Source of the DNA: a virus
Length of the DNA stretch: 44,269 bases
IMG/VR virus record: IMGVR_UViG_3300010396_000023
Coordinates: 1-44,269 of that record
Reading direction: 5' to 3' (one strand)
Positions within the stretch are counted from its first letter, which is position 1. Each line of letters begins with the position of its first letter. This document shows, piece by piece, positions 1 to 44,269 of the stretch. The notes under the pieces are model-generated. The model made no database searches, was not told where the DNA came from, and worked only from the letters and a program-made list of their open reading frames with translations. The position numbers and the translations under genes are program-made.

Positions 1-123
1 AAGTCGTAGGTAAGCCGGATGTGAAGCGTATATGCACCCTAGCAATGGCCCGGACGTTCTGGCCCACTCTGGACTCCCATTCCCAAACGGCCTTGATGTA
101 TTTCCACTTCGGAGACGCGGCAA
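1..123. repeat. Terminal direct repeat, left copy (identical to 44147..44269)
   Basis: The first 123 nt (aagtcgtaggtaagccggatgtgaag...cggagacgcggcaa) recur exactly as the last 123 nt of the window. The unique unit is 44,146 bp. Confidence 0.95.
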
Positions 124-422
124 AGCACATGGTGGAAAACGCCCACGACGCCGAGGCGGATGTGTACAACTTGATGAAACTGTGGTATAGTCTGTTTCTT
201 CCTACTATCACTCAGCGCATCGGCCTCCACCCCTCCTGGGAGCAGATTTGGGCTTTCTCCGAAGACTGTCGCATCCCCCGCATCATGACCTTCGGGAAGT
301 ACAAGGGTCAGTCCATCAACGACGTGGACCTGGGGTACATCCAGTGGTATCTTCGCCAACCCGACACCGACCCGTACGTGGTGGAGGCCTTCCACCGTGT
401 CCTTAAGGGAGAGCGCCTGTGA
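1..422 (+). CDS. DnaQ/ExoX-like DEDDh 3'-5' exonuclease, C-terminal part (gene starts at 43873 and wraps across the terminal repeat)
   Basis: The frame is continuous with the ORF starting at 43873 when position 44147 is equated with position 1 (first full codon at 3). It has an ExoIII-like HDAEADV motif. The C-terminal FGKYKGQSINDV..YIQWYL resembles the ExoX-type C-terminal domain. The stop at 420-422 overlaps the pol GTG (GTGA). Confidence 0.85.
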   Translation, partial: VVGKPDVKRICTLAMARTFWPTLDSHSQTALMYFHFGDAAKHMVENAHDAEADVYNLMKLWYSLFLPTITQRIGLHPSWEQIWAFSEDCRIPRIMTFGKYKGQSINDVDLGYIQWYLRQPDTDPYVVEAFHRVLKGERL

Positions 423-2917
423 CCATCCGCAAAGGCTCTGGCAATCCCCAGGCCCGCGTGATGGTGGTCGGTGAGGCTTGGGATTATAACTCCGAGCGCA
501 CCGGCCAGCCCTTTGAGGGCACCGCCGGCCAGGAATTCAACCGCATGCTCCAGGCCGCTGGGGTAATGTCCTCGGAGGTCTGGTTCACCAACCTCGTCAA
601 TGCCCGGCCTCCGCGCGACGACCTCGGGGAGTGGTTCGCCCTCACCAAGAAGGCCGTCACCCCCGACCATCTCCCTCTCCGGGATAAGATGGTCAAGCCT
701 ATAGTGCGGATGGGGTATGACTCCCTGATGGAGGAAATCCGCCTTGTCAACCCTAACGTCATCATCCCGGTCGGGAACTATGCCCTGTGGGCACTCACGG
801 GCGCTTGGGGTGCCCTCAAGTGGCGGGGTAGTATGCTTCGTCTGCCTGAGGAGCCGCATCCGAAAGTCATCCCTACCCTCCACCCCTCCGCTGTCATCCG
901 AGAGTGGAAATACCGTTCCATCGTCATTTCCGACCTCAAGCGAGCAGCCCGAGAAGCCCACTCCCGAGAGTGGTCCATCCCTCCCCGCGAGTGGAAGTTT
1001 ATCGTCCGACCCTCCTACACCACCGTCATGCTCACCCTTGCTGAGCTCAAGCGGCGACTCGACAAAGGAGAACGCTTGTGGATAGATTTAGATCTGGAAA
1101 CTCGGGCGGGTCATATCGCATGCTGCGGTCTGTCTTGGAGTCTGACCGACGCCCTTGTAGTCCCTCTCATGTGTGTCGAGAGTGCAGAGGGGTACTGGGC
1201 AGCGGAGGAGGAAGTCACCATCGTCTGGGCGCTGCGCCGCGTCCTCTGCCACTCGAACGTCAGTGTGCGATGGCAGAATGGCTTGTACGACGCGCAATAT
1301 ATCTGGCGTCACTGGCTCTTTGTACCGCGTGGGGTCCAAGACACTATGTTGTCGCAGCACACATGCTTCGTCGCAATGCCGAAGAGCTTGGCCTTCCAAT
1401 CCAGTATGTATTCGCCGCATTACGTATACTGGAAAGACGACGGGAAAACGTGGGGAGAAGAACAGAATGAAACTCAGCTGTGGTCCTACAATGCCCAAGA
1501 CTGCGTGCGGACGCGCGAGGTCGGGGAGAGCCTGGCCGATACGGTCAAGGCGCTCGGATTGGAAGAGGTCGAGGCCTTCCAGCAGAGGCTGTTCTGGCCC
1601 GTACTCCGCGCTATGCAGATTGGAGTGCGTGTCCTCCCTGCCGCCCGTAATGCCGTTATCACTGAACTCCAAGACGCCATAGCGGAGCGGGAGGAGTGGT
1701 TGGCCTTCGTCCTCGGCCATTCCCTCAACATAGCCTCCCCTCTGCAGATGAAGAAGCTGTTCTACGAAGACCTCAAGCAAGTTCCGGTGATGACACGGGC
1801 AACGAAGAAGAAACCCGCCACCATCACCTGCAACGACGAGGCCCTCGTCACCATCGCGAAACGGGAACCCCTCCTCAAGCCCCTCACCGTTTGCATTTCG
1901 GACATTCGGACACTCCAGATCTGGCTCAAGACCTTCGCAATGGCCAAGGTGGATTCGGACGGGCGGATGCGATGCTCCTTTAACATTGCAGGGAACGAGA
2001 CGAAGGAACAAGGGGCGGATGAGAAGGCCACCAAGGCTGCCCCCTACACTTACCGCCTCTCTTCCTCCGAGAACGCATTCGGCTCCGGGTTCAACATGCA
2101 AACCATCCCCTCGGATAAGAGTAAGTCCGCCGGGAAGGCAATCGCCCGTGGCTCCAAGATGCCCATCCCCAACCTCCGCAAGATGTTTGGACCCGATCCG
2201 GGGATGACTTTTTTTGACGCTGACTTGGACCGGGCAGACCTCCAGGTCGTTGTGTGGGAGGCAGATGATGCGATGCTTAAAGCGGCGCTCCGACAGGGGG
2301 TAGATATACACTTGCTCAACGCCTATGTCCTCGCTGGAAAAGAGCCGCCACCTCTTGACGAATTGGTTGAGAGTCATACAAAGTACAAGGATCACCGGGC
2401 GCCCTACAAAACCCAGCGAGAGTTCGCCAAGGTATTCTGTCACGCTACTGACTATGGAGGATCGGCTAAAACTATTGCAGGCCATACTGGACGAACTATC
2501 CACGAGGTAGATCGGGCACAGCGCATATGGTTTGGGGAGCATCCCGGCATCCATGCTTGGCATAAACGCGTCAATGATCAGATCACCCGCTATCATTTCA
2601 TCTCCAACCCCTTCGGCTATCGCTGGTACATCTTCGACCGCCTCGACAACGCGTTCACCGAGGCCCTAGCCTGGGTTCCCCAGTCCACTGTCGGCAATGT
2701 CATCAACCGCGTGTGGATGCAGTGGCATGACCATCTCCCTCAAGTCCAGACCCTTCTCCAAGTACACGACTCACTAGCAGGCCAGTTCCCCACACGCGAC
2801 GCCGATTGGATTAAGCCCCGCATGCTCGAGCTAGGAAAGATTGTAGTACCGTATGAAGACCCTCTGGTCATTCCCCTCGGCATGGGAACATCAGAGATTT
2901 CCTGGGGCGACTGCTGA
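419..2917 (+). CDS. Family A DNA polymerase with N-terminal uracil-DNA-glycosylase-like domain and 3'-5' exonuclease domain
   Basis: 832-aa ORF. The N-terminal ~180 aa look like a UDG family 4/5 fold (VMVVGEAWD, GQPFEGTAGQEF, WFTNLVNARPP, LHPSAV). This is followed by exo motif I (WIDLDLETR) and PolA motifs A (FFDADLDRADLQVV), B (REFAKVFCHATDYGG) and C (LLQVHDS). Confidence 0.9.
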   Translation: MTIRKGSGNPQARVMVVGEAWDYNSERTGQPFEGTAGQEFNRMLQAAGVMSSEVWFTNLVNARPPRDDLGEWFALTKKAVTPDHLPLRDKMVKPIVRMGYDSLMEEIRLVNPNVIIPVGNYALWALTGAWGALKWRGSMLRLPEEPHPKVIPTLHPSAVIREWKYRSIVISDLKRAAREAHSREWSIPPREWKFIVRPSYTTVMLTLAELKRRLDKGERLWIDLDLETRAGHIACCGLSWSLTDALVVPLMCVESAEGYWAAEEEVTIVWALRRVLCHSNVSVRWQNGLYDAQYIWRHWLFVPRGVQDTMLSQHTCFVAMPKSLAFQSSMYSPHYVYWKDDGKTWGEEQNETQLWSYNAQDCVRTREVGESLADTVKALGLEEVEAFQQRLFWPVLRAMQIGVRVLPAARNAVITELQDAIAEREEWLAFVLGHSLNIASPLQMKKLFYEDLKQVPVMTRATKKKPATITCNDEALVTIAKREPLLKPLTVCISDIRTLQIWLKTFAMAKVDSDGRMRCSFNIAGNETKEQGADEKATKAAPYTYRLSSSENAFGSGFNMQTIPSDKSKSAGKAIARGSKMPIPNLRKMFGPDPGMTFFDADLDRADLQVVVWEADDAMLKAALRQGVDIHLLNAYVLAGKEPPPLDELVESHTKYKDHRAPYKTQREFAKVFCHATDYGGSAKTIAGHTGRTIHEVDRAQRIWFGEHPGIHAWHKRVNDQITRYHFISNPFGYRWYIFDRLDNAFTEALAWVPQSTVGNVINRVWMQWHDHLPQVQTLLQVHDSLAGQFPTRDADWIKPRMLELGKIVVPYEDPLVIPLGMGTSEISWGDC

Positions 2918-2928
2918 GGGGGTGGGCA

Positions 2929-4164
2929 ATGGCCCGCGTACACAAAGACTGGTTATCCGCATTCCTCGACTTCTCCTCCTACGCGGAGAGCCCGAAGGAG
3001 ATGCGGTTTTGGGCGGGGGTGTCGGCAATTGCCGGTGCTCTCCGTCGTAAGGTATGGATCGATCAGGCATATTTCACATGGAGTCCAAACTTCTTCATCA
3101 TCCTAGTAGCCCCGCCGGGGATTGTATCCAAGTCCACCACGGCGGACCTCGCACTCTCCCTCCTCCGGGAGGTCCCCGGAATCAAGTTCGGCCCGGATGT
3201 AGTGACCTGGCCTGCCTTAGTTCAGGCACTTGCTGGGTCCTGCGAGAGCTTCGAGCTAAACGGGGAATACTACCCTATGTCGCCACTCACCCTTGTCGCA
3301 AGCGAGCTGGGGAACCTCATCCAGCCGCAGGACAGGGAACTCATCAATATGTACATCCATCTCTGGGACGGGAAGAAGTCGGTGGAGAAGGTCACCAAGA
3401 CTTCGGGGAATGATGTGGTGGAGGCTCCGTGGGTGAACATGATCGGCTGCACCACTCCCCACTGGATCGCCGACAATATGCCTCCCGCCACGGTGGGCGG
3501 AGGATTCACTTCCCGCTGCATCTTCGTCTATGCGGATAAGAAAGAACAGTTCGTGGCGTACCCTCGCTTCAACATCCCCGAGGGGTTCGCTGAGCGTCGC
3601 CTCGCCCTCATCCAGGACCTCGAACACATCTCCACCCACCTATGCGGGGAGTACATCCTCACCCGCGATGCCATCCGATGGGGAGAGAAGTGGTATCGTG
3701 ACCTCTGGACCAACCGGCCGCCCGAGCTCTCCTCGGAGAAACTCGATGGCTACGTGGCCCGGAAACAGACCCACCTCCACAAACTCGCGATGGTTGTGGC
3801 GGCCTCTCAGCGGGACGAACTCACCATCACGGAGGCCGATCTGGCCTTTGCCCAGAGTATGCTCGTCTCGGTGGAGTTGGACATGGAGAAAGTATTCTCC
3901 CGGATCGGGAAGACCGAGAATGCTCTCCAGGTGGAGAACCTCCTCGCCTATATCCAGGCTCGGGGGGCGGTCCCGGTCGACGAGGCTTATCGCTACATGA
4001 TGGCCCACTTCCCCGATTCGCGGGAGTTGGACGGGGTATTCAACGGGTTGGTGAAGGGTGGGATGGTTAACCTGGAGCAAAGGGGAATGGATATGTGGAT
4101 GATATGGCGGGATACGTCCGGGAAACGAACAGCCCCGTTAACCGGGAATAAGGAGCCTTCATGA
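2929..4164 (+). CDS. VirE/DUF3987-like P-loop NTPase (putative replicative helicase or primase-associated protein)
   Basis: 411-aa ORF directly after the pol gene. It has a deviant Walker A (LVAPPGIVSKSTTADL), a VirE-like acidic box (LVASELGNL) and NMIGCTT. Family assignment is from motif memory only. Confidence 0.6.
   Translation: MARVHKDWLSAFLDFSSYAESPKEMRFWAGVSAIAGALRRKVWIDQAYFTWSPNFFIILVAPPGIVSKSTTADLALSLLREVPGIKFGPDVVTWPALVQALAGSCESFELNGEYYPMSPLTLVASELGNLIQPQDRELINMYIHLWDGKKSVEKVTKTSGNDVVEAPWVNMIGCTTPHWIADNMPPATVGGGFTSRCIFVYADKKEQFVAYPRFNIPEGFAERRLALIQDLEHISTHLCGEYILTRDAIRWGEKWYRDLWTNRPPELSSEKLDGYVARKQTHLHKLAMVVAASQRDELTITEADLAFAQSMLVSVELDMEKVFSRIGKTENALQVENLLAYIQARGAVPVDEAYRYMMAHFPDSRELDGVFNGLVKGGMVNLEQRGMDMWMIWRDTSGKRTAPLTGNKEPS
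4118..4145. promoter_or_regulatory. CCGGGAAAC-N10-GTTaaCCGG palindrome (member of a repeated element family)
   Basis: The left half-site is exact and the right half has 2 mismatches, with an exact 10-nt spacer. It ends 16 nt upstream of the ATG at 4161. Confidence 0.5.
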
Positions 4165-4496
4165 AGCCCCCCACAATCCGTGAGGTCATATCCTCGATGG
4201 GCTATTGCTGCCCCAAGCTCTTCTTCACCATCTTCCCTTCCACCCTCACGGCGTCCCTCCGCTTGGGCTTCAGCCGCCGGGCCATCAAGTACGCCAAGCA
4301 AAAAGCCCGCACCGAGGGGTGTGCGGGCTGTGGGGGTTGCCAGTGGCCTATGCTGGCTGTACTAGAGCGCGCAGTGCAGCAACGCCGGCATCAGCTGAGT
4401 GATCCTCCACCGACAAGCCGCCCGGCCACTCCTCCGGCCGAATCACCGATAGTTGTCCGGCGTGGAGCCATAGGTGATCCCGAGGAGGATGACTAG
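4161..4496 (+). CDS. Hypothetical protein (uncertain ORF at the convergence point)
   Basis: An ATGA overlap with the upstream stop and a TAAGGAG 5 nt upstream favour translation. Against this, the last ~150 nt run antisense through the lipase-like gene and the ORF spans the late-operon terminator hairpin. Confidence 0.3.
   Translation: MKPPTIREVISSMGYCCPKLFFTIFPSTLTASLRLGFSRRAIKYAKQKARTEGCAGCGGCQWPMLAVLERAVQQRRHQLSDPPPTSRPATPPAESPIVVRRGAIGDPEEDD
4299..4329 (-). terminator. Intrinsic terminator of the leftward late operon
   Basis: A perfect 9-bp stem (agcccgcac 4304-4312 / gtgcgggct 4321-4329) with an 8-nt loop. On the minus strand it is followed by TTTTG, 19 nt downstream of the lipase-like stop at 4348. 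Confidence 0.7.
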
Positions 4497-5046
4497 CACC
4501 CCAATCTGTGACGAAGGGGTAGCCGAAGAAGATATCCCCCTGGTGGACTACGCTCACCGTGTCCTCCCTCCCATACGCCGCCCAATACGCGGCGTTTGCG
4601 GCTTTCGGGCTCTCGAACACATGGAGGCCAGCGAGACGGGACTCCGGGCAGAACAGCGGGGAGTAGTATGTCCGCCACCCGCCCAGACTATGCCCTTCCA
4701 CCCAAACCGGAGCGGTAGCGGGGAGGTTGGCAAAGACCCATTTCCACAACCCAAACAGACCCTCGAAGGGACCCGAGGCCACCTTCGCCCCGCCCCCCAC
4801 GTCCTTCCCCTCCACCTCCAGGTCCTTCAGCAGGTCCTCCACCTGCCCGTCGGAGAATCGCGTCCCGGAGATGGAGAGGAATCCTGTCCCCTCCCGCATG
4901 GTCAGTGCCGCTTGCACACTCCCCTCCCGATACTGACCTACCCAGGTCTGTCCCAACGCCTCGAACGCTCCACGCGCAGCTTCTGCGTCCATCACATAAG
5001 CCGCGCGGGCGCGTTCATACGCTGCTAGGACTTCCTCCAGGTTCAC
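4348..5046 (-). CDS. Lipase class 3-like alpha/beta serine hydrolase, last gene of the lysis cassette
   Basis: 232 aa. It has the nucleophile elbow VEGHSLGGW, a downstream HQGDIFF (candidate Asp) and a C-terminal VEDHSAD (candidate His). The GTG start overlaps the lipoprotein stop (GTGA). Confidence 0.7.
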   Translation of the reverse strand: MNLEEVLAAYERARAAYVMDAEAARGAFEALGQTWVGQYREGSVQAALTMREGTGFLSISGTRFSDGQVEDLLKDLEVEGKDVGGGAKVASGPFEGLFGLWKWVFANLPATAPVWVEGHSLGGWRTYYSPLFCPESRLAGLHVFESPKAANAAYWAAYGREDTVSVVHQGDIFFGYPFVTDWGASHPPRDHLWLHAGQLSVIRPEEWPGGLSVEDHSADAGVAALRALVQPA

Positions 5047-5354
5047 GGCGCGCTCGCGGGTTGTGGGGCGGATGCAGCGGCCACCGCACTAGCAGCCTGA
5101 GCGGCCACATCTGCTGTCGCACACACCACACTATTCGCCGCCGCCGCAGCTGCAATCTTGGGATCGGCCGCACCCGCTGCGAGCAGAGTTGGCTGAACCA
5201 CCTTACACCCGTTGCTGATGGCTTGTAAGGCCAGCGCGTTGGTTTTGTTCAGGTTGCCCAGGGTGGTGTTAAAGTTCGCCTGTTGGGCTGTCGAGCACCC
5301 CGCCAGGATATACCCCAGCACCACCAGCACCGCCACCGTCACGATCTGTTTCAT
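5043..5354 (-). CDS. Lipoprotein (o-spanin-like lysis accessory)
   Basis: Start trimmed to MKQIVTVAVLVVLGYILAGCSTAQQ, a signal peptide with lipobox LAGC. GGAGG lies upstream. An ATGA overlap links it to the preceding small TM gene. Confidence 0.75.
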   Translation of the reverse strand: MKQIVTVAVLVVLGYILAGCSTAQQANFNTTLGNLNKTNALALQAISNGCKVVQPTLLAAGAADPKIAAAAAANSVVCATADVAAQAASAVAAASAPQPASAP

Positions 5355-5533
5355 TTCGAACCTCCACGATTGAGAAGGGCATGACCGACTGCAAGGACCA
5401 ACGCCCCCAAAGTTCCCGCCACCTCGATCGGTGGAGGGGTGATATGGGCAGCCTGACAAGCCCATGTAATGACACCACCGAGCATCGCGCCTGAAATTGC
5501 AATGGCTCCGGTGTTGGTAGGTGAACCACCCAT
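5351..5533 (-). CDS. Small two-TM membrane protein (holin/antiholin-like)
   Basis: 60 aa with two hydrophobic segments (GAIAISGAMLGGVITWACQAA and VAGTLGALVLAVGHALL). It sits between the endolysin and the lipoprotein. Confidence 0.6.
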   Translation of the reverse strand: MGGSPTNTGAIAISGAMLGGVITWACQAAHITPPPIEVAGTLGALVLAVGHALLNRGGSK

Positions 5534-5558
5534 CTTAACCTCCTCGCGCGTACCGACA

Positions 5559-6080
5559 CTAAAGGCAGTCGGAGATGGTACGCATCATCTCCGTCCCGCG
5601 GTGAATCCACCCTCGACCTTCAGCCGACCATCCCGCACACTCCGTCCAGTAGTCTTCTCGGTCCGCCAGGAATCGAAGGACCACCACGGCGAGCGGATGG
5701 GAGCGCACAGCGGCGATTGTCACCGCCCCAATCCTCCCATCCACTGGTACCCCCACTGCCCGTTGCAACCACTGTGCGGGGTGCCCGCCGTTATAGGCTG
5801 CGTCAAACACCAGCCATCCAATCACCGGATTGAACTGGTCACACTGGTAAGGGTCCCAATAGCGCTCCTTCGCAAGGGCTTGCGCGCCTCCATAGGTAAG
5901 TGAAGCAATATCCACCTCCGGGAACGCCGCAGCAGAAATCCCAAACCTCGAACCCACAAGCTTTCCTGCTCCGATCTCCCCGCCCGTCCAATTCCCTCGG
6001 TCATTCGGATCGGTGGATAGTTTCCCATCTCCCTCCAGTCCGCACGTAAGCCTGAACGCATCTGCATAGCCCGTAATCAT
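5559..6080 (-). CDS. Endolysin, GH108-type muramidase with PG_binding_3-like C-terminus
   Basis: Start trimmed to MITGYADAF (GGAGGGAG upstream). GLEGDGKLSTDPNDRGNWTGG matches the GH108 EGG..DP.D.GG.T signature. GVPVDGRIGAVTIAAV is typical of the peptidoglycan-binding domain. Confidence 0.85.
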   Translation of the reverse strand: MITGYADAFRLTCGLEGDGKLSTDPNDRGNWTGGEIGAGKLVGSRFGISAAAFPEVDIASLTYGGAQALAKERYWDPYQCDQFNPVIGWLVFDAAYNGGHPAQWLQRAVGVPVDGRIGAVTIAAVRSHPLAVVVLRFLADREDYWTECAGWSAEGRGWIHRGTEMMRTISDCL

Positions 6081-6241
6081 TTCTCCCTCCGTTTGGCCGC
6101 CCACTCTGACAAGCGGATGGTGTACCAAACAATCGTCAGAAATGAAGCCACACCCGCCAGTACCTCCGGTAGTGCATGTAACACCGACAACATCGCGGCC
6201 CCCGCTGCCGTAATATCCACTACATGCTTTGCGCCTTCCAT
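6077..6241 (-). CDS. Holin-like small membrane protein
   Basis: Start trimmed to MEGAKHVVDITAAGAAMLSVLHALPEVLAGVASFLTIVWYTI...KRREK (54 aa, hydrophobic core, basic tail). AGGAG lies upstream. The stop overlaps the endolysin ATG (ATGA). Confidence 0.7.
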   Translation of the reverse strand: MEGAKHVVDITAAGAAMLSVLHALPEVLAGVASFLTIVWYTIRLSEWAAKRREK

Positions 6242-6251
6242 GGCGGTCTCC

Positions 6252-7868
6252 TTAGTTTGGTAACGGTCCCGATACTTCCCAGTACACAATAGAGGTTCCC
6301 GCCGGACCTCCAGTGTTAAGCACAATCTGAGAAGAAGCCGGACTGGTTACATACACGGTAGAAGTCGAACTGGTGGGTGCAATCAATGACACATTTATCG
6401 ATTCAGGAGTAGCTGCTAAACTAAATGGAAATGCAACTGTAACGGGAGTTCCTGCCGTAACAGTTACTTGCCCGTATATACGCATTTTTGCATTACTCAA
6501 AGGTTCATAAAACACCGGGCCCGCATACCCCGGCCAGTTTGCTGTAGAACCGAAACGATTTGTAACTGAGATAAACTCGTTCGGACCGATCCGGATATTA
6601 GGACCATTACCTGTTCCAAAGGTTATAGCAACCTGGAAAGTGTTAAAAGTATTTCCCGTAATATTTGCACTGTCTACACTGGCCAGCGCGATAGCATCTG
6701 ATGCTGCATTACCTCCAAAAAAGTTGCCTCCATGAATCTCAATCCCACCGCCTGAAAGGCTCAGCCACGTACCCCCGTTGGTTAATACATCTCCAAGCCA
6801 GTTACTGGCGAATTCCAGCCCATTAAAAGGGTTTGTTGGAAAGTTTACCATGGCCCCAGCCTCCACATTGCCGGGTGTACCACTATTATATCCTTCAAAA
6901 GTGTTGCCTTTAACCCACCAAGCCTGACCACCGCCTTGGATTGGGATCTGACTAGTATCTATAAACTGACATTGTGTGATCTTTACGACGTTTGAAAAAC
7001 TACTATTATTCGCTCCATTGATCGCATAGAGCAGTTGCCCAAACACACAAGAATCGATTTCTACTTCAATTGCCTTATCGAGGGTAATCGCCTTGGCAAT
7101 GTACTTAGCAGCGCCACTTCCGTAGAAGCCGCATCTGCGGATTTTGGTAAAGGCTGAGTTTGCCGGAGACGAACCCAGTCCCACAATGAAGCCTGTAAAA
7201 CTTGCATTTTTGGTAATAAACTGTATGCCTTCAATGCATAGAGCTACCGAGCCCGGTGCGTTGATAAAGTTAGCCGCACCCGTTGCGTTTACGTACACAA
7301 GGGTCGTTGCCGCAGCACCTGCTGTAACCCCGCCATCTCCTTTAACCGTTATACCTGTTTTATTGGTGAAATCCGGCCAAGCCGATATGGCATACGTGCG
7401 CCCTCCTGGTAGGTACAAAAGGCCTCCAGCTGCTGGTAATGCCGCAACGTAACTGGCTAAGGCCGGTGCATCGTCATGTGTTCCATCTCCATAGGCACCA
7501 AATGTAAAAATAGAAACTGGGTAGCTAGCATTTAGATACCAGCGTGTCCCATCAGCTCCTACAATAATCGTGCCATTATTGTCGAGAGAAGTCATATCAG
7601 CCAAATTGGCCCAATACAGCCCTCCACCCCCATCTCCAGAGACTCTATATCCGGTCACAAACACAAAGGGAGTAATGGAGGTTCTCACCGCCGCGCGTAA
7701 AGCTGCAATACTAGTCCGCACCGTATTGACTTGTAACGTAGCTGCAAGGCCTGGATTAACCGGAGTAGTTCCGTCCTGTCCTAACACCCGATACACGGCA
7801 TCATTAATGTCCTGACACCACGGCGCAGTAACCACCGTGATCTGCGATTGAAAGGTCGTATCCGTCAT
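6252..7868 (-). CDS. Tailspike / depolymerase with pectate-lyase-like right-handed beta-helix
   Basis: 538 aa. FGAYGDGTHDDAPAL is the Pectate_lyase_3-type signature. Repetitive G/N/T-rich beta-helix-like sequence follows. It is the last structural gene and has visibly lower GC than its neighbours. Confidence 0.8.
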   Translation of the reverse strand: MTDTTFQSQITVVTAPWCQDINDAVYRVLGQDGTTPVNPGLAATLQVNTVRTSIAALRAAVRTSITPFVFVTGYRVSGDGGGGLYWANLADMTSLDNNGTIIVGADGTRWYLNASYPVSIFTFGAYGDGTHDDAPALASYVAALPAAGGLLYLPGGRTYAISAWPDFTNKTGITVKGDGGVTAGAAATTLVYVNATGAANFINAPGSVALCIEGIQFITKNASFTGFIVGLGSSPANSAFTKIRRCGFYGSGAAKYIAKAITLDKAIEVEIDSCVFGQLLYAINGANNSSFSNVVKITQCQFIDTSQIPIQGGGQAWWVKGNTFEGYNSGTPGNVEAGAMVNFPTNPFNGLEFASNWLGDVLTNGGTWLSLSGGGIEIHGGNFFGGNAASDAIALASVDSANITGNTFNTFQVAITFGTGNGPNIRIGPNEFISVTNRFGSTANWPGYAGPVFYEPLSNAKMRIYGQVTVTAGTPVTVAFPFSLAATPESINVSLIAPTSSTSTVYVTSPASSQIVLNTGGPAGTSIVYWEVSGPLPN

Positions 7869-7880
7869 TTTATTCTCCGT

Positions 7881-9002
7881 TCAATTCGTACGTTGAGCTA
7901 CGATAAAGCCTATTGCAGTGTTGGTTGAAACTGCAAAGGTGGAATTTACAACCAGATAGTAGACGGTGTTTGTCGTCACCCGAATCGGCATCGGATCAAG
8001 CGTTCCACCCACTGCTGATCCGGCCGGAGCAGAGAACGGAAGAAGGAACTCCGCCACCTGTCCGGTGAAGGATGTGCTGGTCGGGCTGATCGCTGCGTTG
8101 ACGATCGATTGCGTCGTCGAGCCAGCCGGGATCGTCAGCACTTGCCCCCACACCCGCCAGTTCCCTGGTGTAAGAGTGATCGACGCCACATTCGAAGTAA
8201 CGCCGCTGCTCAGCGAAACAGGCGTGCTCGAATTCGTCGCGCAGCCTGTAGGCGAACCTCCGTTCGTGACTTGTGCACAAATCACTTCGCCCACGTCGCC
8301 TGTCCCGGCCGCCACCCCATTCGTGGGGCCAACAATGGCAGGCGTTGTGATTGTAGGGGCTATAGCCAATACCGCCCCACCCGAGCCCGTTACCGCACTT
8401 CCCAATGCCGTTGCTACCCCCGTTCCAAGTCCCGACACTCCTGTGGAGATTGGCAGGCCTGTACCGTTGGTGAGGGTTACTGCTGAAGGTGTTCCAAGAG
8501 CAGGCGTGGTGGATATTGTAACCACTCCCGCACTAAACACCGGCACCCCCGTGGAAGTACTGTTGTTAGCCCCTAGGCCCCCGGCCCAAGTTCCCAACGG
8601 AGTTGTTAAACCAGTCAGGGAAGTGATGTTGGAATTAGCCCCGGCATTGGCCACCGTACCACATGTGAAACTGCCTGTGTTATACTGTAGCGCAGAGGCT
8701 GCAGTGTTGCACCCTGTGGGCAGTGCTATCGCCGCGGGCGAAGCAGCAGTTCCCGTCACATTCGCCAACACGGTGTTAGCTGCTTGACTCGCCAAGTCCG
8801 TTGGAGTGATCAACCCTGTTGCCGTCAATCCCATCGTGACAGTTAGCCCGCTAACCTGCCCATTCACCGTGTTAACGGCCTGGGCGAAGGCTGCATTCAA
8901 TTGTGCTGCCGTGAGGATTTGCCCGGACAGAAAACCAGGAGTCACCTGTCCAAATGCTGCACCGCACAGTACTATGCCAAATAGTCCAAGTAGACGTTTC
9001 AT
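7881..9002 (-). CDS. Tail fibre protein with signal-peptide-like N-terminus
   Basis: 373 aa. It has T/G/A/S-rich fibre-type repeats (TNGTGLPISTGVSGLGTGVATALGSAV). The N-terminus MKRLLGLFGIVLCGAAFGQV looks Sec-like. Confidence 0.75.
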   Translation of the reverse strand: MKRLLGLFGIVLCGAAFGQVTPGFLSGQILTAAQLNAAFAQAVNTVNGQVSGLTVTMGLTATGLITPTDLASQAANTVLANVTGTAASPAAIALPTGCNTAASALQYNTGSFTCGTVANAGANSNITSLTGLTTPLGTWAGGLGANNSTSTGVPVFSAGVVTISTTPALGTPSAVTLTNGTGLPISTGVSGLGTGVATALGSAVTGSGGAVLAIAPTITTPAIVGPTNGVAAGTGDVGEVICAQVTNGGSPTGCATNSSTPVSLSSGVTSNVASITLTPGNWRVWGQVLTIPAGSTTQSIVNAAISPTSTSFTGQVAEFLLPFSAPAGSAVGGTLDPMPIRVTTNTVYYLVVNSTFAVSTNTAIGFIVAQRTN

Positions 9003-9388
9003 CCCAACTCCGATACGTTAAGTACAAACACATCCAGCGCATTTTGTGCAGTAGGGTCATAAGTGCCCGCTTGCCATTCCGGCGGAACGAAGTCAACAAT
9101 CATACAACCCACCACACCTACATCCACAAGCGCCACGCGACCTTCCCATGTACACACCGGCACGAAGGTGTCCTCATAGGGTTGTTGCCATGGAGGGGTG
9201 ATGACGTCCTTGACAGCCCTCACAAAGTCCTGCGGATGGCGCGGTTCCCAATGCTCCGGACATACCCAGTATCCCTGCCAATGCTTTTGGAGGGTGGAGG
9301 CTTTACGCTTCCGCCCACACTGAAAACACACTGCATTCCAGTCTCCGAGCTCCAGATAGTCCGCCCGTCCGCGAATAGGATTAGCCAT
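8999..9388 (-). CDS. Zn-ribbon protein (CxxC...CPEH) preceding the tail fibre
   Basis: Start trimmed to MANPIRGRADYLELGDWNAVCFQCGRKRK...WVCPEHWEPRHPQDF. It overlaps the upstream stop by 8 nt and has an ATGA overlap with the fibre gene. Confidence 0.7.
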   Translation of the reverse strand: MANPIRGRADYLELGDWNAVCFQCGRKRKASTLQKHWQGYWVCPEHWEPRHPQDFVRAVKDVITPPWQQPYEDTFVPVCTWEGRVALVDVGVVGCMIVDFVPPEWQAGTYDPTAQNALDVFVLNVSELG

Positions 9389-10667
9389 GATTCCACTCCT
9401 TCGCATAGCCAAAGCCCTTAAGGAGCTTCAACTTATCCTTCACCTTCCGCCCAATGTCATCACGGTAGAGGGCGGAGTTGGGGATGTTGATCTTCTTCAC
9501 CCGGGAGTAGGTTTGGTCGACGGCTTCTGTCACCGTTCCCGCCCTTCCGCACACCGTGATGGGAGTGGTATTGGCTGTCACCCGTGCGGGCTTACCCAGC
9601 ACCTCTCCCATCATCGTCCCGTCCTGCGCCACCCACTTCTCCTGCCCCTCCAGTCCGAATATGGGGAAGCCCGACGATTCCTCCACCGGCCGACGACAGA
9701 AAGGGAAGTCGGGCAGCCCCATCACCACACCCACGGCAACGTCATACAGGGGTTTGAAGGTGTCCCGCCCCTGCACAAGGTTCAGCATCCACTCCGCTTT
9801 GTCTGGGTGGAGGACCTGTTGAATGGCCCACAGAGGGTAGCCAAACCGGCAGGTGAATTCCAGCGGCCACGGCCTTCCCCGTTCATCCACAATCACCGCC
9901 ACGTCGATATAGCCGGTGTAGCCCTGACGGAACAGCTCTGGTTCGAGGGGACGGAGGACTTGGTCGGCGAGCTGGCTCTCCCCCACATACCTCATCACCG
10001 TGCCCATCTCTCCAGTGTTGGGTCCCGAGTCTCCCGCCATGAGCTTCTTGTGTTCGAAGTTCTCCAACCACGGTCCACACCACCCAGAGGGGCCGAAGAA
10101 CCCGCCCACCGCAAACTCGGTGCCGGGGATAAATTCCTGGAGGACGAAATCAGGATGGCCCTGGTGCGTGCGATCCCACCGATCGAGCATGTAGGCTAGG
10201 TCGTCCTGACCTTTGGGAACGTAAGACAGTGCCTTGTCCACATCTCCATTTGGCTTCGCCACGTAGCGTTTCCCCGTCGAAGCTGCAAAGGCCGCGGCTT
10301 TCTTAAAACTCGAGAATCGATAAGAGTCTGCGACAGGCACGCCAGCCCGCTGGAGAACCTCCTGGCCCCTTGCACGATCCAACTCCCATTGGGCAGTCTC
10401 TCGAGTGGACCCGAAGATCGGGTAGTCCTTCTTCCGATACCCGTCAAGGGCAAACATCCCCTTCGAGTTGTCCGAGGCCACTACCAGGTCCGCCCACCCC
10501 ATTGAGGGCTCCCACTCCCGCATCCGCTTGACCAATCCCTTCCCAACCAGATTCGGCTGTCCCTTCAGCACCGCCGGGGAGTACAGCCGGACTTCATGCC
10601 CCTGATCCTGGGCCTGGAGGGCGAAGTGCAGGTTGAGGGCAGTGTGGTCAATCACTAGGATTTTCAT
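9381..10667 (-). CDS. purD: PurD-like ATP-grasp ligase (phosphoribosylamine-glycine ligase homologue) embedded in the virion operon
   Basis: 428 aa. Segments MKILVID, FEHKKLMAGDSGPNTGEMG, YTGYIDVAVIV...LEFTCRFGYP and LYRDDIG align with PurD motifs as I recall them. The ATG overlaps the stop of the 1226-aa gene (ATGA). Confidence 0.8.
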   Translation of the reverse strand: MKILVIDHTALNLHFALQAQDQGHEVRLYSPAVLKGQPNLVGKGLVKRMREWEPSMGWADLVVASDNSKGMFALDGYRKKDYPIFGSTRETAQWELDRARGQEVLQRAGVPVADSYRFSSFKKAAAFAASTGKRYVAKPNGDVDKALSYVPKGQDDLAYMLDRWDRTHQGHPDFVLQEFIPGTEFAVGGFFGPSGWCGPWLENFEHKKLMAGDSGPNTGEMGTVMRYVGESQLADQVLRPLEPELFRQGYTGYIDVAVIVDERGRPWPLEFTCRFGYPLWAIQQVLHPDKAEWMLNLVQGRDTFKPLYDVAVGVVMGLPDFPFCRRPVEESSGFPIFGLEGQEKWVAQDGTMMGEVLGKPARVTANTTPITVCGRAGTVTEAVDQTYSRVKKINIPNSALYRDDIGRKVKDKLKLLKGFGYAKEWNHG

Positions 10668-13600
10668 TCACCCCTCCGTTTGCGGCGATGTTCGTAGCGA
10701 GACTTAGCCTTCGCCGCCTCGCGTTCGGCTTTGCTCATCCGGTAGACCGGCATACCCAGGGTAGACAGCGCCGCCCGTTTGGTTGTCTCACCCAGTGAGC
10801 GACCAGGTGCCGCACCCGTTTGCACGCTGAGGGGGAGCACCGCCCCAGCGAGATGCCCCATCCGAGACTTCATCGGCGGGGCCTTACCCTCCGCGCTCAG
10901 ATACTCCACCCCGAGGAGCTGCGTGAGAGGCTCTTTGATCGCCACACCCAGCTTGTTCAGCGCTGTCTGCCGAGGGTTGAGCAGCCATTCCGGTCCCTCC
11001 ATAGCATGCTTCGCGATTTGCTGGGTAGTCCCGTCCCTCCACTCAATCTTGGTAGGGTCCTTGTTGTCCCAGATAGGATGCCCGCTGGCCATCAGGTTAT
11101 AGCCGTTCATCAGGGTGGCCCAGATCAATGCCGTCCGCATCACGTACTTCATGTGGAGGTTATGCGTGAGGGGCATTGCGGTGCTCCCCGGAAGCGCCTT
11201 ATACATAGCCCGGAAGGTAGACAGAGTCCAGTCCGGAGCGAACATTAGGATTTGGAGAGCACCCCGGCCCTTCGGGGATAGAAGGTGCATGGCGATGTTC
11301 CGGCCAATCGCTGTTTGGGTTTCCGACGCCACCCGATACCAATCCAATCCGCCGAAGGTGTCATTCACAAAGCTTGACACTTGCCTAGCCACTTCATCCT
11401 TCGACCAGGTAGGGTGGTCCCGCAACCCCTTCTCGAACTCCCGTGTGTACAGGGCAAGCTTGAGGCCGGTGTGAAGGTAGTCCCAGGTGAGTTTGTCAAA
11501 CGTCTCCCGTTGGACGGACTCAATGGCCCCCATGCCCTTCTCGAAGGCCGAGAACTTAATGCCCAGGGTTCCGTTGACCAGCCCGTCAATCGCGGCCCCG
11601 AGCTTCTTTCCTGCGGCTAGGTCCGTCTCCATTGGCCGCTCGACCCGCAGTCCATTCCGCAGCCCTGTATCAATCACGTCTCCCAGCCCACCTTCCCGAT
11701 ACGTCTTGAGTGCGGCGTTCACATCTCCCAGCATCTTGGCCGACCGCAGCCCACTCGCGCCGACATAGGCGTTGATCAGATTCTGGGCGTGGAACAGGGA
11801 CATGCCGGTGGACAAGCGTTTCTGGGCAAGGGACAGACCTAGGATGCCTCGCGTCACATACCCCGGCCGGTAGGACTCTGCCACGAACTTCAGCGCAGGG
11901 GCCATATCGGGATGGACTTTCATTCCCTGGAGTTGCGGCGTCACCACCGTCTCATAGCTTTGAGGTGCCTTGTCTGCGGGGAGGATAAAGGGTACACCTC
12001 CCTCCCCGCCTTCCTTCGCGGCCTTGAGGTTATCGAATAGCCGTTTGTTCTCCACCGCCCGAGCCATTGACTGGCCATATATGTCAACCAGGTCCGCAAT
12101 GTCCTTAGTCTTCACCTTGAGCCCGGTGCCCTGCAGGGCCTTTTCTAGCTCCGCAAAGGTGGAGTAGGCGCGGTGCTTGGCAAAGCCTGTTACAGGCGAC
12201 GCACCTCCCATAGCCCGCTCTCCTCCACCGAATAGCGCATCCATCACCTCCTGCACCTTGGTAAGGGGCTGCGCTTCCCGCTCGACCACGTGGGTGACGT
12301 AGTTTTGGACAAGATCCTTCAGCACCCCCTGGTCCTTCGCGGCCTCCCCAAAGCTCCGGGTGAAGCCTTTGTAGGCGTTGTAGACCTTAACCTCTTGGGG
12401 AGACAGCCCGCGGGTGGAACCTTTCTCCACGGCCTCCGCCACCGCTGCTCTGCGAGCAGGGTCCGGTACAGCTGTCCGCATCGCCCAGGAAGTATTGACA
12501 ACCTCTCGCCCCTGAGCTGCTATCGCACCATTCCGGGCATTGACCAGATCATCGATAGACATAGCCCCCACCATCGGCACCTTGGCCTTAGGGAGGAGGT
12601 GAGTTGCTCCCCACAGGCTGCCAAGCACTGCACCCTCGATCGGGTGGTCCTTATCCAGCCGAGACATACCATACGCAACCCCCGCCGTCACGACTCCTGT
12701 CTTAAGTGCTCGTCCCCACTGATCTCCCACCCGCGCCGCATATCGCGGGGCCATCGCCGCAGCCAGTCCTCCCAACCCTCCGAGGATCGCGCCCTCAAGC
12801 TTCTCCTGCTCCGCGAGATGGGCCCCCACCACCGCGCCTGTAGCGGCTGCAGCGACCGGAAGAAGGGTACGCATGTCGACGGAGCCGGACTGGCGGCCGC
12901 CCGGTAATCGGGATGCCGGGGCGGCGGGTTCCGGGCCGGCCAAAAGGGGGCGGGAACCGGGCAATTCGGGCCGTGGCGGGGTTGACGCGCCGCCCATGGG
13001 GGATTGCCCACCCGGCGATTCCGTGCCCGTGGCGGGGCCCTTTTTAATTCCGGTAAGATCGGGCACTGGTGCTTTATTCCATGCGATCTTCTCCTCAGCC
13101 GTCAGGTCAAACTTCCGTCCGGCCGCTATCTTAGCCTGAGCCCTTTCTAGTGCGGATGGCTTGGGCAGTGGGCCACCTTGCAGGGGCTCCTCGCCCAGGA
13201 CCTTGCCCTCCGAGAGACGGGTCTTGGGGGAAGCCTCAAAGGGCTTCCCGTAGCGAGCCTCCACCCCGGCCCGCTTGAAATCCTTCTGATCTTGTAAGTA
13301 AGCCTTCCTCGCCGACTGTCGTAGGTTGTGGGCGTGCTCTCCCTTCGCTGCGGCCTCGTCGAAGTGCTGCTTAGCCTCAGACTCGGCGAAGGGTTGGTCC
13401 TTGTCCCCCTGAATGGTCTGGCTGTGCTCGCGCCGCTTGGCCATGAACTCGTCCAGCTTCTCCCCCACGAGGGGATTATTCTTCCGAGCGGCAAGGACCT
13501 CCTTGAGCGACGCCCCCCGTTTCATCAGGTCGTAGGCCTTGGCCTCAGCATGGATCTCCGCGTCGGATTTCTCCGTAAGGGTCTGCTCCATCTTCCGCGC

Positions 13601-14344
13601 TACATCGTGCGGGGTGAGGTTGTCCGGATTGCCAGTCTGTTCGGTATAGCGGTTGAGAATGTCTTCCGCGGTCTGGTTCCCAACCTTCCCCGACCGGAGT
13701 TCCTCCGGCGAGAGCTTGGCCCGCTCAAGAAGTGCAAAACGAGAGAACCCTAACGGTGCAAGGTTTATCAAGTCTCCTGCCAACACTTGAAGTTGTTGAG
13801 GGGATACTGTGCCGTGAGAAGCCGCTGCAACGTGAGTGCTTCCTTTGGTAAGTGCCTCATTGATAAGCTTGGTAACTTTTCCTACATCCGCATCCGAGTA
13901 ATCTTTTTTGTAGCCCATCGCATGCATGATGTGAGCGATAGGGGAGGTCGTATACTCCGTCACACTCTTGCGGATTGAAGCGCCTTCGGCCGTCTGGCGC
14001 TCTGCCTCCGCTTTAGACAATGGGAGGGAAGTGAAGGTCTCATAGGCTTTTCCGGCGAGGGTAGAGAGCAACCCACCGGGGGTACTCAGCAGCATATCTG
14101 CTAGTCCGGCAAGATCCTTCCCTGCGCGCTTGAGGAAGTGGGTGCTGGATTCCGCAGCTACATCCCCTAGACTCACCGAGGACTTACCCGCGAAAGGGTT
14201 AGATTGCAAGGCAGATAGCGGGATACTCTTCCCTGTGGGCGGTAGAGGGGGCTTGTTTACCTGCCCCGTCTCCCCCATGCCGGGAAGGAGAGCCACCCCC
14301 TGCATCTCCGCCGTCACATCGCCCAGCGAAATGCTCGCCATCAT
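10664..14344 (-). CDS. Large internal virion / DNA-ejection protein (T7 gp16 positional analogue)
   Basis: 1226 aa, the largest gene, lying after the smaller internal proteins and before the fibres. It has a central Gly/Ala-rich hydrophobic block (LLPVAAAATGAVVGAHL...GGLGGLAAAMA). I recognised no enzymatic motif. Confidence 0.65.
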   Translation of the reverse strand: MMASISLGDVTAEMQGVALLPGMGETGQVNKPPLPPTGKSIPLSALQSNPFAGKSSVSLGDVAAESSTHFLKRAGKDLAGLADMLLSTPGGLLSTLAGKAYETFTSLPLSKAEAERQTAEGASIRKSVTEYTTSPIAHIMHAMGYKKDYSDADVGKVTKLINEALTKGSTHVAAASHGTVSPQQLQVLAGDLINLAPLGFSRFALLERAKLSPEELRSGKVGNQTAEDILNRYTEQTGNPDNLTPHDVARKMEQTLTEKSDAEIHAEAKAYDLMKRGASLKEVLAARKNNPLVGEKLDEFMAKRREHSQTIQGDKDQPFAESEAKQHFDEAAAKGEHAHNLRQSARKAYLQDQKDFKRAGVEARYGKPFEASPKTRLSEGKVLGEEPLQGGPLPKPSALERAQAKIAAGRKFDLTAEEKIAWNKAPVPDLTGIKKGPATGTESPGGQSPMGGASTPPRPELPGSRPLLAGPEPAAPASRLPGGRQSGSVDMRTLLPVAAAATGAVVGAHLAEQEKLEGAILGGLGGLAAAMAPRYAARVGDQWGRALKTGVVTAGVAYGMSRLDKDHPIEGAVLGSLWGATHLLPKAKVPMVGAMSIDDLVNARNGAIAAQGREVVNTSWAMRTAVPDPARRAAVAEAVEKGSTRGLSPQEVKVYNAYKGFTRSFGEAAKDQGVLKDLVQNYVTHVVEREAQPLTKVQEVMDALFGGGERAMGGASPVTGFAKHRAYSTFAELEKALQGTGLKVKTKDIADLVDIYGQSMARAVENKRLFDNLKAAKEGGEGGVPFILPADKAPQSYETVVTPQLQGMKVHPDMAPALKFVAESYRPGYVTRGILGLSLAQKRLSTGMSLFHAQNLINAYVGASGLRSAKMLGDVNAALKTYREGGLGDVIDTGLRNGLRVERPMETDLAAGKKLGAAIDGLVNGTLGIKFSAFEKGMGAIESVQRETFDKLTWDYLHTGLKLALYTREFEKGLRDHPTWSKDEVARQVSSFVNDTFGGLDWYRVASETQTAIGRNIAMHLLSPKGRGALQILMFAPDWTLSTFRAMYKALPGSTAMPLTHNLHMKYVMRTALIWATLMNGYNLMASGHPIWDNKDPTKIEWRDGTTQQIAKHAMEGPEWLLNPRQTALNKLGVAIKEPLTQLLGVEYLSAEGKAPPMKSRMGHLAGAVLPLSVQTGAAPGRSLGETTKRAALSTLGMPVYRMSKAEREAAKAKSRYEHRRKRRGE

Positions 14345-15447
14345 TCCTCCTCGAGGTCGAAGCTTTGGGTACCGGGGTTCCAGGTACCCACCTGACCACC
14401 GGGGAGTTTGTAGGCCTGACCCGCCTTAAGGGTTTGGGCGGTGGGATTGGAAGGAAGATTGAGGGCGGATTTCCCGGTAGACGAGGCGACAGGTTTACCG
14501 GAACGATCAAAGTGTGTAACCTTGTGCCCTGTCCCCGGAACGTCCATCCCCATGAACTTGTAGCTGTCATTCAGTGTCTTAAACTGCCCCCTGGATTCTG
14601 TGAATGCTCGCTCCATCGCTGCATCGGCATCCAGACCAGGAGTCGTTTTCCTAATTGCGCGTGCACGAGATGCGATAGTGTAGGCGGCATTAGTGCGCTC
14701 CGCATCGGGTAGATCGGGAAAGGAGTCCTTCAACAGGTCTTCCGCATGGTCCAGTTCACTCTTCACCGGAGCCCCCATGTCCGCATTCCGCCCCCCTGGT
14801 TTAGCCAGCCTTGCCTCCCGCTCCTTTCGGAGCTGAAGGTCCTGCGTCAAGTACCCCTTACGGAACTCCCTGAAACTCTCAGCCGACGATGCGCTTTCGG
14901 CCCGCGTTTGGGCATTCATCTCGTCGATCTTGAGCTTCAGCTTATCTTTCAGCGTGAGGGTGGCTTGCTGCAGGTTAGCCACGAGTTGGGGGCTGTAGGG
15001 GAGGTTCTTGAGGGGCGAGGGGCGACCGGTCATGCTTTCGAACAGGGAATTGGCGGCATCCCATGAGGCCTGGTCGTTCACGTTCCCCAACAGCCCCTCG
15101 GCCATAGCCAGCTCCGCCTTGGCTGCGGTGGCCTGGGCCTGGAAAGTCCGACCCTGCGCTTGCGTTGTTTGGGCCTGCTTCAGCCGCAGCCCCGCCGCAT
15201 CCGTAGCCAACTTCGCCCCCGAGGCCGTCAACCCCGACTTCAGAGCCATGTTGGCCATATCCTCGAGCTGGTCCGCCGGCCCCTTTCCCGAGCCAGCCTC
15301 CTGCTGAGCAAGCTGAGCCATACGGGCCTGTTCCGCAAGCTGGGTAGCCATACTCGCATTGCGAAGCTGCTGACCCTGCAATTGCGCGCCCTGCATCATA
15401 TCCCCGAGGGCTGCGGAGGTTCCTTGGGCACTTCCGAAGATAGGCAT
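14341..15447 (-). CDS. Internal virion protein, Q/A-rich coiled-coil type
   Basis: Start trimmed to MPIFGSAQG (ATG at 15447, 1 nt after the upstream stop). The composition is A/Q/L-rich. The stop overlaps the ATG of the large protein (ATGA). Confidence 0.6.
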   Translation of the reverse strand: MPIFGSAQGTSAALGDMMQGAQLQGQQLRNASMATQLAEQARMAQLAQQEAGSGKGPADQLEDMANMALKSGLTASGAKLATDAAGLRLKQAQTTQAQGRTFQAQATAAKAELAMAEGLLGNVNDQASWDAANSLFESMTGRPSPLKNLPYSPQLVANLQQATLTLKDKLKLKIDEMNAQTRAESASSAESFREFRKGYLTQDLQLRKEREARLAKPGGRNADMGAPVKSELDHAEDLLKDSFPDLPDAERTNAAYTIASRARAIRKTTPGLDADAAMERAFTESRGQFKTLNDSYKFMGMDVPGTGHKVTHFDRSGKPVASSTGKSALNLPSNPTAQTLKAGQAYKLPGGQVGTWNPGTQSFDLEEE

Positions 15448-15448
15448 G

Positions 15449-16522
15449 TTAGAACCCCAATCCTTTGATACCGTACCCAAGTGCTCCAAGGGCAGACGAA
15501 GCGGCATTGTTACCCGAGGTCATTCCTTGCAACGCCGCTGCCGTACTTGCAGCCCCACTCGAAGTGAGTTGTTGGAGCTGTTGGACTTGCTGGTTGAAGA
15601 AATTCCCACCGTAGGCCTGGAGGGCCGCGGCCATGTTCCCAGAACCCTGATACCCCTGCGCAGCCATCGAGCGCTCAACTGCGTCCATCCCGGCTTGATA
15701 CCCAGGCATGGAAGTGATTGAAGAAGGATTCTTCATCAGGTTGTTCAGCATCGCCGCGTACTCGGGGCTGTACTGGCCCCCCGACGCCTTGAGTTGGTTG
15801 ACCAAATCGTCCATCTGGGAGGAGCGGTTGAGGCCGAATATCCCTGAACCAATGGAGAGAAGGGAACTGAGAGGGCCTAAAGTTCCACCACCCCCTCCAC
15901 CGCCCAGTCCTCCGAGCAGAGAGGCGAGGCCCCCTCCTCCGCCCCCGCTACCACCACCACCCAATCCCCCTAGCAGCGCGCCGAGGCCTCCGCCTCCACC
16001 TCCACCACTCCCTTCCCCTAGCATGGACATGGGATCGAAGCTGCTCAGCGGGTCCATACCGCCACCCCCGCTAAACAGGGAAGTGGGGTTGAAACTCCCC
16101 ATGCTTCCCATACTTCCGCCAGGGCCCCCTAGAAGCGACATGGGGCTAAATCCGCCCGTCGAGCCGCCACTACCGCCAAACAGACTGCCCAGCATACTAC
16201 TAAAACCTCCACCTCCCCCACTGGCACTGCCCCCGCCCGCACTGCCCAAAATGTCACTCAGGAAGCCTCCGCTCCCGCTGGAGCCAGCCGTACCAACCCC
16301 AGCGGCTCCAGCTCCCAGGGAGCTCAGTGCGCTACCCCCAAAGTAACCGCCCACCCCGCCCATTCCGGCGCCTTTGAGGATGTTTCCCCAGCCACCACCG
16401 TTCATGGCGCCGCCAAGCCCACCACCAATCGCGCCACCTGCAGCAGCGCCCATGGGGCCCCCGAAGTAAGCACCGACGAGAGTACCTGCAATCGGCAAAA
16501 TTGAACTAACGACGTGGCTCAT
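15449..16522 (-). CDS. Extremely glycine-rich virion protein
   Basis: 357 aa with runs such as GGGGGGGLGALLGGLGGGGSGGGGGG. The C-terminal ~110 aa have normal composition. An ATGA overlap links it to the GNAT stop. Confidence 0.65.
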   Translation of the reverse strand: MSHVVSSILPIAGTLVGAYFGGPMGAAAGGAIGGGLGGAMNGGGWGNILKGAGMGGVGGYFGGSALSSLGAGAAGVGTAGSSGSGGFLSDILGSAGGGSASGGGGGFSSMLGSLFGGSGGSTGGFSPMSLLGGPGGSMGSMGSFNPTSLFSGGGGMDPLSSFDPMSMLGEGSGGGGGGGLGALLGGLGGGGSGGGGGGLASLLGGLGGGGGGGTLGPLSSLLSIGSGIFGLNRSSQMDDLVNQLKASGGQYSPEYAAMLNNLMKNPSSITSMPGYQAGMDAVERSMAAQGYQGSGNMAAALQAYGGNFFNQQVQQLQQLTSSGAASTAAALQGMTSGNNAASSALGALGYGIKGLGF

Positions 16523-16965
16523 GTCAGCTCCTTATAAAATGACGGGCCCATAGGGAGATAGCCCATTTTATGGTAGAATCGCCCAGTGCGTTCTTCCGCA
16601 ACGCCACTAGAGACTCCGTTGATTATGCGTGTGGCACCATGCTCACGAGCCCACTCTTCGAAGGCCCCAACAAGTCTCCATGCTCGTCGCGTACCCCGAT
16701 GATCAGGGTGGACCCACAGGAGATTCTGTACCGCGTACATTGTCTGAAACCAAACAGCTGGCTCGAGAGCACCGCATATGAACCCGGTATGGTCTTCCAC
16801 CACTCGGATGCATACGGCATCTGGGAATTGGAGAACGCCGACCAGCCGTTTATACTGATCGGCGGAACTCGTAGGTAAATCAGCATAATGGGGAGCCTCC
16901 TGTTGGGCGTGCGCGCCCGCCTCAATGAGCCAAGGAATATCAGCGATGGTTGCAGGGCGGATCAC
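16519..16965 (-). CDS. GNAT-family N-acetyltransferase embedded in the virion operon
   Basis: 148 aa. VHPDHRGTRRAWRLVGAFEEWAREHGA resembles GNAT motif A (V.P.yRGkGiG..L) and FYHKMGY resembles motif B. The GTG start overlaps the upstream stop (GTGA) and GGAG lies 5 nt upstream. Confidence 0.75.
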   Translation of the reverse strand: MIRPATIADIPWLIEAGAHAQQEAPHYADLPTSSADQYKRLVGVLQFPDAVCIRVVEDHTGFICGALEPAVWFQTMYAVQNLLWVHPDHRGTRRAWRLVGAFEEWAREHGATRIINGVSSGVAEERTGRFYHKMGYLPMGPSFYKELT

Positions 16966-17705
16966 GATAGCTCCATGATGAGGCCAAGTCCACCACCGCC
17001 AAGACCCCCAGAAGCACTTCCCGAACTCGGGGGGCTGGCGCCACCACTACCACCCGCCGCATAGCCGACGGCGTTGGAGCCTATACCTGCTCCCACCGGC
17101 AATCCCCCTTGTCCCCAAAGGGCAGAGGCTCCTTGTCCACTCATCACCGCCGAGGTTCCAAGGGATATCCCGGCCAATCCGGCCGCAGCATGACCTACGA
17201 TCAAACCACCCGCCGTCCCCCCGGCACCGCCGAGGGTAAAGGTGGGTGCAGTAACCGCTGTCCCCGAAATGCCGGCTTTCCCGCCACCCGCTGATAGGGT
17301 ACTGAAAGTAGACGCCCCTCCATCCCCGCCGCTCAGACCACCTGCCCCTATTGTGAAGGGTAGGTTATTGAAGTTAGTAGTGAACAGTTGCATGGCAAAA
17401 GCCCCCGCACCGCCACCTCCACCCACCGAAACCTGACCGGTCAAGGTTGAGGCGGATGCACCGCCGCCCCCTCCACCACCCCACGCCATAACCAGCACGT
17501 TATTCGTACCATTACTAGCTACATATATCCCGCTGGCCACCACCGGGATAAAGTCGCGTAAACGTCCAGCGCTAGAAGAAGAAAGGAACTGGGCTAGTTG
17601 CAGAAACCATTGCAGCCAGATAGGGTTGAACTGGTTATCGCCGCTCTGCTCATTGACGATGACGGGCAGGGCGAAGGTAGGAGGAGTCGGGTAAACGGTA
17701 GCCAT
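16962..17705 (-). CDS. Glycine-rich tail/virion protein
   Basis: 247 aa. It has an ordered N-terminus (FNPIWLQWFLQLAQFL) followed by WGGGGGGGASAS...GGGGGAGA blocks typical of phage glycine-rich fibre-associated domains. TAATG coupling to the hub gene. Confidence 0.6.
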   Translation of the reverse strand: MATVYPTPPTFALPVIVNEQSGDNQFNPIWLQWFLQLAQFLSSSSAGRLRDFIPVVASGIYVASNGTNNVLVMAWGGGGGGGASASTLTGQVSVGGGGGAGAFAMQLFTTNFNNLPFTIGAGGLSGGDGGASTFSTLSAGGGKAGISGTAVTAPTFTLGGAGGTAGGLIVGHAAAGLAGISLGTSAVMSGQGASALWGQGGLPVGAGIGSNAVGYAAGGSGGASPPSSGSASGGLGGGGLGLIMELS

Positions 17706-19138
17706 TACCCGTCTCCCAGTTCGAGGTCGGCTTCAAGGGCTTGGACAAGCCGTCCACCCGCAGTGCTGGCCTGACGGAGATGCCATACCCGCCGACGGAA
17801 GGTGCCACAGTTAGCCAAGTATGGATCAACCATACCCATATCAACTTCACGAAAGTTCGACCACGTACGGTAGTTGTCATCCGATACACGAATCTGAAGG
17901 ACGTTTCCAGGGTAGTTATCCCCCACCACCCGCAGCCGATCAATCACTTTCCGGCGGTGCGTGCCCCCGTCAAACTCTGGGGTGTAAACATCCGTCGGCA
18001 CAATCACACCGTTATCTGTGCCCACTTGTGTACTCAATTTATACAGCCGACCATCCGACTGTCCTTGGCAGATGGTCTGGCCACCTAGGAAGGTTGAAGC
18101 CACGATCGGCATGTAATTGCCTGAGGTGTCCGTCCACTCGTACCACATTTTCTGAGCAATGTCATAAACCAGTGTGACGTTGAGGTTCTGGATAGTCAAA
18201 CAGTAAAACAGATGCCCATCGATTTTTCCGGTCCAGGCGTACACATTACCCGAATAGTATCCTTGCGCATCGGCGTATTGCAGGAGACGCTCCACCTGGG
18301 GCGTCGAACAGGGTTGTCCCGTGGCCTGATCCATGATCCGCACGGAGGACCCGCCATTTCGAATCTGGTCGACCCACAGAAGCACGCCCGCCAATTCTGC
18401 TACCGTGCGGGCATCCCGACAACCGTAGTTGAGCTTCTGACCCGGCACCGAGCCGAGTGGAGAGCCGGTGGCGTTCCCCGCATCGAAGAACATCTCTATA
18501 CTATAGGTCTTGAACGCCACCACATAGACAAGCTGCTTGAGAAGCGCAATTCCCGGACACGGCTCACTCTGGGCCACAATCAAGTTGGTAGCTACCCATT
18601 GTCCAGTAGCCACATTGTTTATGTTAGAACCCCAGATGTTAGCCTGAGCATCCATCACATACATAGTACCATCAAGGTACACACAGCCCGGTACGGAAGT
18701 TGTAAAGCTCCCCGGCGTGATAGCGGTCAAGCCCGCGGAGGAATTGTAGTAGTAATAGTGCGAACCGTTCTGAAGGAAGAGGGAAGGAGTGGCACCGAGC
18801 AGAGAGCTGAAAGTGTAGGGTGCGGAGGAATCCACAGCTCCGAGTGCCGTGGTACCCGCATAGAGGGTTCCCCCGAACACCGAGTACACTACATTATTCC
18901 AGTTAAATACTCCCAAGCCCGAGGCTGCGCCTCCGGAGGGCTGGGTGTAAGGAACCAAACATGGTCGCTTGTAAATCCACACTTCCCCGCGCTCTACCTG
19001 CTCTGCGTAGGCATTCACCAAGCGGCCATCGATCTTGTAATTCTCACTCCGGTTCCGGAGGTCTGTTGCAAGGGGAATGCGAATAGGCCGACTATCGCCG
19101 ACCCCTTGTCCACCCGTGCCTTGCGGAGGTGTGCTCAT
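17705..19138 (-). CDS. Tail hub / nozzle protein (P22 gp10 / T7 gp12 positional analogue)
   Basis: 477 aa with beta-rich repetitive G..Y patterns. It immediately follows the adaptor-like gene with ATGA coupling. Confidence 0.55.
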   Translation of the reverse strand: MSTPPQGTGGQGVGDSRPIRIPLATDLRNRSENYKIDGRLVNAYAEQVERGEVWIYKRPCLVPYTQPSGGAASGLGVFNWNNVVYSVFGGTLYAGTTALGAVDSSAPYTFSSLLGATPSLFLQNGSHYYYYNSSAGLTAITPGSFTTSVPGCVYLDGTMYVMDAQANIWGSNINNVATGQWVATNLIVAQSEPCPGIALLKQLVYVVAFKTYSIEMFFDAGNATGSPLGSVPGQKLNYGCRDARTVAELAGVLLWVDQIRNGGSSVRIMDQATGQPCSTPQVERLLQYADAQGYYSGNVYAWTGKIDGHLFYCLTIQNLNVTLVYDIAQKMWYEWTDTSGNYMPIVASTFLGGQTICQGQSDGRLYKLSTQVGTDNGVIVPTDVYTPEFDGGTHRRKVIDRLRVVGDNYPGNVLQIRVSDDNYRTWSNFREVDMGMVDPYLANCGTFRRRVWHLRQASTAGGRLVQALEADLELGDG

Positions 19139-19851
19139 TGGAAGTCCATACCGTAGAAGCCCATACGCGCATCAGGCACGAATTGGGTGGGGGCATCCTC
19201 TACATCCCAATCGTCCAGGGCTTGGCGGTACATAGCCGCCTTGGCTTGGCACCGCTGCACAATCCGCTCGGGTTGACCGGAGGCCAGCTCATCCGCCAGC
19301 CCCCATCGCAGGGCCAAGCCCCACTCGATAGGGAAGCCCATCGAATCAGTAAGGGCGACAGGGTTAACCATCTGCTGCCGAGTGATGAGGTGGAGGGTAC
19401 CCGTTGCGGCCACCGCATCCGGGACAAGCCACGTCTTCACAATGAACTGAGTCTGCTGCTTGTCCACAAAGTAGCTGTTGATTTGGCCTTGCTGGTTGAC
19501 CTGGGATAGTCGGACCCAGTCATCCCAGGCAAGGGGAATGAGCGGGCGGCGGATGCCTGCGGAGTCCGCGTAGTATCCCTCCACCACCTGAAGGGGCTTG
19601 GTCATCACCACAGTCCCTGCCGGCCCCATCGTGTAGGTGCTCTGCCCCGCAACCAACGTGATCCCAATATCCGCAGTGATCCAGAGCTTCAATCCCTGCG
19701 TCACCCAGAAGTTAACCATGTCCTGCAGTAGCATCCACCCGCGCGCCATCTGCTCGCTGTTCGGGACCGACCCCTCTTGCACGAGGAGACAGTCCCGATA
19801 GGCGAAGGTGATGATGCGCCCGGCTGTGTACTGGGAGACAGGCGTGGTCAT
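19135..19851 (-). CDS. Head-to-tail adaptor-like protein
   Basis: 238 aa. The call rests on position between the head genes and the tail hub, with ATGA coupling on both sides. Confidence 0.5.
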   Translation of the reverse strand: MTTPVSQYTAGRIITFAYRDCLLVQEGSVPNSEQMARGWMLLQDMVNFWVTQGLKLWITADIGITLVAGQSTYTMGPAGTVVMTKPLQVVEGYYADSAGIRRPLIPLAWDDWVRLSQVNQQGQINSYFVDKQQTQFIVKTWLVPDAVAATGTLHLITRQQMVNPVALTDSMGFPIEWGLALRWGLADELASGQPERIVQRCQAKAAMYRQALDDWDVEDAPTQFVPDARMGFYGMDFQ

Positions 19852-20300
19852 GACAACCCCGGACCTTGCTTGACCAGGTCCAACACGATCATGTAGACGA
19901 GCGGATCACTGGCAGTGAGGGTGGGCGGGGGAGAGGTGAAGCTCGTCGACAACCCAATCCCTCCGGTCCATCCCGGTGAGGCCTGCGCCGTATACCCGCT
20001 AATCCCGCCGAAGTTCTTGAAGTGCTTGTTTCCCCGACCTGCCATCGGGAGGATGATCTGCGGGGTCGTGGCGTCCCAGAACAACGACACACTCATCCCG
20101 TCCGAGATAGCGAACTCGATGAAGTCGATCCGCCAGGTAGCGGGTTTGCCATAGGGGCCGAGGCTGTAGGTAGCACCATAGGTGAGGGGAGCGAGCTTGA
20201 CGTTATACGCCTCCATCGACGTGTCAAGCTCCCCCGTGAACTTGGCCACCGTATTCCGGGGGCCGTCCTGGAGAATTTGGACCTGAACGGCGTTAGCCAT
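19848..20300 (-). CDS. Hypothetical virion protein
   Basis: 150-aa ORF in the structural operon with protein-like composition. Confidence 0.6.
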   Translation of the reverse strand: MANAVQVQILQDGPRNTVAKFTGELDTSMEAYNVKLAPLTYGATYSLGPYGKPATWRIDFIEFAISDGMSVSLFWDATTPQIILPMAGRGNKHFKNFGGISGYTAQASPGWTGGIGLSTSFTSPPPTLTASDPLVYMIVLDLVKQGPGLS

Positions 20301-20302
20301 GA

Positions 20303-21055
20303 TTAGCGCTCCAGGAAAGACCCGAAGAAATCGGCCTGCATTGTCTTCGAGGTGGCGGTGCCGGACTGGAGAGCCAACGTCGGGTTCATGCCCACGGTAG
20401 GATAGGCACTAGCCGTGAACCGCCCAACCGGACCAAGGGTGGCCGTGTTGTAGGTAGTGGTTTTGTTCCCTACCAATCCCACACCGGCGAAAACCGTGAA
20501 TTCCTGCGTCCTTGGTTCGAACTGCCAGCCTAGGTCGAAGAACACGTTGTTGGTGGGAGTGAAAATCCCATTCAACGAGAATGAGCCCTTCGAGGCACTC
20601 CCGACCAGCACATTGCAGGTGATGGTGGCAGCGCCGGAGGCCTTGTTGAAATATATTCCGTCCGTCGGTGCGAAAGGCGTGGTCGTGGTGTTCAACCAGC
20701 CTACCGTGAACTGCGGATTCAGCACATCCGGCAACATGATACGGGCGCAAAAGGCCAACGTGGAGGTGAGTGCTGTTGGCACTTCAAAGTCCGAATTGGG
20801 CCGCTGGATGGAGGCCAGATCCGTACCAGCCGGCGTGCTGGAGTTGGTGGTAAACAATGCCAGACCGCCAACACCCGGCGTAGGTGCGACGGTGCCATTA
20901 CCCGTGGCAGTGACCGTAATACCATCCGGACGCCACGGCGTGAAGTCATCGGCATCAACCGCATAGAAAAAAGGATTGGGAACCCCAATGTTGCCAAGGG
21001 GTTGCCACTCGTAGCTCTGGGTAAATCCAGAAATGAAACGGGACGGTTCCGACAC
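20303..21055 (-). CDS. Hypothetical virion protein (beta-rich)
   Basis: 250-aa ORF with a GTG start and GGAG 6 nt upstream. It is the first gene after the MCP-downstream hairpin. Confidence 0.6.
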   Translation of the reverse strand: MSEPSRFISGFTQSYEWQPLGNIGVPNPFFYAVDADDFTPWRPDGITVTATGNGTVAPTPGVGGLALFTTNSSTPAGTDLASIQRPNSDFEVPTALTSTLAFCARIMLPDVLNPQFTVGWLNTTTTPFAPTDGIYFNKASGAATITCNVLVGSASKGSFSLNGIFTPTNNVFFDLGWQFEPRTQEFTVFAGVGLVGNKTTTYNTATLGPVGRFTASAYPTVGMNPTLALQSGTATSKTMQADFFGSFLER

Positions 21056-21089
21056 GATGGGCTCCTAAAGGGAATTGTTCGAAAAGAAA

Positions 21090-21117
21090 CCGGGAAACGA
21101 CGCACGCCGTCCCCCGG
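21090..21117. promoter_or_regulatory. CCGGGAAAC-N10-GTccCCCGG palindrome between the MCP and the next gene; attenuator-like on the minus strand
   Basis: The left half-site is exact, the spacer is 10 nt and the right half has 2 mismatches. On the transcribed (minus) strand the hairpin is followed by TTCTTTTC. A second direct variant, CCGGTAAAC, lies at 21114-21122. Confidence 0.5.
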
Positions 21118-21132
21118 TAAACCACCCACCAA

Positions 21133-22053
21133 TCAGGGACCGTTCGAGCCGAAGATCGATCGCACGTCCGAGCACCCGACCGAGAACCGCATATACGTAG
21201 CGGCCTTCGCGTTCTTGGTGTCGAAGTCGTTGTCCTGATCGAACTCGGGCTGATCGCGCCAGAACATCTTCATGCCGTTCGGGCAGTTCGTGCGGATGAA
21301 CCATGCATGCGGGGAAGTGAAGTAGTGGTTCATCTTGATCCCCTTCGGGAACGCGTTCGTGGCCTTCAGCACGTTCACGTTGTTCGAGGAGGTGTTGGAC
21401 TGAAGCACCGACTTCATGATGCGGTTCGCGTTGTACCAGTCCTGTCGGGAGACGTGCAGTGACTCCGGCATAATGGAGATCAGCAACCCACGATCGTTCT
21501 GTGTGCCCATGATCTCGATGCACATATCTTCGAATGCCGCTTCGGAGATGTCGACCGAGGGGAAGAGCTGGTTGGAGAACGTGCCGCCCGTCACGTTAAC
21601 GTGAGCCGTGGAGATCAACGGCTGTCCGTCCGGCGTTGTGAAGTACGTCGAGGAGAACGCGTTGTTGTAGAGGAACGCGCAGACGTTCTCGATGGTCTGG
21701 TTGATCGAGAAGGCGTTGGCCTTCGCACGATCGGTCGAGACCTTCTCGTAGAGGTTGTCGCGGAGTTCCTCGTACGTGACCTGGTAGCCCAGCGCGTACG
21801 CGATATGCACATACGTCGTGACCCAACCCTGCCCTTCCGAGTCGTACGACACCGGAGCGCCCTGAGCCTTCACCGGCGCAAGGCCGAAGGAAGCCACCTG
21901 CACGTCCTGTTCGTATGCTTGTTCGGAGTCTTCGATGTCGTAGAGGTCCACGTACTCCTTCGCATGCTCGTTGTAGAGCTGACCCCAAATCGCATGCACC
22001 CCAGGCCAAAGTAGCTTGGGATGCGAGGAGGTATTGATTACGCCGCCAGCCAT
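21133..22053 (-). CDS. Major capsid protein (HK97-fold type)
   Basis: 306 aa after the scaffold and decoration-like genes. The C-terminal DFDTKNAKAATYMRFSVGCSDVRSIFGSNG is typical of HK97-like MCP C-termini. There is a strong RBS (AAGGGAG). Confidence 0.8.
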   Translation of the reverse strand: MAGGVINTSSHPKLLWPGVHAIWGQLYNEHAKEYVDLYDIEDSEQAYEQDVQVASFGLAPVKAQGAPVSYDSEGQGWVTTYVHIAYALGYQVTYEELRDNLYEKVSTDRAKANAFSINQTIENVCAFLYNNAFSSTYFTTPDGQPLISTAHVNVTGGTFSNQLFPSVDISEAAFEDMCIEIMGTQNDRGLLISIMPESLHVSRQDWYNANRIMKSVLQSNTSSNNVNVLKATNAFPKGIKMNHYFTSPHAWFIRTNCPNGMKMFWRDQPEFDQDNDFDTKNAKAATYMRFSVGCSDVRSIFGSNGP

Positions 22054-22065
22054 GATGATTCTCCC

Positions 22066-22662
22066 TTAGACGCCTGCCGTGCCGGCAGCAAGTTCGTGGT
22101 TGTTGATCTTGACCAGCCACTTGGCGTACTGGCCGAAGGTGTTGTCGATCGTGCGCTGCAGGCCCAAGATGCGGAGCTGCAGGGTGGCCGTGGTAGCGAG
22201 GCCTGAGTTGTTCAGAGTCCAGCCCGACACATAGCCGTTGTTGGTGCCGGAGAACAGGTTCGCATTCGAACCAATATCCGCCGCCGTGAGGTACGTCGTG
22301 GTGTTGCCCTCTTGGATCGAGAAGATCACGTTCGGGTCATCGACCACCATCACGTAGTAGGGCTGGGTCTTCGTGGCCGGGATGATGAGGGTGTTCAGGT
22401 TGTTCGGGTCCGCCATCAGGCTTTCCTTCGTGCCGATACCCACAATCGCACCACGCACTGCATTGCCCGTCCCTGCGGTGGCCAAGGTCACGCCCGCCAC
22501 CCCGTTCGAATCGCCAGAGCCCGAAGAAGCCACCGGGTCGCCAATGGCGTAAGCATTGGTGTCCGCCTGGGCGATGAAATAGGTGCGCGCCTGGCCAGAC
22601 CAGGGCGACCCGTTTAGGTACTGCACCGGCACCAGCCCGGCCGGCTTGTTCGGGTTTGCCAT
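22066..22662 (-). CDS. Head decoration / cement-like protein
   Basis: 198 aa immediately upstream of the MCP. MANPNKPAGLVPV...AIGDPV...GVAGV is reminiscent of capsid cement/decoration proteins. AGGAG RBS. Confidence 0.5.
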   Translation of the reverse strand: MANPNKPAGLVPVQYLNGSPWSGQARTYFIAQADTNAYAIGDPVASSGSGDSNGVAGVTLATAGTGNAVRGAIVGIGTKESLMADPNNLNTLIIPATKTQPYYVMVVDDPNVIFSIQEGNTTTYLTAADIGSNANLFSGTNNGYVSGWTLNNSGLATTATLQLRILGLQRTIDNTFGQYAKWLVKINNHELAAGTAGV

Positions 22663-22686
22663 TTTAAACTCCTAAAGGGTATGTGC

Positions 22687-23193
22687 CTAGCGTCGCCGCT
22701 TCGGCGTAAACAAAGATGAGGTCATCTGGTTCTTGTAGCGCTCGGAGGTGTCGTAGGGATTGGCCTCGCCGGCCAATGCGCCCTGACGGTCTCCCCGGAG
22801 TGCCGAGGCCACTTGCTCATTCCGCTGCTCGAGCATCGCCTGATCTTGTTCCCACAGCTCGGTGGGCAACTTCATCAGGTACAGCCGTTCGTCGCTGTCG
22901 CCCCCAATGGCAGCCGGTACACTGAACCGGGTGCCCATATCTGTCGAGCCGTTTGCTTGGGCAGCGCCAGCGAGGTCGAAGTTGTTGATGTCAACTCCAT
23001 CGTCTTCCGTCACGAAGGTATAACCCGCCCGGAGGGCGCGTGCGACGCGCGACGTGAGAAACCAATGGATGTGATACCCAGGAATATCCGCTACTTCCAG
23101 GTGACGTTGGGGGACGGCCATAGGAATGCGGTCCTTACCGGACAGCTTTAGATCGGTCATGTTGGCCGGATTGGCCTTTCCAGGATTGCTCAT
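22687..23193 (-). CDS. Head-assembly associated protein (unknown function)
   Basis: 168 aa between the scaffold and the decoration-like gene. AAGGAG RBS. Confidence 0.6.
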   Translation of the reverse strand: MSNPGKANPANMTDLKLSGKDRIPMAVPQRHLEVADIPGYHIHWFLTSRVARALRAGYTFVTEDDGVDINNFDLAGAAQANGSTDMGTRFSVPAAIGGDSDERLYLMKLPTELWEQDQAMLEQRNEQVASALRGDRQGALAGEANPYDTSERYKNQMTSSLFTPKRRR

Positions 23194-23196
23194 GGT

Positions 23197-24018
23197 TTAC
23201 TCCTTCTCGAAATAAATCTTGGCGTAGTAGGACTGCCACTCCACCGGGGTTTTGAATGCCCGACCTTCCCCCACCATCTTCTTGATGCGGGAGTCACAGG
23301 CCTCTTTGGCGTCCGCAGGGAGGGCGTCGTAGCTACGCGACCCACCCCCACCCCCACCTCCCTCGCCCGAGGGTCGACCACTGCCCACCTTTGAGTGCCC
23401 ACCCCCGGGTTGATGACGGCGAGTAAGTTCCTCCGATACCTTGTCGAAGAAGGCCTTGCCTGCCAGCCCCTCGTTAGCCGGATCAGCCTCTAGGAGTTGG
23501 GCGATGCCCATCGCTTCCTTTGTCTTGCGCACGTCCACCCCGAACCAAGGATTGGCGTCGCGCCACGCCACAAAGGCAGGGTCGAGCTGCGGCTGAGTCG
23601 GTGTGTCGGGTACGGGTGCCTTCACAGGCTTTTCAATAGGTTGTTCCCTGCCCAGTGCCGCAATCTCCGTCTGTATCTCAACCTCCGCCGCCACATCTCC
23701 ATCTTCCCGAGCCGCAGCCAGCCGTTCGGTCAGCTCACGCTTCTGTTGGGCAAGCCGCTCTTTGAGGTTCTGCTCGTGGAAGGCCTGGAGCTCGGTGATG
23801 GATTCCTGGGAAGCCTGGAATAACTCAGCCAGTTTTTTATTCTCCGCCGCAACCCGCGCGACTTCTGCCTCCGCGCGCCGCAGTTTAGAAGTCACCACCG
23901 GAAGGACCTTCTCCCCGCGTTCGAGAAACTCCTCCGCAGTCCTCCACTTTTCCGCAGGCCCCCGGAACTCTTCCAGCGGAACCCACCCTTGCTCCCGTGC
24001 TTGCATTTCGATGTTCAT
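23197..24018 (-). CDS. Scaffolding protein
   Basis: 273 aa with a long charged coiled-coil segment (RRAEAEVARVAAENKKLAELFQASQESITELQAF...). It lies between the portal and the capsid genes. GAGGAG RBS. Confidence 0.7.
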   Translation of the reverse strand: MNIEMQAREQGWVPLEEFRGPAEKWRTAEEFLERGEKVLPVVTSKLRRAEAEVARVAAENKKLAELFQASQESITELQAFHEQNLKERLAQQKRELTERLAAAREDGDVAAEVEIQTEIAALGREQPIEKPVKAPVPDTPTQPQLDPAFVAWRDANPWFGVDVRKTKEAMGIAQLLEADPANEGLAGKAFFDKVSEELTRRHQPGGGHSKVGSGRPSGEGGGGGGGSRSYDALPADAKEACDSRIKKMVGEGRAFKTPVEWQSYYAKIYFEKE

Positions 24019-24021
24019 TGC

Positions 24022-24366
24022 TCACTCCTCCACAATGCCTGCGAAGATGTCGCGGTCGTTTACCAGACGGTACAGCTTCCCGTCCCGTGTTCCCTTGGCC
24101 ATGTATCCTGCCATCTTGCTGATCAGGACCCGATCACCGGGCTTTGCGCGGGCGGGTTCGTCGGGCCAGCAAGCCGGTCCCACCGCGATTACCACCGCGC
24201 GCTGCTCCACCAACAGGGTCCGTTCCTTTACGGAATCGGGGAGTTCAATGAGGGCTCCTGCCCGTTCGGGTTCGTAGTGCTCGACGAGAACCGCACGGCC
24301 GAGGGGGACAAGCCCGCTCTCATTCGTCGGAATCGTCGTCGGTTGGTTCTCTGCTTGATTGCTCAT
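24022..24366 (-). CDS. groES: GroES/Cpn10-like co-chaperonin
   Basis: LVPLGRAVLVEHYEPERAGALIELPDSVKERTLLVEQRAVVIAVGP and KPGDRVLISKMAGYMAKGTRDGKLYRLVNDRDIFAGIVEE align well with GroES (IRPLHDRVIVKR...GEVLAVG...VGDIVIF...ILAIVE). An alternative GTG start lies at 24369. Confidence 0.8.
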   Translation of the reverse strand: MSNQAENQPTTIPTNESGLVPLGRAVLVEHYEPERAGALIELPDSVKERTLLVEQRAVVIAVGPACWPDEPARAKPGDRVLISKMAGYMAKGTRDGKLYRLVNDRDIFAGIVEE

Positions 24367-24613
24367 CACTTAGCTCTCCTAGGATTGTCAGGTGGTCAAT
24401 TTCGAGGACGTCGCGGTAGACCTGACATTGCGCGACGGCGTGGTTGTTGGCGAGTACCGCAGCCTCTGTCGTGGCGTGCGTGAATGCGCCTTCAGCCCAT
24501 TGCTCCTTCAGCCCCGCTATTCGGGACTCCAGCACCGCCTTGAGGGCCTTGGTTGCCGGGTGTTGTTCCCATTCCCCCCATTCCTCCTGGGAGGGTACCT
24601 TGCTCATGTGCAT
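24320..24613 (-). CDS. Hypothetical protein overlapping the portal 3' end and the GroES-like 5' end
   Basis: 97 aa with globular-looking composition (EEWGEWEQHPATKALKAVLESRIAGLKEQW...). GGAG lies 7 nt upstream of the ATG at 24613. It overlaps the portal by 122 nt and the GroES-like gene by 47 nt. Confidence 0.5.
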   Translation of the reverse strand: MHMSKVPSQEEWGEWEQHPATKALKAVLESRIAGLKEQWAEGAFTHATTEAAVLANNHAVAQCQVYRDVLEIDHLTILGELSDEQSSREPTDDDSDE

Positions 24614-26621
24614 GTTGCATCTCCAGTGCTTTCAACGTCTGCTCCACCTGGGCCGATAGGGCCTCGTTGTGGGTCTTGTAGGCACCGATAGCGGCATTGA
24701 AGGCCGCTATGTCGTGCCCGGTTTGTACACCGCCGGCTTGTTCCATCAGATTCGCGGCCTGAGCCTCGAGCTGCATTATCTTGGCGGTGTTGAGGCGATG
24801 GGTCTCCATCATCTGCATGACGAACTTGCGGAGTTCCATCTGGCCCCGGAGTTGAGTCACCTGGGCCTGGGCTTGTCCCTTCGCCTGCTCGACCATGAGC
24901 TTGGGATTGGGGAGAGGGGGTACCTTGTCCGGACCAGGGTAGAGGGTGTCGATCTCCTCCACATGGAGGGCCCGGAGGACCTGCTTCTCGACCTCGGGGA
25001 GGGAGTAGCCAGGAGTGCCCGCGGCGAACTGTTTGATGGTCATCGCCCGACGGACTTGAGCCTCATCACTCACGATGTTAGGGTCGGTGACCGGACAGAT
25101 CCGCTTCGAGTCAGCCATATAGTCCTGCCGGAGGATCATCCCTTCGTCCCCGAACGCGTAGGTATCGGGGAGGTAGGTTGCGTTGAGGCAGTACAACTTC
25201 CTGAACTCCTCCTTCATCGACCGCCACTGGCGCTTGAAGAGGGCAGAGTAGATTTTCATACCCTGTTCCACCATCGACTGCTGGGTGGCGGCGGGGGTGT
25301 TCTGGCCGGGGTTCTCACCCACCAGGGCATCGGTGGAAGCACCGAGCCGCTGGGCGTACTGGATGATGAAGCCGAGAAGCTGGAAGAGGACAGGGGAAGG
25401 CTCCTGGGTGGGCATCGGGAAGATGCTCTTGCGGAGATCATCACCTGTCGCATCCACCCGGTTCCACCCAAACTGGGTGAACTGATACTGGCCGCCCCGA
25501 ATCTTCGCCCCACGGGCGAGGAACCCACCCCGAGTGGTGTTGAGGGTGCCCGCATCGAGGAGCTGGTTGATGACCGCATTCACCGCGCTGTTGAGGGGGC
25601 CTAAGAGGACCCCAAAGCCCACATCGTACACCCCACCATCGGCTGAGGGGATGAAGCCGTACTTGGTGTAGTACTCGGTGGAGTGAATGCGGGCGATCCC
25701 ACCGGAGAGGGAACGCTCCACCTGGGTCACGTTGTCCCATCCAGCCACCATGCGGATGACCTCTTTGGATTGGGCCTCAATGGTCACAATCCACGGCTCC
25801 GCATACCCATCCCCGTCTAGATCAAACCGACAGTGTTGCTCGAGGGCGGTGTAGGGAGTATCCTCGTCCGGCTGCATGGGCGGGGTTTGGCCCTTCCGGG
25901 TGTCGGAGCGAGAAGTGCCAGGTTGGGGGTCGAGGGGCACGGCGGGGCGAGTGTACCAATCGCACTCCCGCACATCACGGAAACGTTCGGTCTCCGAACC
26001 CGTGTACAGCTCATTCCGGGTGATGGGGTAGATCTGGGTCTTGCGCGGGCACTGCTCGACGGACTTGGCGTAGTAGTTCATCACCAAGTCCTGGGCTAGG
26101 ACCAACTCACTGACATTCCCGCCTTGATCAGGATCGTAGAAAGTCTTCACGAAAGCACAGCCCACAATCGGGACGCTCAGGAACAGGCGGTCGTGCTGCT
26201 CTTCCCAGGCCGGATCCTCTTCAAGCACCTGATAGCTCATGTGCTGCCCGATCCGGGTGGCACGCTCCCGCTCAGTGCCCTGGGGGTCTTTCCCTACCAC
26301 CCGATACTTCACAATGTCCGTACCCGAGATCAGGGAAGGGTAGGCCCGTGAGTGGAACTGAAGGCAGGCAATGCTCACCAGGGGGAAACACACATTAGCA
26401 CACCCCGGCCACGGGAAGGACTTCTGTTTCTGAATCTGCATGGCGAGGTCCATAGCCGCCTGGGTGCGCTTCTCCCACTTCGCGCGGGACTGGCGGTCAC
26501 GGGTGTAGCCATCCCATACCCGCCGCCCGATGTGGGCGAGATCCTCAGGGGCGAGGAGGTGGGTAATGTTGGGGAGCTTTTCGACGCCGGTGAGGTCGAT
26601 ACGCTTAGAGATTTTCCACAT
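24492..26621 (-). CDS. Portal protein
   Basis: 709 aa, the first gene after TerL. Size and position are typical of portals. The tail is Gly-rich (GGMGGMGTTPGNQGPQGG). GGAGAAG RBS. Confidence 0.8.
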   Translation of the reverse strand: MWKISKRIDLTGVEKLPNITHLLAPEDLAHIGRRVWDGYTRDRQSRAKWEKRTQAAMDLAMQIQKQKSFPWPGCANVCFPLVSIACLQFHSRAYPSLISGTDIVKYRVVGKDPQGTERERATRIGQHMSYQVLEEDPAWEEQHDRLFLSVPIVGCAFVKTFYDPDQGGNVSELVLAQDLVMNYYAKSVEQCPRKTQIYPITRNELYTGSETERFRDVRECDWYTRPAVPLDPQPGTSRSDTRKGQTPPMQPDEDTPYTALEQHCRFDLDGDGYAEPWIVTIEAQSKEVIRMVAGWDNVTQVERSLSGGIARIHSTEYYTKYGFIPSADGGVYDVGFGVLLGPLNSAVNAVINQLLDAGTLNTTRGGFLARGAKIRGGQYQFTQFGWNRVDATGDDLRKSIFPMPTQEPSPVLFQLLGFIIQYAQRLGASTDALVGENPGQNTPAATQQSMVEQGMKIYSALFKRQWRSMKEEFRKLYCLNATYLPDTYAFGDEGMILRQDYMADSKRICPVTDPNIVSDEAQVRRAMTIKQFAAGTPGYSLPEVEKQVLRALHVEEIDTLYPGPDKVPPLPNPKLMVEQAKGQAQAQVTQLRGQMELRKFVMQMMETHRLNTAKIMQLEAQAANLMEQAGGVQTGHDIAAFNAAIGAYKTHNEALSAQVEQTLKALEMQHAHEQGTLPGGMGGMGTTPGNQGPQGGAGVPNSGAEGAMG

Positions 26622-26665
26622 TAGGCTTCTCCATGCCCGCTGCTATCCGGAGGGTTGCACGCGGG

Positions 26666-26694
26666 ATCATAGCGCCGGCCAGTCCGTCCGTCAA
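26666..26694 (-). promoter_or_regulatory. Sigma70-like promoter upstream of the portal gene
   Basis: On the minus strand: TTGACG (26694-26689), a 17-nt spacer, then TATGAT (26671-26666). Confidence 0.55.
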
Positions 26695-26740
26695 GGGCCA
26701 TTCGGCCGCAAAAACCTGCGGCCTCATTTAAACCCTTGAC
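26690..26740 (-). other. Two-tier stem-loop in the TerL-portal intergenic region
   Basis: The outer 8-bp arms are gtcaaggg 26690-26697 and cccttgac 26733-26740. They enclose an inner 7-bp hairpin (ggccgca 26704-26710 / tgcggcc 26717-26723). One outer arm contains the -35 box. Confidence 0.6.
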
Positions 26741-26810
26741 TGCCGTCCTGTCTCGGCACCGCGTCACGCTCGCCAACCCTCCTGAATAAGATAGCGGGGC
26801 ATTCATCTGA

Positions 26811-28286
26811 TTAGTATCCTGTAACCTCATCCCGCCCGACCCACCGCTTGGGGTCCTGGGCTTCGAAGTCCTCTTCCTCTTCCGTCCGGTAGTCGTCCTC
26901 CTCCGGCGGGGCCTCTTGGTCGAAGCCCTTAGCGAGGATGGCAGTGGAGTCGAACTCGTCATCCACCCCATCGACTCCGGGGATGAAGGACTTGAGGACC
27001 TCCTCATAGCCTGGGTACCAGTGGGCATCCCGCGCATAGCGCATCCCACCAGCCTTGTGCCTCTTCTTAAGGGCGATGGCGCGGGCCGCCTTGTCCTTCA
27101 CCGGGTTGATGACCCGGAAGTTCATCCAGATGCCTCGCTCTCGCATCGCCCGCCGGATGGTGGGCCACACCGCATTCCAGATCACCCCGCCTTCCACCAC
27201 CCACTCTTCGGGGTCGTGTTCGATCTGGAGGGAGAACATCTCCCCGATCCATTCCTCCGTGTCCATGCGCCCGGAGCGCTGATCGAAGATGCAGAGGAGG
27301 TTATCGGGAGTCTCTCCGCCCACCGTGAAGGAGGTCTTGTCCGCGTGAGCCGCGGTGGAGACCGCGAAGTCGCATCCGATCTTCACCCGCTTGGGGGCAC
27401 GGAAGTCCTGCTCCTCCATCGGGAGGTAGCCCTCGGGAGAGAGGAAGGCCAGCTCATCCGCCATCGGGGTGTTGAGGTATTCTTGGGAGTACCCCGCCAG
27501 GTCCCCGTCCTCGGCAAAGCGGAGTTTGATCTCCTCCAGCCGGGATTGGGGGAACTGTTCGGGCCAGAGGATCTCTCGGAAGTCCGACAGGGACCGATGG
27601 GCCTTGAAGAAGAGGGACTGCCACGCCTTGTTCCGTTGGAGGCGGGCGAGGAGGGAATCCTGGTTGAGGATGGTACCGTAGATGCGGGCGAGACCTCCCC
27701 GACGCAAGCAGGGAATGAGGGCGCGATTGAACCACCGCCGAAACTTCTTTCGTGCCTGGAGATTCTCGACCTGTTCGTCCTCCTCCAGGTCATCCCCGAG
27801 GATGAGCCCAGGCCGTTTCCCATTCCACTTCAACCCCCGCATCTTCTGCCCGGAGCCCTTGGCCAGGATGCGAGCCTGGTGGCCGTCGGCGAACTCTACG
27901 ATGCAGTCGGTCTTGGCATCCACCACGAGGCGCTTGATTTTGAACTCCGCCCGCAGCTCCTCATTCTCCCGGAGCTGCTTGGCCATGTCGCCCAGGTGTC
28001 CGATGGCGAGGTCCTCCGTGGCGGAGACCACCAGGACGTAATCCTGAGCCCGGAAGCATACCGTTGCCAGCCCGAATGCATGGGTGAAGGCGGTGGACTT
28101 GGCGTGCTCGCGGGGGGCCACAATGCTGACCAGAGTATGGGGGGAGCAGCACAGCGCCCAGCCCTGGCGGTGGAAGTCGGGCGTGGGCGCAGGGTTGTCA
28201 TACATCGGAGAAAGAAACATCCCCGAGAAGGCTTCAACCAACTCGGGGGTGAGGGTAACTCGCTGGATGATGGGGGAGAATGTCAC
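26811..28286 (-). CDS. terL: Terminase large subunit
   Basis: 491 aa. It has a Walker A-like IVAPREHAKST and a Walker B-like PGLILGDDLEEDE, followed by a nuclease-type C-terminal half. The GTG start overlaps the upstream stop (GTGA). Confidence 0.9.
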   Translation of the reverse strand: MTFSPIIQRVTLTPELVEAFSGMFLSPMYDNPAPTPDFHRQGWALCCSPHTLVSIVAPREHAKSTAFTHAFGLATVCFRAQDYVLVVSATEDLAIGHLGDMAKQLRENEELRAEFKIKRLVVDAKTDCIVEFADGHQARILAKGSGQKMRGLKWNGKRPGLILGDDLEEDEQVENLQARKKFRRWFNRALIPCLRRGGLARIYGTILNQDSLLARLQRNKAWQSLFFKAHRSLSDFREILWPEQFPQSRLEEIKLRFAEDGDLAGYSQEYLNTPMADELAFLSPEGYLPMEEQDFRAPKRVKIGCDFAVSTAAHADKTSFTVGGETPDNLLCIFDQRSGRMDTEEWIGEMFSLQIEHDPEEWVVEGGVIWNAVWPTIRRAMRERGIWMNFRVINPVKDKAARAIALKKRHKAGGMRYARDAHWYPGYEEVLKSFIPGVDGVDDEFDSTAILAKGFDQEAPPEEDDYRTEEEEDFEAQDPKRWVGRDEVTGY

Positions 28287-28450
28287 AGCATCTCCACTGG
28301 CGGCTCTCCGCCATGCTCCAGCCAGTCTAGGAGGGCCAGGGCCCCCTCAAGCCACGCCCGGCGCTCGCTGTCAGGGTTGGCTGCGAGGAGGGCCGTGTAC
28401 ACGTTGCGGAGCGTGGTGATGCTGCGGAGGGGGGTTTCGACGATTATCAT
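28283..28450 (-). CDS. Hypothetical small protein (55 aa, below the ORF-track cutoff)
   Basis: MIIVETPLRSITTLRNVYTALLAANPDSERRAWLEGALALLDWLEHGGEPPVEML. It has an ATGA overlap with the upstream gene and a GTGA overlap with terL. Confidence 0.55.
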   Translation of the reverse strand: MIIVETPLRSITTLRNVYTALLAANPDSERRAWLEGALALLDWLEHGGEPPVEML

Positions 28451-28623
28451 GTGTCAGCCCCGTTTATTAGATTCCACTTAAGGAACTCCAAAACACCTAC
28501 CGTCTCTGCCGTAGTCATGTCGTCAAAGCGAGACTGGTTTAATACCTCGTACAGGGCATCCTGTAAAAGGCCCGCTCTAGACTGATTGCCTTTATCATTA
28601 GTGAGTTGCGTGACAGTTGCCAT
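28447..28623 (-). CDS. Hypothetical small protein
   Basis: Start trimmed to ATG 28623 (MATVTQL...) with GGAG 6 nt upstream. GC is lower than in the flanks. Confidence 0.55.
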   Translation of the reverse strand: MATVTQLTNDKGNQSRAGLLQDALYEVLNQSRFDDMTTAETVGVLEFLKWNLINGADT

Positions 28624-28769
28624 AGCGTACTCCAATGGGTAACAGGTGTAGGCAGACTTTACAGCGGCTCACACCCCAAAATCACACGAGCAGCGCCACA
28701 TCGGCATACCGCATGCGCCACAATCCAGATTGAATACATGCGCTATCGCGCAGGCTATTGGTCGTAATC

Positions 28770-29084
28770 TCACAGCGGGTCCTCCACCACAGCCAGGTAG
28801 CCCGTAAGGACCTGGGTGGACCCGTCCGAGGCCACCGCGCTCACTCGGAGCTTGTAGATCACCCCTGCCACCCCGCCGGTGAGCTTCTGGCTCACCACCA
28901 GTCCACTCACTGTGGGGGGGCCAGAGAGGATGGCCGAGGGGTTGGCATCGACCCCCGCCCACACACTTGCCACAGCGGTAGCCGACGGGATGGTCTGACC
29001 CGTGGGGAGGAGGGAGGAGAAGTCAAAGCCACCGATGATGGTGGCTTCGGGGGACTTCTGGTCCAAGACAACCAGGTTAGCCAT
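28770..29084 (-). CDS. Conserved phage beta-rich (Ig-like?) protein
   Basis: Start trimmed to MANLVVLDQKSPEATIIGGFDFSSLLPTGQTIPSA...GGVAGVIYKLRVSAVASDGS. The pattern recalls a widespread small phage structural family. TGATG coupling upstream. Confidence 0.6.
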   Translation of the reverse strand: MANLVVLDQKSPEATIIGGFDFSSLLPTGQTIPSATAVASVWAGVDANPSAILSGPPTVSGLVVSQKLTGGVAGVIYKLRVSAVASDGSTQVLTGYLAVVEDPL

Positions 29085-29257
29085 CACCGACCCTTCTTCC
29101 CTGACTTCCGCTTCGTGGCCATCGCCACCGCGACAGCCTGCTTGTTGGCCCTGGCCTTCCCAAACTTGGCCTTCGTGTGGGCATAAGTCTTGCCCTTGTG
29201 GAACTCGGAGATGTTCTTCGAGACCGTCTTCTTGGACGTACCGCGTTTGAGGGGCAT
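29084..29257 (-). CDS. Small highly basic protein (57 aa, below the track cutoff)
   Basis: MPLKRGTSKKTVSKNISEFHKGKTYAHTKAKFGKARANKQAVAVAMATKRKSGKKGR. The KRG.SKKT.SKNI.E pattern recalls a conserved small-protein family. TGATG coupling on both sides. Confidence 0.65.
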   Translation of the reverse strand: MPLKRGTSKKTVSKNISEFHKGKTYAHTKAKFGKARANKQAVAVAMATKRKSGKKGR

Positions 29258-29451
29258 CACTTTCTCCCACGGGTCTTGATAGGCGTCTTCACGACGGACT
29301 GGAGGCGGGCAATTTCCTTTGCGGCGTGGGCCTTAGCCGCACCGTGACGCGTCTTGTCCGCCATAATCTCCTGGGCAGCCCGTAGGGTATCCGCATCCGA
29401 GCGAGCACGCCAGGCTTTGTCTTCTGCGGTCATTGGCGGACGGCGGGCCAT
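29257..29451 (-). CDS. Hypothetical small protein
   Basis: 64-aa charged helical ORF (MARRPPMTAEDKAWRARSDADTLRAAQEIM...) in a tightly coupled gene string. Confidence 0.55.
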   Translation of the reverse strand: MARRPPMTAEDKAWRARSDADTLRAAQEIMADKTRHGAAKAHAAKEIARLQSVVKTPIKTRGRK

Positions 29452-29452
29452 C

Positions 29453-29653
29453 TTAGTACCCCTCGCCCTTGGCCAGTCCCTCCGAAGCCATCTCGTGGTG
29501 GAGGCGGCATTCCTGCTGGGCCCAGGGCTGGGCTACCTCGGGCACCGGGTCGGGGGCCTGGCCCTTCCAGTCCTTCGAGGGCCGGGTCGGGGGCAAGCAA
29601 GCCTTCGGCTTATGCTTGGCTTTCAATGAAGCGTGCATCGACGTCTTGGACAT
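29453..29653 (-). CDS. Hypothetical small protein (uncertain)
   Basis: MSKTSMHASLKAKHKPKACLPP... The stop lies 1 nt before the next ATG. The 5' end overlaps the TerS-like gene by 44 nt (29 nt if the ATG at 29638 is used). Confidence 0.4.
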   Translation of the reverse strand: MSKTSMHASLKAKHKPKACLPPTRPSKDWKGQAPDPVPEVAQPWAQQECRLHHEMASEGLAKGEGY

Positions 29654-30092
29654 TATCCAACCCTCTCGCGTGGTGACGTTGAAGATCGACCAGGCGCTTG
29701 GCCAGGTCCTGAAGGTGATTTGGGTTCTGGGCGGGGGCCGCCGGCCCTTGGCCGATCCCAAGGCTCTTCGCTCCGAATTCCGCCGCCCGGAGAGCGATCA
29801 CATCGGGGATGAGGTCGGCGGGCTTAGCGAGCTTCTCCTGCACCACCTCAAGCGCCCGTTCCGTCACCGCTCGAATCCGATCTTCAATGGAGGCCGTGAG
29901 GGTCGGGTCTACAATCTCCGCCCGGCGGGCCTGTAACCTCGCCTTAAATGCATCCGACGACTTAATCATCGAGCACCAGGCCGCCGTGTAGCCGAAGTGA
30001 GCGGCCAGCTCCCAATTCGAGATGGCGGGGCGGGCGATGATCAGGTCAATCATCGCGTCGTGAGTGTATGAGACTTTGACTGGAGCGGGCAT
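29610..30092 (-). CDS. HTH DNA-binding protein, candidate small terminase subunit; first gene of the late arm
   Basis: The track ORF 29610..30596 is trimmed to MPAPVKVSYTHDAMIDLIIARPAISNWELAAHFGYTAAWCSMIKSSDAF..., which has an HTH-like segment. The upstream part of the track ORF is Pro/Arg/His-rich junk across the control region. Confidence 0.5.
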   Translation of the reverse strand: MPAPVKVSYTHDAMIDLIIARPAISNWELAAHFGYTAAWCSMIKSSDAFKARLQARRAEIVDPTLTASIEDRIRAVTERALEVVQEKLAKPADLIPDVIALRAAEFGAKSLGIGQGPAAPAQNPNHLQDLAKRLVDLQRHHARGLDNVQDVDARFIESQA

Positions 30093-30210
30093 GGCGGACC
30101 CCGGCGGGGTGAGAATGGGCCTAGGGTACGCGGGGCGGCCGGGCCGGGGTGGCGGCGGGGGAGGCAGGGGAGATTTACCGGGACACTTGAAACTGCCTAA
30201 AATTTTGTGA

Positions 30211-30252
30211 GAGGGGCAAATCAAATTTTCGACTGCAGCCACTTTGCCCCTC
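30211..30252. repeat. 10-bp perfect inverted repeat in the AT-richer core of the control region
   Basis: gaggggcaaa (30211-30220) and tttgcccctc (30243-30252) are separated by 22 nt containing aaatttt. Confidence 0.8.
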
Positions 30253-30309
30253 CCACCCCTTCGCGCGCGGGCAGGCACGCGGGCGCTCCCTGATGCGCGC
30301 GTCAGAGAG

Positions 30310-30470
30310 CACGCGTGGGCGCGTGCGTGGGTGGATGGGGGATGGGTGGGGCGGCGGGGATGGCCCGGGGGCGGGCGACGCGGGCCGTGGGCGGGACCGT
30401 GGGGGCGGGGATGGGTGAATGGGTGGGTGGGCCGTGCGGACGGCATGGCGGGGCCGTGGGCGGGTAGGGG
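30310..30470 (+). repeat. G-rich, G-quadruplex-prone tract with short direct repeats
   Basis: The plus strand carries many G3-5 runs with 1-5 nt loops, for example gggtggatgggggatgggtgggg at 30329-30351. There is an exact 14-bp direct repeat gggccgtgggcggg at 30382-30395 and 30451-30464. The motif gatggg recurs. Confidence 0.8.
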
Positions 30471-30482
30471 TTTGTCCCTACC
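30463..30482. other. 7-bp stem hairpin abutting the operator palindrome
   Basis: ggtaggg (30463-30469) and ccctacc (30476-30482) with loop gtttgt. Confidence 0.6.
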
Positions 30483-30508
30483 GGGAAACGGGTTGACGAG
30501 TTTCCCGG
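30481..30508. promoter_or_regulatory. Perfect palindrome CCGGGAAAC-N10-GTTTCCCGG overlapping the early promoter -35 (operator candidate)
   Basis: The 9-bp arms lie at 30481-30489 and 30500-30508. The spacer gggttgacga contains TTGACG. Confidence 0.65.
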
Positions 30509-30521
30509 GAGCACATACACT
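30493..30521 (+). promoter_or_regulatory. Sigma70-like rightward early promoter
   Basis: TTGACG (30493-30498), a 17-nt spacer, then TACACT (30516-30521). The first rightward ORF starts at 30552. Confidence 0.55.
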
Positions 30522-30551
30522 GGTTCTCATGGTCGCCATGGTGGCGGCGAG

Positions 30552-30731
30552 ATGGAGGATGAGATGGACATATGGACGGTGCATACAGGCGCACAAATCG
30601 CCTATGAGGGTTCAGATTTGCAGTGCGCATTGAACACGTGGGTGGCACTGCAGGCGGGAGGCTACCATGCACGTTTGGAAAAAAATGGCGTGCTGGTGCA
30701 GGAAAATAGTTACATAACCGAAAAGGCCTAA
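30552..30731 (+). CDS. Hypothetical early protein (59 aa, below the track cutoff)
   Basis: MEDEMDIWTVHTGAQIAYEGSDLQCALNTWVALQAGGYHARLEKNGVLVQENSYITEKA. Composition is protein-like. The TAA stop lies 1 nt before the next ATG. Confidence 0.5.
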   Translation: MEDEMDIWTVHTGAQIAYEGSDLQCALNTWVALQAGGYHARLEKNGVLVQENSYITEKA

Positions 30732-30732
30732 C

Positions 30733-30915
30733 ATGAAACGCATTGTGCAGTGGGTACTCGGTCGTCCGGTTGTCCGGGTGGAATGGGAGGACCGGGTGAT
30801 TGAGCATCTGGCCCATGGGTGGACGGACGCCCATGCATGGGCGCGATGCTACCCGGTGGACGCCTGGGTCCGGTTCGCGGTACGGGGTAGGGTTGTTGCA
30901 TGGAGGATGCCATGA
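30733..30915 (+). CDS. Hypothetical early protein
   Basis: 60-aa W/R-rich ORF. Its stop overlaps the next ATG (ATGA). Confidence 0.55.
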   Translation: MKRIVQWVLGRPVVRVEWEDRVIEHLAHGWTDAHAWARCYPVDAWVRFAVRGRVVAWRMP

Positions 30916-31151
30916 TACGGCTATGGGATGAAGTGGGTGTCCGCACATGGGACATTGCGACGCCCGAGGCGGGCCGGACCCTCGTGTACCGGGGATGCGA
31001 GATCGTCCGCCGGTCGGATGGGCGGTGGGCGGTTTGGTGGCTAGCGGTGAGCGGTCGCGAGGGGATGGTTGGGACGGCGGGGGACGAGACCCAAGCCCGT
31101 CGACTGGTGGACGCGACATGGAAACCGCTTGAGGACGAGGAGGACGACTGA
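30912..31151 (+). CDS. Hypothetical early protein with acidic tail
   Basis: Start moved to ATG 30912 (GGAGG 5 nt upstream, ATGA coupling). MIRLWDEVGVRTWD...KPLEDEEDD. Confidence 0.6.
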   Translation: MIRLWDEVGVRTWDIATPEAGRTLVYRGCEIVRRSDGRWAVWWLAVSGREGMVGTAGDETQARRLVDATWKPLEDEEDD

Positions 31152-31249
31152 CTCCCGATGGCCCCCTCGCGGGGCCGGGTGCGTTGTGGGTGGGGAATTG
31201 GCCCGGTAATGTGCCACCATGTCATCATCCCATGACAGCAACAACGAAG

Positions 31250-31394
31250 CATCTGCTGCTCCGGGGGGTGCCCCATTTAGGAAATCCGGGACCCCCATAA
31301 AGGGTAGTCCTTACATATTTTTTTTTTATGATTACAAAACCCTTACGGACGCCCCAATTTGGGGAATCCGGGGCACCCCACGGAGCAGCAGGTG
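31250..31394. repeat. 25-bp imperfect inverted repeat (23/25) flanking an AT-rich core with a T10 run
   Basis: Arm 1 is catctgctgctccggggggtgcccc (31250-31274). Arm 2 is ggggcaccccacggagcagcaggtg (31370-31394). The centre holds ttacatatttttttttatgattacaaaa (T10 at 31318-31327) and direct AATCCGGG copies. Confidence 0.85.
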
Positions 31395-31496
31395 CTTGGT
31401 TATGGTTGTTAACGTGGTGTTGTCAATGAGGGTAATCCCCAATGGTGATACGGTTATCAACGTGTCACAATCGGGCATTACCGTATGGGAGGCACC

Positions 31497-31940
31497 ATGA
31501 CTAGCACTACTGACCGGGGCCGTCGGGCCTTTACGGACGAGCAGGCCGCGCAAATTAGGCAAATGTACGCGGGGGGAATGAGCCAAGCGGCGATCGCCCG
31601 CGCATTTAGAGTGAATTCCCAGACAATAGGGCGACTACTCCGAGGGGACACATATATCAACGGGACGGGGATGCAGGACACGCGGGCGACCGTGGCGGGA
31701 AAGTTTCGCCAACCCGATCTCAATGCGCCGAACGCGTCGATGGACCTCGCCCGGCGCATTCTTGCCGCAACCCCTGTGGATATTGCGGCATTGGGGGCAG
31801 TTGTGCCCACCGCCAATACAATCCCGTGGCAAAAAGCCCGCGCGTATTATGCGATCACGCGGGAATGGCCGGAAGGGTATACCCCCACCCCCGAGGATTT
31901 AGCGCACGTGGGGCTTGACATTCCCCCATCGAGCATATAG
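31497..31940 (+). CDS. HTH DNA-binding regulator
   Basis: Start trimmed to ATG 31497 (GGGAGG upstream). FTDEQAAQIRQMYAGGMSQAAIARAFRVNSQTIGRLLRG is a resolvase/sigma-region-4-type HTH. Confidence 0.7.
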   Translation: MTSTTDRGRRAFTDEQAAQIRQMYAGGMSQAAIARAFRVNSQTIGRLLRGDTYINGTGMQDTRATVAGKFRQPDLNAPNASMDLARRILAATPVDIAALGAVVPTANTIPWQKARAYYAITREWPEGYTPTPEDLAHVGLDIPPSSI

Positions 31941-32009
31941 GCTACACACATACCCCACGTCGGGGAACCCACCGGGCAACCCGCCCGATCACTCACGGAG
32001 AATCGCATC

Positions 32010-32645
32010 ATGTCGGAAGCCAACACGAGCAAGAAGGTGAAAAAGGAAGTCGTTCGCACCCCCGTTACCCTCACAACGGGGGAGGTGGTGGAATTCACGG
32101 AGCGCCAACGGACGGTCAAGTCATCCACCCTCGAAAACGGTCACGCGCGGGTGAGGTTCGCATTCCGCAATGGGGAGGTTCGTGAATTCGCGTTTGACAA
32201 GCATACGGACCTCCTCATGCGCCTCGCGATCCACGGCGCGCTGCAGAAGATCGGCGACGAGACGGCCGGGGTGGAGGATCTCGACGACCAGGTCGCGGCG
32301 GTGGATGCGGTGATTGCCCGGCTTGAACGCGGGGATTGGGGCGCAGAGCGGCAAGCGGGCAACTCCTTTGCCGGCGCAGGGATTGTGGTCCGGGCGATCG
32401 CCGAGGCGAAGGGCGTGGACGTGGCGGCCGCGAAAGACTTCATCGAGCGCACGCTCGCCCGGTTTGAGGCCGAGGGTAAGCCCATCACCCGCCAAGCGCT
32501 CTACGCGTCCTTCCGCAAGCCCGGGTCCAAGACCGCACCCATCATCGCCCGTCTGGAAGCCGAGCGGGACGCGAAGCGGGCCGAGAAGGGTGCGGGCGGG
32601 TTGAGCGCGGATGATCTGTTGGACGGGATGGACGCTGTCGAGTAA
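32010..32645 (+). CDS. Hypothetical protein
   Basis: 211-aa ORF with normal globular composition and a CGGAGAA RBS. Confidence 0.65.
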   Translation: MSEANTSKKVKKEVVRTPVTLTTGEVVEFTERQRTVKSSTLENGHARVRFAFRNGEVREFAFDKHTDLLMRLAIHGALQKIGDETAGVEDLDDQVAAVDAVIARLERGDWGAERQAGNSFAGAGIVVRAIAEAKGVDVAAAKDFIERTLARFEAEGKPITRQALYASFRKPGSKTAPIIARLEAERDAKRAEKGAGGLSADDLLDGMDAVE

Positions 32646-32667
32646 CCCACCGCTAGGTGCATTGCCC

Positions 32668-32688
32668 GAGGGGGACGGGTTCCCCCTC
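32668..32688 (+). other. GC-run stem-loop after a TAACCCACC stop context
   Basis: gaggggga (32668-32675) and tccccctc (32681-32688) with loop cgggt. There is no U-tract. Confidence 0.55.
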
Positions 32689-32719
32689 CAACAATCCACC
32701 GCGCACCTGGAGGTGCAAA

Positions 32720-32962
32720 ATGTTGCAAGTCGAAATATACAACGAATCAGACGGCTTCTGGTTTAGGCTGGTCGCCGGAGACGGGCGTCGCACGGAGAAA
32801 TGCACCTACAAACAAATCGCTATGCTGGATGGGCATGTTTGTGCAAGCGAGTATTATCTCCCGTCCTACCTGGCATTCAAACCGATCACGCCAGAGGTGC
32901 TATGCACGGCACTGTGCATCGGCGAAGAACAGCCTCCGCGTAAATTCGGGTCGGAGGAATAA
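32720..32962 (+). CDS. Hypothetical protein
   Basis: Start trimmed to ATG 32720 (GGAGGTG upstream). MLQVEIYNESDGFWFRLVAGDGRR... GC is lower than average. Confidence 0.6.
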   Translation: MLQVEIYNESDGFWFRLVAGDGRRTEKCTYKQIAMLDGHVCASEYYLPSYLAFKPITPEVLCTALCIGEEQPPRKFGSEE

Positions 32963-32973
32963 CCCACCCTGCA

Positions 32974-32991
32974 CCCCCTCCCCCGAGGGGG
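32974..32991 (+). other. GC-run stem-loop after a TAACCCACC stop context
   Basis: ccccctc (32974-32980) and gaggggg (32985-32991) with loop cccc, followed by cttatcc. Confidence 0.55.
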
Positions 32992-33095
32992 CTTATCCAG
33001 GGGCATAAACCGGCCTAATCAACTGGTTTCGGTGGACGGGAGTGATTACCCATCCACCACCCCGCGATAAGCCTCACTCACCCACGGAGCCCACC

Positions 33096-33233
33096 ATGCC
33101 TCCCCGATTCGAACGTGTATTTGAGGTTGTCCTCATCCTCGCATGCGCCCTTTTCATCTTCAACACCCTCTCAGACTACGCGCATGGGGAAATCGACTTC
33201 GCCCCCTGCATGGCCTGCGAGAACGGGGGTTAG
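33096..33233 (+). CDS. Small membrane protein (45 aa)
   Basis: MPPRFERVFEVVLILACALFIFNTLSDYAHGEIDFAPCMACENGG has one TM segment and an ACGGAG RBS. Confidence 0.5.
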   Translation: MPPRFERVFEVVLILACALFIFNTLSDYAHGEIDFAPCMACENGG

Positions 33234-33236
33234 GCC

Positions 33237-33386
33237 ATGTTGCTCATTGCCTTCCTAGAATACCGCACACACGCCAAGGCTTCCGGGTGGGTCGCCTACG
33301 ACTATTCCACCTGGCTGACCATAACGCGCGACTTCCCCGCATACCGCCAACCGGGCTATTGGGTCCGAGGGGCAGAGGAGACCTAA
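33237..33386 (+). CDS. Hypothetical small protein (49 aa, below the track cutoff)
   Basis: MLLIAFLEYRTHAKASGWVAYDYSTWLTITRDFPAYRQPGYWVRGAEET. It fills the gap exactly, and its stop lies 1 nt before the next ATG. Confidence 0.4.
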   Translation: MLLIAFLEYRTHAKASGWVAYDYSTWLTITRDFPAYRQPGYWVRGAEET

Positions 33387-33387
33387 C

Positions 33388-33714
33388 ATGCCCCGCATCC
33401 CACCCGGCACAAAGCGGGTTGAGGTCTACCTCCCCCCTGAGCTTGCCTCCCGCGTGGAGGCTTTCCTCCGTTCGGACGCGTTGGGGAGGGTTCCGCACGG
33501 CTCGTGGAACGCCTTCCTCCTCCAGCGCGTGAATGAATTCTTTGCGTCCGCCAGACTACCCCTCGGTCAATATGAGGGGTTCGGGGCGGACGCCTGGGTG
33601 GGGGGACCGCCCGCTGCAATCCGCACCCTCGCGGCTCACCTCGCCCCCCACCGTCAGGGCTCACCCCTGATCGATGCCGCTTTCCCCGAATTGATGCCCC
33701 CATCGGGGGACTAA
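33388..33714 (+). CDS. Ribbon-helix-helix (CopG/Arc-like) protein
   Basis: KRVEVYLPPELASRVEAFL is a typical RHH N-terminal strand-helix. GAGGAGA RBS. Confidence 0.55.
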   Translation: MPRIPPGTKRVEVYLPPELASRVEAFLRSDALGRVPHGSWNAFLLQRVNEFFASARLPLGQYEGFGADAWVGGPPAAIRTLAAHLAPHRQGSPLIDAAFPELMPPSGD

Positions 33715-33746
33715 CCCGCCCGCCCGTGCAGGTAAAGGAGCTAGCC

Positions 33747-34064
33747 ATGCCGCACCCAGAAGTGTTGGTTGAGATGGATCTGACAAATGACATACGTTGG
33801 TACACAGTGAAGGGGAAACACTACGCCTTTTACGGTGCGACTCGCAGGCTGAGCGGCACTACTCCGAGCATCGCCGGAGAGGAGTCTCCTCCCTATCATC
33901 CAGGATGGAGCCTGTTTGTTGCGTGTGAAGCAGACTATCTCGAAGCTAAACCCCGCCTAGTCCCAGCCTACCCTCCGGCAGCCCCCTCTATCGAGGATCG
34001 CCCCGGCTTGCGCCCCGAATACGTCGATTGGGAAGCTCACCGCGCCTTCCTCCGGAGCCTGTGA
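33747..34064 (+). CDS. Hypothetical protein
   Basis: Start trimmed to ATG 33747 (AAGGAG upstream). TGATG coupling to the next gene. Confidence 0.55.
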   Translation: MPHPEVLVEMDLTNDIRWYTVKGKHYAFYGATRRLSGTTPSIAGEESPPYHPGWSLFVACEADYLEAKPRLVPAYPPAAPSIEDRPGLRPEYVDWEAHRAFLRSL

Positions 34065-34648
34065 TGACCCCCCGCGAACCCCTCCTCTGGCGACTCCTCG
34101 CCCGCGCGGTGTCCTCCACCCCCATCCGTTGGTGGATCATCCGGCGCGCCCTCCGCGCCCCCTACACCCATATCGGCCCCCAGGGGGATGTGTACATGGG
34201 TCGCTGGTGGGTGTTCAATTCCTATGGGCGGGATTACACTCCCCGTTGGCTCGGGCTCCCCTCCATCCGCCTTCATTCCATCAACCGGCCCGATCACGCC
34301 CCCCATCTCCACGATCATCCCCTCCGTTCCCGCGCCATCATCCTCCGGGGTGGGTACGGAGAGACTCGCTACGGGCGTCGCCCCTCCGGCCTATGGTGGG
34401 GACGGGGGGATACCTACTCTCTCCGTCCCGGCATAGACTTCCACAACATCTACGCGGTGGGCTCGGGCGGTGCGCTCACCCTCTTCATCACCTGGCCCCC
34501 TCGCGACGGGGAGTGCACAGAATGGGGCTTCCTGGTCGACGGGGAGAAGGTGGGACATTTGGAATACAACCGGAGGTTTGGCCGTGAGACGGACGTCCCC
34601 GGTAAACCCCTCAATTCGTTTCCCGGAGAATCCCATGCTAACTCGTAA
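34064..34648 (+). CDS. Conserved phage protein with His-rich metal-site-like motif (cupin-like?)
   Basis: Start trimmed to MTPREPLL. The segment RLHSINRPDHAPHLHDHPLRSRAIILRGGYGE recalls an LH...D...HDHPW..S.IL.G.Y.E family seen in many phages. Function is unknown. Confidence 0.6.
   Translation: MTPREPLLWRLLARAVSSTPIRWWIIRRALRAPYTHIGPQGDVYMGRWWVFNSYGRDYTPRWLGLPSIRLHSINRPDHAPHLHDHPLRSRAIILRGGYGETRYGRRPSGLWWGRGDTYSLRPGIDFHNIYAVGSGGALTLFITWPPRDGECTEWGFLVDGEKVGHLEYNRRFGRETDVPGKPLNSFPGESHANS
34599..34626. promoter_or_regulatory. CCGGtAAAC-N10-GTTTCCCGG palindrome overlapping the RBS of the 34635 gene
   Basis: It has one mismatch to the 30481 palindrome and an identical 10-nt spacing. The right arm runs into GGAGAA, and the ATG is at 34635. 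Confidence 0.55.
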
Positions 34649-34922
34649 ACTCACCCATCTCGAAGCCCACGCTATCGCTCACCGACTCCACCAGGCGGAG
34701 GAGATTGTGGCAGGCGTAGTAGCGGAACTGGCGGGGATGGAAGACAGCGTCACTCCGCAACCCCAAGCGGCCGAGCCGAAGGGGCTGACCGAAGCTATTG
34801 AGGCTTTGCAATGCCCCGAAACGCACTCGTGCTCTAACCCCGAATTATTCGAGCGAGGCTGGGAGATTGGAAGAGGCGCCGCTCTGGATATTGTCCGCGC
34901 CCTTCTCGCAAAAGGAGAATGA
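34635..34922 (+). CDS. Hypothetical protein
   Basis: Start trimmed to MLTRKLTHLEAHAIAHRL... (GGAGAA upstream). It overlaps the upstream gene by 14 nt. Confidence 0.55.
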   Translation: MLTRKLTHLEAHAIAHRLHQAEEIVAGVVAELAGMEDSVTPQPQAAEPKGLTEAIEALQCPETHSCSNPELFERGWEIGRGAALDIVRALLAKGE

Positions 34923-34923
34923 C

Positions 34924-35592
34924 GTGAATGACCACGAAATCGCAAAAGTAGTCAACGAACTGCGCGAAATTTCTATCAAATATCGAGATACACAGCAGCT
35001 CCGCGAGCGGATTGCGCATGTCGTCGTGCCGCTGCTCGCCACCCGCAACGCCGGGGCGCAGGAGCCGGTAGGAATAGCCGTGAACGACGAAGAACTTGGG
35101 AGATTTTGGGAGATGCATAAACCAGCATCCGAGTTTTCCGTTGGGACGCATGTCTACACCCACCCCCAGCCGATGCCGCAGACGTACGCGGCGCGGGATG
35201 CAATTAGCCTACTGCGTGAAACCGTAGGGATAACACCGAGCTACGGGTGGGTAGCGCGTAGGGATGCGTTGCTTAAGCGTATAGCCGAGATCGAGCGCAG
35301 CGAGCGGGAGGGAAAAGTGCAGCACGGAACCGAGAAAGCGACTGCGGACGCGGAAATGAAGGTTGCGCAATTGAATGCACTGCCGGACGCGACGCGGGAT
35401 GCTAAAGACGCAAAGCGTTACAGACTGCTTCGAGAGAGGCATTTCGTTCGCGCCGACAACCCGAATACATCCGCTTATCACTGCGTTGGAGTGTTTACTA
35501 GCTGGTTGCCCGCACCAACAATTGACCGTGAAGGATTGGACGCTGTGCTGGACGCCGAAATCAAGCGCCTCGACGGCGCGAAGGAGGAGTGA
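34924..35592 (+). CDS. Hypothetical protein
   Basis: GTG start at 34924 with AAGGAG 6 nt upstream. VNDHEIAKVVNELREISIKY... 222 aa. Confidence 0.6.
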   Translation: MNDHEIAKVVNELREISIKYRDTQQLRERIAHVVVPLLATRNAGAQEPVGIAVNDEELGRFWEMHKPASEFSVGTHVYTHPQPMPQTYAARDAISLLRETVGITPSYGWVARRDALLKRIAEIERSEREGKVQHGTEKATADAEMKVAQLNALPDATRDAKDAKRYRLLRERHFVRADNPNTSAYHCVGVFTSWLPAPTIDREGLDAVLDAEIKRLDGAKEE

Positions 35593-35822
35593 TGAATCTG
35601 GCCGAATTGATCCGGAGCCGCCGTAATGCACTCGGCATGACGCTGGAAGACTTGGCCGACGCTGCGCCTTCATCGAAGTCCTACGTGCATGAATTGGAGT
35701 CGGGTAAGAGCTACAAGATGGGTTTGCCCATCGCCGCCCGGTTCGCTCTTGTTCTAGAGATCAACGTCAACATGATGGCTGTCGCGTCGCTTGAATCCGA
35801 GCGCACCGCAAAGGACCAATAA
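35592..35822 (+). CDS. XRE/Cro-type HTH transcriptional regulator
   Basis: LAELIRSRRNALGMTLEDLADAAPSSKSYVHELESGK is a classic HTH_3 pattern. AAGGAGGAG RBS and TGATG coupling. Confidence 0.8.
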   Translation: MNLAELIRSRRNALGMTLEDLADAAPSSKSYVHELESGKSYKMGLPIAARFALVLEINVNMMAVASLESERTAKDQ

Positions 35823-36142
35823 TGGAATTCACCAAAGAGAATTGGGAAAACGCGCCGAAAGGGGCGAAGTTGGAGTATAACCGTTGTGCTGCTTGGAATC
35901 CTGTTACTTTAGTCGGATTTACCTCTACAGGAGGCCCGGTTATAGAGAGTTTGAACGGCAATATTTGGCGAATTGCCTCAGACTGTCTCCGCATCGTCCT
36001 CCCCAAGCGCAAGGTGACTGTGCAGTTGTGGGAAAGCTCAAAGACGGGTGAATTGGAATCTACGTTCAGTACGGACCCTATTACGGGCGGCGATGAGTGG
36101 ACCCTGCTCGGCGAGCACACTTTCGAAATTGAGAGGGAGTGA
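35822..36142 (+). CDS. Hypothetical protein
   Basis: 106-aa ORF with TAATG coupling and moderately low GC. Confidence 0.6.
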   Translation: MEFTKENWENAPKGAKLEYNRCAAWNPVTLVGFTSTGGPVIESLNGNIWRIASDCLRIVLPKRKVTVQLWESSKTGELESTFSTDPITGGDEWTLLGEHTFEIERE

Positions 36143-36237
36143 TGACTCCCCTTCTCACCGGCTTCGCCTTCGGGATTGGAGCTTTCCTCTTCATTGCCCT
36201 CCCCTACCTTCTCGGGTGGGGAGGGGCTAGCCTTTAG
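36142..36237 (+). CDS. 31-aa single-TM mini-protein
   Basis: MTPLLTGFAFGIGAFLFIALPYLLGWGGASL with TGATG coupling to the upstream gene. Confidence 0.45.
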   Translation: MTPLLTGFAFGIGAFLFIALPYLLGWGGASL

Positions 36238-36246
36238 GAGACTGCT

Positions 36247-36342
36247 ATGGACGATAAAGAAGCCGACACCCTGCTGTTTATAGGATGGCTGTTGATTGAA
36301 TGCGGCCTAATTGGCTTGATCGTGTTTCTGGTTGCACTCTAA
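36247..36342 (+). CDS. 31-aa single-TM mini-protein
   Basis: MDDKEADTLLFIGWLLIECGLIGLIVFLVAL with AGGAG 7 nt upstream. Confidence 0.45.
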   Translation: MDDKEADTLLFIGWLLIECGLIGLIVFLVAL

Positions 36343-36405
36343 GCCCCCATCGCACAGGCCCCGCGCCTGTCCAATGGCGGTTTAACCCACGACCGAAGGA
36401 GGTCA

Positions 36406-36597
36406 ATGATGGCAGAGCAAGTGATTCAAGTGCATGAGTGGCGTCCGAACTATACGCGGAACTGCGAAGTGTGCGGACAAATCCCCTGTGTTGAAGGTTG
36501 GCAACAAACCCCTAAGATTAAACTGGTATATGAAGGCACCATGTGCGGGGTTTGTACGCGGGGTGAGGCTGATTGTGCCGATCCGGCTAACTGGTAA
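36406..36597 (+). CDS. Cys-rich small protein (zinc-finger-like)
   Basis: CEVCGQIPC...CGVCTRGEADC. AAGGAGG lies upstream, and the second ATG at 36409 has the better spacing. Confidence 0.6.
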   Translation: MMAEQVIQVHEWRPNYTRNCEVCGQIPCVEGWQQTPKIKLVYEGTMCGVCTRGEADCADPANW

Positions 36598-36607
36598 GGA
36601 GCGCGTA

Positions 36608-36808
36608 ATGAACCCCGAAACGGAAAGTAGAATCGCCCACCTCCGCCGAGAGGCCACCTCCCGCGACCTCACCCTCGAAGAGATGCGCGAAGTAATCACC
36701 CTCCTCCGCGCGGGGCGGGTAAGCGCCCACCATGCCTCCGACACGGCTCGTAAGGCTAAGGCGAAGGTGGACATTCCAGATGCCGATGACCTCCTCGCGG
36801 GGTTTTAA
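36608..36808 (+). CDS. Hypothetical small protein
   Basis: Start trimmed to MNPETESRIAHLRREATSRDLTLEEMREV... with an AAGGAG RBS. Confidence 0.55.
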   Translation: MNPETESRIAHLRREATSRDLTLEEMREVITLLRAGRVSAHHASDTARKAKAKVDIPDADDLLAGF

Positions 36809-36817
36809 GGAGCTATC

Positions 36818-37123
36818 ATGAGGATTATACAGATTGTGGGTGGGGGAGTGACCTCCGACGGAGATGATGGGACCGTGTTCGGGCTTGGGGATGACGGGAA
36901 CTTGTATGAGTTCATGAGTGGGCATAAACCCTTCATTACAAGTATTGCCGTACAGGACCCTGTGAGTGGCTGGAAAAAAGATGAGCGGGGCTTTACAGTT
37001 TACGAACCCCACTACAGCGATGGCGCGACCCGAGGGTGGAAGCTTGTTTGTGCCTCGGATACCCGATCCATCCCCATCCCTCACCCCGAAGACCCTACCC
37101 GCCACGAACGGAGCCAGTCATGA
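36818..37123 (+). CDS. Hypothetical protein
   Basis: 101 aa with a TAAGGAG RBS and ATGA coupling downstream. Confidence 0.6.
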   Translation: MRIIQIVGGGVTSDGDDGTVFGLGDDGNLYEFMSGHKPFITSIAVQDPVSGWKKDERGFTVYEPHYSDGATRGWKLVCASDTRSIPIPHPEDPTRHERSQS

Positions 37124-37638
37124 CCTGCAATGACCCGAATTGCATTGCCTGTACTTTCCAGGCCGCTCACCCTGAGGAGCAGCGCACCCACCTCATTTTC
37201 GCCGCCACTCGCCTCCTAAAGCTCGTAGTGGGGACGCTCGCGGAGACGAGTTTACGCATGGCACAGATTGAGAAGACGGTCAAGAGCGTGGGCATTGACC
37301 TAGAAGAAAATCCTGGCGTTCTTCAAACCAAATACAACGAGTTGTTCAATCGTATGCTTCGGCTGGAAATTGCAGACCAGGATTACGATATAACCGCAGG
37401 GTTAAAGGTTCTGTTCGCCCTCCTCCCCTCCGACGTGATGGCGGGTGCGTGGGAGTGCTATACCGCCAACATCACTCAGCGTGCTACAGAGGCCGACAAA
37501 GCGGATGAGGTGGAAGCTGCCCTAGCCAACGCACACAAGTTCTTTGATGACTTCGTGCGTACGGGGCACGCGTATCTGGAGGGTGTTTCCTCCGATATGC
37601 CCTCTGCCACAGCCCCTCACCCCACCACCCTCCAATGA
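37120..37638 (+). CDS. Hypothetical protein
   Basis: Start trimmed to MTCNDPNCIACTF... (ATGA coupling). 172 aa, helical. Confidence 0.6.
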   Translation: MTCNDPNCIACTFQAAHPEEQRTHLIFAATRLLKLVVGTLAETSLRMAQIEKTVKSVGIDLEENPGVLQTKYNELFNRMLRLEIADQDYDITAGLKVLFALLPSDVMAGAWECYTANITQRATEADKADEVEAALANAHKFFDDFVRTGHAYLEGVSSDMPSATAPHPTTLQ

Positions 37639-37889
37639 GGTCCACCATCATGGCCATTAAGCCTGATTACCCCACCTGCTCCACCTGCCGCCATTATTGG
37701 CCCCACGAAAAGGAATGCCGGGCACATCCGCCCCAGGTGACTATCATCATCGCCCCCCAGCCGGGAAACATTGCCACAGGCGGCCGTCCGGGGATGGGCC
37801 CCCTCCCCCTCGCGGCCTTCCCCTCCATCGGAGAACCTGGGAAGCTGGGTTGCTCGGAGCACACTCCGGCCCTCACCATTGCACGCTGA
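37635..37889 (+). CDS. Cys-rich small protein
   Basis: CSTCRHYWPHEKECRAHPP...FPSIGEPGKLGCSEH recalls a conserved phage 4-Cys family. It contains an exact CCGGGAAAC at 37761-37769. Confidence 0.55.
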   Translation: MRSTIMAIKPDYPTCSTCRHYWPHEKECRAHPPQVTIIIAPQPGNIATGGRPGMGPLPLAAFPSIGEPGKLGCSEHTPALTIAR

Positions 37890-37897
37890 GGTCTGCC

Positions 37898-38173
37898 ATG
37901 AATATCACCAAACGGTATGACGTAGTGGCGGTCATTGGCAGCTTCGAACGGGATGGTGAAGTTAAGCGAGTGTATCGCACTGTCGACACCCTTGCGGAGA
38001 CTGACACCGGCCCTGTGTTGTGGCTGGATCGTTGTTTCTCACCCGCAGGGCTTCCTCGTAAAAACGACGAAGGCTCTGTGCTGTTGAGCTGCCACCCGCA
38101 AGATCGCGAAGCGACCAATGCTAGTCGCAAGATGCGCGGGGCCTCCCCAGATGACGACAACGAACCGTTTTAA
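37898..38173 (+). CDS. Hypothetical protein
   Basis: Start trimmed to MNITKRYDVVAVIGSFERDGEVKRVYRTVD... 91 aa. Confidence 0.55.
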   Translation: MNITKRYDVVAVIGSFERDGEVKRVYRTVDTLAETDTGPVLWLDRCFSPAGLPRKNDEGSVLLSCHPQDREATNASRKMRGASPDDDNEPF

Positions 38174-38211
38174 CCCCCCGGCCACCAGGCCACTGAGCTA
38201 GGAGTCGTATC

Positions 38212-38580
38212 ATGAAATTTCAGATTGGCGTATTTGCAAAACTCGTGGATCGTTACAATGAGGACACACTGCGTTATGAACAGGTTATTGAGTACTACAT
38301 ACATCAATGGTGCAATGATACGGGCATTGCCTATCAGAAAGAAAACAATGGAGGCACTTTCGTAACCTTCCATGAATTTGACTTCGACGAAGCACAAGGT
38401 GTAACTCGAGAGGTTATTGTGGCAGGAATGGTGGAAGGGCTGCAGGCCAAAAAGACAAACATTTTGGCGGATGCTCAGGCACAAGCCACTGCAATCGATC
38501 AAAAGATTGGGCAACTTCTGCAGATCACGTATACGGCACCCGTCGGAGACGAAGGCCCGCTGCCCTGGGAGATTGTATGA
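38212..38580 (+). CDS. Hypothetical protein on a low-GC islet
   Basis: 122-aa ORF with an AGGAG RBS. It is conspicuously AT-richer than its flanks. Confidence 0.6.
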   Translation: MKFQIGVFAKLVDRYNEDTLRYEQVIEYYIHQWCNDTGIAYQKENNGGTFVTFHEFDFDEAQGVTREVIVAGMVEGLQAKKTNILADAQAQATAIDQKIGQLLQITYTAPVGDEGPLPWEIV

Positions 38581-39500
38581 TTCCCACCACTTTCCCCGAG
38601 GTGCTAGACAGCACCATGCTGACCACCTATCGCTCCTGCCCCCACAAGTTTTTTCGGGAGTACTGCCAACACTGGAAGTCCACCACCCCTTCCGTCCACC
38701 TCCACGCGGGCGCGGCTTTCGCGAAGGGGCTCGAAGCGGCCCGCAAGGCGTTCTGGGGGCGGAGCACGGACGCCGCCACCGCGATGGAAAAGGGCATGTC
38801 CGCTCTCCTCACCGCCTACGGGGACTTCGACTGCCCGGAGGACTCCACCAAATCCGCAACTCGGATGGCGGGGGCACTCGAGTACTACTTCGAGCGTTAC
38901 CCTCTCACCGAGGAGATGGCCCCTCCTCACATGATCCACGGCGAGCCGGCGGTGGAGTTCAACTTCGCCGAGCCCCTTCCCATCCTCCATCCGGACACCG
39001 GGAACCCCCTTATCCTCTGCGGCCGTTTCGACCAAATCGTAGACTACGCCGGGGGAGTGTGGGGCGAGGATGATAAGACCGCCTCCCAGCTCGGCGCATC
39101 CTGGCCAAAGCAGTGGGACATGCGGTTTCAATTCTCGACCTATTGTTGGGGGGCGCGACGAGCTGGGCTGCCCCTCAATGGATTCCTGGTGCGGGGCATA
39201 TCCATCCTCAAGCGCGGCTACGACACGATGCAGGCGATCACCTACCGTCCGGAGTGGATGTTGAAAAGGTGGGAACAGGGGATGCTTCGCACAGTAGGGG
39301 ATATGGTGGAGAGTTGGCGGGAGTATGGTGCAGGTAATGCCCTACCCTTCCCCCTTAACGAGGGCGACGCCTGCACCGCCTATGGCGGCTGCCCCCAGCG
39401 CACTGTCTGCCTCTCCGAGAACCCCGAGCCCTGGCTCACCTCCGGCTTTGTCCAACGTGTATGGAACCCGCTAACGCGGGATGAGGAGAGCGCGTCATGA
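38577..39500 (+). CDS. PD-(D/E)XK nuclease, Cas4/RecB-like with 4-Cys cluster
   Basis: 307 aa. It has an N-terminal Cys (YRSCPHKF), a core GRFDQIVD...GEDDKT and a C-terminal CTAYGGCPQRTVC, matching the Cas4/AddB-type Fe-S nuclease layout. Confidence 0.7.
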   Translation: MIPTTFPEVLDSTMLTTYRSCPHKFFREYCQHWKSTTPSVHLHAGAAFAKGLEAARKAFWGRSTDAATAMEKGMSALLTAYGDFDCPEDSTKSATRMAGALEYYFERYPLTEEMAPPHMIHGEPAVEFNFAEPLPILHPDTGNPLILCGRFDQIVDYAGGVWGEDDKTASQLGASWPKQWDMRFQFSTYCWGARRAGLPLNGFLVRGISILKRGYDTMQAITYRPEWMLKRWEQGMLRTVGDMVESWREYGAGNALPFPLNEGDACTAYGGCPQRTVCLSENPEPWLTSGFVQRVWNPLTRDEESAS

Positions 39501-39670
39501 CTACCCGCAACCAGAAACTCACTGCCGAACGTAATTGGTGTTTGTACGTGGTGAAGGGCATGCAGCAAACCACCTCTTCCACCTTCTCCAAGCACGCCGA
39601 TACTCGCGCTCTGCTCAAAGCCCTTCGTGACTTCGAGAAAACCCTCCGCAAGGTGCGGTATGTCGATTAG
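39497..39670 (+). CDS. Hypothetical small protein (57 aa, below the track cutoff)
   Basis: MTTRNQKLTAERNWCLYVVKGMQQTTSSTFSKHADTRALLKALRDFEKTLRKVRYVD with ATGA coupling. Confidence 0.5.
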   Translation: MTTRNQKLTAERNWCLYVVKGMQQTTSSTFSKHADTRALLKALRDFEKTLRKVRYVD

Positions 39671-40109
39671 CGGAATCGCCCACATCACCTGGACGGATGC
39701 CCGCGAGGTCGTGTGGGGGCATGCGGAGGTGTACTGCGCCGCCTATGCCCCCGCCGGAGGGTGGAGGTCCGCTTATTGGCCCTCCCGCCTCTATGTCTGC
39801 CCCCAGTGCGGCCAGGCCTGGATGCGGGAGACCTGGCGGCATTCCTTCCAGTACGCCTCCGATGCCGGGCCTCCCTGGGTGACGGTGGCCTCCCCCTGCC
39901 GGTGGCACGGCGGGGGCTTCCTCCTCGACCACCTCCATGCCTCCCTGGAGTCTTGCGACGCTGCAATCCTCCACCGGGAAACCAAACTTTACTTCGACCG
40001 ATACGACCATGAGCACACCGACCAGCACTACCCTTCCCTTAACAACTGGCGTCGTCCCGTCGAGCGACTCGACAAGTCTGACCTTGCGTGGCCCGAAGGT
40101 CTTGCTTGA
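39660..40109 (+). CDS. Hypothetical Cys/Trp-rich protein
   Basis: Start trimmed to MSISGIAHITW... It contains CPQCG and ends with a ~100-nt overlap onto the next gene. Confidence 0.5.
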   Translation: MSISGIAHITWTDAREVVWGHAEVYCAAYAPAGGWRSAYWPSRLYVCPQCGQAWMRETWRHSFQYASDAGPPWVTVASPCRWHGGGFLLDHLHASLESCDAAILHRETKLYFDRYDHEHTDQHYPSLNNWRRPVERLDKSDLAWPEGLA

Positions 40110-40917
40110 AGGCCCTACCGGCACCGGGAAGACCACCGCCCTTGGCACCGCCGCCGATTGGTACGCCAAGCGCGGCTGGCCCGTTTACGCCCTATTCACC
40201 GAGAACTCGACCGAGGTCTTCCGGGGCTACTGGACCGACCGGGGCAAGAAGAAGCCCGATAACGTCCACATCACCGACATGATTGTCAGGCCCACCACGC
40301 TCTCGTCTCTCATCGACGCAGCGGACAAGGTGGGCAAGCTGACCTACGAGTCCCTCACCAAGCTCGTTGACGCCAACCGTTCTGGAGACAACAATGCGTA
40401 CTGGAAGATCCTTAAGACCTGCGCGGATTTCACTGACTCGGACACCGGCGAACGCTTCGGGGGCCTTGAGACCTTTCCCACCGAAAGCCTTTTCATCATG
40501 GACTCCCTTTCGGAAACCTCGAACGCTGCGCTTAAGATGCAAGTCGGGTCCCGTCCCACAGCATCTCAGTCTGACTATCTTGTCGCCCAAAACAACCTCC
40601 TCAACTTCTTGCGCCTACTTACTCAAGGCACTCGTTGTGCGGTGGTCGTTACAGCCCACGTTGATCGGCTCGTTGACGAGCTCAACGGAGGAACGCGTAT
40701 TACAACTAAATCCGTAGGTAAGGCCCTGGCCTCTGACATTCCCCAGTTATTCAGCGATGTCATCATGACCACCCGGATGGGAACGGAGTGGACATGGGAC
40801 ACTGCAAACGCACAGGCCGACCTCAAGACCCGCAACCTCCCGGTAAACTCGAAGCTCAAGCCCGACTTCACCCCCCTTCTCGACAAGTGGTTCAGCCGGG
40901 CCCAGGGGGATAAGTGA
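40009..40917 (+). CDS. AAA_24 / Sak4-like RecA-fold ATPase
   Basis: Walker A VLLEGPTGTGKTT and Walker B-like LFIMDSLSE. A DUF669-like gene lies downstream. An alternative TTG start at 40084 would give the short N-terminus usual for this family. Confidence 0.75.
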   Translation: MSTPTSTTLPLTTGVVPSSDSTSLTLRGPKVLLEGPTGTGKTTALGTAADWYAKRGWPVYALFTENSTEVFRGYWTDRGKKKPDNVHITDMIVRPTTLSSLIDAADKVGKLTYESLTKLVDANRSGDNNAYWKILKTCADFTDSDTGERFGGLETFPTESLFIMDSLSETSNAALKMQVGSRPTASQSDYLVAQNNLLNFLRLLTQGTRCAVVVTAHVDRLVDELNGGTRITTKSVGKALASDIPQLFSDVIMTTRMGTEWTWDTANAQADLKTRNLPVNSKLKPDFTPLLDKWFSRAQGDK

Positions 40918-40991
40918 TGCGCACTCTCTTCATTGTCCTCATCATCCTCGCGGTCGAAATCCTGATCGCCTACAGCCGCCAAGGAGGCTAG
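40917..40991 (+). CDS. 24-aa TM mini-protein (tentative)
   Basis: MRTLFIVLIILAVEILIAYSRQGG with TGATG coupling. Its 3' end carries the AAGGAGG RBS of the next ORF. Confidence 0.35.
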   Translation: MRTLFIVLIILAVEILIAYSRQGG

Positions 40992-40992
40992 T

Positions 40993-41169
40993 GTGGAATA
41001 TCGTATGCGTCCTGTTAATAATGGCTGGGTTGTCTACATCGACCCGGACACCCACGCCGCCCTCCCCTTCGGAGAATTCGTCTTCGACTCCATCCGGGAG
41101 ATGGCCGAGTGGCTCGCCCAGCGCCACGGTGAGGCCGGTCCCCGGAAGTTGATTGAAGATTGGCATTAA
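40993..41169 (+). CDS. Hypothetical small protein (58 aa, below the track cutoff)
   Basis: GTG at 40993 lies 5 nt after AAGGAGG, and an in-frame ATG is at 41005. ...MRPVNNGWVVYIDPDTHAALPFGEFVFDSIREMAEWLAQRHG... Confidence 0.5.
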   Translation: MEYRMRPVNNGWVVYIDPDTHAALPFGEFVFDSIREMAEWLAQRHGEAGPRKLIEDWH

Positions 41170-41197
41170 CCGGGAAACCCCTCACCGCATCCCCCGG
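41170..41197. promoter_or_regulatory. CCGGGAAAC-N10-aTccCCCGG palindrome upstream of the DUF669-like gene
   Basis: The left half-site is exact, the spacer is 10 nt and the right half has 3 mismatches but keeps the outer CCCGG. Confidence 0.45.
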
Positions 41198-41261
41198 TAC
41201 GTTTCAGCGAGCGCCCACCTCGCATTCAATGGGCACCCACTTTAACCTTTGGAGTCTCACC

Positions 41262-41720
41262 ATGTCTTCGATTTTCGACCCGAACGCCCTTCTCGACGCT
41301 ACCCTCGACCAACCGACCGAAAAGCGCCCGCCGCTCCCTGTCGGCGACTACACCGCCATCGTGGGGGAAGTCACAGCGGCGCAGTGGCAATCCGCCGCGA
41401 AGGGCACCTCGGGTGTTAAGTGGAATGTTCCCCTCACCGTCCAAATCCCCGCCGATGTGAAGGAGTCCCTACAGCTCTCTGTGGACACCATCACCCTCAC
41501 TGACAGCATCATGCTCGACCTCACCCCCCAGGGTGCGCTCGACAACAGCGTGGGCAAGAACTCCCGTCTCCGCATGTATCGGGAAGCCCTGGACCTCAAC
41601 AAGCCGGGCGATACTTTCTCAGCACGGAAGATGCAAGGGCAGGTCATCCTGATCCGCATCGAGCATCGGGAGTACCAAGGCCAGCTGATGGAAAACGTCG
41701 GTAAGGTCGCTCGCGCCTAA
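41262..41720 (+). CDS. DUF669-like protein (putative ssDNA-binding partner of Sak4-type ATPase)
   Basis: Start trimmed to MSSIFDPNALLDATLDQPTEKRPPLPVGDYTAIVGEV... The size, N-terminal pattern and position next to AAA_24 fit DUF669. Confidence 0.6.
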   Translation: MSSIFDPNALLDATLDQPTEKRPPLPVGDYTAIVGEVTAAQWQSAAKGTSGVKWNVPLTVQIPADVKESLQLSVDTITLTDSIMLDLTPQGALDNSVGKNSRLRMYREALDLNKPGDTFSARKMQGQVILIRIEHREYQGQLMENVGKVARA

Positions 41721-41729
41721 CCACCCTTT

Positions 41730-41749
41730 GGGAGGGCTTCGGCCCTCCC
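41730..41749 (+). other. Perfect 8-bp stem with TTCG tetraloop
   Basis: gggagggc ttcg gccctccc sits 10 nt after the DUF669-like stop (context TAACCACCC). There is no U-tract. Confidence 0.7.
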
Positions 41750-41762
41750 ACTCGGAGCCCCC

Positions 41763-41912
41763 ATGCACCACAAGCCCCACCTTTTCTTCCAAGCCGGTCG
41801 CTGGATTTGTGTTCACCGGGGACAAGCTTGGGGCGCAGGTACCACCCAACTGGAAGCCTACTGGAACATGCGCCGTTACCATACTCACACTCTCGGAGGC
41901 CTTCGTGGCTAA
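41763..41912 (+). CDS. Hypothetical small protein (49 aa, below the track cutoff)
   Basis: MHHKPHLFFQAGRWICVHRGQAWGAGTTQLEAYWNMRRYHTHTLGGLRG. GGAG lies 5 nt upstream. The stop overlaps the proposed GTG start of the methylase by 8 nt. Confidence 0.45.
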   Translation: MHHKPHLFFQAGRWICVHRGQAWGAGTTQLEAYWNMRRYHTHTLGGLRG

Positions 41913-43218
41913 ACTAATCCCCCTCACGGAGGTCGTTGTCCCCCCGGACCGCCAACGTACTTCCTTCGACCCGGAGTATATCCAAGAACTCGCCATCTCC
42001 ATCCGGGACAACTGCCTCATGCACGCCCCGGTGATGGACGAGAAAGGCCTGATCGCCGGGGAGTGTCGCCTCGAGGCCGTCAAGCTCCTCAATGAGATGG
42101 GCGAGGCCTTCTGGTACGATGGAGAGAAAATCCCCGAGGGAATGCTCCCCTACGTTTCGGTGAACGACTTGACCCTCGTCCAACGGTTTGAACTCGAACT
42201 AGAAGAGAACATTCGGCGGAAGGACCTCACCTGGCAAGAGCGCACCCGCGCCATCGCTCGACTCGCCGCCCTCAAGACCGAGATCATCACCGCTGAAACA
42301 GGTCGTCCGCCCACCACTCGCGAACTCCAATCCTCCATCCTCGAACTCGACGCGAAGGGGAACGCGAATGGCAAACTCCGCACCCATCTTGACCTGGCCC
42401 AGAACCTCGACCGTCCCGAAATTGCCAAGGCCAAGACCCAGCAGGAGGCCATCAAGACCCTCAAGCGCATTGCCCTCGCCGAGCAACACGCGAAGATCGC
42501 GGAATTGGCTGGGGAATCCTACACCGCTTCCTCCCACCAGCTCTACCACGCCGACGCGGAGGTATGGATGGGGGATGCAGCCCCCGAGCAATTCGATGTG
42601 ATCCTCACGGACCCTCCTTACGGGATGGGGGCGGATGACTTCGGGGACTCCGGCGGGAAGGCCGGTGGGGCCCACGGTTATAGCGACTCCGCGGAAATCC
42701 TCCAGCACATCCACCAGTGGTTCCCTGCCCAAGCCTACCGCCTCGCCAAACCCCAAGCCCACCTCTACGTCTTCTGTGATTTGGAATGGTTCAAGGAGTG
42801 GCGCGCGGCCCTAGCCCAAGCCGGGTGGAAGGTTTTCCGCACTCCCCTCATTTGGTTCAACCCTACCAAGTATCGCGCACCCTGGCCAGAGCACGGCCCT
42901 CAGCGCAAGTGGGAGATGTGCGTGTATGCGGTGAAGGGAGATAAGCCCGTCACCCGCCTATACCCCGACGTCATCACCTGTCAAGCCGACGAGAACCTTG
43001 GCCACGCCGCGCAGAAACCCGTCGCCTTATACACCGACCTCCTGCAGCGTTCTGCTCTTCCCGGCTCTCGCGTTCTCGATCCCTTCGTCGGCTCGGGCCC
43101 GATTTTCGAGGCCGCTCACACCCTTCATTGTACCGCGGTGGGGGTGGAGCGAGATGCTGTCCATTATGGCATCGCCACCGCCCGTCTAACGGGTCTTAGC
43201 CATGAACAAGATTCCTGA
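41905..43218 (+). CDS. ParB-like nuclease domain fused to beta-class N6-adenine/N4-cytosine DNA methyltransferase
   Basis: The ParB N-domain is IPLTEVVVPPDRQRTSFDPEYIQELAISIRDNCLMHAPV. Motif IV (DVILTDPPYG) precedes motif I (LDPFVGSGP). The proposed GTG start at 41905 lies 5 nt after GGAGG, whereas the track start at 41728 is a TTG with no RBS. Confidence 0.85.
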   Translation: MAKLIPLTEVVVPPDRQRTSFDPEYIQELAISIRDNCLMHAPVMDEKGLIAGECRLEAVKLLNEMGEAFWYDGEKIPEGMLPYVSVNDLTLVQRFELELEENIRRKDLTWQERTRAIARLAALKTEIITAETGRPPTTRELQSSILELDAKGNANGKLRTHLDLAQNLDRPEIAKAKTQQEAIKTLKRIALAEQHAKIAELAGESYTASSHQLYHADAEVWMGDAAPEQFDVILTDPPYGMGADDFGDSGGKAGGAHGYSDSAEILQHIHQWFPAQAYRLAKPQAHLYVFCDLEWFKEWRAALAQAGWKVFRTPLIWFNPTKYRAPWPEHGPQRKWEMCVYAVKGDKPVTRLYPDVITCQADENLGHAAQKPVALYTDLLQRSALPGSRVLDPFVGSGPIFEAAHTLHCTAVGVERDAVHYGIATARLTGLSHEQDS

Positions 43219-43537
43219 AGGGCCTGCGGGCTTCGGCACGCGCCTAAGGGCTTATCGGCGTTTGCGCAATATGTCGTGCGAAGAGCTGGCTAAGCGCATG
43301 CGCATGTCAACGCACGGTACTATCTGCCATTGGGAGTCTGGCCGCAATCTCCCTGGCTTTTGGTCCCTTGTAGAGTTGTCCCACGTCCTCCAGGTATCCC
43401 TGGATGATCTTCTCGATGTTCACTTTGGAGTCCACCATGACCGCACCCATCACCAAGCCCTCCCAACTCAAGCCCGGCCAGCTCTCCTTCATGATGGAGG
43501 CGCTGCAGATGTTTGCCGCGATGGCAAATGCAAATAG
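43202..43537 (+). CDS. XRE-type HTH regulator
   Basis: FGTRLRAYRRLRNMSCEELAKRMRMSTHGTICHWESGRNLP...LSHVLQVSLDDLL. The C-terminal ~35 aa overlap the MazG gene. Confidence 0.7.
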   Translation: MNKIPEGPAGFGTRLRAYRRLRNMSCEELAKRMRMSTHGTICHWESGRNLPGFWSLVELSHVLQVSLDDLLDVHFGVHHDRTHHQALPTQARPALLHDGGAADVCRDGKCK

Positions 43538-43871
43538 TCGGGAGCATGGGTTTTACGACGAGCATGACCGGATACATAACTTCTTGGCCGACAAACTGGG
43601 CGGGGAGGCCGAGACCAAATACCTCCTCGACATCCGTCTCTCCAAGATCGCCCTCATCCACTCCGAACTCGGCGAGATGACGGAGGGCGTACGTAAGCCC
43701 GGCCCCGACCAGCACCTCCCTGAATTCACCCAAGAGGAGGTCGAGGCAGCCGACACCTTCCTCCGTCTGATGGACTACGCCCACGAGTGGGGCCTGCGCT
43801 TCGCCGAGGCAGTGGTGGCGAAGATGGAGTACAATGCCTCGCGGCCTTACAAGCACGGGAAGGGGGCCTAA
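43437..43871 (+). CDS. mazG: MazG-like nucleoside triphosphate pyrophosphohydrolase
   Basis: Start trimmed to MTAPITK. Motifs IALIHSELGEMTEGVRK, EEVEAADTFLRLMDYA and KMEYNASRPYKHGK match phage MazG-type motifs. Confidence 0.8.
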   Translation: MTAPITKPSQLKPGQLSFMMEALQMFAAMANANSREHGFYDEHDRIHNFLADKLGGEAETKYLLDIRLSKIALIHSELGEMTEGVRKPGPDQHLPEFTQEEVEAADTFLRLMDYAHEWGLRFAEAVVAKMEYNASRPYKHGKGA

Positions 43872-43872
43872 C

Positions 43873-44269
43873 ATGTACGCCTATATATTCGACACTGAAA
43901 CTACCGGCTTCAACGAACCCCAAGTTATCCAGGCCGCTTCGCGCCGCCTTACTATCCAAGGAGACGAGGGCATTAACGCTGCAGCCTTTTACTGTCCCTC
44001 CAAGCCAATCGAGCTGGGTGCGAAGGCCGTCCACCACATCCTGGAGAGCGAGCTGATAGACAAACCCGCGTCGTCCGAGTTCTGCTTCAATGATGCTTGC
44101 CCTAGATGTACCTATCTAATAGGCCACAATATAGATTACGACTGGGAAGTCGTAGGTAAGCCGGATGTGAAGCGTATATGCACCCTAGCAATGGCCCGGA
44201 CGTTCTGGCCCACTCTGGACTCCCATTCCCAAACGGCCTTGATGTATTTCCACTTCGGAGACGCGGCAA
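43873..44269 (+). CDS. DnaQ/ExoX-like DEDDh 3'-5' exonuclease, N-terminal part (continues at 1..422)
   Basis: MYAYIFDTETTGF carries ExoI (DxE) and LIGHNIDYDW carries ExoII. The frame stays open to the window end and joins 1..422 in frame, giving 231 aa in total. Confidence 0.85.
   Translation, partial: MYAYIFDTETTGFNEPQVIQAASRRLTIQGDEGINAAAFYCPSKPIELGAKAVHHILESELIDKPASSEFCFNDACPRCTYLIGHNIDYDWEVVGKPDVKRICTLAMARTFWPTLDSHSQTALMYFHFGDAA
44147..44269. repeat. Terminal direct repeat, right copy (identical to 1..123)
   Basis: Exact 123-nt identity with the window start. Confidence 0.95.

Follow-up and report, generated by a model that had tools for sequence, protein, structure and literature searches.

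A lipoprotein gene coupled to the gene of a lipase-like serine hydrolase closes the lysis cassette of the soil phage analysed here, and this pair of LipoB (the lipoprotein) and lipase is a recurrent, previously undescribed module of Burkholderiales phages. That LipoB and its lipolytic enzyme together form a module for the final, outer-membrane step of lysis is a proposal for which we see the chances as evenly balanced. A sequence-only reading of the window (the whole 44,269-nucleotide, or 44-kb, stretch of IMG/VR record IMGVR_UViG_3300010396_000023) had called this ending of the cassette an unusual solution; since the module recurs in Burkholderiales phages, it is not unique.

The lysis cassette consists of five ORFs on the minus strand, and an ORF check of the window reproduces the anatomy first read from the sequence. 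The first gene encodes a holin-like protein of 54 aa (6077–6241, −), with an ATG start at 6241 and the Shine–Dalgarno sequence AAGGAG. It is followed by a soluble GH108 endolysin of 173 aa with a PG_binding_3-like domain (5559–6080, −; ATG start at 6080), a membrane protein of 60 aa with two transmembrane (TM) segments by hydropathy (5351–5533, −; Shine–Dalgarno sequence GAGGAGG), LipoB of 103 aa (5043–5354, −; ATG start at 5354), and a 232-aa serine hydrolase with a predicted class 3 lipase fold (4348–5046, −; GTG start at 5046). The endolysin start lies on the holin stop and the LipoB start on the stop of the 60-aa gene, each as ATGA, while the hydrolase GTG overlaps the TGA stop of LipoB as GTGA, a coupling that had been noted before and that the sequence bears out. 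An intrinsic terminator that we judge to be strong (4304–4329, −; a 9-bp stem with 7 GC pairs, then TTTTGCTT) begins 19 nt past the hydrolase stop and closes the late/lysis operon, and beyond it lies a convergent DUF3987 primase-like gene (2929–4164, +). The five are tightly coupled as a single unit of the late operon, in which neither LipoB nor the lipase has a promoter-like site of its own. Homologue families and third-codon-position substitutions indicate that the ORFs are real genes and not chance reading frames; of the 29 substitutions listed within the hydrolase ORF for a natural variant of ~94% identity, 26 affect third codon positions. Metatranscriptome run X3 consists of one assembled 37.6-kb contig only and carries no expression information. 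The phage has the appearance of a virulent type, with DNA polymerase A and primase and no integrase seen in the window. A DNA search with the lysis region against cultured phages gave no match. The DUF3987 primase-like protein led to the backbone relatives 119X, Tiera and MW202489, whose gene orders differ from that of the window and allow no clean positional comparison.

By hydropathy, the holin-like protein has two segments of weak hydrophobicity, and its C-terminus (RLSEWAAKRREK) is basic. The protein belongs to no family in Pfam or PHROG, matches a circular-bacteriocin family of NCBIfam at sub-threshold level only, and has a homologue at the same position in locus L025; its position and shape suggest that it may act as the holin. 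The endolysin matches Pfam Glyco_hydro_108 (PF05838, E = 7.7e-11, above cut-off) and PHROG 315 ‘endolysin’ (E = 2.4e-26), and its PG_binding_3 match (PF09374, 23.4 bits) is slightly under the cut-off of 24.6. As it has no TM segment or signal sequence, it should require a canonical holin. The 60-aa protein shows hydropathy peaks around residues 9–27 and 36–54, separated by a loop of ~10 residues and followed by a tail of 6 residues; just three close homologues were found, and nothing significant in PHROGs or NCBIfam. Without a sizeable periplasmic domain, this protein is not a classical i-spanin.

The hydrolase lacks a signal peptide and TM segment and is cytoplasmic by prediction. A Foldseek comparison of its AF2 model (pLDDT 94.1, pTM 0.92) with the PDB gives fungal class 3 lipases as the best matches (E 4e-10 to 1e-8, TM 0.62–0.73; 1tic, 6a0w, 1tgl, 5gw8, 3uuf; Rhizopus/Rhizomucor-type lipases). 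The structural neighbours are mostly true lipases and mono-/diacylglycerol lipases, with one phospholipase A1, and the best viral structural matches are likewise class 3 lipases. The proposed catalytic triad comprises S120 (in GHSLGG), D171 and H216, the last within a DH motif at 215–216; in a profile alignment, GHSLGG and D171 align with the nucleophile and the catalytic Asp (RDIVP) of Rhizopus lipase. The profile matches PDB lipases with E = 2e-4, and a search of the PDB with the sequence itself gives no match. All three residues are invariant in the hydrolase alignment and among distant members down to 21% identity, as is a GT oxyanion motif in distant members at 21–36% identity. The Pfam Lipase_3 score (PF01764, E = 0.029, 14.7 bits) is below the cut-off of 22, so the class 3 assignment rests on fold and profile alignment; on these two, the hydrolase is a remote member of the class 3 lipases, in keeping with the sequence-only reading. 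We found 57 homologues, one of which (P0006) carries PF01764 in a precomputed table, and the 232-aa lipase family, which is unannotated, has 61 cluster representatives at E ≤ 1e-30. Searches with the hydrolase against PHROGs and NCBIfam returned nothing significant and no PHROG match, and the sole tblastn match among cultured phages was gp226 of jumbo phage FLC9, whose surroundings are uninformative. A scan of viral contigs with alignment A3 found nothing.

LipoB carries a lipobox (LAG/C20) with Ser at +2, further cysteines at C50 and C78, and an Ala/Pro-rich tail, giving a mature form of ~83 aa. The lipoprotein had been credited with three further cysteines; it has two, and three altogether. 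C20, C50 and C78 are invariant throughout a family of 22 clusters. The window protein represents a short form, to which long forms add a two-helix C-domain of ~55 aa. We considered whether the window LipoB is a one-off truncation and rejected this, as short forms make up a stable family of 22 clusters. Its AF2 model, of low confidence (pLDDT 62), is all-helical and suggests a helical hairpin. By its sequence features LipoB appears to be an outer-membrane-type lipoprotein and would reside in that membrane. Neither LipoB nor LipoA, a second lipoprotein described below, gave a significant match in PHROGs or NCBIfam, and LipoB matches no PHROG spanin family; its database matches are sub-threshold and at the level of the signal peptide only, including Lpp/YqhH-like proteins, and tblastn against cultured phages returned none.

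Of 36 related loci, 35 have LipoB directly upstream of a 232-aa-type lipase, and the pair sits behind four endolysin types (GH108, GH24, GH19/chitinase-like and glucosaminidase-like). The enzyme itself is exchanged. A compact class 3 lipase of ~195 aa (Pfam Lipase_3, E = 2e-16; PHROG 21992) is coupled to close LipoB homologues in 16 of 24 loci, and a patatin-like phospholipase (Pfam E = 4.5e-26) occupies the same slot beside a LipoB homologue, again with an ATGA overlap. A further alternative partner is a 155-aa protein that matches nothing in Pfam or the PDB and whose sole PHROG match, 1128, bears a doubtful name. Across loci LipoB is 65–68% identical, whereas the enzyme partners share ~21% identity or have unrelated folds; LipoB is thus far more conserved than the enzymes, which argues against a specific LipoB–enzyme complex.

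The module is also carried by the cultured phages BgManors32, Raharianne, Hyacinthe and Albius. Burkholderia phage BgManors32 gp42 and Ralstonia phage Raharianne gp58 are ~195-aa members of PHROG 21992 ‘esterase/lipase’, and in both genomes the order is small TM protein, LipoB and class 3 lipase, downstream of the endolysin and HNH genes. Homology of both lipases to the window enzyme is remote (hhalign probability 92%, ~21% identity); the papers on the two phages leave these proteins undiscussed, and they are annotated by name only. Raharianne additionally encodes a separate GDSL esterase lipoprotein near the module, which is in line with a reading in which the window hydrolase in practice cleaves a non-lipid ester of the envelope and is not a lipase. 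Such an esterase would remove, for example, O-acetyl groups from peptidoglycan, LPS or exopolysaccharide, and so help the endolysin or eliminate receptors on debris. Feruloyl esterase A (1usw, 1uwc), which has the same fold, is among the top structural matches, and the window protein scores below threshold for Lipase_3, which is compatible with this reading. We consider it very improbable nonetheless, as the slot can be filled by a patatin-like phospholipase, from a family acting on glycerolipids, the module accompanies endolysins of differing bond specificities, and the structural neighbours of the hydrolase are predominantly lipolytic.

LipoB is the single credible lipobox ORF of the 44-kb window, and no ORF in the window encodes an N-terminal TM segment followed by a coiled coil, as an i-spanin would have. 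The window LipoB has no TM domain and no C-terminal segment above a hydropathy of ~1.5. The earlier statement that the cassette has neither a classical i-spanin nor a u-spanin-type TM domain therefore holds over the entire window. In the long LipoB forms the C-terminal helix reaches a hydropathy of 1.2–2.1 and often contains K, Q or N. We rejected a u-spanin reading for the window protein, as this helix is absent from the conserved short form, and regard it as unlikely for the long forms, where the helix is borderline hydrophobic, often interrupted by these residues and without a basic anchor. Nor was a spanin found in the complete genome of Raharianne or in the first 50 of the 59.8 kb of BgManors32. 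In two loci with related GH108 endolysins (L050 and L073), embedded Rz/Rz1-type genes lie downstream of the endolysin instead of the module. One locus, L021, has both an Rz-like i-spanin overlapping the second lipoprotein, LipoA, and LipoB with a lipase; as such, the module can coexist with a spanin-like pair. In a spanin census, no spanin could be identified in ~13% of the phages infecting Gram-negative hosts, u-spanins were reported without periplasmic Cys, and the proposed action of spanins was membrane fusion, not hydrolysis (PMC6139136).

These comparisons bear on the possibility that LipoB serves as the outer-membrane partner in a spanin-like device of non-canonical type, working with the small membrane protein upstream, with LipoA where present, or through its own C-terminal helix, and that the lipase is an accessory, which might for example clear membrane debris or vesicles and so free trapped progeny phage. 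A small TM protein does occupy the position of the two-TM gene before LipoB in 30 of the 36 related loci, ATGA-coupled in the window, and many of these proteins end in Ala/Pro-rich tails similar to that of LipoB. At L021 the Rz-like protein stands at this very position, and the borderline hydrophobicity of the long-form helix and the better conservation of LipoB relative to its swappable enzyme point the same way. Yet the two-TM protein of the window, with its short loop and tail, cannot span the periplasm, and the mature LipoB of 83 aa lacks a TM domain; the charges flanking the TM segments suggest that in several homologues the Pro-rich tails are cytoplasmic. Two invariant cysteines also set LipoB apart from the u-spanins of the census, and such a device would leave the constant lipolytic-type partner unexplained. 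We regard a spanin-like device as unlikely.

Position by itself is weak evidence for a lytic role: morons are especially frequent where late operons end, and several of these cassettes contain HNH insertions, as does this region at many loci. The pair could be moron-type cargo unrelated to lysis of the producer cell: a lipase with its inhibitor lipoprotein, an exclusion lipoprotein of the T5 Llp/Cor kind, or a factor that, once released, acts on nearby cells or on the surroundings. In type VI Tle/Tli systems a GxSxG lipase gene lies beside that of a periplasmic lipoprotein, and the lipase hits envelope phospholipids from the periplasm. The pair described here has this lipase–immunity architecture and sits at the extreme operon end, by a terminator or prophage ends, and the compact lipase has weak, sub-threshold Pfam Tle3 matches. 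Distant homologues also occur outside lysis cassettes, among replication genes in L022 and beside tail-fibre-like genes in FLC9. Cargo is nonetheless improbable in our view. Translational coupling ties the genes to the lysis operon, they have no promoter-like site of their own, the lipase has no secretion signal, and the virulent type of the window phage makes lysogenic conversion unlikely here. Unlike specific immunity proteins, one conserved lipoprotein is found with three unrelated enzyme folds. A single LipoB family pairs with class 3 lipases, the patatin-like enzyme and the 155-aa protein. The setting is a phage late operon without type VI genes, and an inhibitor would be counter-productive within a lysis cassette. 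A distant family member has its gene between one for a holin-like protein and one for Hydrolase_2, a SleB-type cell-wall hydrolase, and cargo would leave no spanin for the outer-membrane step.

In the outer-membrane lysis module that we propose, the lipase activity and its substrate, the role and localisation of LipoB, the timing and the requirement of the module for lysis are all inferred. During late expression, LipoB would be exported via Sec, Lgt/Lsp and Lol to the periplasmic face of the outer membrane, while the lipase, like the soluble GH108 endolysin, would build up in the cytoplasm. Once the holin opened the inner membrane, both enzymes would enter the periplasm, where the endolysin would strip the murein and the lipase would release ester-bound acyl chains from envelope lipids, phospholipids in the inner leaflet of the outer membrane being the most plausible target. 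LipoB may prime or target the outer membrane for attack by the lipase, or destabilise it in parallel, and the membrane would give way without a membrane-fusing spanin. If it acted on phospholipids, an unrestrained lipase should damage the inner membrane before the holin triggers, which counts against a lytic module. The earlier idea that the hydrolase attacks lipids as the last step of lysis gains substantial comparative support from the conservation of the pair behind varied endolysins, the enzyme swaps, the positional equivalence to Rz/Rz1 and the lack of a detectable spanin in module-bearing Raharianne and the covered part of BgManors32. Its analogy to mycobacteriophage LysB stands for the role, as an analogy only; homology does not, given the fungal-type lipase fold.

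LysB is a signal-less serine esterase encoded distally in the lysis cassette that is set free when the holin acts and attacks the lipid layer outside the murein last (PMC5707550). The window hydrolase is likewise signal-less and the last cassette gene before the terminator, and its role would be comparable. LysB, however, is cutinase-like; the best LysB-type match in BFVD is Gordonia phage GMA6 Lysin B (E = 0.058, TM 0.20), and Arthrobacter phage esterases reach E 0.07–0.11. The host here is a classical LPS diderm without mycolic acids, and the window-type enzyme, unlike LysB, is strictly paired with a lipoprotein. With spanins such as lambda Rz/Rz1 and T1 gp11 the module shares the slot downstream of the endolysin and an outer-membrane-type lipoprotein. 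Set against an o-spanin, LipoB shows a lipobox, Ser+2 and predicted periplasmic Cys and lacks an i-spanin partner; set against a unimolecular spanin of the T1 gp11 type, it has the N-terminal lipobox but no C-terminal TM domain. It further differs from spanins in being predicted to be helical, in its two conserved Cys and in its obligatorily attached enzyme. Colicin lysis lipoproteins, which are very small (mature form ~30 aa), permeabilise the outer membrane together with host OMPLA and cause quasi-lysis. They are the nearest parallel to a lipoprotein acting with a lipolytic enzyme, though the likeness is functional only: there the enzyme is host OMPLA, here it is phage-encoded and cytoplasmic, and mature LipoB is longer. 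In a spanin-less coliphage, disruptin gp28 of phiKT provides a non-spanin outer-membrane step (bioRxiv 10.1101/515445); it is cationic and antimicrobial-peptide-like and, in contrast to the module, involves neither an enzyme nor a lipoprotein.

Tentatively, and as a claim that we hold to be possible rather than probable, LipoB with an interchangeable cytoplasmic lipolytic enzyme (class 3 lipase, compact class 3 lipase or patatin-like phospholipase) may constitute a separate kind of outer-membrane disruption system, not described before, in phages of Gram-negative bacteria. Such a system would take the place of spanins in a good number of Burkholderia, Paraburkholderia and Ralstonia phages, hydrolysing envelope lipids and not fusing membranes. 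In the literature considered, the phiKT disruptin is the only worked-out alternative to spanins, and the LipoB–lipase module would be the second, and an enzymatic one. Its presence in the four cultured phages makes it directly testable. The analysis also gives a clue to the function of PHROG 21992 and of two protein families without annotation, LipoB and the 232-aa lipase. For work on endolysins against Gram-negative bacteria, an enzyme pair capable of opening the outer membrane from the inside would be attractive. If the proposal is true, the module would be a diderm counterpart of mycobacteriophage LysB and would explain how lysis is completed in a set of Burkholderiales phages.

The lysis cassette lies on the minus strand, and all five of its reading frames were confirmed as the sequence-only reading had placed them. 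It opens with a holin-like protein of 54 aa (6241..6077), which is preceded by an AAGGAG ribosome-binding site and combines two segments of weak hydrophobicity with a basic C-terminus. The NCBIfam match of this protein (6077-6241) to circular bacteriocins of the circularin A/uberolysin family stays below threshold (E=1.3e-4; 22.2 bits where 30.7 are required) and probably reflects nothing more than common hydrophobic helices. The holin stop overlaps the ATG of the 173-aa endolysin (6080..5559) as ATGA. The endolysin matches Pfam Glyco_hydro_108 (E=7.7e-11) and PHROG 315 (E=2.4e-26), with a PG_binding_3 score slightly below the Pfam cut-off, and is followed by a 25-nt gap carrying a GAGGAGG site and by a 60-aa two-TM protein (5533..5351). 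The stop of the two-TM gene overlaps the ATG of the 103-aa lipoprotein LipoB (5354..5043; lipobox LAG↓C20, Ser at +2), and the LipoB TGA is in turn overlapped by the GTG start of the 232-aa hydrolase (5046..4348). LipoB carries two further cysteines, C50 and C78, rather than the three counted earlier. At 19 nt past the hydrolase stop is a GC-rich hairpin with a 9-bp stem and a trailing T-run (4329..4304, minus strand), and the hydrolase is therefore the final gene of the late operon, whose upstream end carries the terminase, portal, head-closure and tail-fibre genes. GC content falls to 0.49 at window 6001-8000, against about 0.60 elsewhere, at a tail fibre/depolymerase-like gene (6252-7868, minus strand), which suggests a newly acquired receptor-binding module directly upstream of the lysis cassette. 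Convergent with the cassette are two genes, for DNA polymerase A and for a DUF3987 primase-like protein (419-4164, plus strand). The latter protein shares 50-54% identity with its counterparts in an uncultured freshwater phage and Microcystis phage Mel-JY34 and about 24% with those in Pseudomonas phages 119X and PaP2; this places the backbone in a small podovirus-like lineage without close relatives in culture.

The window is an essentially complete phage genome (source contig 44,176 bp). A lipobox scan of all of it, in six frames and from every start codon, returned LipoB at 5354..5043 as the only credible ORF. No ORF across the window combines an N-terminal TM segment with a helical, charged periplasmic domain, in agreement with the earlier failure to see an i-spanin. 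The 60-aa protein comprises two TM segments, a ~10-residue loop between them and a 6-residue tail and, judged from this layout, cannot bridge the periplasm. The claim that the lipoprotein has no C-terminal TM domain of the u-spanin type also held, its peak segment hydrophobicity of about 1.5 being insufficient.

The hydrolase scores below the Pfam Lipase_3 threshold (14.7 bits against a cut-off of 22). A collection of 5.8 billion proteins yielded 57 homologues, of which the named ones all come from Paraburkholderia, Burkholderia or Herbaspirillum, and 36 of the 57 were used as input for an AlphaFold2 model (pLDDT 94.1, pTM 0.92). Foldseek assigned this model to the class 3 lipase fold, bearing out the lipase-like assignment made from the sequence. 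Its neighbours are fungal class 3 lipases, mono-/diacylglycerol lipases and feruloyl esterase A (E 4e-10 to 1e-8, TM 0.62-0.73), followed by plant EDS1/PAD4 and a phospholipase A1. The best matches in a viral structure library are class 3 lipases from giant viruses and uncultured phages, and LysB-type esterases reach E~0.06 at best there. In the family profile, GHSLGG aligns to the nucleophile elbow of Rhizopus lipase and D171 to the catalytic Asp in its RDIVP motif; D215-H216, which we take to be the counterpart of the DH motif in class 3 lipases, is invariant in the family. No substitution in the putative triad (S120, D171, H216) or in the GT(R) oxyanion motif is seen, either in the close family or in representatives 21-36% identical. 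An exhaustive profile search recovered 61 cluster representatives at E<=1e-30 and 155 at E<=1e-10, and the full-length ones are almost all single-domain proteins of 230-260 aa. We conclude from fold and profile that the hydrolase is a remote yet genuine member of the class 3 lipase fold and a predicted serine hydrolase. We also conclude that it is under purifying selection, with 26 of the 29 listed substitutions in its ORF falling at third codon positions in a ~94%-identical natural variant, and, with neither signal peptide nor TM segment found in its sequence, is predicted to be made in the cytoplasm.

LipoB and the lipase are tightly linked. Across loci from 23 viral contigs, 10 bacterial genomes (all Paraburkholderia, plus one Herbaspirillum MAG) and several assemblies, all encoding hydrolase relatives, a LipoB homologue sits directly upstream of the lipase in 35 of 36, mostly overlapping its start; the one exception is a 32%-identical lipase copy sited among replication genes. 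The short form of LipoB found in the window (86-123 aa, 22 clusters) is well conserved, with the lipobox Cys and two more Cys invariant. The long form (137-193 aa) has an additional two-helix domain of ~55 residues, whose extra helix is of borderline hydrophobicity (1.2-2.1), often has K, Q or N inside and lacks a basic anchor. According to the published census of spanins (PMC6139136), u-spanins lack periplasmic Cys, and a u-spanin identity for LipoB is disfavoured by its borderline extra helix and two conserved periplasmic Cys. AF2 modelled LipoB poorly (pLDDT 62), as helices only. In one distant relative (L038:2-667), a two-TM segment, a Pro/Ala-rich linker and a lipoprotein signal, LLMLGGC, share a single frame upstream of the lipase, reflecting either a fusion or an internal start.

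The pair occurs in varied lysis cassettes. At least four kinds of endolysin lie upstream (GH108, GH24, GH19/chitinase-like and glucosaminidase-like), and a small membrane protein precedes the pair in 30 of the 36 loci. In 17 of the 36, LipoA stands between the small TM protein and LipoB. LipoA is a second lipoprotein family with a CC motif (62-105 aa), in long form in L004, L006, L009, L017, L020 and L021 and in short form in L002, L011-L015, L023 and L029; some of the short copies apparently no longer have the lipobox Cys. A distant lipase relative (31% identity) is flanked by a holin-like gene and a Hydrolase_2 (SleB-type cell-wall hydrolase) gene, with an ORF containing an internal lipobox directly upstream. 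Of the 36 loci, only L021 has an Rz-like protein (181 aa; PHROG 1403, E=0.0016), and there its gene is overlapped by the LipoA start in an arrangement resembling that of overlapped spanins. HNH genes are often inserted near the pair; between endolysin and small TM protein they occur in L002, L006, L008, L009, L012, L016 and L028 and as gp45 of BgManors32 and gp55 of Raharianne. The coexistence of an Rz-like gene with the module in L021, the tolerance of the site for cargo indicated by the HNH insertions and the puzzle of how a lipase in the cytoplasm would be kept harmless jointly leave room for other explanations. LipoB and the small membrane protein might form a non-canonical spanin to which the lipase is accessory, which we consider unlikely. 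It seems similarly doubtful that the pair is late-operon cargo with no lysis role, either as a Tle/Tli-like lipase-inhibitor pair or as an exclusion lipoprotein.

The most informative result of the analysis is that the enzyme beside LipoB is swapped. Reverse searches with the window endolysin and LipoB as queries recovered loci with related GH108 endolysins and different downstream genes. In two (L050, L073), the endolysin is followed by embedded Rz/Rz1-type genes. In IMGVR_UViG_2695420309_000001, a two-TM protein is followed by a LipoB homologue and an ATGA-coupled patatin-like phospholipase (PF01734, E=4.5e-26), about +281 to +1368 past the endolysin end. Two others (L051, L045) encode a LipoB-like lipoprotein and then a 155-aa protein. 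This ~155-aa protein fills the enzyme slot in L051, L108 and L045, and its conserved residues include a His (in FAHVD) and a Cys (in WFCSE); it had no match in Pfam or PDB and hit only PHROG 1128, whose name is doubtful, and we would guess at a permuted papain-like hydrolase. In 24 viral contigs that encode a short-form LipoB (35-77% identity to that of the window), the downstream gene encodes a compact ~195-aa protein in 16, the 232-aa lipase in four and the 155-aa protein in one, with three unclear. By profile the compact protein is a class 3 lipase (Lipase_3, E=2e-16; PHROG 21992 'esterase/lipase', E=9e-60), with only about 21% identity to the window lipase family (hhalign probability 92%). 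LipoB is therefore found coupled to lipolytic enzymes of three kinds (two class 3 lipases that are only remote relatives of each other, and a patatin-fold enzyme unrelated to both), which argues for lipid hydrolysis as the module's job, the swapping being otherwise hard to account for. The points from L021, cargo tolerance and lipase safety likewise leave room for the idea that the hydrolase cleaves non-lipid esters, such as O-acetyl groups, which we regard as quite improbable. LipoB is more conserved than its enzyme partners, weakening models that need a specific LipoB-enzyme interface.

Several cultured phages carry the compact-lipase module, whose gene order was read in two of them. Burkholderia phage BgManors32 encodes a holin-like protein (gp47), GH19 (gp46), HNH (gp45), a TM protein (gp44), LipoB (gp43) and the lipase (gp42), and gp53 to gp58 of Ralstonia phage Raharianne follow the same order. 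The compact lipase gene also occurs in Ralstonia phages Hyacinthe and Albius and in a record named Shewanella phage vB_Sb_QDWS. Neither an annotated spanin nor any other credible spanin-type ORF was found on scanning Raharianne and the first 50 kb of BgManors32. Directly upstream of its lysis cassette, on the opposite strand, Raharianne encodes a GDSL-type esterase with a lipoprotein signal (33414-34220, minus strand), this phage's second lipolytic-type gene. The papers describing BgManors32 and Raharianne mention neither lipase nor spanin, and full-text literature searches turned up no publication that deals with class 3 lipases in lysis cassettes of Gram-negative phages.

We judge the chances about even that LipoB and the lipase carry out the outer-membrane step of lysis without membrane fusion. 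LipoB would be exported, lipidated and sent to the outer membrane, the destination expected by the E. coli rule since it lacks Asp at +2; beyond its export, we infer each step. The lipase and soluble endolysin would be held in the cytoplasm until holin triggering, which would admit both to the periplasm. After murein loss, the lipase would attack acyl esters in the lipids of the envelope, for which phospholipids in the outer membrane's inner leaflet are the obvious candidates, and the outer membrane would then fail without fusion. LipoB may serve in targeting, in priming or in independent weakening of that membrane. Colicin lysis lipoproteins, which act via outer-membrane phospholipase A, are one of the two nearest functional parallels. 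The other is mycobacteriophage LysB, the precedent for enzymatic disruption of an outer layer at the end of lysis (PMC5707550), from which the module differs in its LPS-diderm setting, enzyme family and obligate lipoprotein partner. No fold here is unusual by itself; neither the module nor its apparent role has been described, as far as the libraries searched extend. Spanin-less phages make up 13% of genomes in the published census (PMC6139136), and the module bears directly on how such phages lyse; with cultured carriers at hand, its role is testable at once.

Follow-up and report, generated by a model that had tools for sequence, protein, structure and literature searches.

A PurD-related ATP-grasp ligase gene located with internal virion protein genes in a phage morphogenesis operon

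The ligase gene and its operon

The window analyzed in this study (44,269 nucleotides, positions 1 to 44,269 of IMG/VR virus record IMGVR_UViG_3300010396_000023) contained a gene encoding an ATP-grasp ligase on the minus strand, within an operon of virion genes. The following genes and signals were identified in this region:

4304..4329, minus strand: intrinsic terminator closing the late operon, with a 9-bp stem (7 GC pairs) and then TTTTGCTT
6252..9002, minus strand: tailspike (6252-7868) and tail fibre (7881-9002), assigned by PHROG tail-fibre families and a pectate-lyase-like fold
8999..9388, minus strand: Zn-ribbon protein, 129 aa from the ATG at 9388, with an AAGGAG Shine-Dalgarno and an 8-nt overlap
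9381..10667, minus strand: PurD-fold ATP-grasp ligase gene, 428 aa, intein-free (ORF list, GARS_A, GARS_C, TIGR00877, AF2, and Foldseek)
10664..10680, minus strand: coupling junction, with a GGAGG Shine-Dalgarno and an ATGA start/stop overlap with the upstream gene (sequence read)
10664..14344, minus strand: large internal (ejection-type) protein, 1226 aa, directly upstream of the ligase
14341..16522, minus strand: internal-type proteins of 388 aa (14341-15507) and 357 aa, the latter Gly-rich (15449-16522), from the ORF list and composition
16519..16965, minus strand: GNAT acetyltransferase within the virion operon (Acetyltransf_1, 33.9 bits)
16962..17705, minus strand: fibre-like protein (Pfam Gly_rich_2)
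17705..19138, minus strand: P22 gp10-like nozzle or 'stabilisation' protein
19135..19851, minus strand: SU10-type adaptor

Both gene overlaps described in the first-pass annotation were seen in the sequence. The upstream junction read ...GGAGGGGTGAATGAAA, in which the ATG of the ligase overlaps the TGA of the 1226-aa ORF (ATGA) and the GGAGG Shine-Dalgarno of the ligase is located within that ORF. The downstream junction read AAGGAGTGGAATCATGGCTAA, and the 3' end of the ligase gene overlaps the Zn-ribbon gene by 8 nt with the ATG at 9388, which is most likely the start of the latter gene; the mechanical ORF list places this start at TTG 9412 instead. A scan of the minus strand between 4 and 20 kb identified no terminator or promoter within the ligase operon, and the terminator at 4329-4304, after the last late gene, was the sole convincing one in this range. 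Additionally, the codon usage of the ligase gene was like that of the late genes (cosine 0.94). These results bear out the earlier placement of the gene in the late virion operon and suggest that the ligase would be expressed late together with the virion proteins.

Fold and active-site residues compared with PurD

The PurD-like motifs that had been quoted for the 428-aa ORF were all present at 9381..10667 (minus strand), and the proposed homology to PurD was upheld by HMM and structure searches. Pfam GARS_A matched the ligase above its cutoff (E 1e-12, 48.7 bits, cutoff 27) and GARS_C matched with 24.7 bits, with no match to GARS_N in the Pfam search. Ten PurD entries in the PDB matched by sequence (best E 2.6e-20), and the homology between the ligase and PurD, as judged from these matches, is far beyond chance. 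The AF2 model had a pLDDT of 93.2 and a pTM of 0.91, and the top 15 PDB matches of this model in Foldseek were all PurD (TM 0.73-0.78 over ~440 columns), followed by PurK, biotin carboxylase, and PurT (TM about 0.55-0.64). The predicted structure is a true four-domain PurD fold (N, B, A, C). These structural relatives (PurD, PurK, PurT, and biotin carboxylase) are all small-molecule enzymes, an observation that speaks against a virion-linked role.

In common with PurD (GAR synthetase, EC 6.3.4.13; TIGR00877; PDB 2YW2, 1GSO, and 2QK4), the ligase has the N-B-A-C architecture, GARS_A, the ATP-binding Lys/Glu, the Mg-binding Glu, the acyl-phosphate Arg, the GPNTG loop, and R-x-D-I-G. However, the identity between them was 19-26%, and the ligase gene lies in a phage morphogenesis operon without purine context. 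The match to TIGR00877 (E 8.7e-25) covered residues 77-409 only and reached 87.4 bits, compared with an equivalog cutoff of 288. PurK, PurT, and biotin carboxylase, as sister ATP-grasp enzymes of the PurD clade, have acyl-/carboxy-phosphate chemistry in common with the ligase, but are clearly farther from it than PurD, and their substrate motifs are absent from it. We found no PHROG family for the ligase, no PADLOC defence model matching the ligase, the GNAT, or their neighbours, and no close structure among the BFVD viral structures, in which the best viral ATP-grasp matches to the model had TM values of at most 0.42. A literature search identified no description of this PurD-fold phage ligase.

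The ligase family comprised 214 clusters (50% identity) on at least 530 IMG/VR contigs, and retained the ATP, Mg, and acyl-phosphate residues. Columns were compared between 89 family representatives (down to 29% identity) and four PurDs, and residue roles in PurD were taken from PMC2978367 and PMC8880213. The regions of the ligase that bear on its chemistry were as follows:

10398..10667, minus strand: N-domain, ~residues 1-90, PurD N-domain fold kept, with GGGGREHA, APGN, and GPExPL absent
10218..10256, minus strand: ATP-binding Lys138 and altered B-loop KPNGDVDKALSYV (KADGLAAGKGV in PurD), from the column comparison
9999..10034, minus strand: GDSGPNTGEMGT loop with family-specific Glu220 (Gly in PurD), from the column comparison and sequence read
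9831..9860, minus strand: EFTCRFGYPL catalytic motif, with Glu270 (Mg) and Arg274 (acyl-phosphate) kept
9450..9467, minus strand: C-domain YRDDIG motif (Arg402-x-Asp404-Ile-Gly), PurD-derived, with R402 in 99% and D404 in 97% of the family

The Salmonella PurD counterparts of GDSGPNTGEMGT, EFTCRFGYPL, and YRDDIG are DTGPNTGGMG, EFNCRFGDPE, and YRNDIG, respectively. The A-domain residues of ATP-grasp enzymes (ATP Lys, Mg acidic residues, and acyl-phosphate Arg) were present in the ligase family. E95, R98, K138, E184, E205, K207, E270, R274, and R402-x-D404 were each found in 96-100% of the 89 representatives; K138 (98%), K207, E184, E270, and R274 each reached at least 97%, and D255 was highly conserved too. 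K138 aligned with K145 of E. coli/Salmonella PurD, whose ATP-binding residues are named in PMC8880213. In the C-domain, R402 is presumably equivalent to Arg385 of human GARS, which sits in the substrate pocket (PMC2978367). The retained Arg-x-Asp motif suggests a PurD-like small-ligand pocket, which again speaks against a virion-linked role.

Four separate intein insertion sites were identified in catalytic motifs, among 21 of the 150 best representatives. They included N217|T218 and G222|T223 in the GDSGPNTGEMGT loop and T272|C273 in the EFTCRFGYPL motif of homologs, and four such sites suggest that the phages may depend on the enzyme. Because the catalytic residues are near-invariant and the four intein sites lie inside catalytic motifs, the family is likely to be catalytically active, as far as can be judged from sequence. 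The location of the gene inside a structural operon would fit a structural role in the virion, with the protein taken up for its shape and catalysis lost, but this is extremely improbable, with ATP, Mg, and acyl-phosphate residues near-invariant across the 214 clusters and inteins sitting in exactly those motifs, as is typical of strong functional constraint.

The substrate side differed from PurD. GGGGREHA, APGN, GPExPL, and the C-domain GGR were invariant in the four PurDs, but unconserved or different in the 89 representatives. Arg13 and Glu14 of GGGGREHA in PurD have been proposed to orient phosphoribosylamine (PRA) (PMC2978367); at this position the ligase has the loop DHTALNLH (10626-10649), and its N-domain is modeled as a strand (residues 2-6), a loop, and a helix (residues 13-21). 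Among the glycine ligands of PurD (D214, R290, D293, and E295 in E. coli; named in PMC2978367 and PMC8880213), D214 was changed to Glu, R290 was kept, and D293 and E295 were replaced. In the window ligase, N288 of PurD corresponds to Thr272, the glycine-amine ligand D293 to Tyr277, and E295 to Leu279, and the family-wide changes were D293 to Trp or Tyr, E295 to a variable residue, N288 to Thr, G229 to Glu, and a new Asp255. PurT has Ser instead of Asn after its Mg-binding Glu; thus, Thr272 need not abolish catalysis. The change from GDPE to GYPL and the divergent N-domain, which had been noted in this ORF as leaving the substrate open, therefore proved to be a signature of the whole family. 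Of the residues proposed for a conservation check, the PRA-side motifs are lost, and the glycine site is conserved at R290 and not at D293 or E295. The suggestion of a glycine ligase is weakened, since the acidic residues that hold the amine of glycine in PurD are replaced.

The ligase is not a PurD orthologue, because its match to TIGR00877 is below the cutoff, it lacks the N-domain motifs of PurD, it has other residues at two of the four glycine ligand positions, and purine context is absent. The first-pass annotation had also considered a late purine auxiliary metabolic gene, that is, a divergent yet functional PurD raising purine synthesis late in infection. PurD was indeed the top match of the ligase in every library, JGI and NCBI label family members phosphoribosylamine-glycine ligase, and surveys count phage purD as purine auxiliary metabolism (PMC11097641, PMC12043954). 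Nevertheless, this reading is disfavoured and very improbable, as the score (87 bits) is far from the 288-bit equivalog cutoff, GGGGREHA with its proposed PRA-orienting Arg and Glu is lost along with APGN, GPExPL, and GGR, and D293 and E295 are replaced (PMC2978367). Direct transfer of the highly unstable PRA from PurF to PurD has been suggested (PMC2978367), yet no other pur genes, including purF, were found in the complete 44.1-kb genome. Moreover, a long stem separated the single clade of this family from PurD in the tree, and the gene is in the virion operon, outside the metabolic or early region. The purD label of this family in databases is probably wrong. Hundreds of phage genomes or prophages carry this gene, which pipelines call purD and viromics papers then tally as purine auxiliary metabolism (PMC11097641, PMC12043954). 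PurD is known for its strict specificity (PMC2978367), and a PurD fold with an apparently rebuilt substrate pocket would represent a natural example of scaffold repurposing.

Gene position in related phages

The ligase gene was always in the morphogenesis operon, where it adjoined genes for internal/ejection proteins, except in one branch with the portal next to it. In the window, most of 80 IMG/VR loci, prophages, and divergent branches, it formed part of the internal-protein cassette, either on the downstream side of the adaptor and nozzle genes or by the portal. Most of the 80 loci had the order nozzle, Gly-rich protein, ~470-aa protein, large protein (550-1900 aa, at the position of the 1226-aa protein), and ligase. 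In prophages of Paraburkholderia and Burkholderia, the ligase came after the same internal-protein cassette, and the copies in cultured strains, such as Paraburkholderia tropica LMG 22274, P. phenoliruptrix LMG 22037, P. rhynchosiae WSM 3937, and Burkholderia semiarida CCRMBC74 (loci L105, L110, L112, and L115), make the question experimentally tractable; none of the cultured phages in INPHARED had the ligase gene. In MW202796, the ligase likewise comes after the last internal protein though the fibres are elsewhere, and in the divergent locus L099 its start overlaps (ATGA) the end of the upstream gene for a 1779-aa protein. In the SU10-like loci L102 and L103, the ligase lies between the portal and MCP.

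The 1226-aa protein had no Pfam or PHROG match, and its homology to gp19 of Alcaligenes phage QDWS535 was not detectable by BLASTP. In locus L004, the corresponding position is taken by a 1177-aa protein that bears an SLT lytic-transglycosylase domain and is homologous to residues 75-314 of the 1226-aa protein (E 3e-12). The translational coupling of the ligase to this upstream protein held for the window and for 18 of 71 related loci (ATGA or 1-nt overlap), but not for the whole family; a spacer of more than 150 nt separated the two genes in 45 of the 71. These spacers, the unconserved upstream C-termini, and a modeled ligase that is a compact globular enzyme and has no low-complexity or hydrophobic segments of the kind usual in ejection proteins are points against a virion-linked role. 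Two kinds of modification target beside the ligase were considered and rejected: a RimK/S6-style tag conserved at the C-terminus of the upstream protein, as the C-termini were diverse among loci, and an adjacent RiPP-like precursor peptide, as the small downstream ORFs either have a fibre-type motif in common at their N-termini or appear spurious.

Our comparison with ligase-less phages comprised two genomes only, those of the two closest such relatives in the phage collection: MW202785 and QDWS535, the latter with the same internal-protein cassette. Virion assembly would not require the ligase, because both phages lack the gene, which is a further point against a virion-linked role. Homologs of the Zn-ribbon protein were found in both of them and in MW202796, where the gene is far from the ligase. 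The Zn-ribbon protein was therefore rejected as a partner of the ligase; it goes with the fibre genes, and the adjacency of the ligase to the Zn-ribbon and fibre genes that had been pointed out for the window is incidental, given the Zn-ribbon in ligase-less relatives and the fibres elsewhere in MW202796.

The GNAT and two Gly-rich proteins, whose association with the ligase had been called circumstantial, were all present in the operon, but their link to the ligase was weak. The Gly content was 31% for the protein at 15449-16522, homologs of which recurred at the same position in related loci, and 25% for that at 16962-17705. GNAT and Gly-rich proteins were found in 12/42 and 10/42 loci, the former being loci with a GNAT upstream of the ligase, and a GNAT also occurs in the ligase-less QDWS535, so they were rejected as obligate partners.

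A late DNA modifier with timing like that of Mu Mom would place an amine or amino acid on a carboxyl- or phosphate-bearing base before packaging, as protection against restriction. Late expression just before packaging, judged from the operon structure, a GNAT in the same operon, and a ParB-fused N6/N4 DNA methylase encoded in the window genome are in line with this possibility, and Mom is itself a GNAT-fold enzyme. We consider it improbable, as the genome has no genes for modified-base precursors (hydroxymethylase, kinase, or deazaguanine pathway), the position of the ligase follows internal proteins or portal and not replication genes, and we know of no PurD-clade enzyme that acts on DNA.

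Possible functions and comparison with known systems

We tentatively favour, with somewhat less than even confidence, an active carboxylate-amine ligase with new substrates, which is made together with internal virion proteins and probably acts on them or travels with them. The enzyme would be a PurD descendant that keeps the four-domain fold and no longer makes glycinamide ribonucleotide. It would bind Mg-ATP and phosphorylate a carboxylate to form an acyl-phosphate. This carboxylate would be other than glycine, because the amine-holding residues are replaced by Trp/Tyr and a variable residue, and the acyl group would then be handed to an amine other than phosphoribosylamine, because the whole set of PRA-side N-domain motifs is replaced. 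The gene may be regarded as a dedicated late gene of a large podophage clade and as the one that closes the internal (ejection) protein cassette in the morphogenesis operon. Its role would be tied to the internal proteins: the enzyme may modify one of them inside the infected cell, or it may be packaged alongside them and delivered to the next host, which would again supply ATP. The proposals of a virion-protein modifier and a packaged enzyme, both raised by the first-pass annotation, are thus the best candidates.

Enzymes encoded within an ejection-protein cassette are candidate injected effectors or modifiers of the ejection apparatus, both of which are poorly understood. A more specific version, in which the packaged ligase is injected with the DNA and, drawing on ATP in the cytoplasm of the new host, links a group through an amide bond to a protein of the host or the phage in the first seconds of infection, seems rather unlikely. 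If true, it would represent a new class of phage effector, an ATP-grasp 'first-strike' protein ligase of purine-enzyme origin.

The main rival is a late small-molecule ligase that would couple a small amine (e.g., an amino acid, polyamine, or amino-sugar phosphate) with a small carboxylic acid to yield a metabolite required in late infection, for instance, a DNA counter-ion, cofactor, or signal, with the operon position reflecting timing only. We regard it as unlikely, but as deserving serious weight. Its nearest folds are all small-molecule enzymes, the closed four-domain architecture and the C-domain R-x-D-I-G are kept, and the family-specific acidic residues E220, D7, D60, and D66 could suit a cationic amine. 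Cellular homologs adjoin genes for a heme-oxygenase-like enzyme, a CMAS methyltransferase, and a radical-SAM enzyme, and these clusters resemble loci for the biosynthesis of small molecules; the homologs are also fused to a SET domain or adjoin SET and PrmA-type methyltransferases, which hints at protein or amine chemistry. A weak AdoMet decarboxylase match lies near the ligase of locus L100, and P0216 and P0226 have a C-terminal extension that is HAD-phosphatase-like by motifs only. However, this extension has no Pfam or PDB match and an AF2 pLDDT of 51, and no conserved partner biosynthetic gene adjoins the ligase in phages. The precise position by internal-protein or portal genes across very divergent phages also argues against the small-molecule ligase, as does the fusion, in P0158, of the ligase with a 396-aa Gly/Ala/Ser-rich segment resembling internal proteins.

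For the favoured ligase acting on or with internal proteins, RimK, the tubulin tyrosine/glycine ligases, and the graspetide ligases are functional analogues only. They form an ATP-dependent amide bond on a protein, which is the chemistry proposed here, and the modifier is encoded near possible targets, as for the ligase. They belong to a different ATP-grasp clade, and the ligase is without an adjacent precursor peptide or a conserved upstream C-terminal tag.

LUZ24-like/Pa11-type Pseudomonas phages (PMC3890496, PMC6209634) likewise encode an ATP-grasp enzyme of unknown substrate and are podophages of ~45 kb, as here. Their ATP-grasp, amidoligase, and glutamine amidotransferase (GATase) genes were described by Iyer et al. 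2009, as cited in PMC7824862. Unlike the ligase, the LUZ24-like enzyme (291 aa) is encoded in the early/replication module beside the amidoligase and GATase (PMC3890496), is not of the PurD fold, and has no linkage to structural modules. Neither amidoligase nor glutamine amidotransferase genes neighboured the ligase in the window or related loci.

The ligase gene is placed similarly to that of the N4 virion RNA polymerase, an enzyme encoded among head/internal-protein genes that enters the host with the DNA. T4 Alt, the P1 Dar proteins, and MuF-fused toxins are further packaged or ejected phage proteins, and to our knowledge no ATP-grasp ligase is among the enzymes of this kind. In L102 and L103, the location of the ligase gene beside that of the portal is reminiscent of MuF-type cargo.

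Ligase gene and late operon of the window

The first-pass annotation had placed a PurD-like ligase outside the metabolic arm of the genome and coupled to the genes on either side. The two features that frame this arrangement are as follows.

9381-10667, minus strand: ligase ORF, 428 aa
4329-4304, minus strand: terminator past the last late gene, the sole convincing one on this strand within 4-20 kb

The PurD-like motifs GDSGPNTGEMGT, EFTCRFGYPL, and YRDDIG were located in the ORF and aligned with DTGPNTGGMG, EFNCRFGDPE, and YRNDIG of a genuine Salmonella PurD. The start junction reads GGAGGGGTGAATGAAA, so the ligase ATG overlaps the TGA of the upstream 1226-aa ORF as claimed, and the Shine-Dalgarno sequence for the ligase lies within that ORF. 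At the other end of the ligase gene (3'), ATGGCTAA comes 7 nt after AAGGAG; on this basis, the most likely start of the Zn-ribbon gene is 9388, giving the expected overlap with the ligase stop a length of 8 nt. No promoter-like site was found near the ligase.

The late strand encodes, in order, terminase, portal, MCP, an SU10-type adaptor, a P22 gp10-like nozzle, a Gly_rich_2 protein, a GNAT, a Gly-rich protein, a 388-aa protein, the 1226-aa protein, the ligase, the Zn-ribbon protein, fibre, spike, a GH108 lysin, and a lipase-like protein. The replication genes and a DNA methylase lie on the opposite strand, where no nucleotide-metabolism genes were found. The placement of the ligase outside the metabolic arm stands. 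Phage purD has been counted as a purine auxiliary metabolic gene in viromics surveys (PMC11097641, PMC12043954); for the present ligase, we regard a real function of this kind as highly improbable. The GC, GC3, and codon usage of the ligase gene match those of the late-gene backbone (cosine 0.94), indicating that it is not a recent acquisition from a host.

PurD fold and apparently rebuilt substrate sites

The PurD homology asserted from the motifs was borne out by both HMM and structure searches. The ligase scored 48.7 bits against Pfam GARS_A (cutoff 27) and matched 10 PDB PurD entries (best E 2.6e-20). The best 15 PDB structure matches of its AlphaFold2 model (70 homologs, pLDDT 93.2, pTM 0.91) were all PurD (TM 0.73-0.78, 19-23% identity), followed by PurK, biotin carboxylase, and PurT (TM ~0.55-0.64). 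At the fold level, the modelled protein is a PurD. Against the NCBIfam purD equivalog model, it scored 87 bits (cutoff 288), with only residues 77-409 aligned, and in Pfam, GARS_N was not detected and GARS_C remained under its cutoff. By these measures, the ligase is not a PurD orthologue. The family (the ligase and its homologs) formed a single clade on a long stem from PurD in a neighbour-joining tree without support values. Family members are named phosphoribosylamine-glycine ligase in public sources.

In human GARS, Arg13 and Glu14 lie on the phosphoribosylamine (PRA) side, Asp217, Arg292, Asp295, and Glu297 surround glycine, and Arg385 is in the pocket (PMC2978367), while a 423-residue PurD contacts ATP through Lys103, Lys143, Glu185, Glu192, and Lys214 and glycine through Asp212, Arg287, and Glu292 (PMC8880213). 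We aligned 89 family representatives with four genuine PurDs and read the columns against these residues. E95, R98 (Lys in PurD), K138, E184, E205 (Asp in PurD), K207, E270, R274, and R402-x-D404-I are kept in 96-100% of the family. Among the PurD motifs, those of the N-domain (GGGGREHA, APGN, and GPExPL) as well as GGR in the C-domain are lost or changed. The glycine-amine ligands of PurD are replaced, D293 by Trp or Tyr and E295 by variable residues (Leu in the window), as are N288 by Thr in 94% and G229 by Glu in 87% of the family, and Tyr-x-Gly by Asp255-x-Asn, with Ala at position 257 in the window's own subclade. This pattern indicates that the predicted active site is intact on its ATP and acyl-phosphate side and that both substrate sites have been rebuilt; the substrate-site divergence first noticed in one protein thus extends across the family.

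As the best explanation of these results, we propose that the protein would be a carboxylate-amine ligase of the ATP-grasp type, still active and derived from PurD, with both substrates changed relative to PurD. An alternative, the main rival to a role with internal proteins, is a late ligase acting on small molecules, supported by the substrates that every close structural relative uses and by the cellular gene clusters described below; we consider it possible but rather unlikely. That the enzyme modifies DNA is quite improbable. We classify the fold and chemistry as already known and the specificity and biological setting as new. Among the papers searched, none describes a ligase with the PurD fold encoded in the virion module of a podophage, and BFVD contained no close viral structure for the model. 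The ATP-grasp gene of LUZ24-like phages belongs to a different system, being located in the early module with an amidoligase and a GATase (PMC3890496).

Family members, inteins, and cellular relatives

With a word-indexed search, we obtained more than 120 proteins at E <1e-121, many on 42-46 kb contigs, and an exhaustive search of 1.84 billion representatives returned 214 clusters (50% identity) at E <=1e-30. At least 530 IMG/VR contigs encode a relative. INPHARED contained one ligase-bearing record, the uncultured phage MW202796 (42% identity); this complete genome is labelled Myoviridae, has podophage-like genes, and carries the 435-aa ligase ORF (MW202796.1, 42140-43447) unannotated in GenBank.

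Among the 150 best representatives, 21 owe their length of 584-1123 aa to inteins, in which Hint, intein-splicing, and LAGLIDADG domains were detected. Carriers occur among homologs P0121-P0246, including P0231 with two inteins and P0163 with a mini-intein; no intein interrupts the copy in the window. All four sites defined by junction sequences (N217|T218, G222|T223, N257|C258, and T272|C273) fall within the most conserved catalytic motifs (window equivalent, nt ~9850-10017). Inteins usually reside where the host protein tolerates no change. Together with the residue conservation, these sites argue for an active enzyme of importance to the phage, and a dead structural protein is the least probable of the readings considered.

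One representative, P0158, is a single genuine ORF, with zero stop codons over 1.2 kb vs 15-16 in each other frame; it overlaps an upstream 884-aa gene by ATGA and places the ligase after a 396-aa Gly/Ala/Ser/Pro/Gln-rich segment of the type found in internal proteins. A cellular sub-branch is nested within the viral family (same neighbour-joining tree, no support values), and apparently cellular homologs were observed on L010 (ENA ctg164769, 73 kb), L096, L097, and L098. In homolog P0253, the ligase is joined to a complete SET domain (26.9 bits, cutoff 22.4), and the genes nearby encode another SET protein, a methyltransferase of the CMAS type, and an RlmN-like radical-SAM enzyme. A heme-oxygenase-like (PF14518) gene adjoins P0240 and P0222, and a PrmA/MTS-type methyltransferase follows P0240, an arrangement seen on L096 and L097. 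These neighbours are compatible with the modification of amines or proteins, or with biosynthesis of small molecules; none fits purine synthesis. Two divergent phage ligases (P0216 and P0226; locus L012) have a C-terminal extension of ~125 aa with a beta-alpha-beta pattern and DxDxT-like, ...KIFT..., and ...IIDD... motifs reminiscent of (capless) HAD phosphatases; it had no match in Pfam or PDB sequences, and its AlphaFold2 model was unreliable.

Genomic setting and accessory features

Genes in the fetched loci were called with a simple ORF caller. Most of the 80 IMG/VR loci shared the order adaptor, nozzle, small protein, Gly-rich protein, ~450-500-aa protein, large protein of 550-1900 aa, ligase, and fibre-type genes. 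Prophages in cultured isolates of Paraburkholderia (P. rhynchosiae WSM 3937, P. tropica LMG 22274, and P. phenoliruptrix LMG 22037) and of Burkholderia (B. semiarida CCRMBC74) encode the same run of three internal-type proteins and then the ligase (cassettes L105, L106, L110, L111, L112, L115, and L118), and thus offer likely hosts and experimental material. The proposed translational coupling to the large protein holds in the window and in 18 of 71 loci with an ATGA or 1-nt overlap, but not in 45 of the 71, where a spacer of >150 nt intervenes. The C-termini of the upstream proteins showed no conservation across loci. The N-terminal region of the 1226-aa protein is homologous (E 3e-12) to the L004 protein of 1177 aa that occupies this position and contains an SLT lytic-transglycosylase domain, which supports its putative ejection-type nature.

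More distant layouts vary: in L099 (29% identity), the ligase comes after a 1779-aa protein and overlaps it by ATGA; in L012, it comes after the nozzle; and in SU10-like L102 and L103, it sits between portal and MCP and shares an overlap with a gene of 99 aa. The constant setting is therefore a morphogenesis operon, close to portal-axis or internal-protein genes. The ligase would have joined the internal-protein cassette as a late gene and, since there is no ATP outside the cytoplasm, would work in the producing cell at assembly or after delivery to a new cell. Our tentative preference is for a function linked to the internal proteins: the enzyme may modify one of these, or it may be packaged and ejected along with them.

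The suggested association with GNAT and strongly Gly-rich proteins did not generalize: of 42 non-redundant loci with the ligase, 12 had the former and 10 the latter. A tie to the Zn-ribbon protein was ruled out: two genomes that lack the ligase, Alcaligenes phage QDWS535 and MW202785, encode this protein, and in MW202796 it lies among fibres upstream of the adaptor, with the ligase at the operon end, still behind the last internal protein. QDWS535 encodes GNAT, 354-aa, 332-aa, and 1190-aa proteins and then lysozyme; by comparison with these two ligase-less genomes, the ligase gene is accessory.

Genes downstream of the ligase are fibre-related, including a GP4 fibre-I gp80-like protein in L004. 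In many others, the N-terminus contains a shared PPVPP...W...L motif, which we read as a putative fibre anchor. Fibre-type proteins with PPxPP...W..W/L..L (71-486 aa) are the first downstream genes in many loci (e.g., L039, L046, and L064), and the Gly_rich_2 protein of the window (16962-17705, minus strand) has the same N-terminus, probably a common tail-attachment module.

Nucleotides 1-123 of the window are identical to 44147-44269; this exact repeat identifies a complete genome of ~44.1 kb that was assembled as a circle or has terminal redundancy. A family A DNA polymerase with an N-terminal uracil-DNA-glycosylase-superfamily domain (419-2917, plus strand) is also found in the related contigs L002, L003, and L004. 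The final late-operon gene, beyond the lysis genes (4348-5046, minus strand), encodes a 232-aa protein with a GHSLGG-type serine motif, the L002 homolog of which weakly matches Lipase_3. The tailspike gene (6252-7868, minus strand) has a GC of 48% and GC3 of 0.41 vs ~59% and 0.7 for the backbone, suggesting recent exchange of a receptor-binding module. Two glycosyltransferases (Glyco_transf_9 and a weak Glycos_transf_1 match) in the structural modules of L102 (15588-17382) and L103 (12508-14302) hint at virion glycosylation.

Follow-up and report, generated by a model that had tools for sequence, protein, structure and literature searches.

The window analysed here (the whole stretch of 44,269 nt) is a complete phage genome of ~44.1 kb, and it contains a dispersed set of short sites that we regard, with moderate confidence, as paired operators of a phage DNA-binding protein that is symmetric and oligomeric and would shut off the early promoter and act at the boundaries of gene modules. 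The conserved element is the 8-bp quasi-palindrome T-(A/C)-CCGG-(G/T)-A (TMCCGGKA), recovered from 8-10 uncultured phages that are related to the window. Its copies are paired, with exactly 24 bp from one CCGG core to the other and with 20-nt spacers that are not conserved. The pairs were found at six syntenic positions: the early promoter (flanking it or a short way upstream), two junctions within the early operon, the 3' end of the DUF3987 gene, the post-capsid terminator and the region upstream of a gene encoding a protein of 1226 aa.

Abundance of the 9-mer

The original prediction had been that the 9-mer CCGGGAAAC is present in at least eight exact copies, with about one or fewer expected, and that it is arranged in 28-bp palindromes with a 10-nt spacer. 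All eight copies are indeed found at the coordinates and on the strands given for them, the copies within ORFs occupy three reading frames as had been claimed (arithmetic on the ORF list), and the excess persists when the pattern is searched against null models: dinucleotide shuffling gives an expectation of 0.58 copies (maximum of 4 in 100 shuffles), and under an order-3 Markov model CCGGGAAAC is the most over-represented 9-mer genome-wide (p=1.4e-7), with a value that was reached in 0 of 40 simulated genomes. The 28-bp pattern CCGGGAAAC-N10-GTTTCCCGG, searched with ≤3 mismatches, yielded 6 matches vs 0.07 expected, namely the five sites predicted before (0, 1, 2, 2 and 3 mismatches) and a sixth that had been missed (14474-14501). 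The strict palindromy did not stand: the sites at 21090 and 4118 score at least equally well as 24-bp direct repeats (CCGGGAAAC..CCGGTAAAC and CCGGGAAAC..CCGGGAATA, respectively), and CCGGTAAAC is a recurrent variant half-site. The exact copies, and the units that occur singly, are the following:

4118+, 21090+, 30481+, 30500-, 34618-, 37761+, 39974+, 41170+: exact copies of CCGGGAAAC
37761-37769, plus strand: single exact copy of CCGGGAAAC inside gene 37635-37889; position not kept in the relative Rel1
39974-39982, plus strand: single exact copy of CCGGGAAAC, coding (His-Arg-Glu-Thr), with a partial CCGA at +24; Rel1 reads CAGCGCGAACTG
40838-40848, plus strand: single variant unit TCCCGGTAAAC, close to the 3' end of gene 39937-40917
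30176-30186, plus strand: single unit TACCGGGAcac, in the divergent control region on its leftward side; the aligned position in Rel1 reads ATCCCGGTA

Three single copies are without conservation in Rel1. That chance, or a coding or compositional artefact, gave rise to the set as a whole is nevertheless hardly credible: the copies at 37761 and 39974, intragenic and not conserved, would fit such an origin, as would the overlap of one pair (pair 4, below) with conserved Gly codons, but it is contradicted by the shuffle and Markov nulls, by the three reading frames, by the intergenic copies and by a synteny that is kept across several genomes whose spacers diverged.

Conserved unit and its spacing

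As judged from the sequence comparison, CCGGGAAAC is an extended version, specific to the window, of an 8-bp site with two-fold symmetry, and the element at the level of the family consists of paired T(A/C)CCGG(G/T)A units in either orientation, not of a palindrome with 9-bp arms and a 10-nt spacer. Within 24 pairs from 8 phages the same preference is seen on both flanks of CCGG: T at -2 (34/48), A or C at -1 (41/48), G or T at +1 (47/48) and A at +2 (41/48). The spacers of these pairs carry almost no information content, and the two units of a pair are either inverted or direct with respect to each other. The modal CCGG-CCGG distance in the window is 24 bp (9 pairs vs a mean of 2.6), and the loci of the clade contain 34 CCGG pairs at 24 bp vs 12.9 at other distances; the density of TMCCGGKA is 2.2 per 10 kb in these loci vs 0.24 per 10 kb in the non-clade relatives. 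Among the members of the clade are the Logan contigs SRR33045641_2528, SRR33386892_123761, SRR17658160_38922 and SRR28285658_128160 and the ENA entry ZJ_forest4307553. Rel1 has no CCGGGAAAC; its own top 9-mer is TACCGGGAT, with 7 copies vs 0.19 expected, and TACCGGGA/TCCCGGTA rank among the most enriched 8-mers of four further relatives (L373, L374, L375 and L376). The 3' extension of the unit varies between close relatives (AAAC vs T[TC]).

A search for the palindrome at equivalent positions in related phages had been suggested, and here the comparison gave a divided result: paired units with 24-bp spacing are syntenic, and the recurring sites include the junction after the 34028 homologue, the 41170 site and the 14474 site, but the palindrome itself is not conserved. 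The exact 28-mer pattern had no match in IMG/VR, the INPHARED phages gave nothing useful in the way of near or distant relatives, and probing with the window protein 41728-43218 recovered none either. In the non-clade relatives, analogous paired motifs were sought by a generic scan for 6-mer pairs, which was too strict, the pairs of the window being unrecovered as well. The top k-mers of more distant relatives are without CCGG units; they comprise tail fibre coding repeats (L015), tandem repeats (L143) and DnaA-box-like clusters (L099). The pairs of the window and the predicted promoter at the first of them are:

30479-30510, no strand: pair 1, units TACCGGGA (30479-30486) and TCCCGGGA (30503-30510), CCGG cores at 30481 and 30505
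30493-30521, plus strand: predicted sigma70-like rightward early promoter (consensus scan), TTGACG (30493-30498), 17-nt spacer, TACACT (30516-30521)
34599-34626, no strand: pair 2, inverted, CCGGTAAAC-N10-GTTTCCCGG, at the junction of genes 34028-34648 and 34635-34922
41170-41197, no strand: pair 3, CCGGGAAAC-N15-CCGGTAcg, directly behind gene 40993-41169
4118-4150, no strand: pair 4, CCGGGAAAC-N15-CCGGGAATA, within the final codons of the DUF3987 gene (2929-4164) and shortly before the ATG at 4161
21079-21118, minus strand: pair 5, the post-capsid intrinsic terminator, with a stem of 13 bp, some of them G-U, a 4-nt loop and the tail TTCTTTTC
14469-14501, minus strand: pair 6, minus strand reads CCGGTAAAC-N15-CCGGGAAAT, inside the 3' part of gene 14341-15507

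Pair at the predicted early promoter

Pair 1 is a perfect 28-bp palindrome (CCGGGAAAC-N10-GTTTCCCGG) with, as had been pointed out for this copy, a -35 hexamer between its units, the TTGACG of TTGACG-17-TACACT. Close relatives share the predicted promoter, with the sequence TTGACA-17-TACACT/TAAACT in L371-L374 and TTGACG-17-TACACT in L377, and the orthologous pairs of these phages have the same placement relative to the -35 and -10 as that of the window, the right unit occupying the -35/-10 spacer throughout. With its place relative to TTGACR-17-TAMACT unchanged, the pair has inverted units in the window and direct ones in L371-L374. In L377 it reads CCGGAAAAC..GTTTACCGG, which would give an A/A mismatch in a stem, and the changes between the window and L377 are non-compensatory. 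The promoter-proximal pair of Rel1, L375 and L376 is located ~35 bp further upstream, where it flanks no obvious -35, and simple occlusion can therefore not be the universal mechanism. A consensus sigma70 leftward promoter, present in distant relatives, is missing from the window and from Rel1.

Pairs at other gene boundaries

Pairs 2 to 5 are all located at gene junctions. The site at 34599 had been described as running into the ribosome-binding site of the 34635 gene, and indeed the right core of pair 2 overlaps the GGAG and the pair ends 8 nt upstream of the ATG; at the syntenic junction a pair is found in L371, L372, L373, L374, L375 and L376, and in the latter two it is intergenic. The boundary position that had been assigned to the 41170 copy was recovered too: pair 3 begins 1 nt past the stop codon of 40993-41169, and behind it come an intergenic element that is conserved and then the next gene. 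The pair is kept in L371 (18161) and L375 (17370), and absent in Rel1. At the position orthologous to pair 4, Rel1 has TACCGGTAA-N15-CCCGGTAAC; the cores of this pair encode xGK..xGN, and coding constraint therefore confounds its conservation. Pair 6, which precedes the 1226-aa gene by about 130-160 nt, is shared with L377 (16549) and has a syntenic counterpart in L380 (17552).

Terminator after the capsid gene

Pair 5 is an intrinsic terminator and the other pairs are not terminators. The claim that the site at 21090-21117 follows the MCP gene and is succeeded by a T-run on the transcribed strand was borne out: the site is intergenic, the T-run is on the minus strand, on which the genes are located there, and the exact 9-mer at 21090 reads on the plus strand. 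Folding of the transcribed (minus) strand gives -22.3 kcal/mol (z=-4.05), with the tail UUCUUUUC. Within the seven sampled clade loci (L377, Rel1, L380, L381, L382, L383 and the window) the stem is made of the units, with cores 24 bp apart, and shows compensatory changes in its inner part, which were seen at this site only; the exact 28-nt span is kept in every sampled clade member. The site thus resembles any intrinsic terminator in being a GC-rich hairpin with a U-run on the transcribed strand, and differs in that its stem is built from a unit pair found genome-wide and spans a fixed 28 nt that termination does not need. Distant relatives also have hairpins 3' of the capsid gene.

The second reading offered in the original prediction, that conserved RNA stem-loops serving attenuation, processing or translational control are formed at the sites, stands for the post-capsid terminator only, and as a general explanation it is largely refuted and highly improbable. 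In its favour is the strong hairpin at 21090, retained with its U-run and compensatory inner-stem changes in all sampled clade members, and pairs 2 and 4 do adjoin ribosome-binding sites. The other five pairs, however, fold no better than shuffles on the transcribed strand (z -0.1 to -1.5), pairs 1 (in L371-L374), 3 and 4 are direct repeats and as such unable to base-pair, the arms changed without compensation in L377, the pair at the promoter precedes the predicted start site, and no Rfam family was matched.

Proposed operator pairs and alternative explanations

If the sites are operators, a phage-encoded DNA-binding protein would attach to each unit as a symmetric dimer, and two dimers, either as a tetramer or as a cooperative pair, would occupy one unit pair. 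Occupancy of pair 1 would exclude RNA polymerase and so shut off or autoregulate early transcription; at the other five conserved pairs, at the module boundaries, the bound protein would form a roadblock or control a local promoter, and the post-capsid pair has additionally been shaped into a terminator. An operator for a dimeric phage regulator had been one of the two functions proposed at the outset, and it is retained in this general form, since the units and their 24-bp spacing are syntenic while the hairpin potential is not, with the motif redefined as above. Among the points against the operators, a spacing of 24 bp sets the two units on different faces of the helix, and a roadblock inside the replication operon of a phage without detectable lysogeny genes has no obvious rationale.

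A phage regulator could also activate; from the pairs it would then switch on middle or late promoters downstream of them at the module boundaries, and the pair at the early promoter would be class-II-like. We consider this quite unlikely. The upstream location of the pair in Rel1, L375 and L376, where it does not lie over the promoter region, would agree with it, as would the position of pair 3 directly upstream of a conserved element that can be read as a weak TTTCAG-17-TTCAAT promoter, and the missing leftward promoter of the window and Rel1 implies that some activation step is needed. The right unit within the -35/-10 spacer (window, L371-L374) is, however, in a repressor-type position, pair 2 ends 8 nt before a start codon and leaves no room for a promoter, and no -10-like element was seen at a constant distance from the pairs. 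The pairs were also examined as ECF-sigma-like promoters (GGGAAAC-N16-CGGT), which was rejected: the distances to the start codons do not agree with one another, a 5' UTR would find no space behind pair 2, and no sigma factor was found among the scanned ORFs. The units may instead belong to the host, as sites for a host transcription factor or nucleoid protein or as adopted copies of a host repeat, which we hold to be unlikely. A clade-specific motif would also be predicted by a host switch, and the same 9-bp arms form a REP-like family in MAGs of the Holophagales/Acidobacteriota (6 contigs in one MAG, 3 in another). In these repeats the spacers are palindromes and a flank, GGAAGGGC, is conserved; neither holds for the phage sites, whose spacers show no conservation and no palindromy, and the REP-like family has only the arms in common with them. 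The matches of the exact 28-mer pattern in GTDB genomes (83 in total, scattered and mostly generic hairpin terminators) include no prophage relatives, those outside the Holophagales family being scattered single hairpins of which none is a phage relative, and the 3' extension differs between close phages (AAAC vs T[TC]).

Targets of a DNA transaction, i.e. of a ParB_N-N6/N4 methyltransferase, a nicking or homing endonuclease, recombination or packaging, are very unlikely. The phage does encode a ParB_N/N6_N4 DNA methylase (41728-43218) and a weakly GcrA-like HTH protein, and the CCGG core is a typical target of restriction/modification, but one exact pair spacing and syntenic gene boundaries would not be expected for targets of a methylase or nuclease, and packaging or origin sites should be clustered rather than dispersed. 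A GcrA/CcrM reading was rejected, the motif containing no GANTC.

Candidate binding proteins

Four phage proteins had been named as candidate regulators, of which the product of 33388 remains the best candidate for the putative binder. This protein and one of the others are:

33388-33714, plus strand: best candidate binder, 108-aa early protein with an RHH-like N-terminus (PPGTKRVEVYLP, helix, G-S, helix)
31485-31940, plus strand: alternative candidate binder, clade-specific HTH protein (HTH_38/HTH_7, weak GcrA-like match)

The XRE-type HTH proteins (35589 and 43202) are missing from the sequenced 92% of Rel1 and are disfavoured because Rel1 keeps the sites. The 31485 protein is disfavoured because its recognition helix does not co-vary with the sites: it is identical in the window and Rel1 despite their differing unit extensions, and L371 and L372 have different helices with identical promoter pairs. 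The RHH-like N-terminus of the 33388 protein is invariant in the clade and variable outside it, and the family shows a beta-alpha-(G-S)-alpha pattern with a variable strand. Matches to Pfam RHH_5 were obtained for 2 of 20 homologues and are weak (best E=0.005); the window protein itself had no significant match in Pfam and PDB profile searches, its AlphaFold monomer model (pLDDT 70, N-terminus unstructured) gave no Foldseek match, and comparison with NikR gave no sequence or structural match. We put it forward tentatively, from these weak indications in its sequence. No integrase or CI-type repressor and no sigma factor were found among the ORFs scanned. A resemblance of the sites to parS/ParB or KorA operators (GTTT..AAAC) was discarded, being a likeness of 4-5 nt only, with KORA Pfam matches at E >= 0.04.

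A more far-reaching reading, which we regard as rather doubtful, is that the 33388 family constitutes a new regulator family, RHH-like with an oligomerisation domain, that reads orientation-independent 8-bp units at 24 bp; some six pairs would then couple shut-off of the early promoter, roadblocks at boundaries and a protein-tunable capsid terminator, with the strand residues, which would vary between clades, as the determinant of specificity. If true, a podophage clade that is apparently non-temperate and depends on the host RNA polymerase would possess a genome-wide 'punctuation' system.

Comparison with known systems

Dispersed operator sets are known from a few cultured temperate phages (P1 and the Cluster A mycobacteriophages), and the present case concerns an abundant family of uncultured environmental phages with no detectable lysogeny module. 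The sites appear to be regulatory and, on present evidence, to involve no new principle: they are known in kind from the C1 operators of P1 and the stoperators of mycobacteriophages, and the units paired at 24 bp would be a variant of these. The comparative data define the cis element (unit, spacing and six syntenic positions) together with a short list of candidate proteins, and the system is therefore directly testable. If confirmed, it would show how genes can be timed in a phage that relies on the host RNA polymerase and has no polymerase of its own, and it would provide an orthogonal operator/regulator pair of simple, tunable architecture.

The dimers of lambda CI bind cooperatively at operators that are 24 bp apart, centre to centre, and overlap an early promoter (OR1-OR2 and OL1-OL2); the lambda operators are 17 bp long and clustered at only two control regions, where they serve the lysogeny switch. 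Two symmetric sites at 24 bp and an early promoter are common to both cases, with cooperativity putative here, whereas the units of the present phages are 8 bp long and dispersed.

The stoperators of the Cluster A mycobacteriophages (L5, Bxb1 repressor) are asymmetric 13-mers that are bound by a monomer, the bound repressor stopping RNA polymerase during elongation. A genome has >20 of them, oriented with transcription, and function requires this orientation. Both systems consist of one short sequence that recurs genome-wide in short intergenic spaces and at gene ends, with one copy over the early lytic promoter and diverged sites in close relatives (PMC9283540; see also PMC6550527). The units described here differ in being two-fold symmetric and arranged in 24-bp pairs (~6 pairs and a few singles), in pairs that are inverted or direct, with an orthologous promoter pair that flips between the window and L371-L374, and in that no immunity repressor or integrase was found among the scanned ORFs. 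The C1 repressor of P1 has 22 operators dispersed over the phage genome (PMC8546580), and a single regulator, putative in our case, with many widely scattered operators would be common to both; the P1 operators are asymmetric 17-mers, mostly single, and the repressor of P1, a temperate plasmid prophage, is known.

The RHH tetramer of NikR binds GTATGA-N16-TCATAC, a site of 28 bp, with two RHH dimers that are spaced by a tetramerisation domain (PMC7055735). The outline of CCGGGA-N16-TCCCGG agrees with that of this site, CCGGKA-N16-TMCCGG likewise spans 28 bp with sub-sites ~2 helical turns apart, and the candidate 33388 protein has, as predicted from its sequence, an RHH-like N-terminus and an extra C-terminal domain. 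The sub-sites of NikR are halves of one palindrome, whereas the units of the present phages are each palindromic and their pairs are sometimes direct.

Over-representation of the motif and definition of the unit

The eight exact copies of CCGGGAAAC/GTTTCCCGG claimed in the original prediction were all found at the positions given for them; dinucleotide shuffles of the window predict 0.58. CCGGGAAAC is the top over-represented 9-mer of the genome under an order-3 Markov model (p=1.4e-7), and a 9-mer as extreme occurred in 0 of 40 simulated genomes. A search for CCGGGAAAC-N10-GTTTCCCGG with ≤3 mismatches gave six matches (0.07 expected): the five palindromic sites already predicted and an unlisted one at 14474-14501. 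Copies of the 9-mer with one mismatch showed no overall enrichment (21 versus 17.2 expected), the variant CCGGTAAAC was found four times, and the distance from CCGG to CCGG in the window had its mode at 24 (9 versus a mean of 2.6). Chance is effectively excluded as the source of the motif.

No close relatives were found among deposited phages; the phage belongs to a very large uncultured family. Its closest IMG/VR relative (Rel1, 46 kb) was reassembled from the contigs L001, L081 and L308, closer relatives in public assemblies were collected via homologues of the early protein 33388 (product of gene 33388-33714, + strand), and further ones via those of the capsid gene and of the gene next to it (L-numbers denote their loci or contigs). 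Rel1 holds zero copies of CCGGGAAAC; its own top over-represented 9-mer is TACCGGGAT (found 7 times in 19.5 kb, 0.19 expected), which occurs in the capsid terminator stem, adjoining the leftward control region, and as direct pairs just upstream of the early promoter and at an early-gene junction. TACCGGGA/TCCCGGTA rank among the top enriched 8-mers of L373, L374, L375 and L376. Positional conservation was borne out at the level of the cores: in all of these closer relatives, pairs of CCGG cores exactly 24 bp apart are found at matching genomic positions.

A consensus was derived from 24 pairs of eight phages, anchored on the CCGG cores. The 20-nt spacer between the cores carries almost no information, and the core flanks are alike on both sides (T at -2, A/C at -1, G/T at +1, A at +2). 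Because both flanks share these preferences, we define the unit as the 8-bp symmetric consensus T-M-CCGG-K-A; the window's CCGG(G/T)AAAC is this unit with a lineage-specific 3' extension, the extension in Rel1 being T(T/C). In the clade, i.e. the related uncultured phages that carry paired units, 34 pairs occur at 24 bp versus 12.9 at other distances, and units occur at 2.2 per 10 kb versus 0.24 in non-clade relatives of shared genome architecture; these statistics support the paired-unit definition.

Genome setting and syntenic pairs

The 123 nt at the start of the window (1-123) are identical to those at its end (44147-44269), an overlap which shows that the window is a complete phage genome, ~44.1 kb (about 44,146 bp) long, assembled as a circle. 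Neither an integrase or CI-type repressor nor a tRNA or Rfam family was detected in the window. Its genes are arranged as follows:

~30540, across the window end, to ~4500, + strand: block that includes the early genes and encodes a PD-(D/E)XK nuclease, AAA ATPase, ParB_N/N6_N4 methylase, UDG-PolA fusion and DUF3987 protein
30095 down to ~4350, - strand: structural and lysis genes (large terminase, portal, capsid, GH108 endolysin)

At 4304-4329 (- strand) the + and - transcription units converge on a strong, T-tailed hairpin (AGCCCGCAC..GTGCGGGCT TTTTG) that contains no CCGG unit; since it lies inside the mechanically listed ORF 4161-4496, the extent of that ORF is doubtful.

Six pair sites are syntenic:

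Site 1, early promoter, window: TACCGGGAAAC-ggg-TTGACG-a-GTTTCCCGGGAG, then TACACT
Site 1, L377: CCGGAAAAC-agg-TTGACG-g-GTTTACCGGGAAC
Site 1, L371-L374: TTACCGGGAAAC-gac-TTGACA-cggc-TACCGGGAATG, then TACACT or TAAACT
Site 2, junction after the 34028 homologue: pair inverted in all six relatives sampled
Site 3, 41170, directly after a stop codon: conserved in L371 and L375
Site 4, DUF3987 gene end: pair found in the window and in Rel1
Site 5, capsid terminator: stem is the unit pair in the window, L377, Rel1, L380, L381, L382 and L383
Site 6, 14469-14501, within the gene that precedes the 1226-aa gene: shared with L377 and L380

At site 1 the window's perfect palindrome lies within the divergent control region, surrounding the -35 hexamer of a promoter-like element (TTGACG-17-TACACT). 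Both promoter hexamers and both cores keep the same register across the window, L377 and L371-L374. The right unit, inverted in the window, has the direct orientation in L371-L374; Rel1, L375 and L376 carry a direct TACCGGGAT pair ~35 bp further upstream. The junction pair, which is intergenic in L375 and L376, ends 8-18 nt upstream of the next start codon. The cores of the DUF3987 pair encode a conserved xGK..xGN tail, so that its conservation may reflect coding constraint. The pair at 41170 is missing from Rel1, in which the single copies 37761 and 39974 are not conserved either. Just downstream of pair 3 there is a conserved intergenic element, GAGCGAGCGCCCACCTCGCAYTCAATGGGCA (window 41207-41237, also in L371), which is present in Rel1 (contig ~24330-24360) although pair 3 is not; it can be read as a putative weak promoter (TTTCAG-17-TTCAAT) or another binding site.

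RNA structure versus protein binding

The sites had been proposed to act as an operator for a dimeric regulator or as an RNA stem-loop. On the transcribed strand a single site folds into a strong hairpin, 21118-21089 (- strand; 13 pairs including G-U, -22.3 kcal/mol, z=-4.05), which is followed by UUCUUUUC and is the intrinsic terminator directly after the capsid gene. The remaining sites fold no better than shuffles (z -0.1 to -1.5), half-site changes are uncompensated (the arms at 34599 are CCGGT.. versus ..CCCGG, and at 4118 the right arm is GTTAACCGG), and the promoter arms of L377 would form an A/A mismatch in a stem, so that the stem-loop holds for the capsid terminator only and a general RNA-structure role is effectively excluded. 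In all seven clade loci the cores of this terminator are 24 bp apart and the inner stem shows compensatory changes; unrelated hairpins follow the capsid gene in L384, whose capsid is 86% identical, and in more distant relatives. The constant 28-nt span at these seven loci, unneeded for termination, points to a second constraint; here the inverted pair has been extended into a real terminator. In L382 an inserted Endonuclease_7 (homing-endonuclease-like) gene (3933-4370) separates the terminator pair, itself intact, from the stop codon of the capsid gene.

Since the short symmetric units are conserved, their spacing is exact, their orientation is indifferent and the spacers are not conserved, we consider the pairs most likely to be protein-binding sites rather than RNA structures. 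The operator proposal is retained in this form, its conserved element being the symmetric 8-bp unit and not the 9-mer/N10 palindrome. The symmetry suggests that each unit would bind one dimer, and the fixed 24 bp that each pair would hold a tetramer or a cooperative dimer pair. A pair that brackets the -35 and fills the promoter spacer, as in the window, L377 and L371-L374, occupies a repressor-type position, from which we infer early transcription shut-off or autoregulation; the other sites might serve as roadblocks or in local control. Regulatory sign, oligomeric state and the identity of the binding protein are all inferences.

The same protein-binding model may apply with an activator instead of a repressor, or a host protein may bind the units. 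A REP-like repeat family, (GGAAGGGC)CCGGGAAACCCAnnnnTGGGTTTCCCGG, occurs in many contigs of a few Holophagales/Acidobacteriota MAGs (L162, L171, L173, L200, L201, L186, L209, L223); it has the 9-bp arms in common with the phage motif but not the architecture, and the common arms may be coincidence or a faint hint of the host. Methylation, nicking or packaging targets are an unlikely reading, because the units are paired, syntenic and associated with gene boundaries. The closest analogues are the dispersed P1 C1 operators (22 asymmetric 17-mers; PMC8546580) and the Cluster A mycobacteriophage operator/stoperator sets (>20 asymmetric 13-mers, monomer-bound and orientation-dependent; PMC9283540), which likewise have one site over an early promoter, others at gene boundaries, and lineage-specific site variants. 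Unlike in these sets, however, the units are paired at a fixed spacing, one pair doubles as a terminator, and asymmetry, orientation dependence and a temperate repressor are absent, so that the paired units belong to neither family.

Candidate binding proteins

Several proteins had been put forward as binders. The XRE-type proteins 35589 and 43202 are disfavoured, being missing from the sequenced 92% of Rel1, where the sites persist. The clade-specific HTH protein of gene 31485-31940 (+ strand) is disfavoured as well: the window and Rel1, with different unit extensions, have an identical recognition helix, whereas that of L371 differs from that of L372 although the two share the same promoter pair. 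The best candidate, at low confidence, is 33388 (108 aa), which is found in every clade member and combines the beta-strand/helix/G-S/helix pattern typical of ribbon-helix-helix (RHH) proteins with an additional domain at the C-terminus. At the N-terminus, PPGTKRVEVYLP does not vary within the clade; the equivalent strand is different in all distant homologues, two of which match Pfam RHH_5 (best E=0.005). Family and PDB searches with the window's 33388 protein gave nothing significant, and no structural neighbour was found for its monomer model (pLDDT 70). In the NikR operator, GTATGA-N16-TCATAC, an RHH tetramer reads two sub-sites in a 28-bp frame (PMC7055735). In a distant sub-group (L336 2571, L337/L338 3618) a CCGG-N20-CCGG pair (CCGGCGATAAT..TAACCGGCC) lies directly upstream of the phages' own 33388 homologue, which would be compatible with autoregulation by this family, if too thin to count as evidence.

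Other elements of the control regions

A small conserved palindrome, TAGGGGTTTGTCCCTA (window 30464-30480, Rel1 contig 13852-13867, L228), abuts the promoter pair, upstream of it in the window and downstream in Rel1, L375 and L376, and is duplicated in L228 with the copies 29 bp apart; a second regulator might bind here, e.g. HTH protein 31485, the helix of which the window and Rel1 have in common. The region 30207-30470 contains an inverted repeat, GTGAGAGGGGCAAA-N22-TTTGCCCCTCCCAC, and, after it, a G-rich stretch of ~170 nt with direct repeats (GGGCCGTGGGCGGG and GGGGATGGGTG, both at 69-bp intervals). The sequence TTTGCCCCTCCC is kept family-wide and the contigs of many relatives stop near it, so that it may mark a genome end or a packaging or replication site. 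The 170-nt intergenic region 31236-31405 folds into a very long hairpin (outer stem ~27 bp, -89 kcal/mol, z=-9.1) around two ATCCGGG(A/G) motifs and a T10 run. The region is also conserved in Rel1, matches no Rfam family and could serve as an origin, as a terminator/insulator or as an RNA of unknown type.

In the distant relatives L229, L231, L237/L238, L243 and L084, Sigma-54-type promoters (TGGCAC-N5-TTGCA) precede the rightward early genes, upstream of the homologue of window 29610-30095, and the leftward structural operon has a consensus Sigma-70 promoter (TTGACA-17-TATAAT). Upstream of the Sigma-54-type promoters lies an IHF-like site (AATCAATGGGTTA), together with a palindrome, TGACGCAAnTTGCGTCA, present twice at a distance of ~21 bp; the two copies resemble sites for an enhancer-binding protein. 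In the window clade this arrangement is replaced by the Sigma-70-like early promoter and the CCGG pairs.
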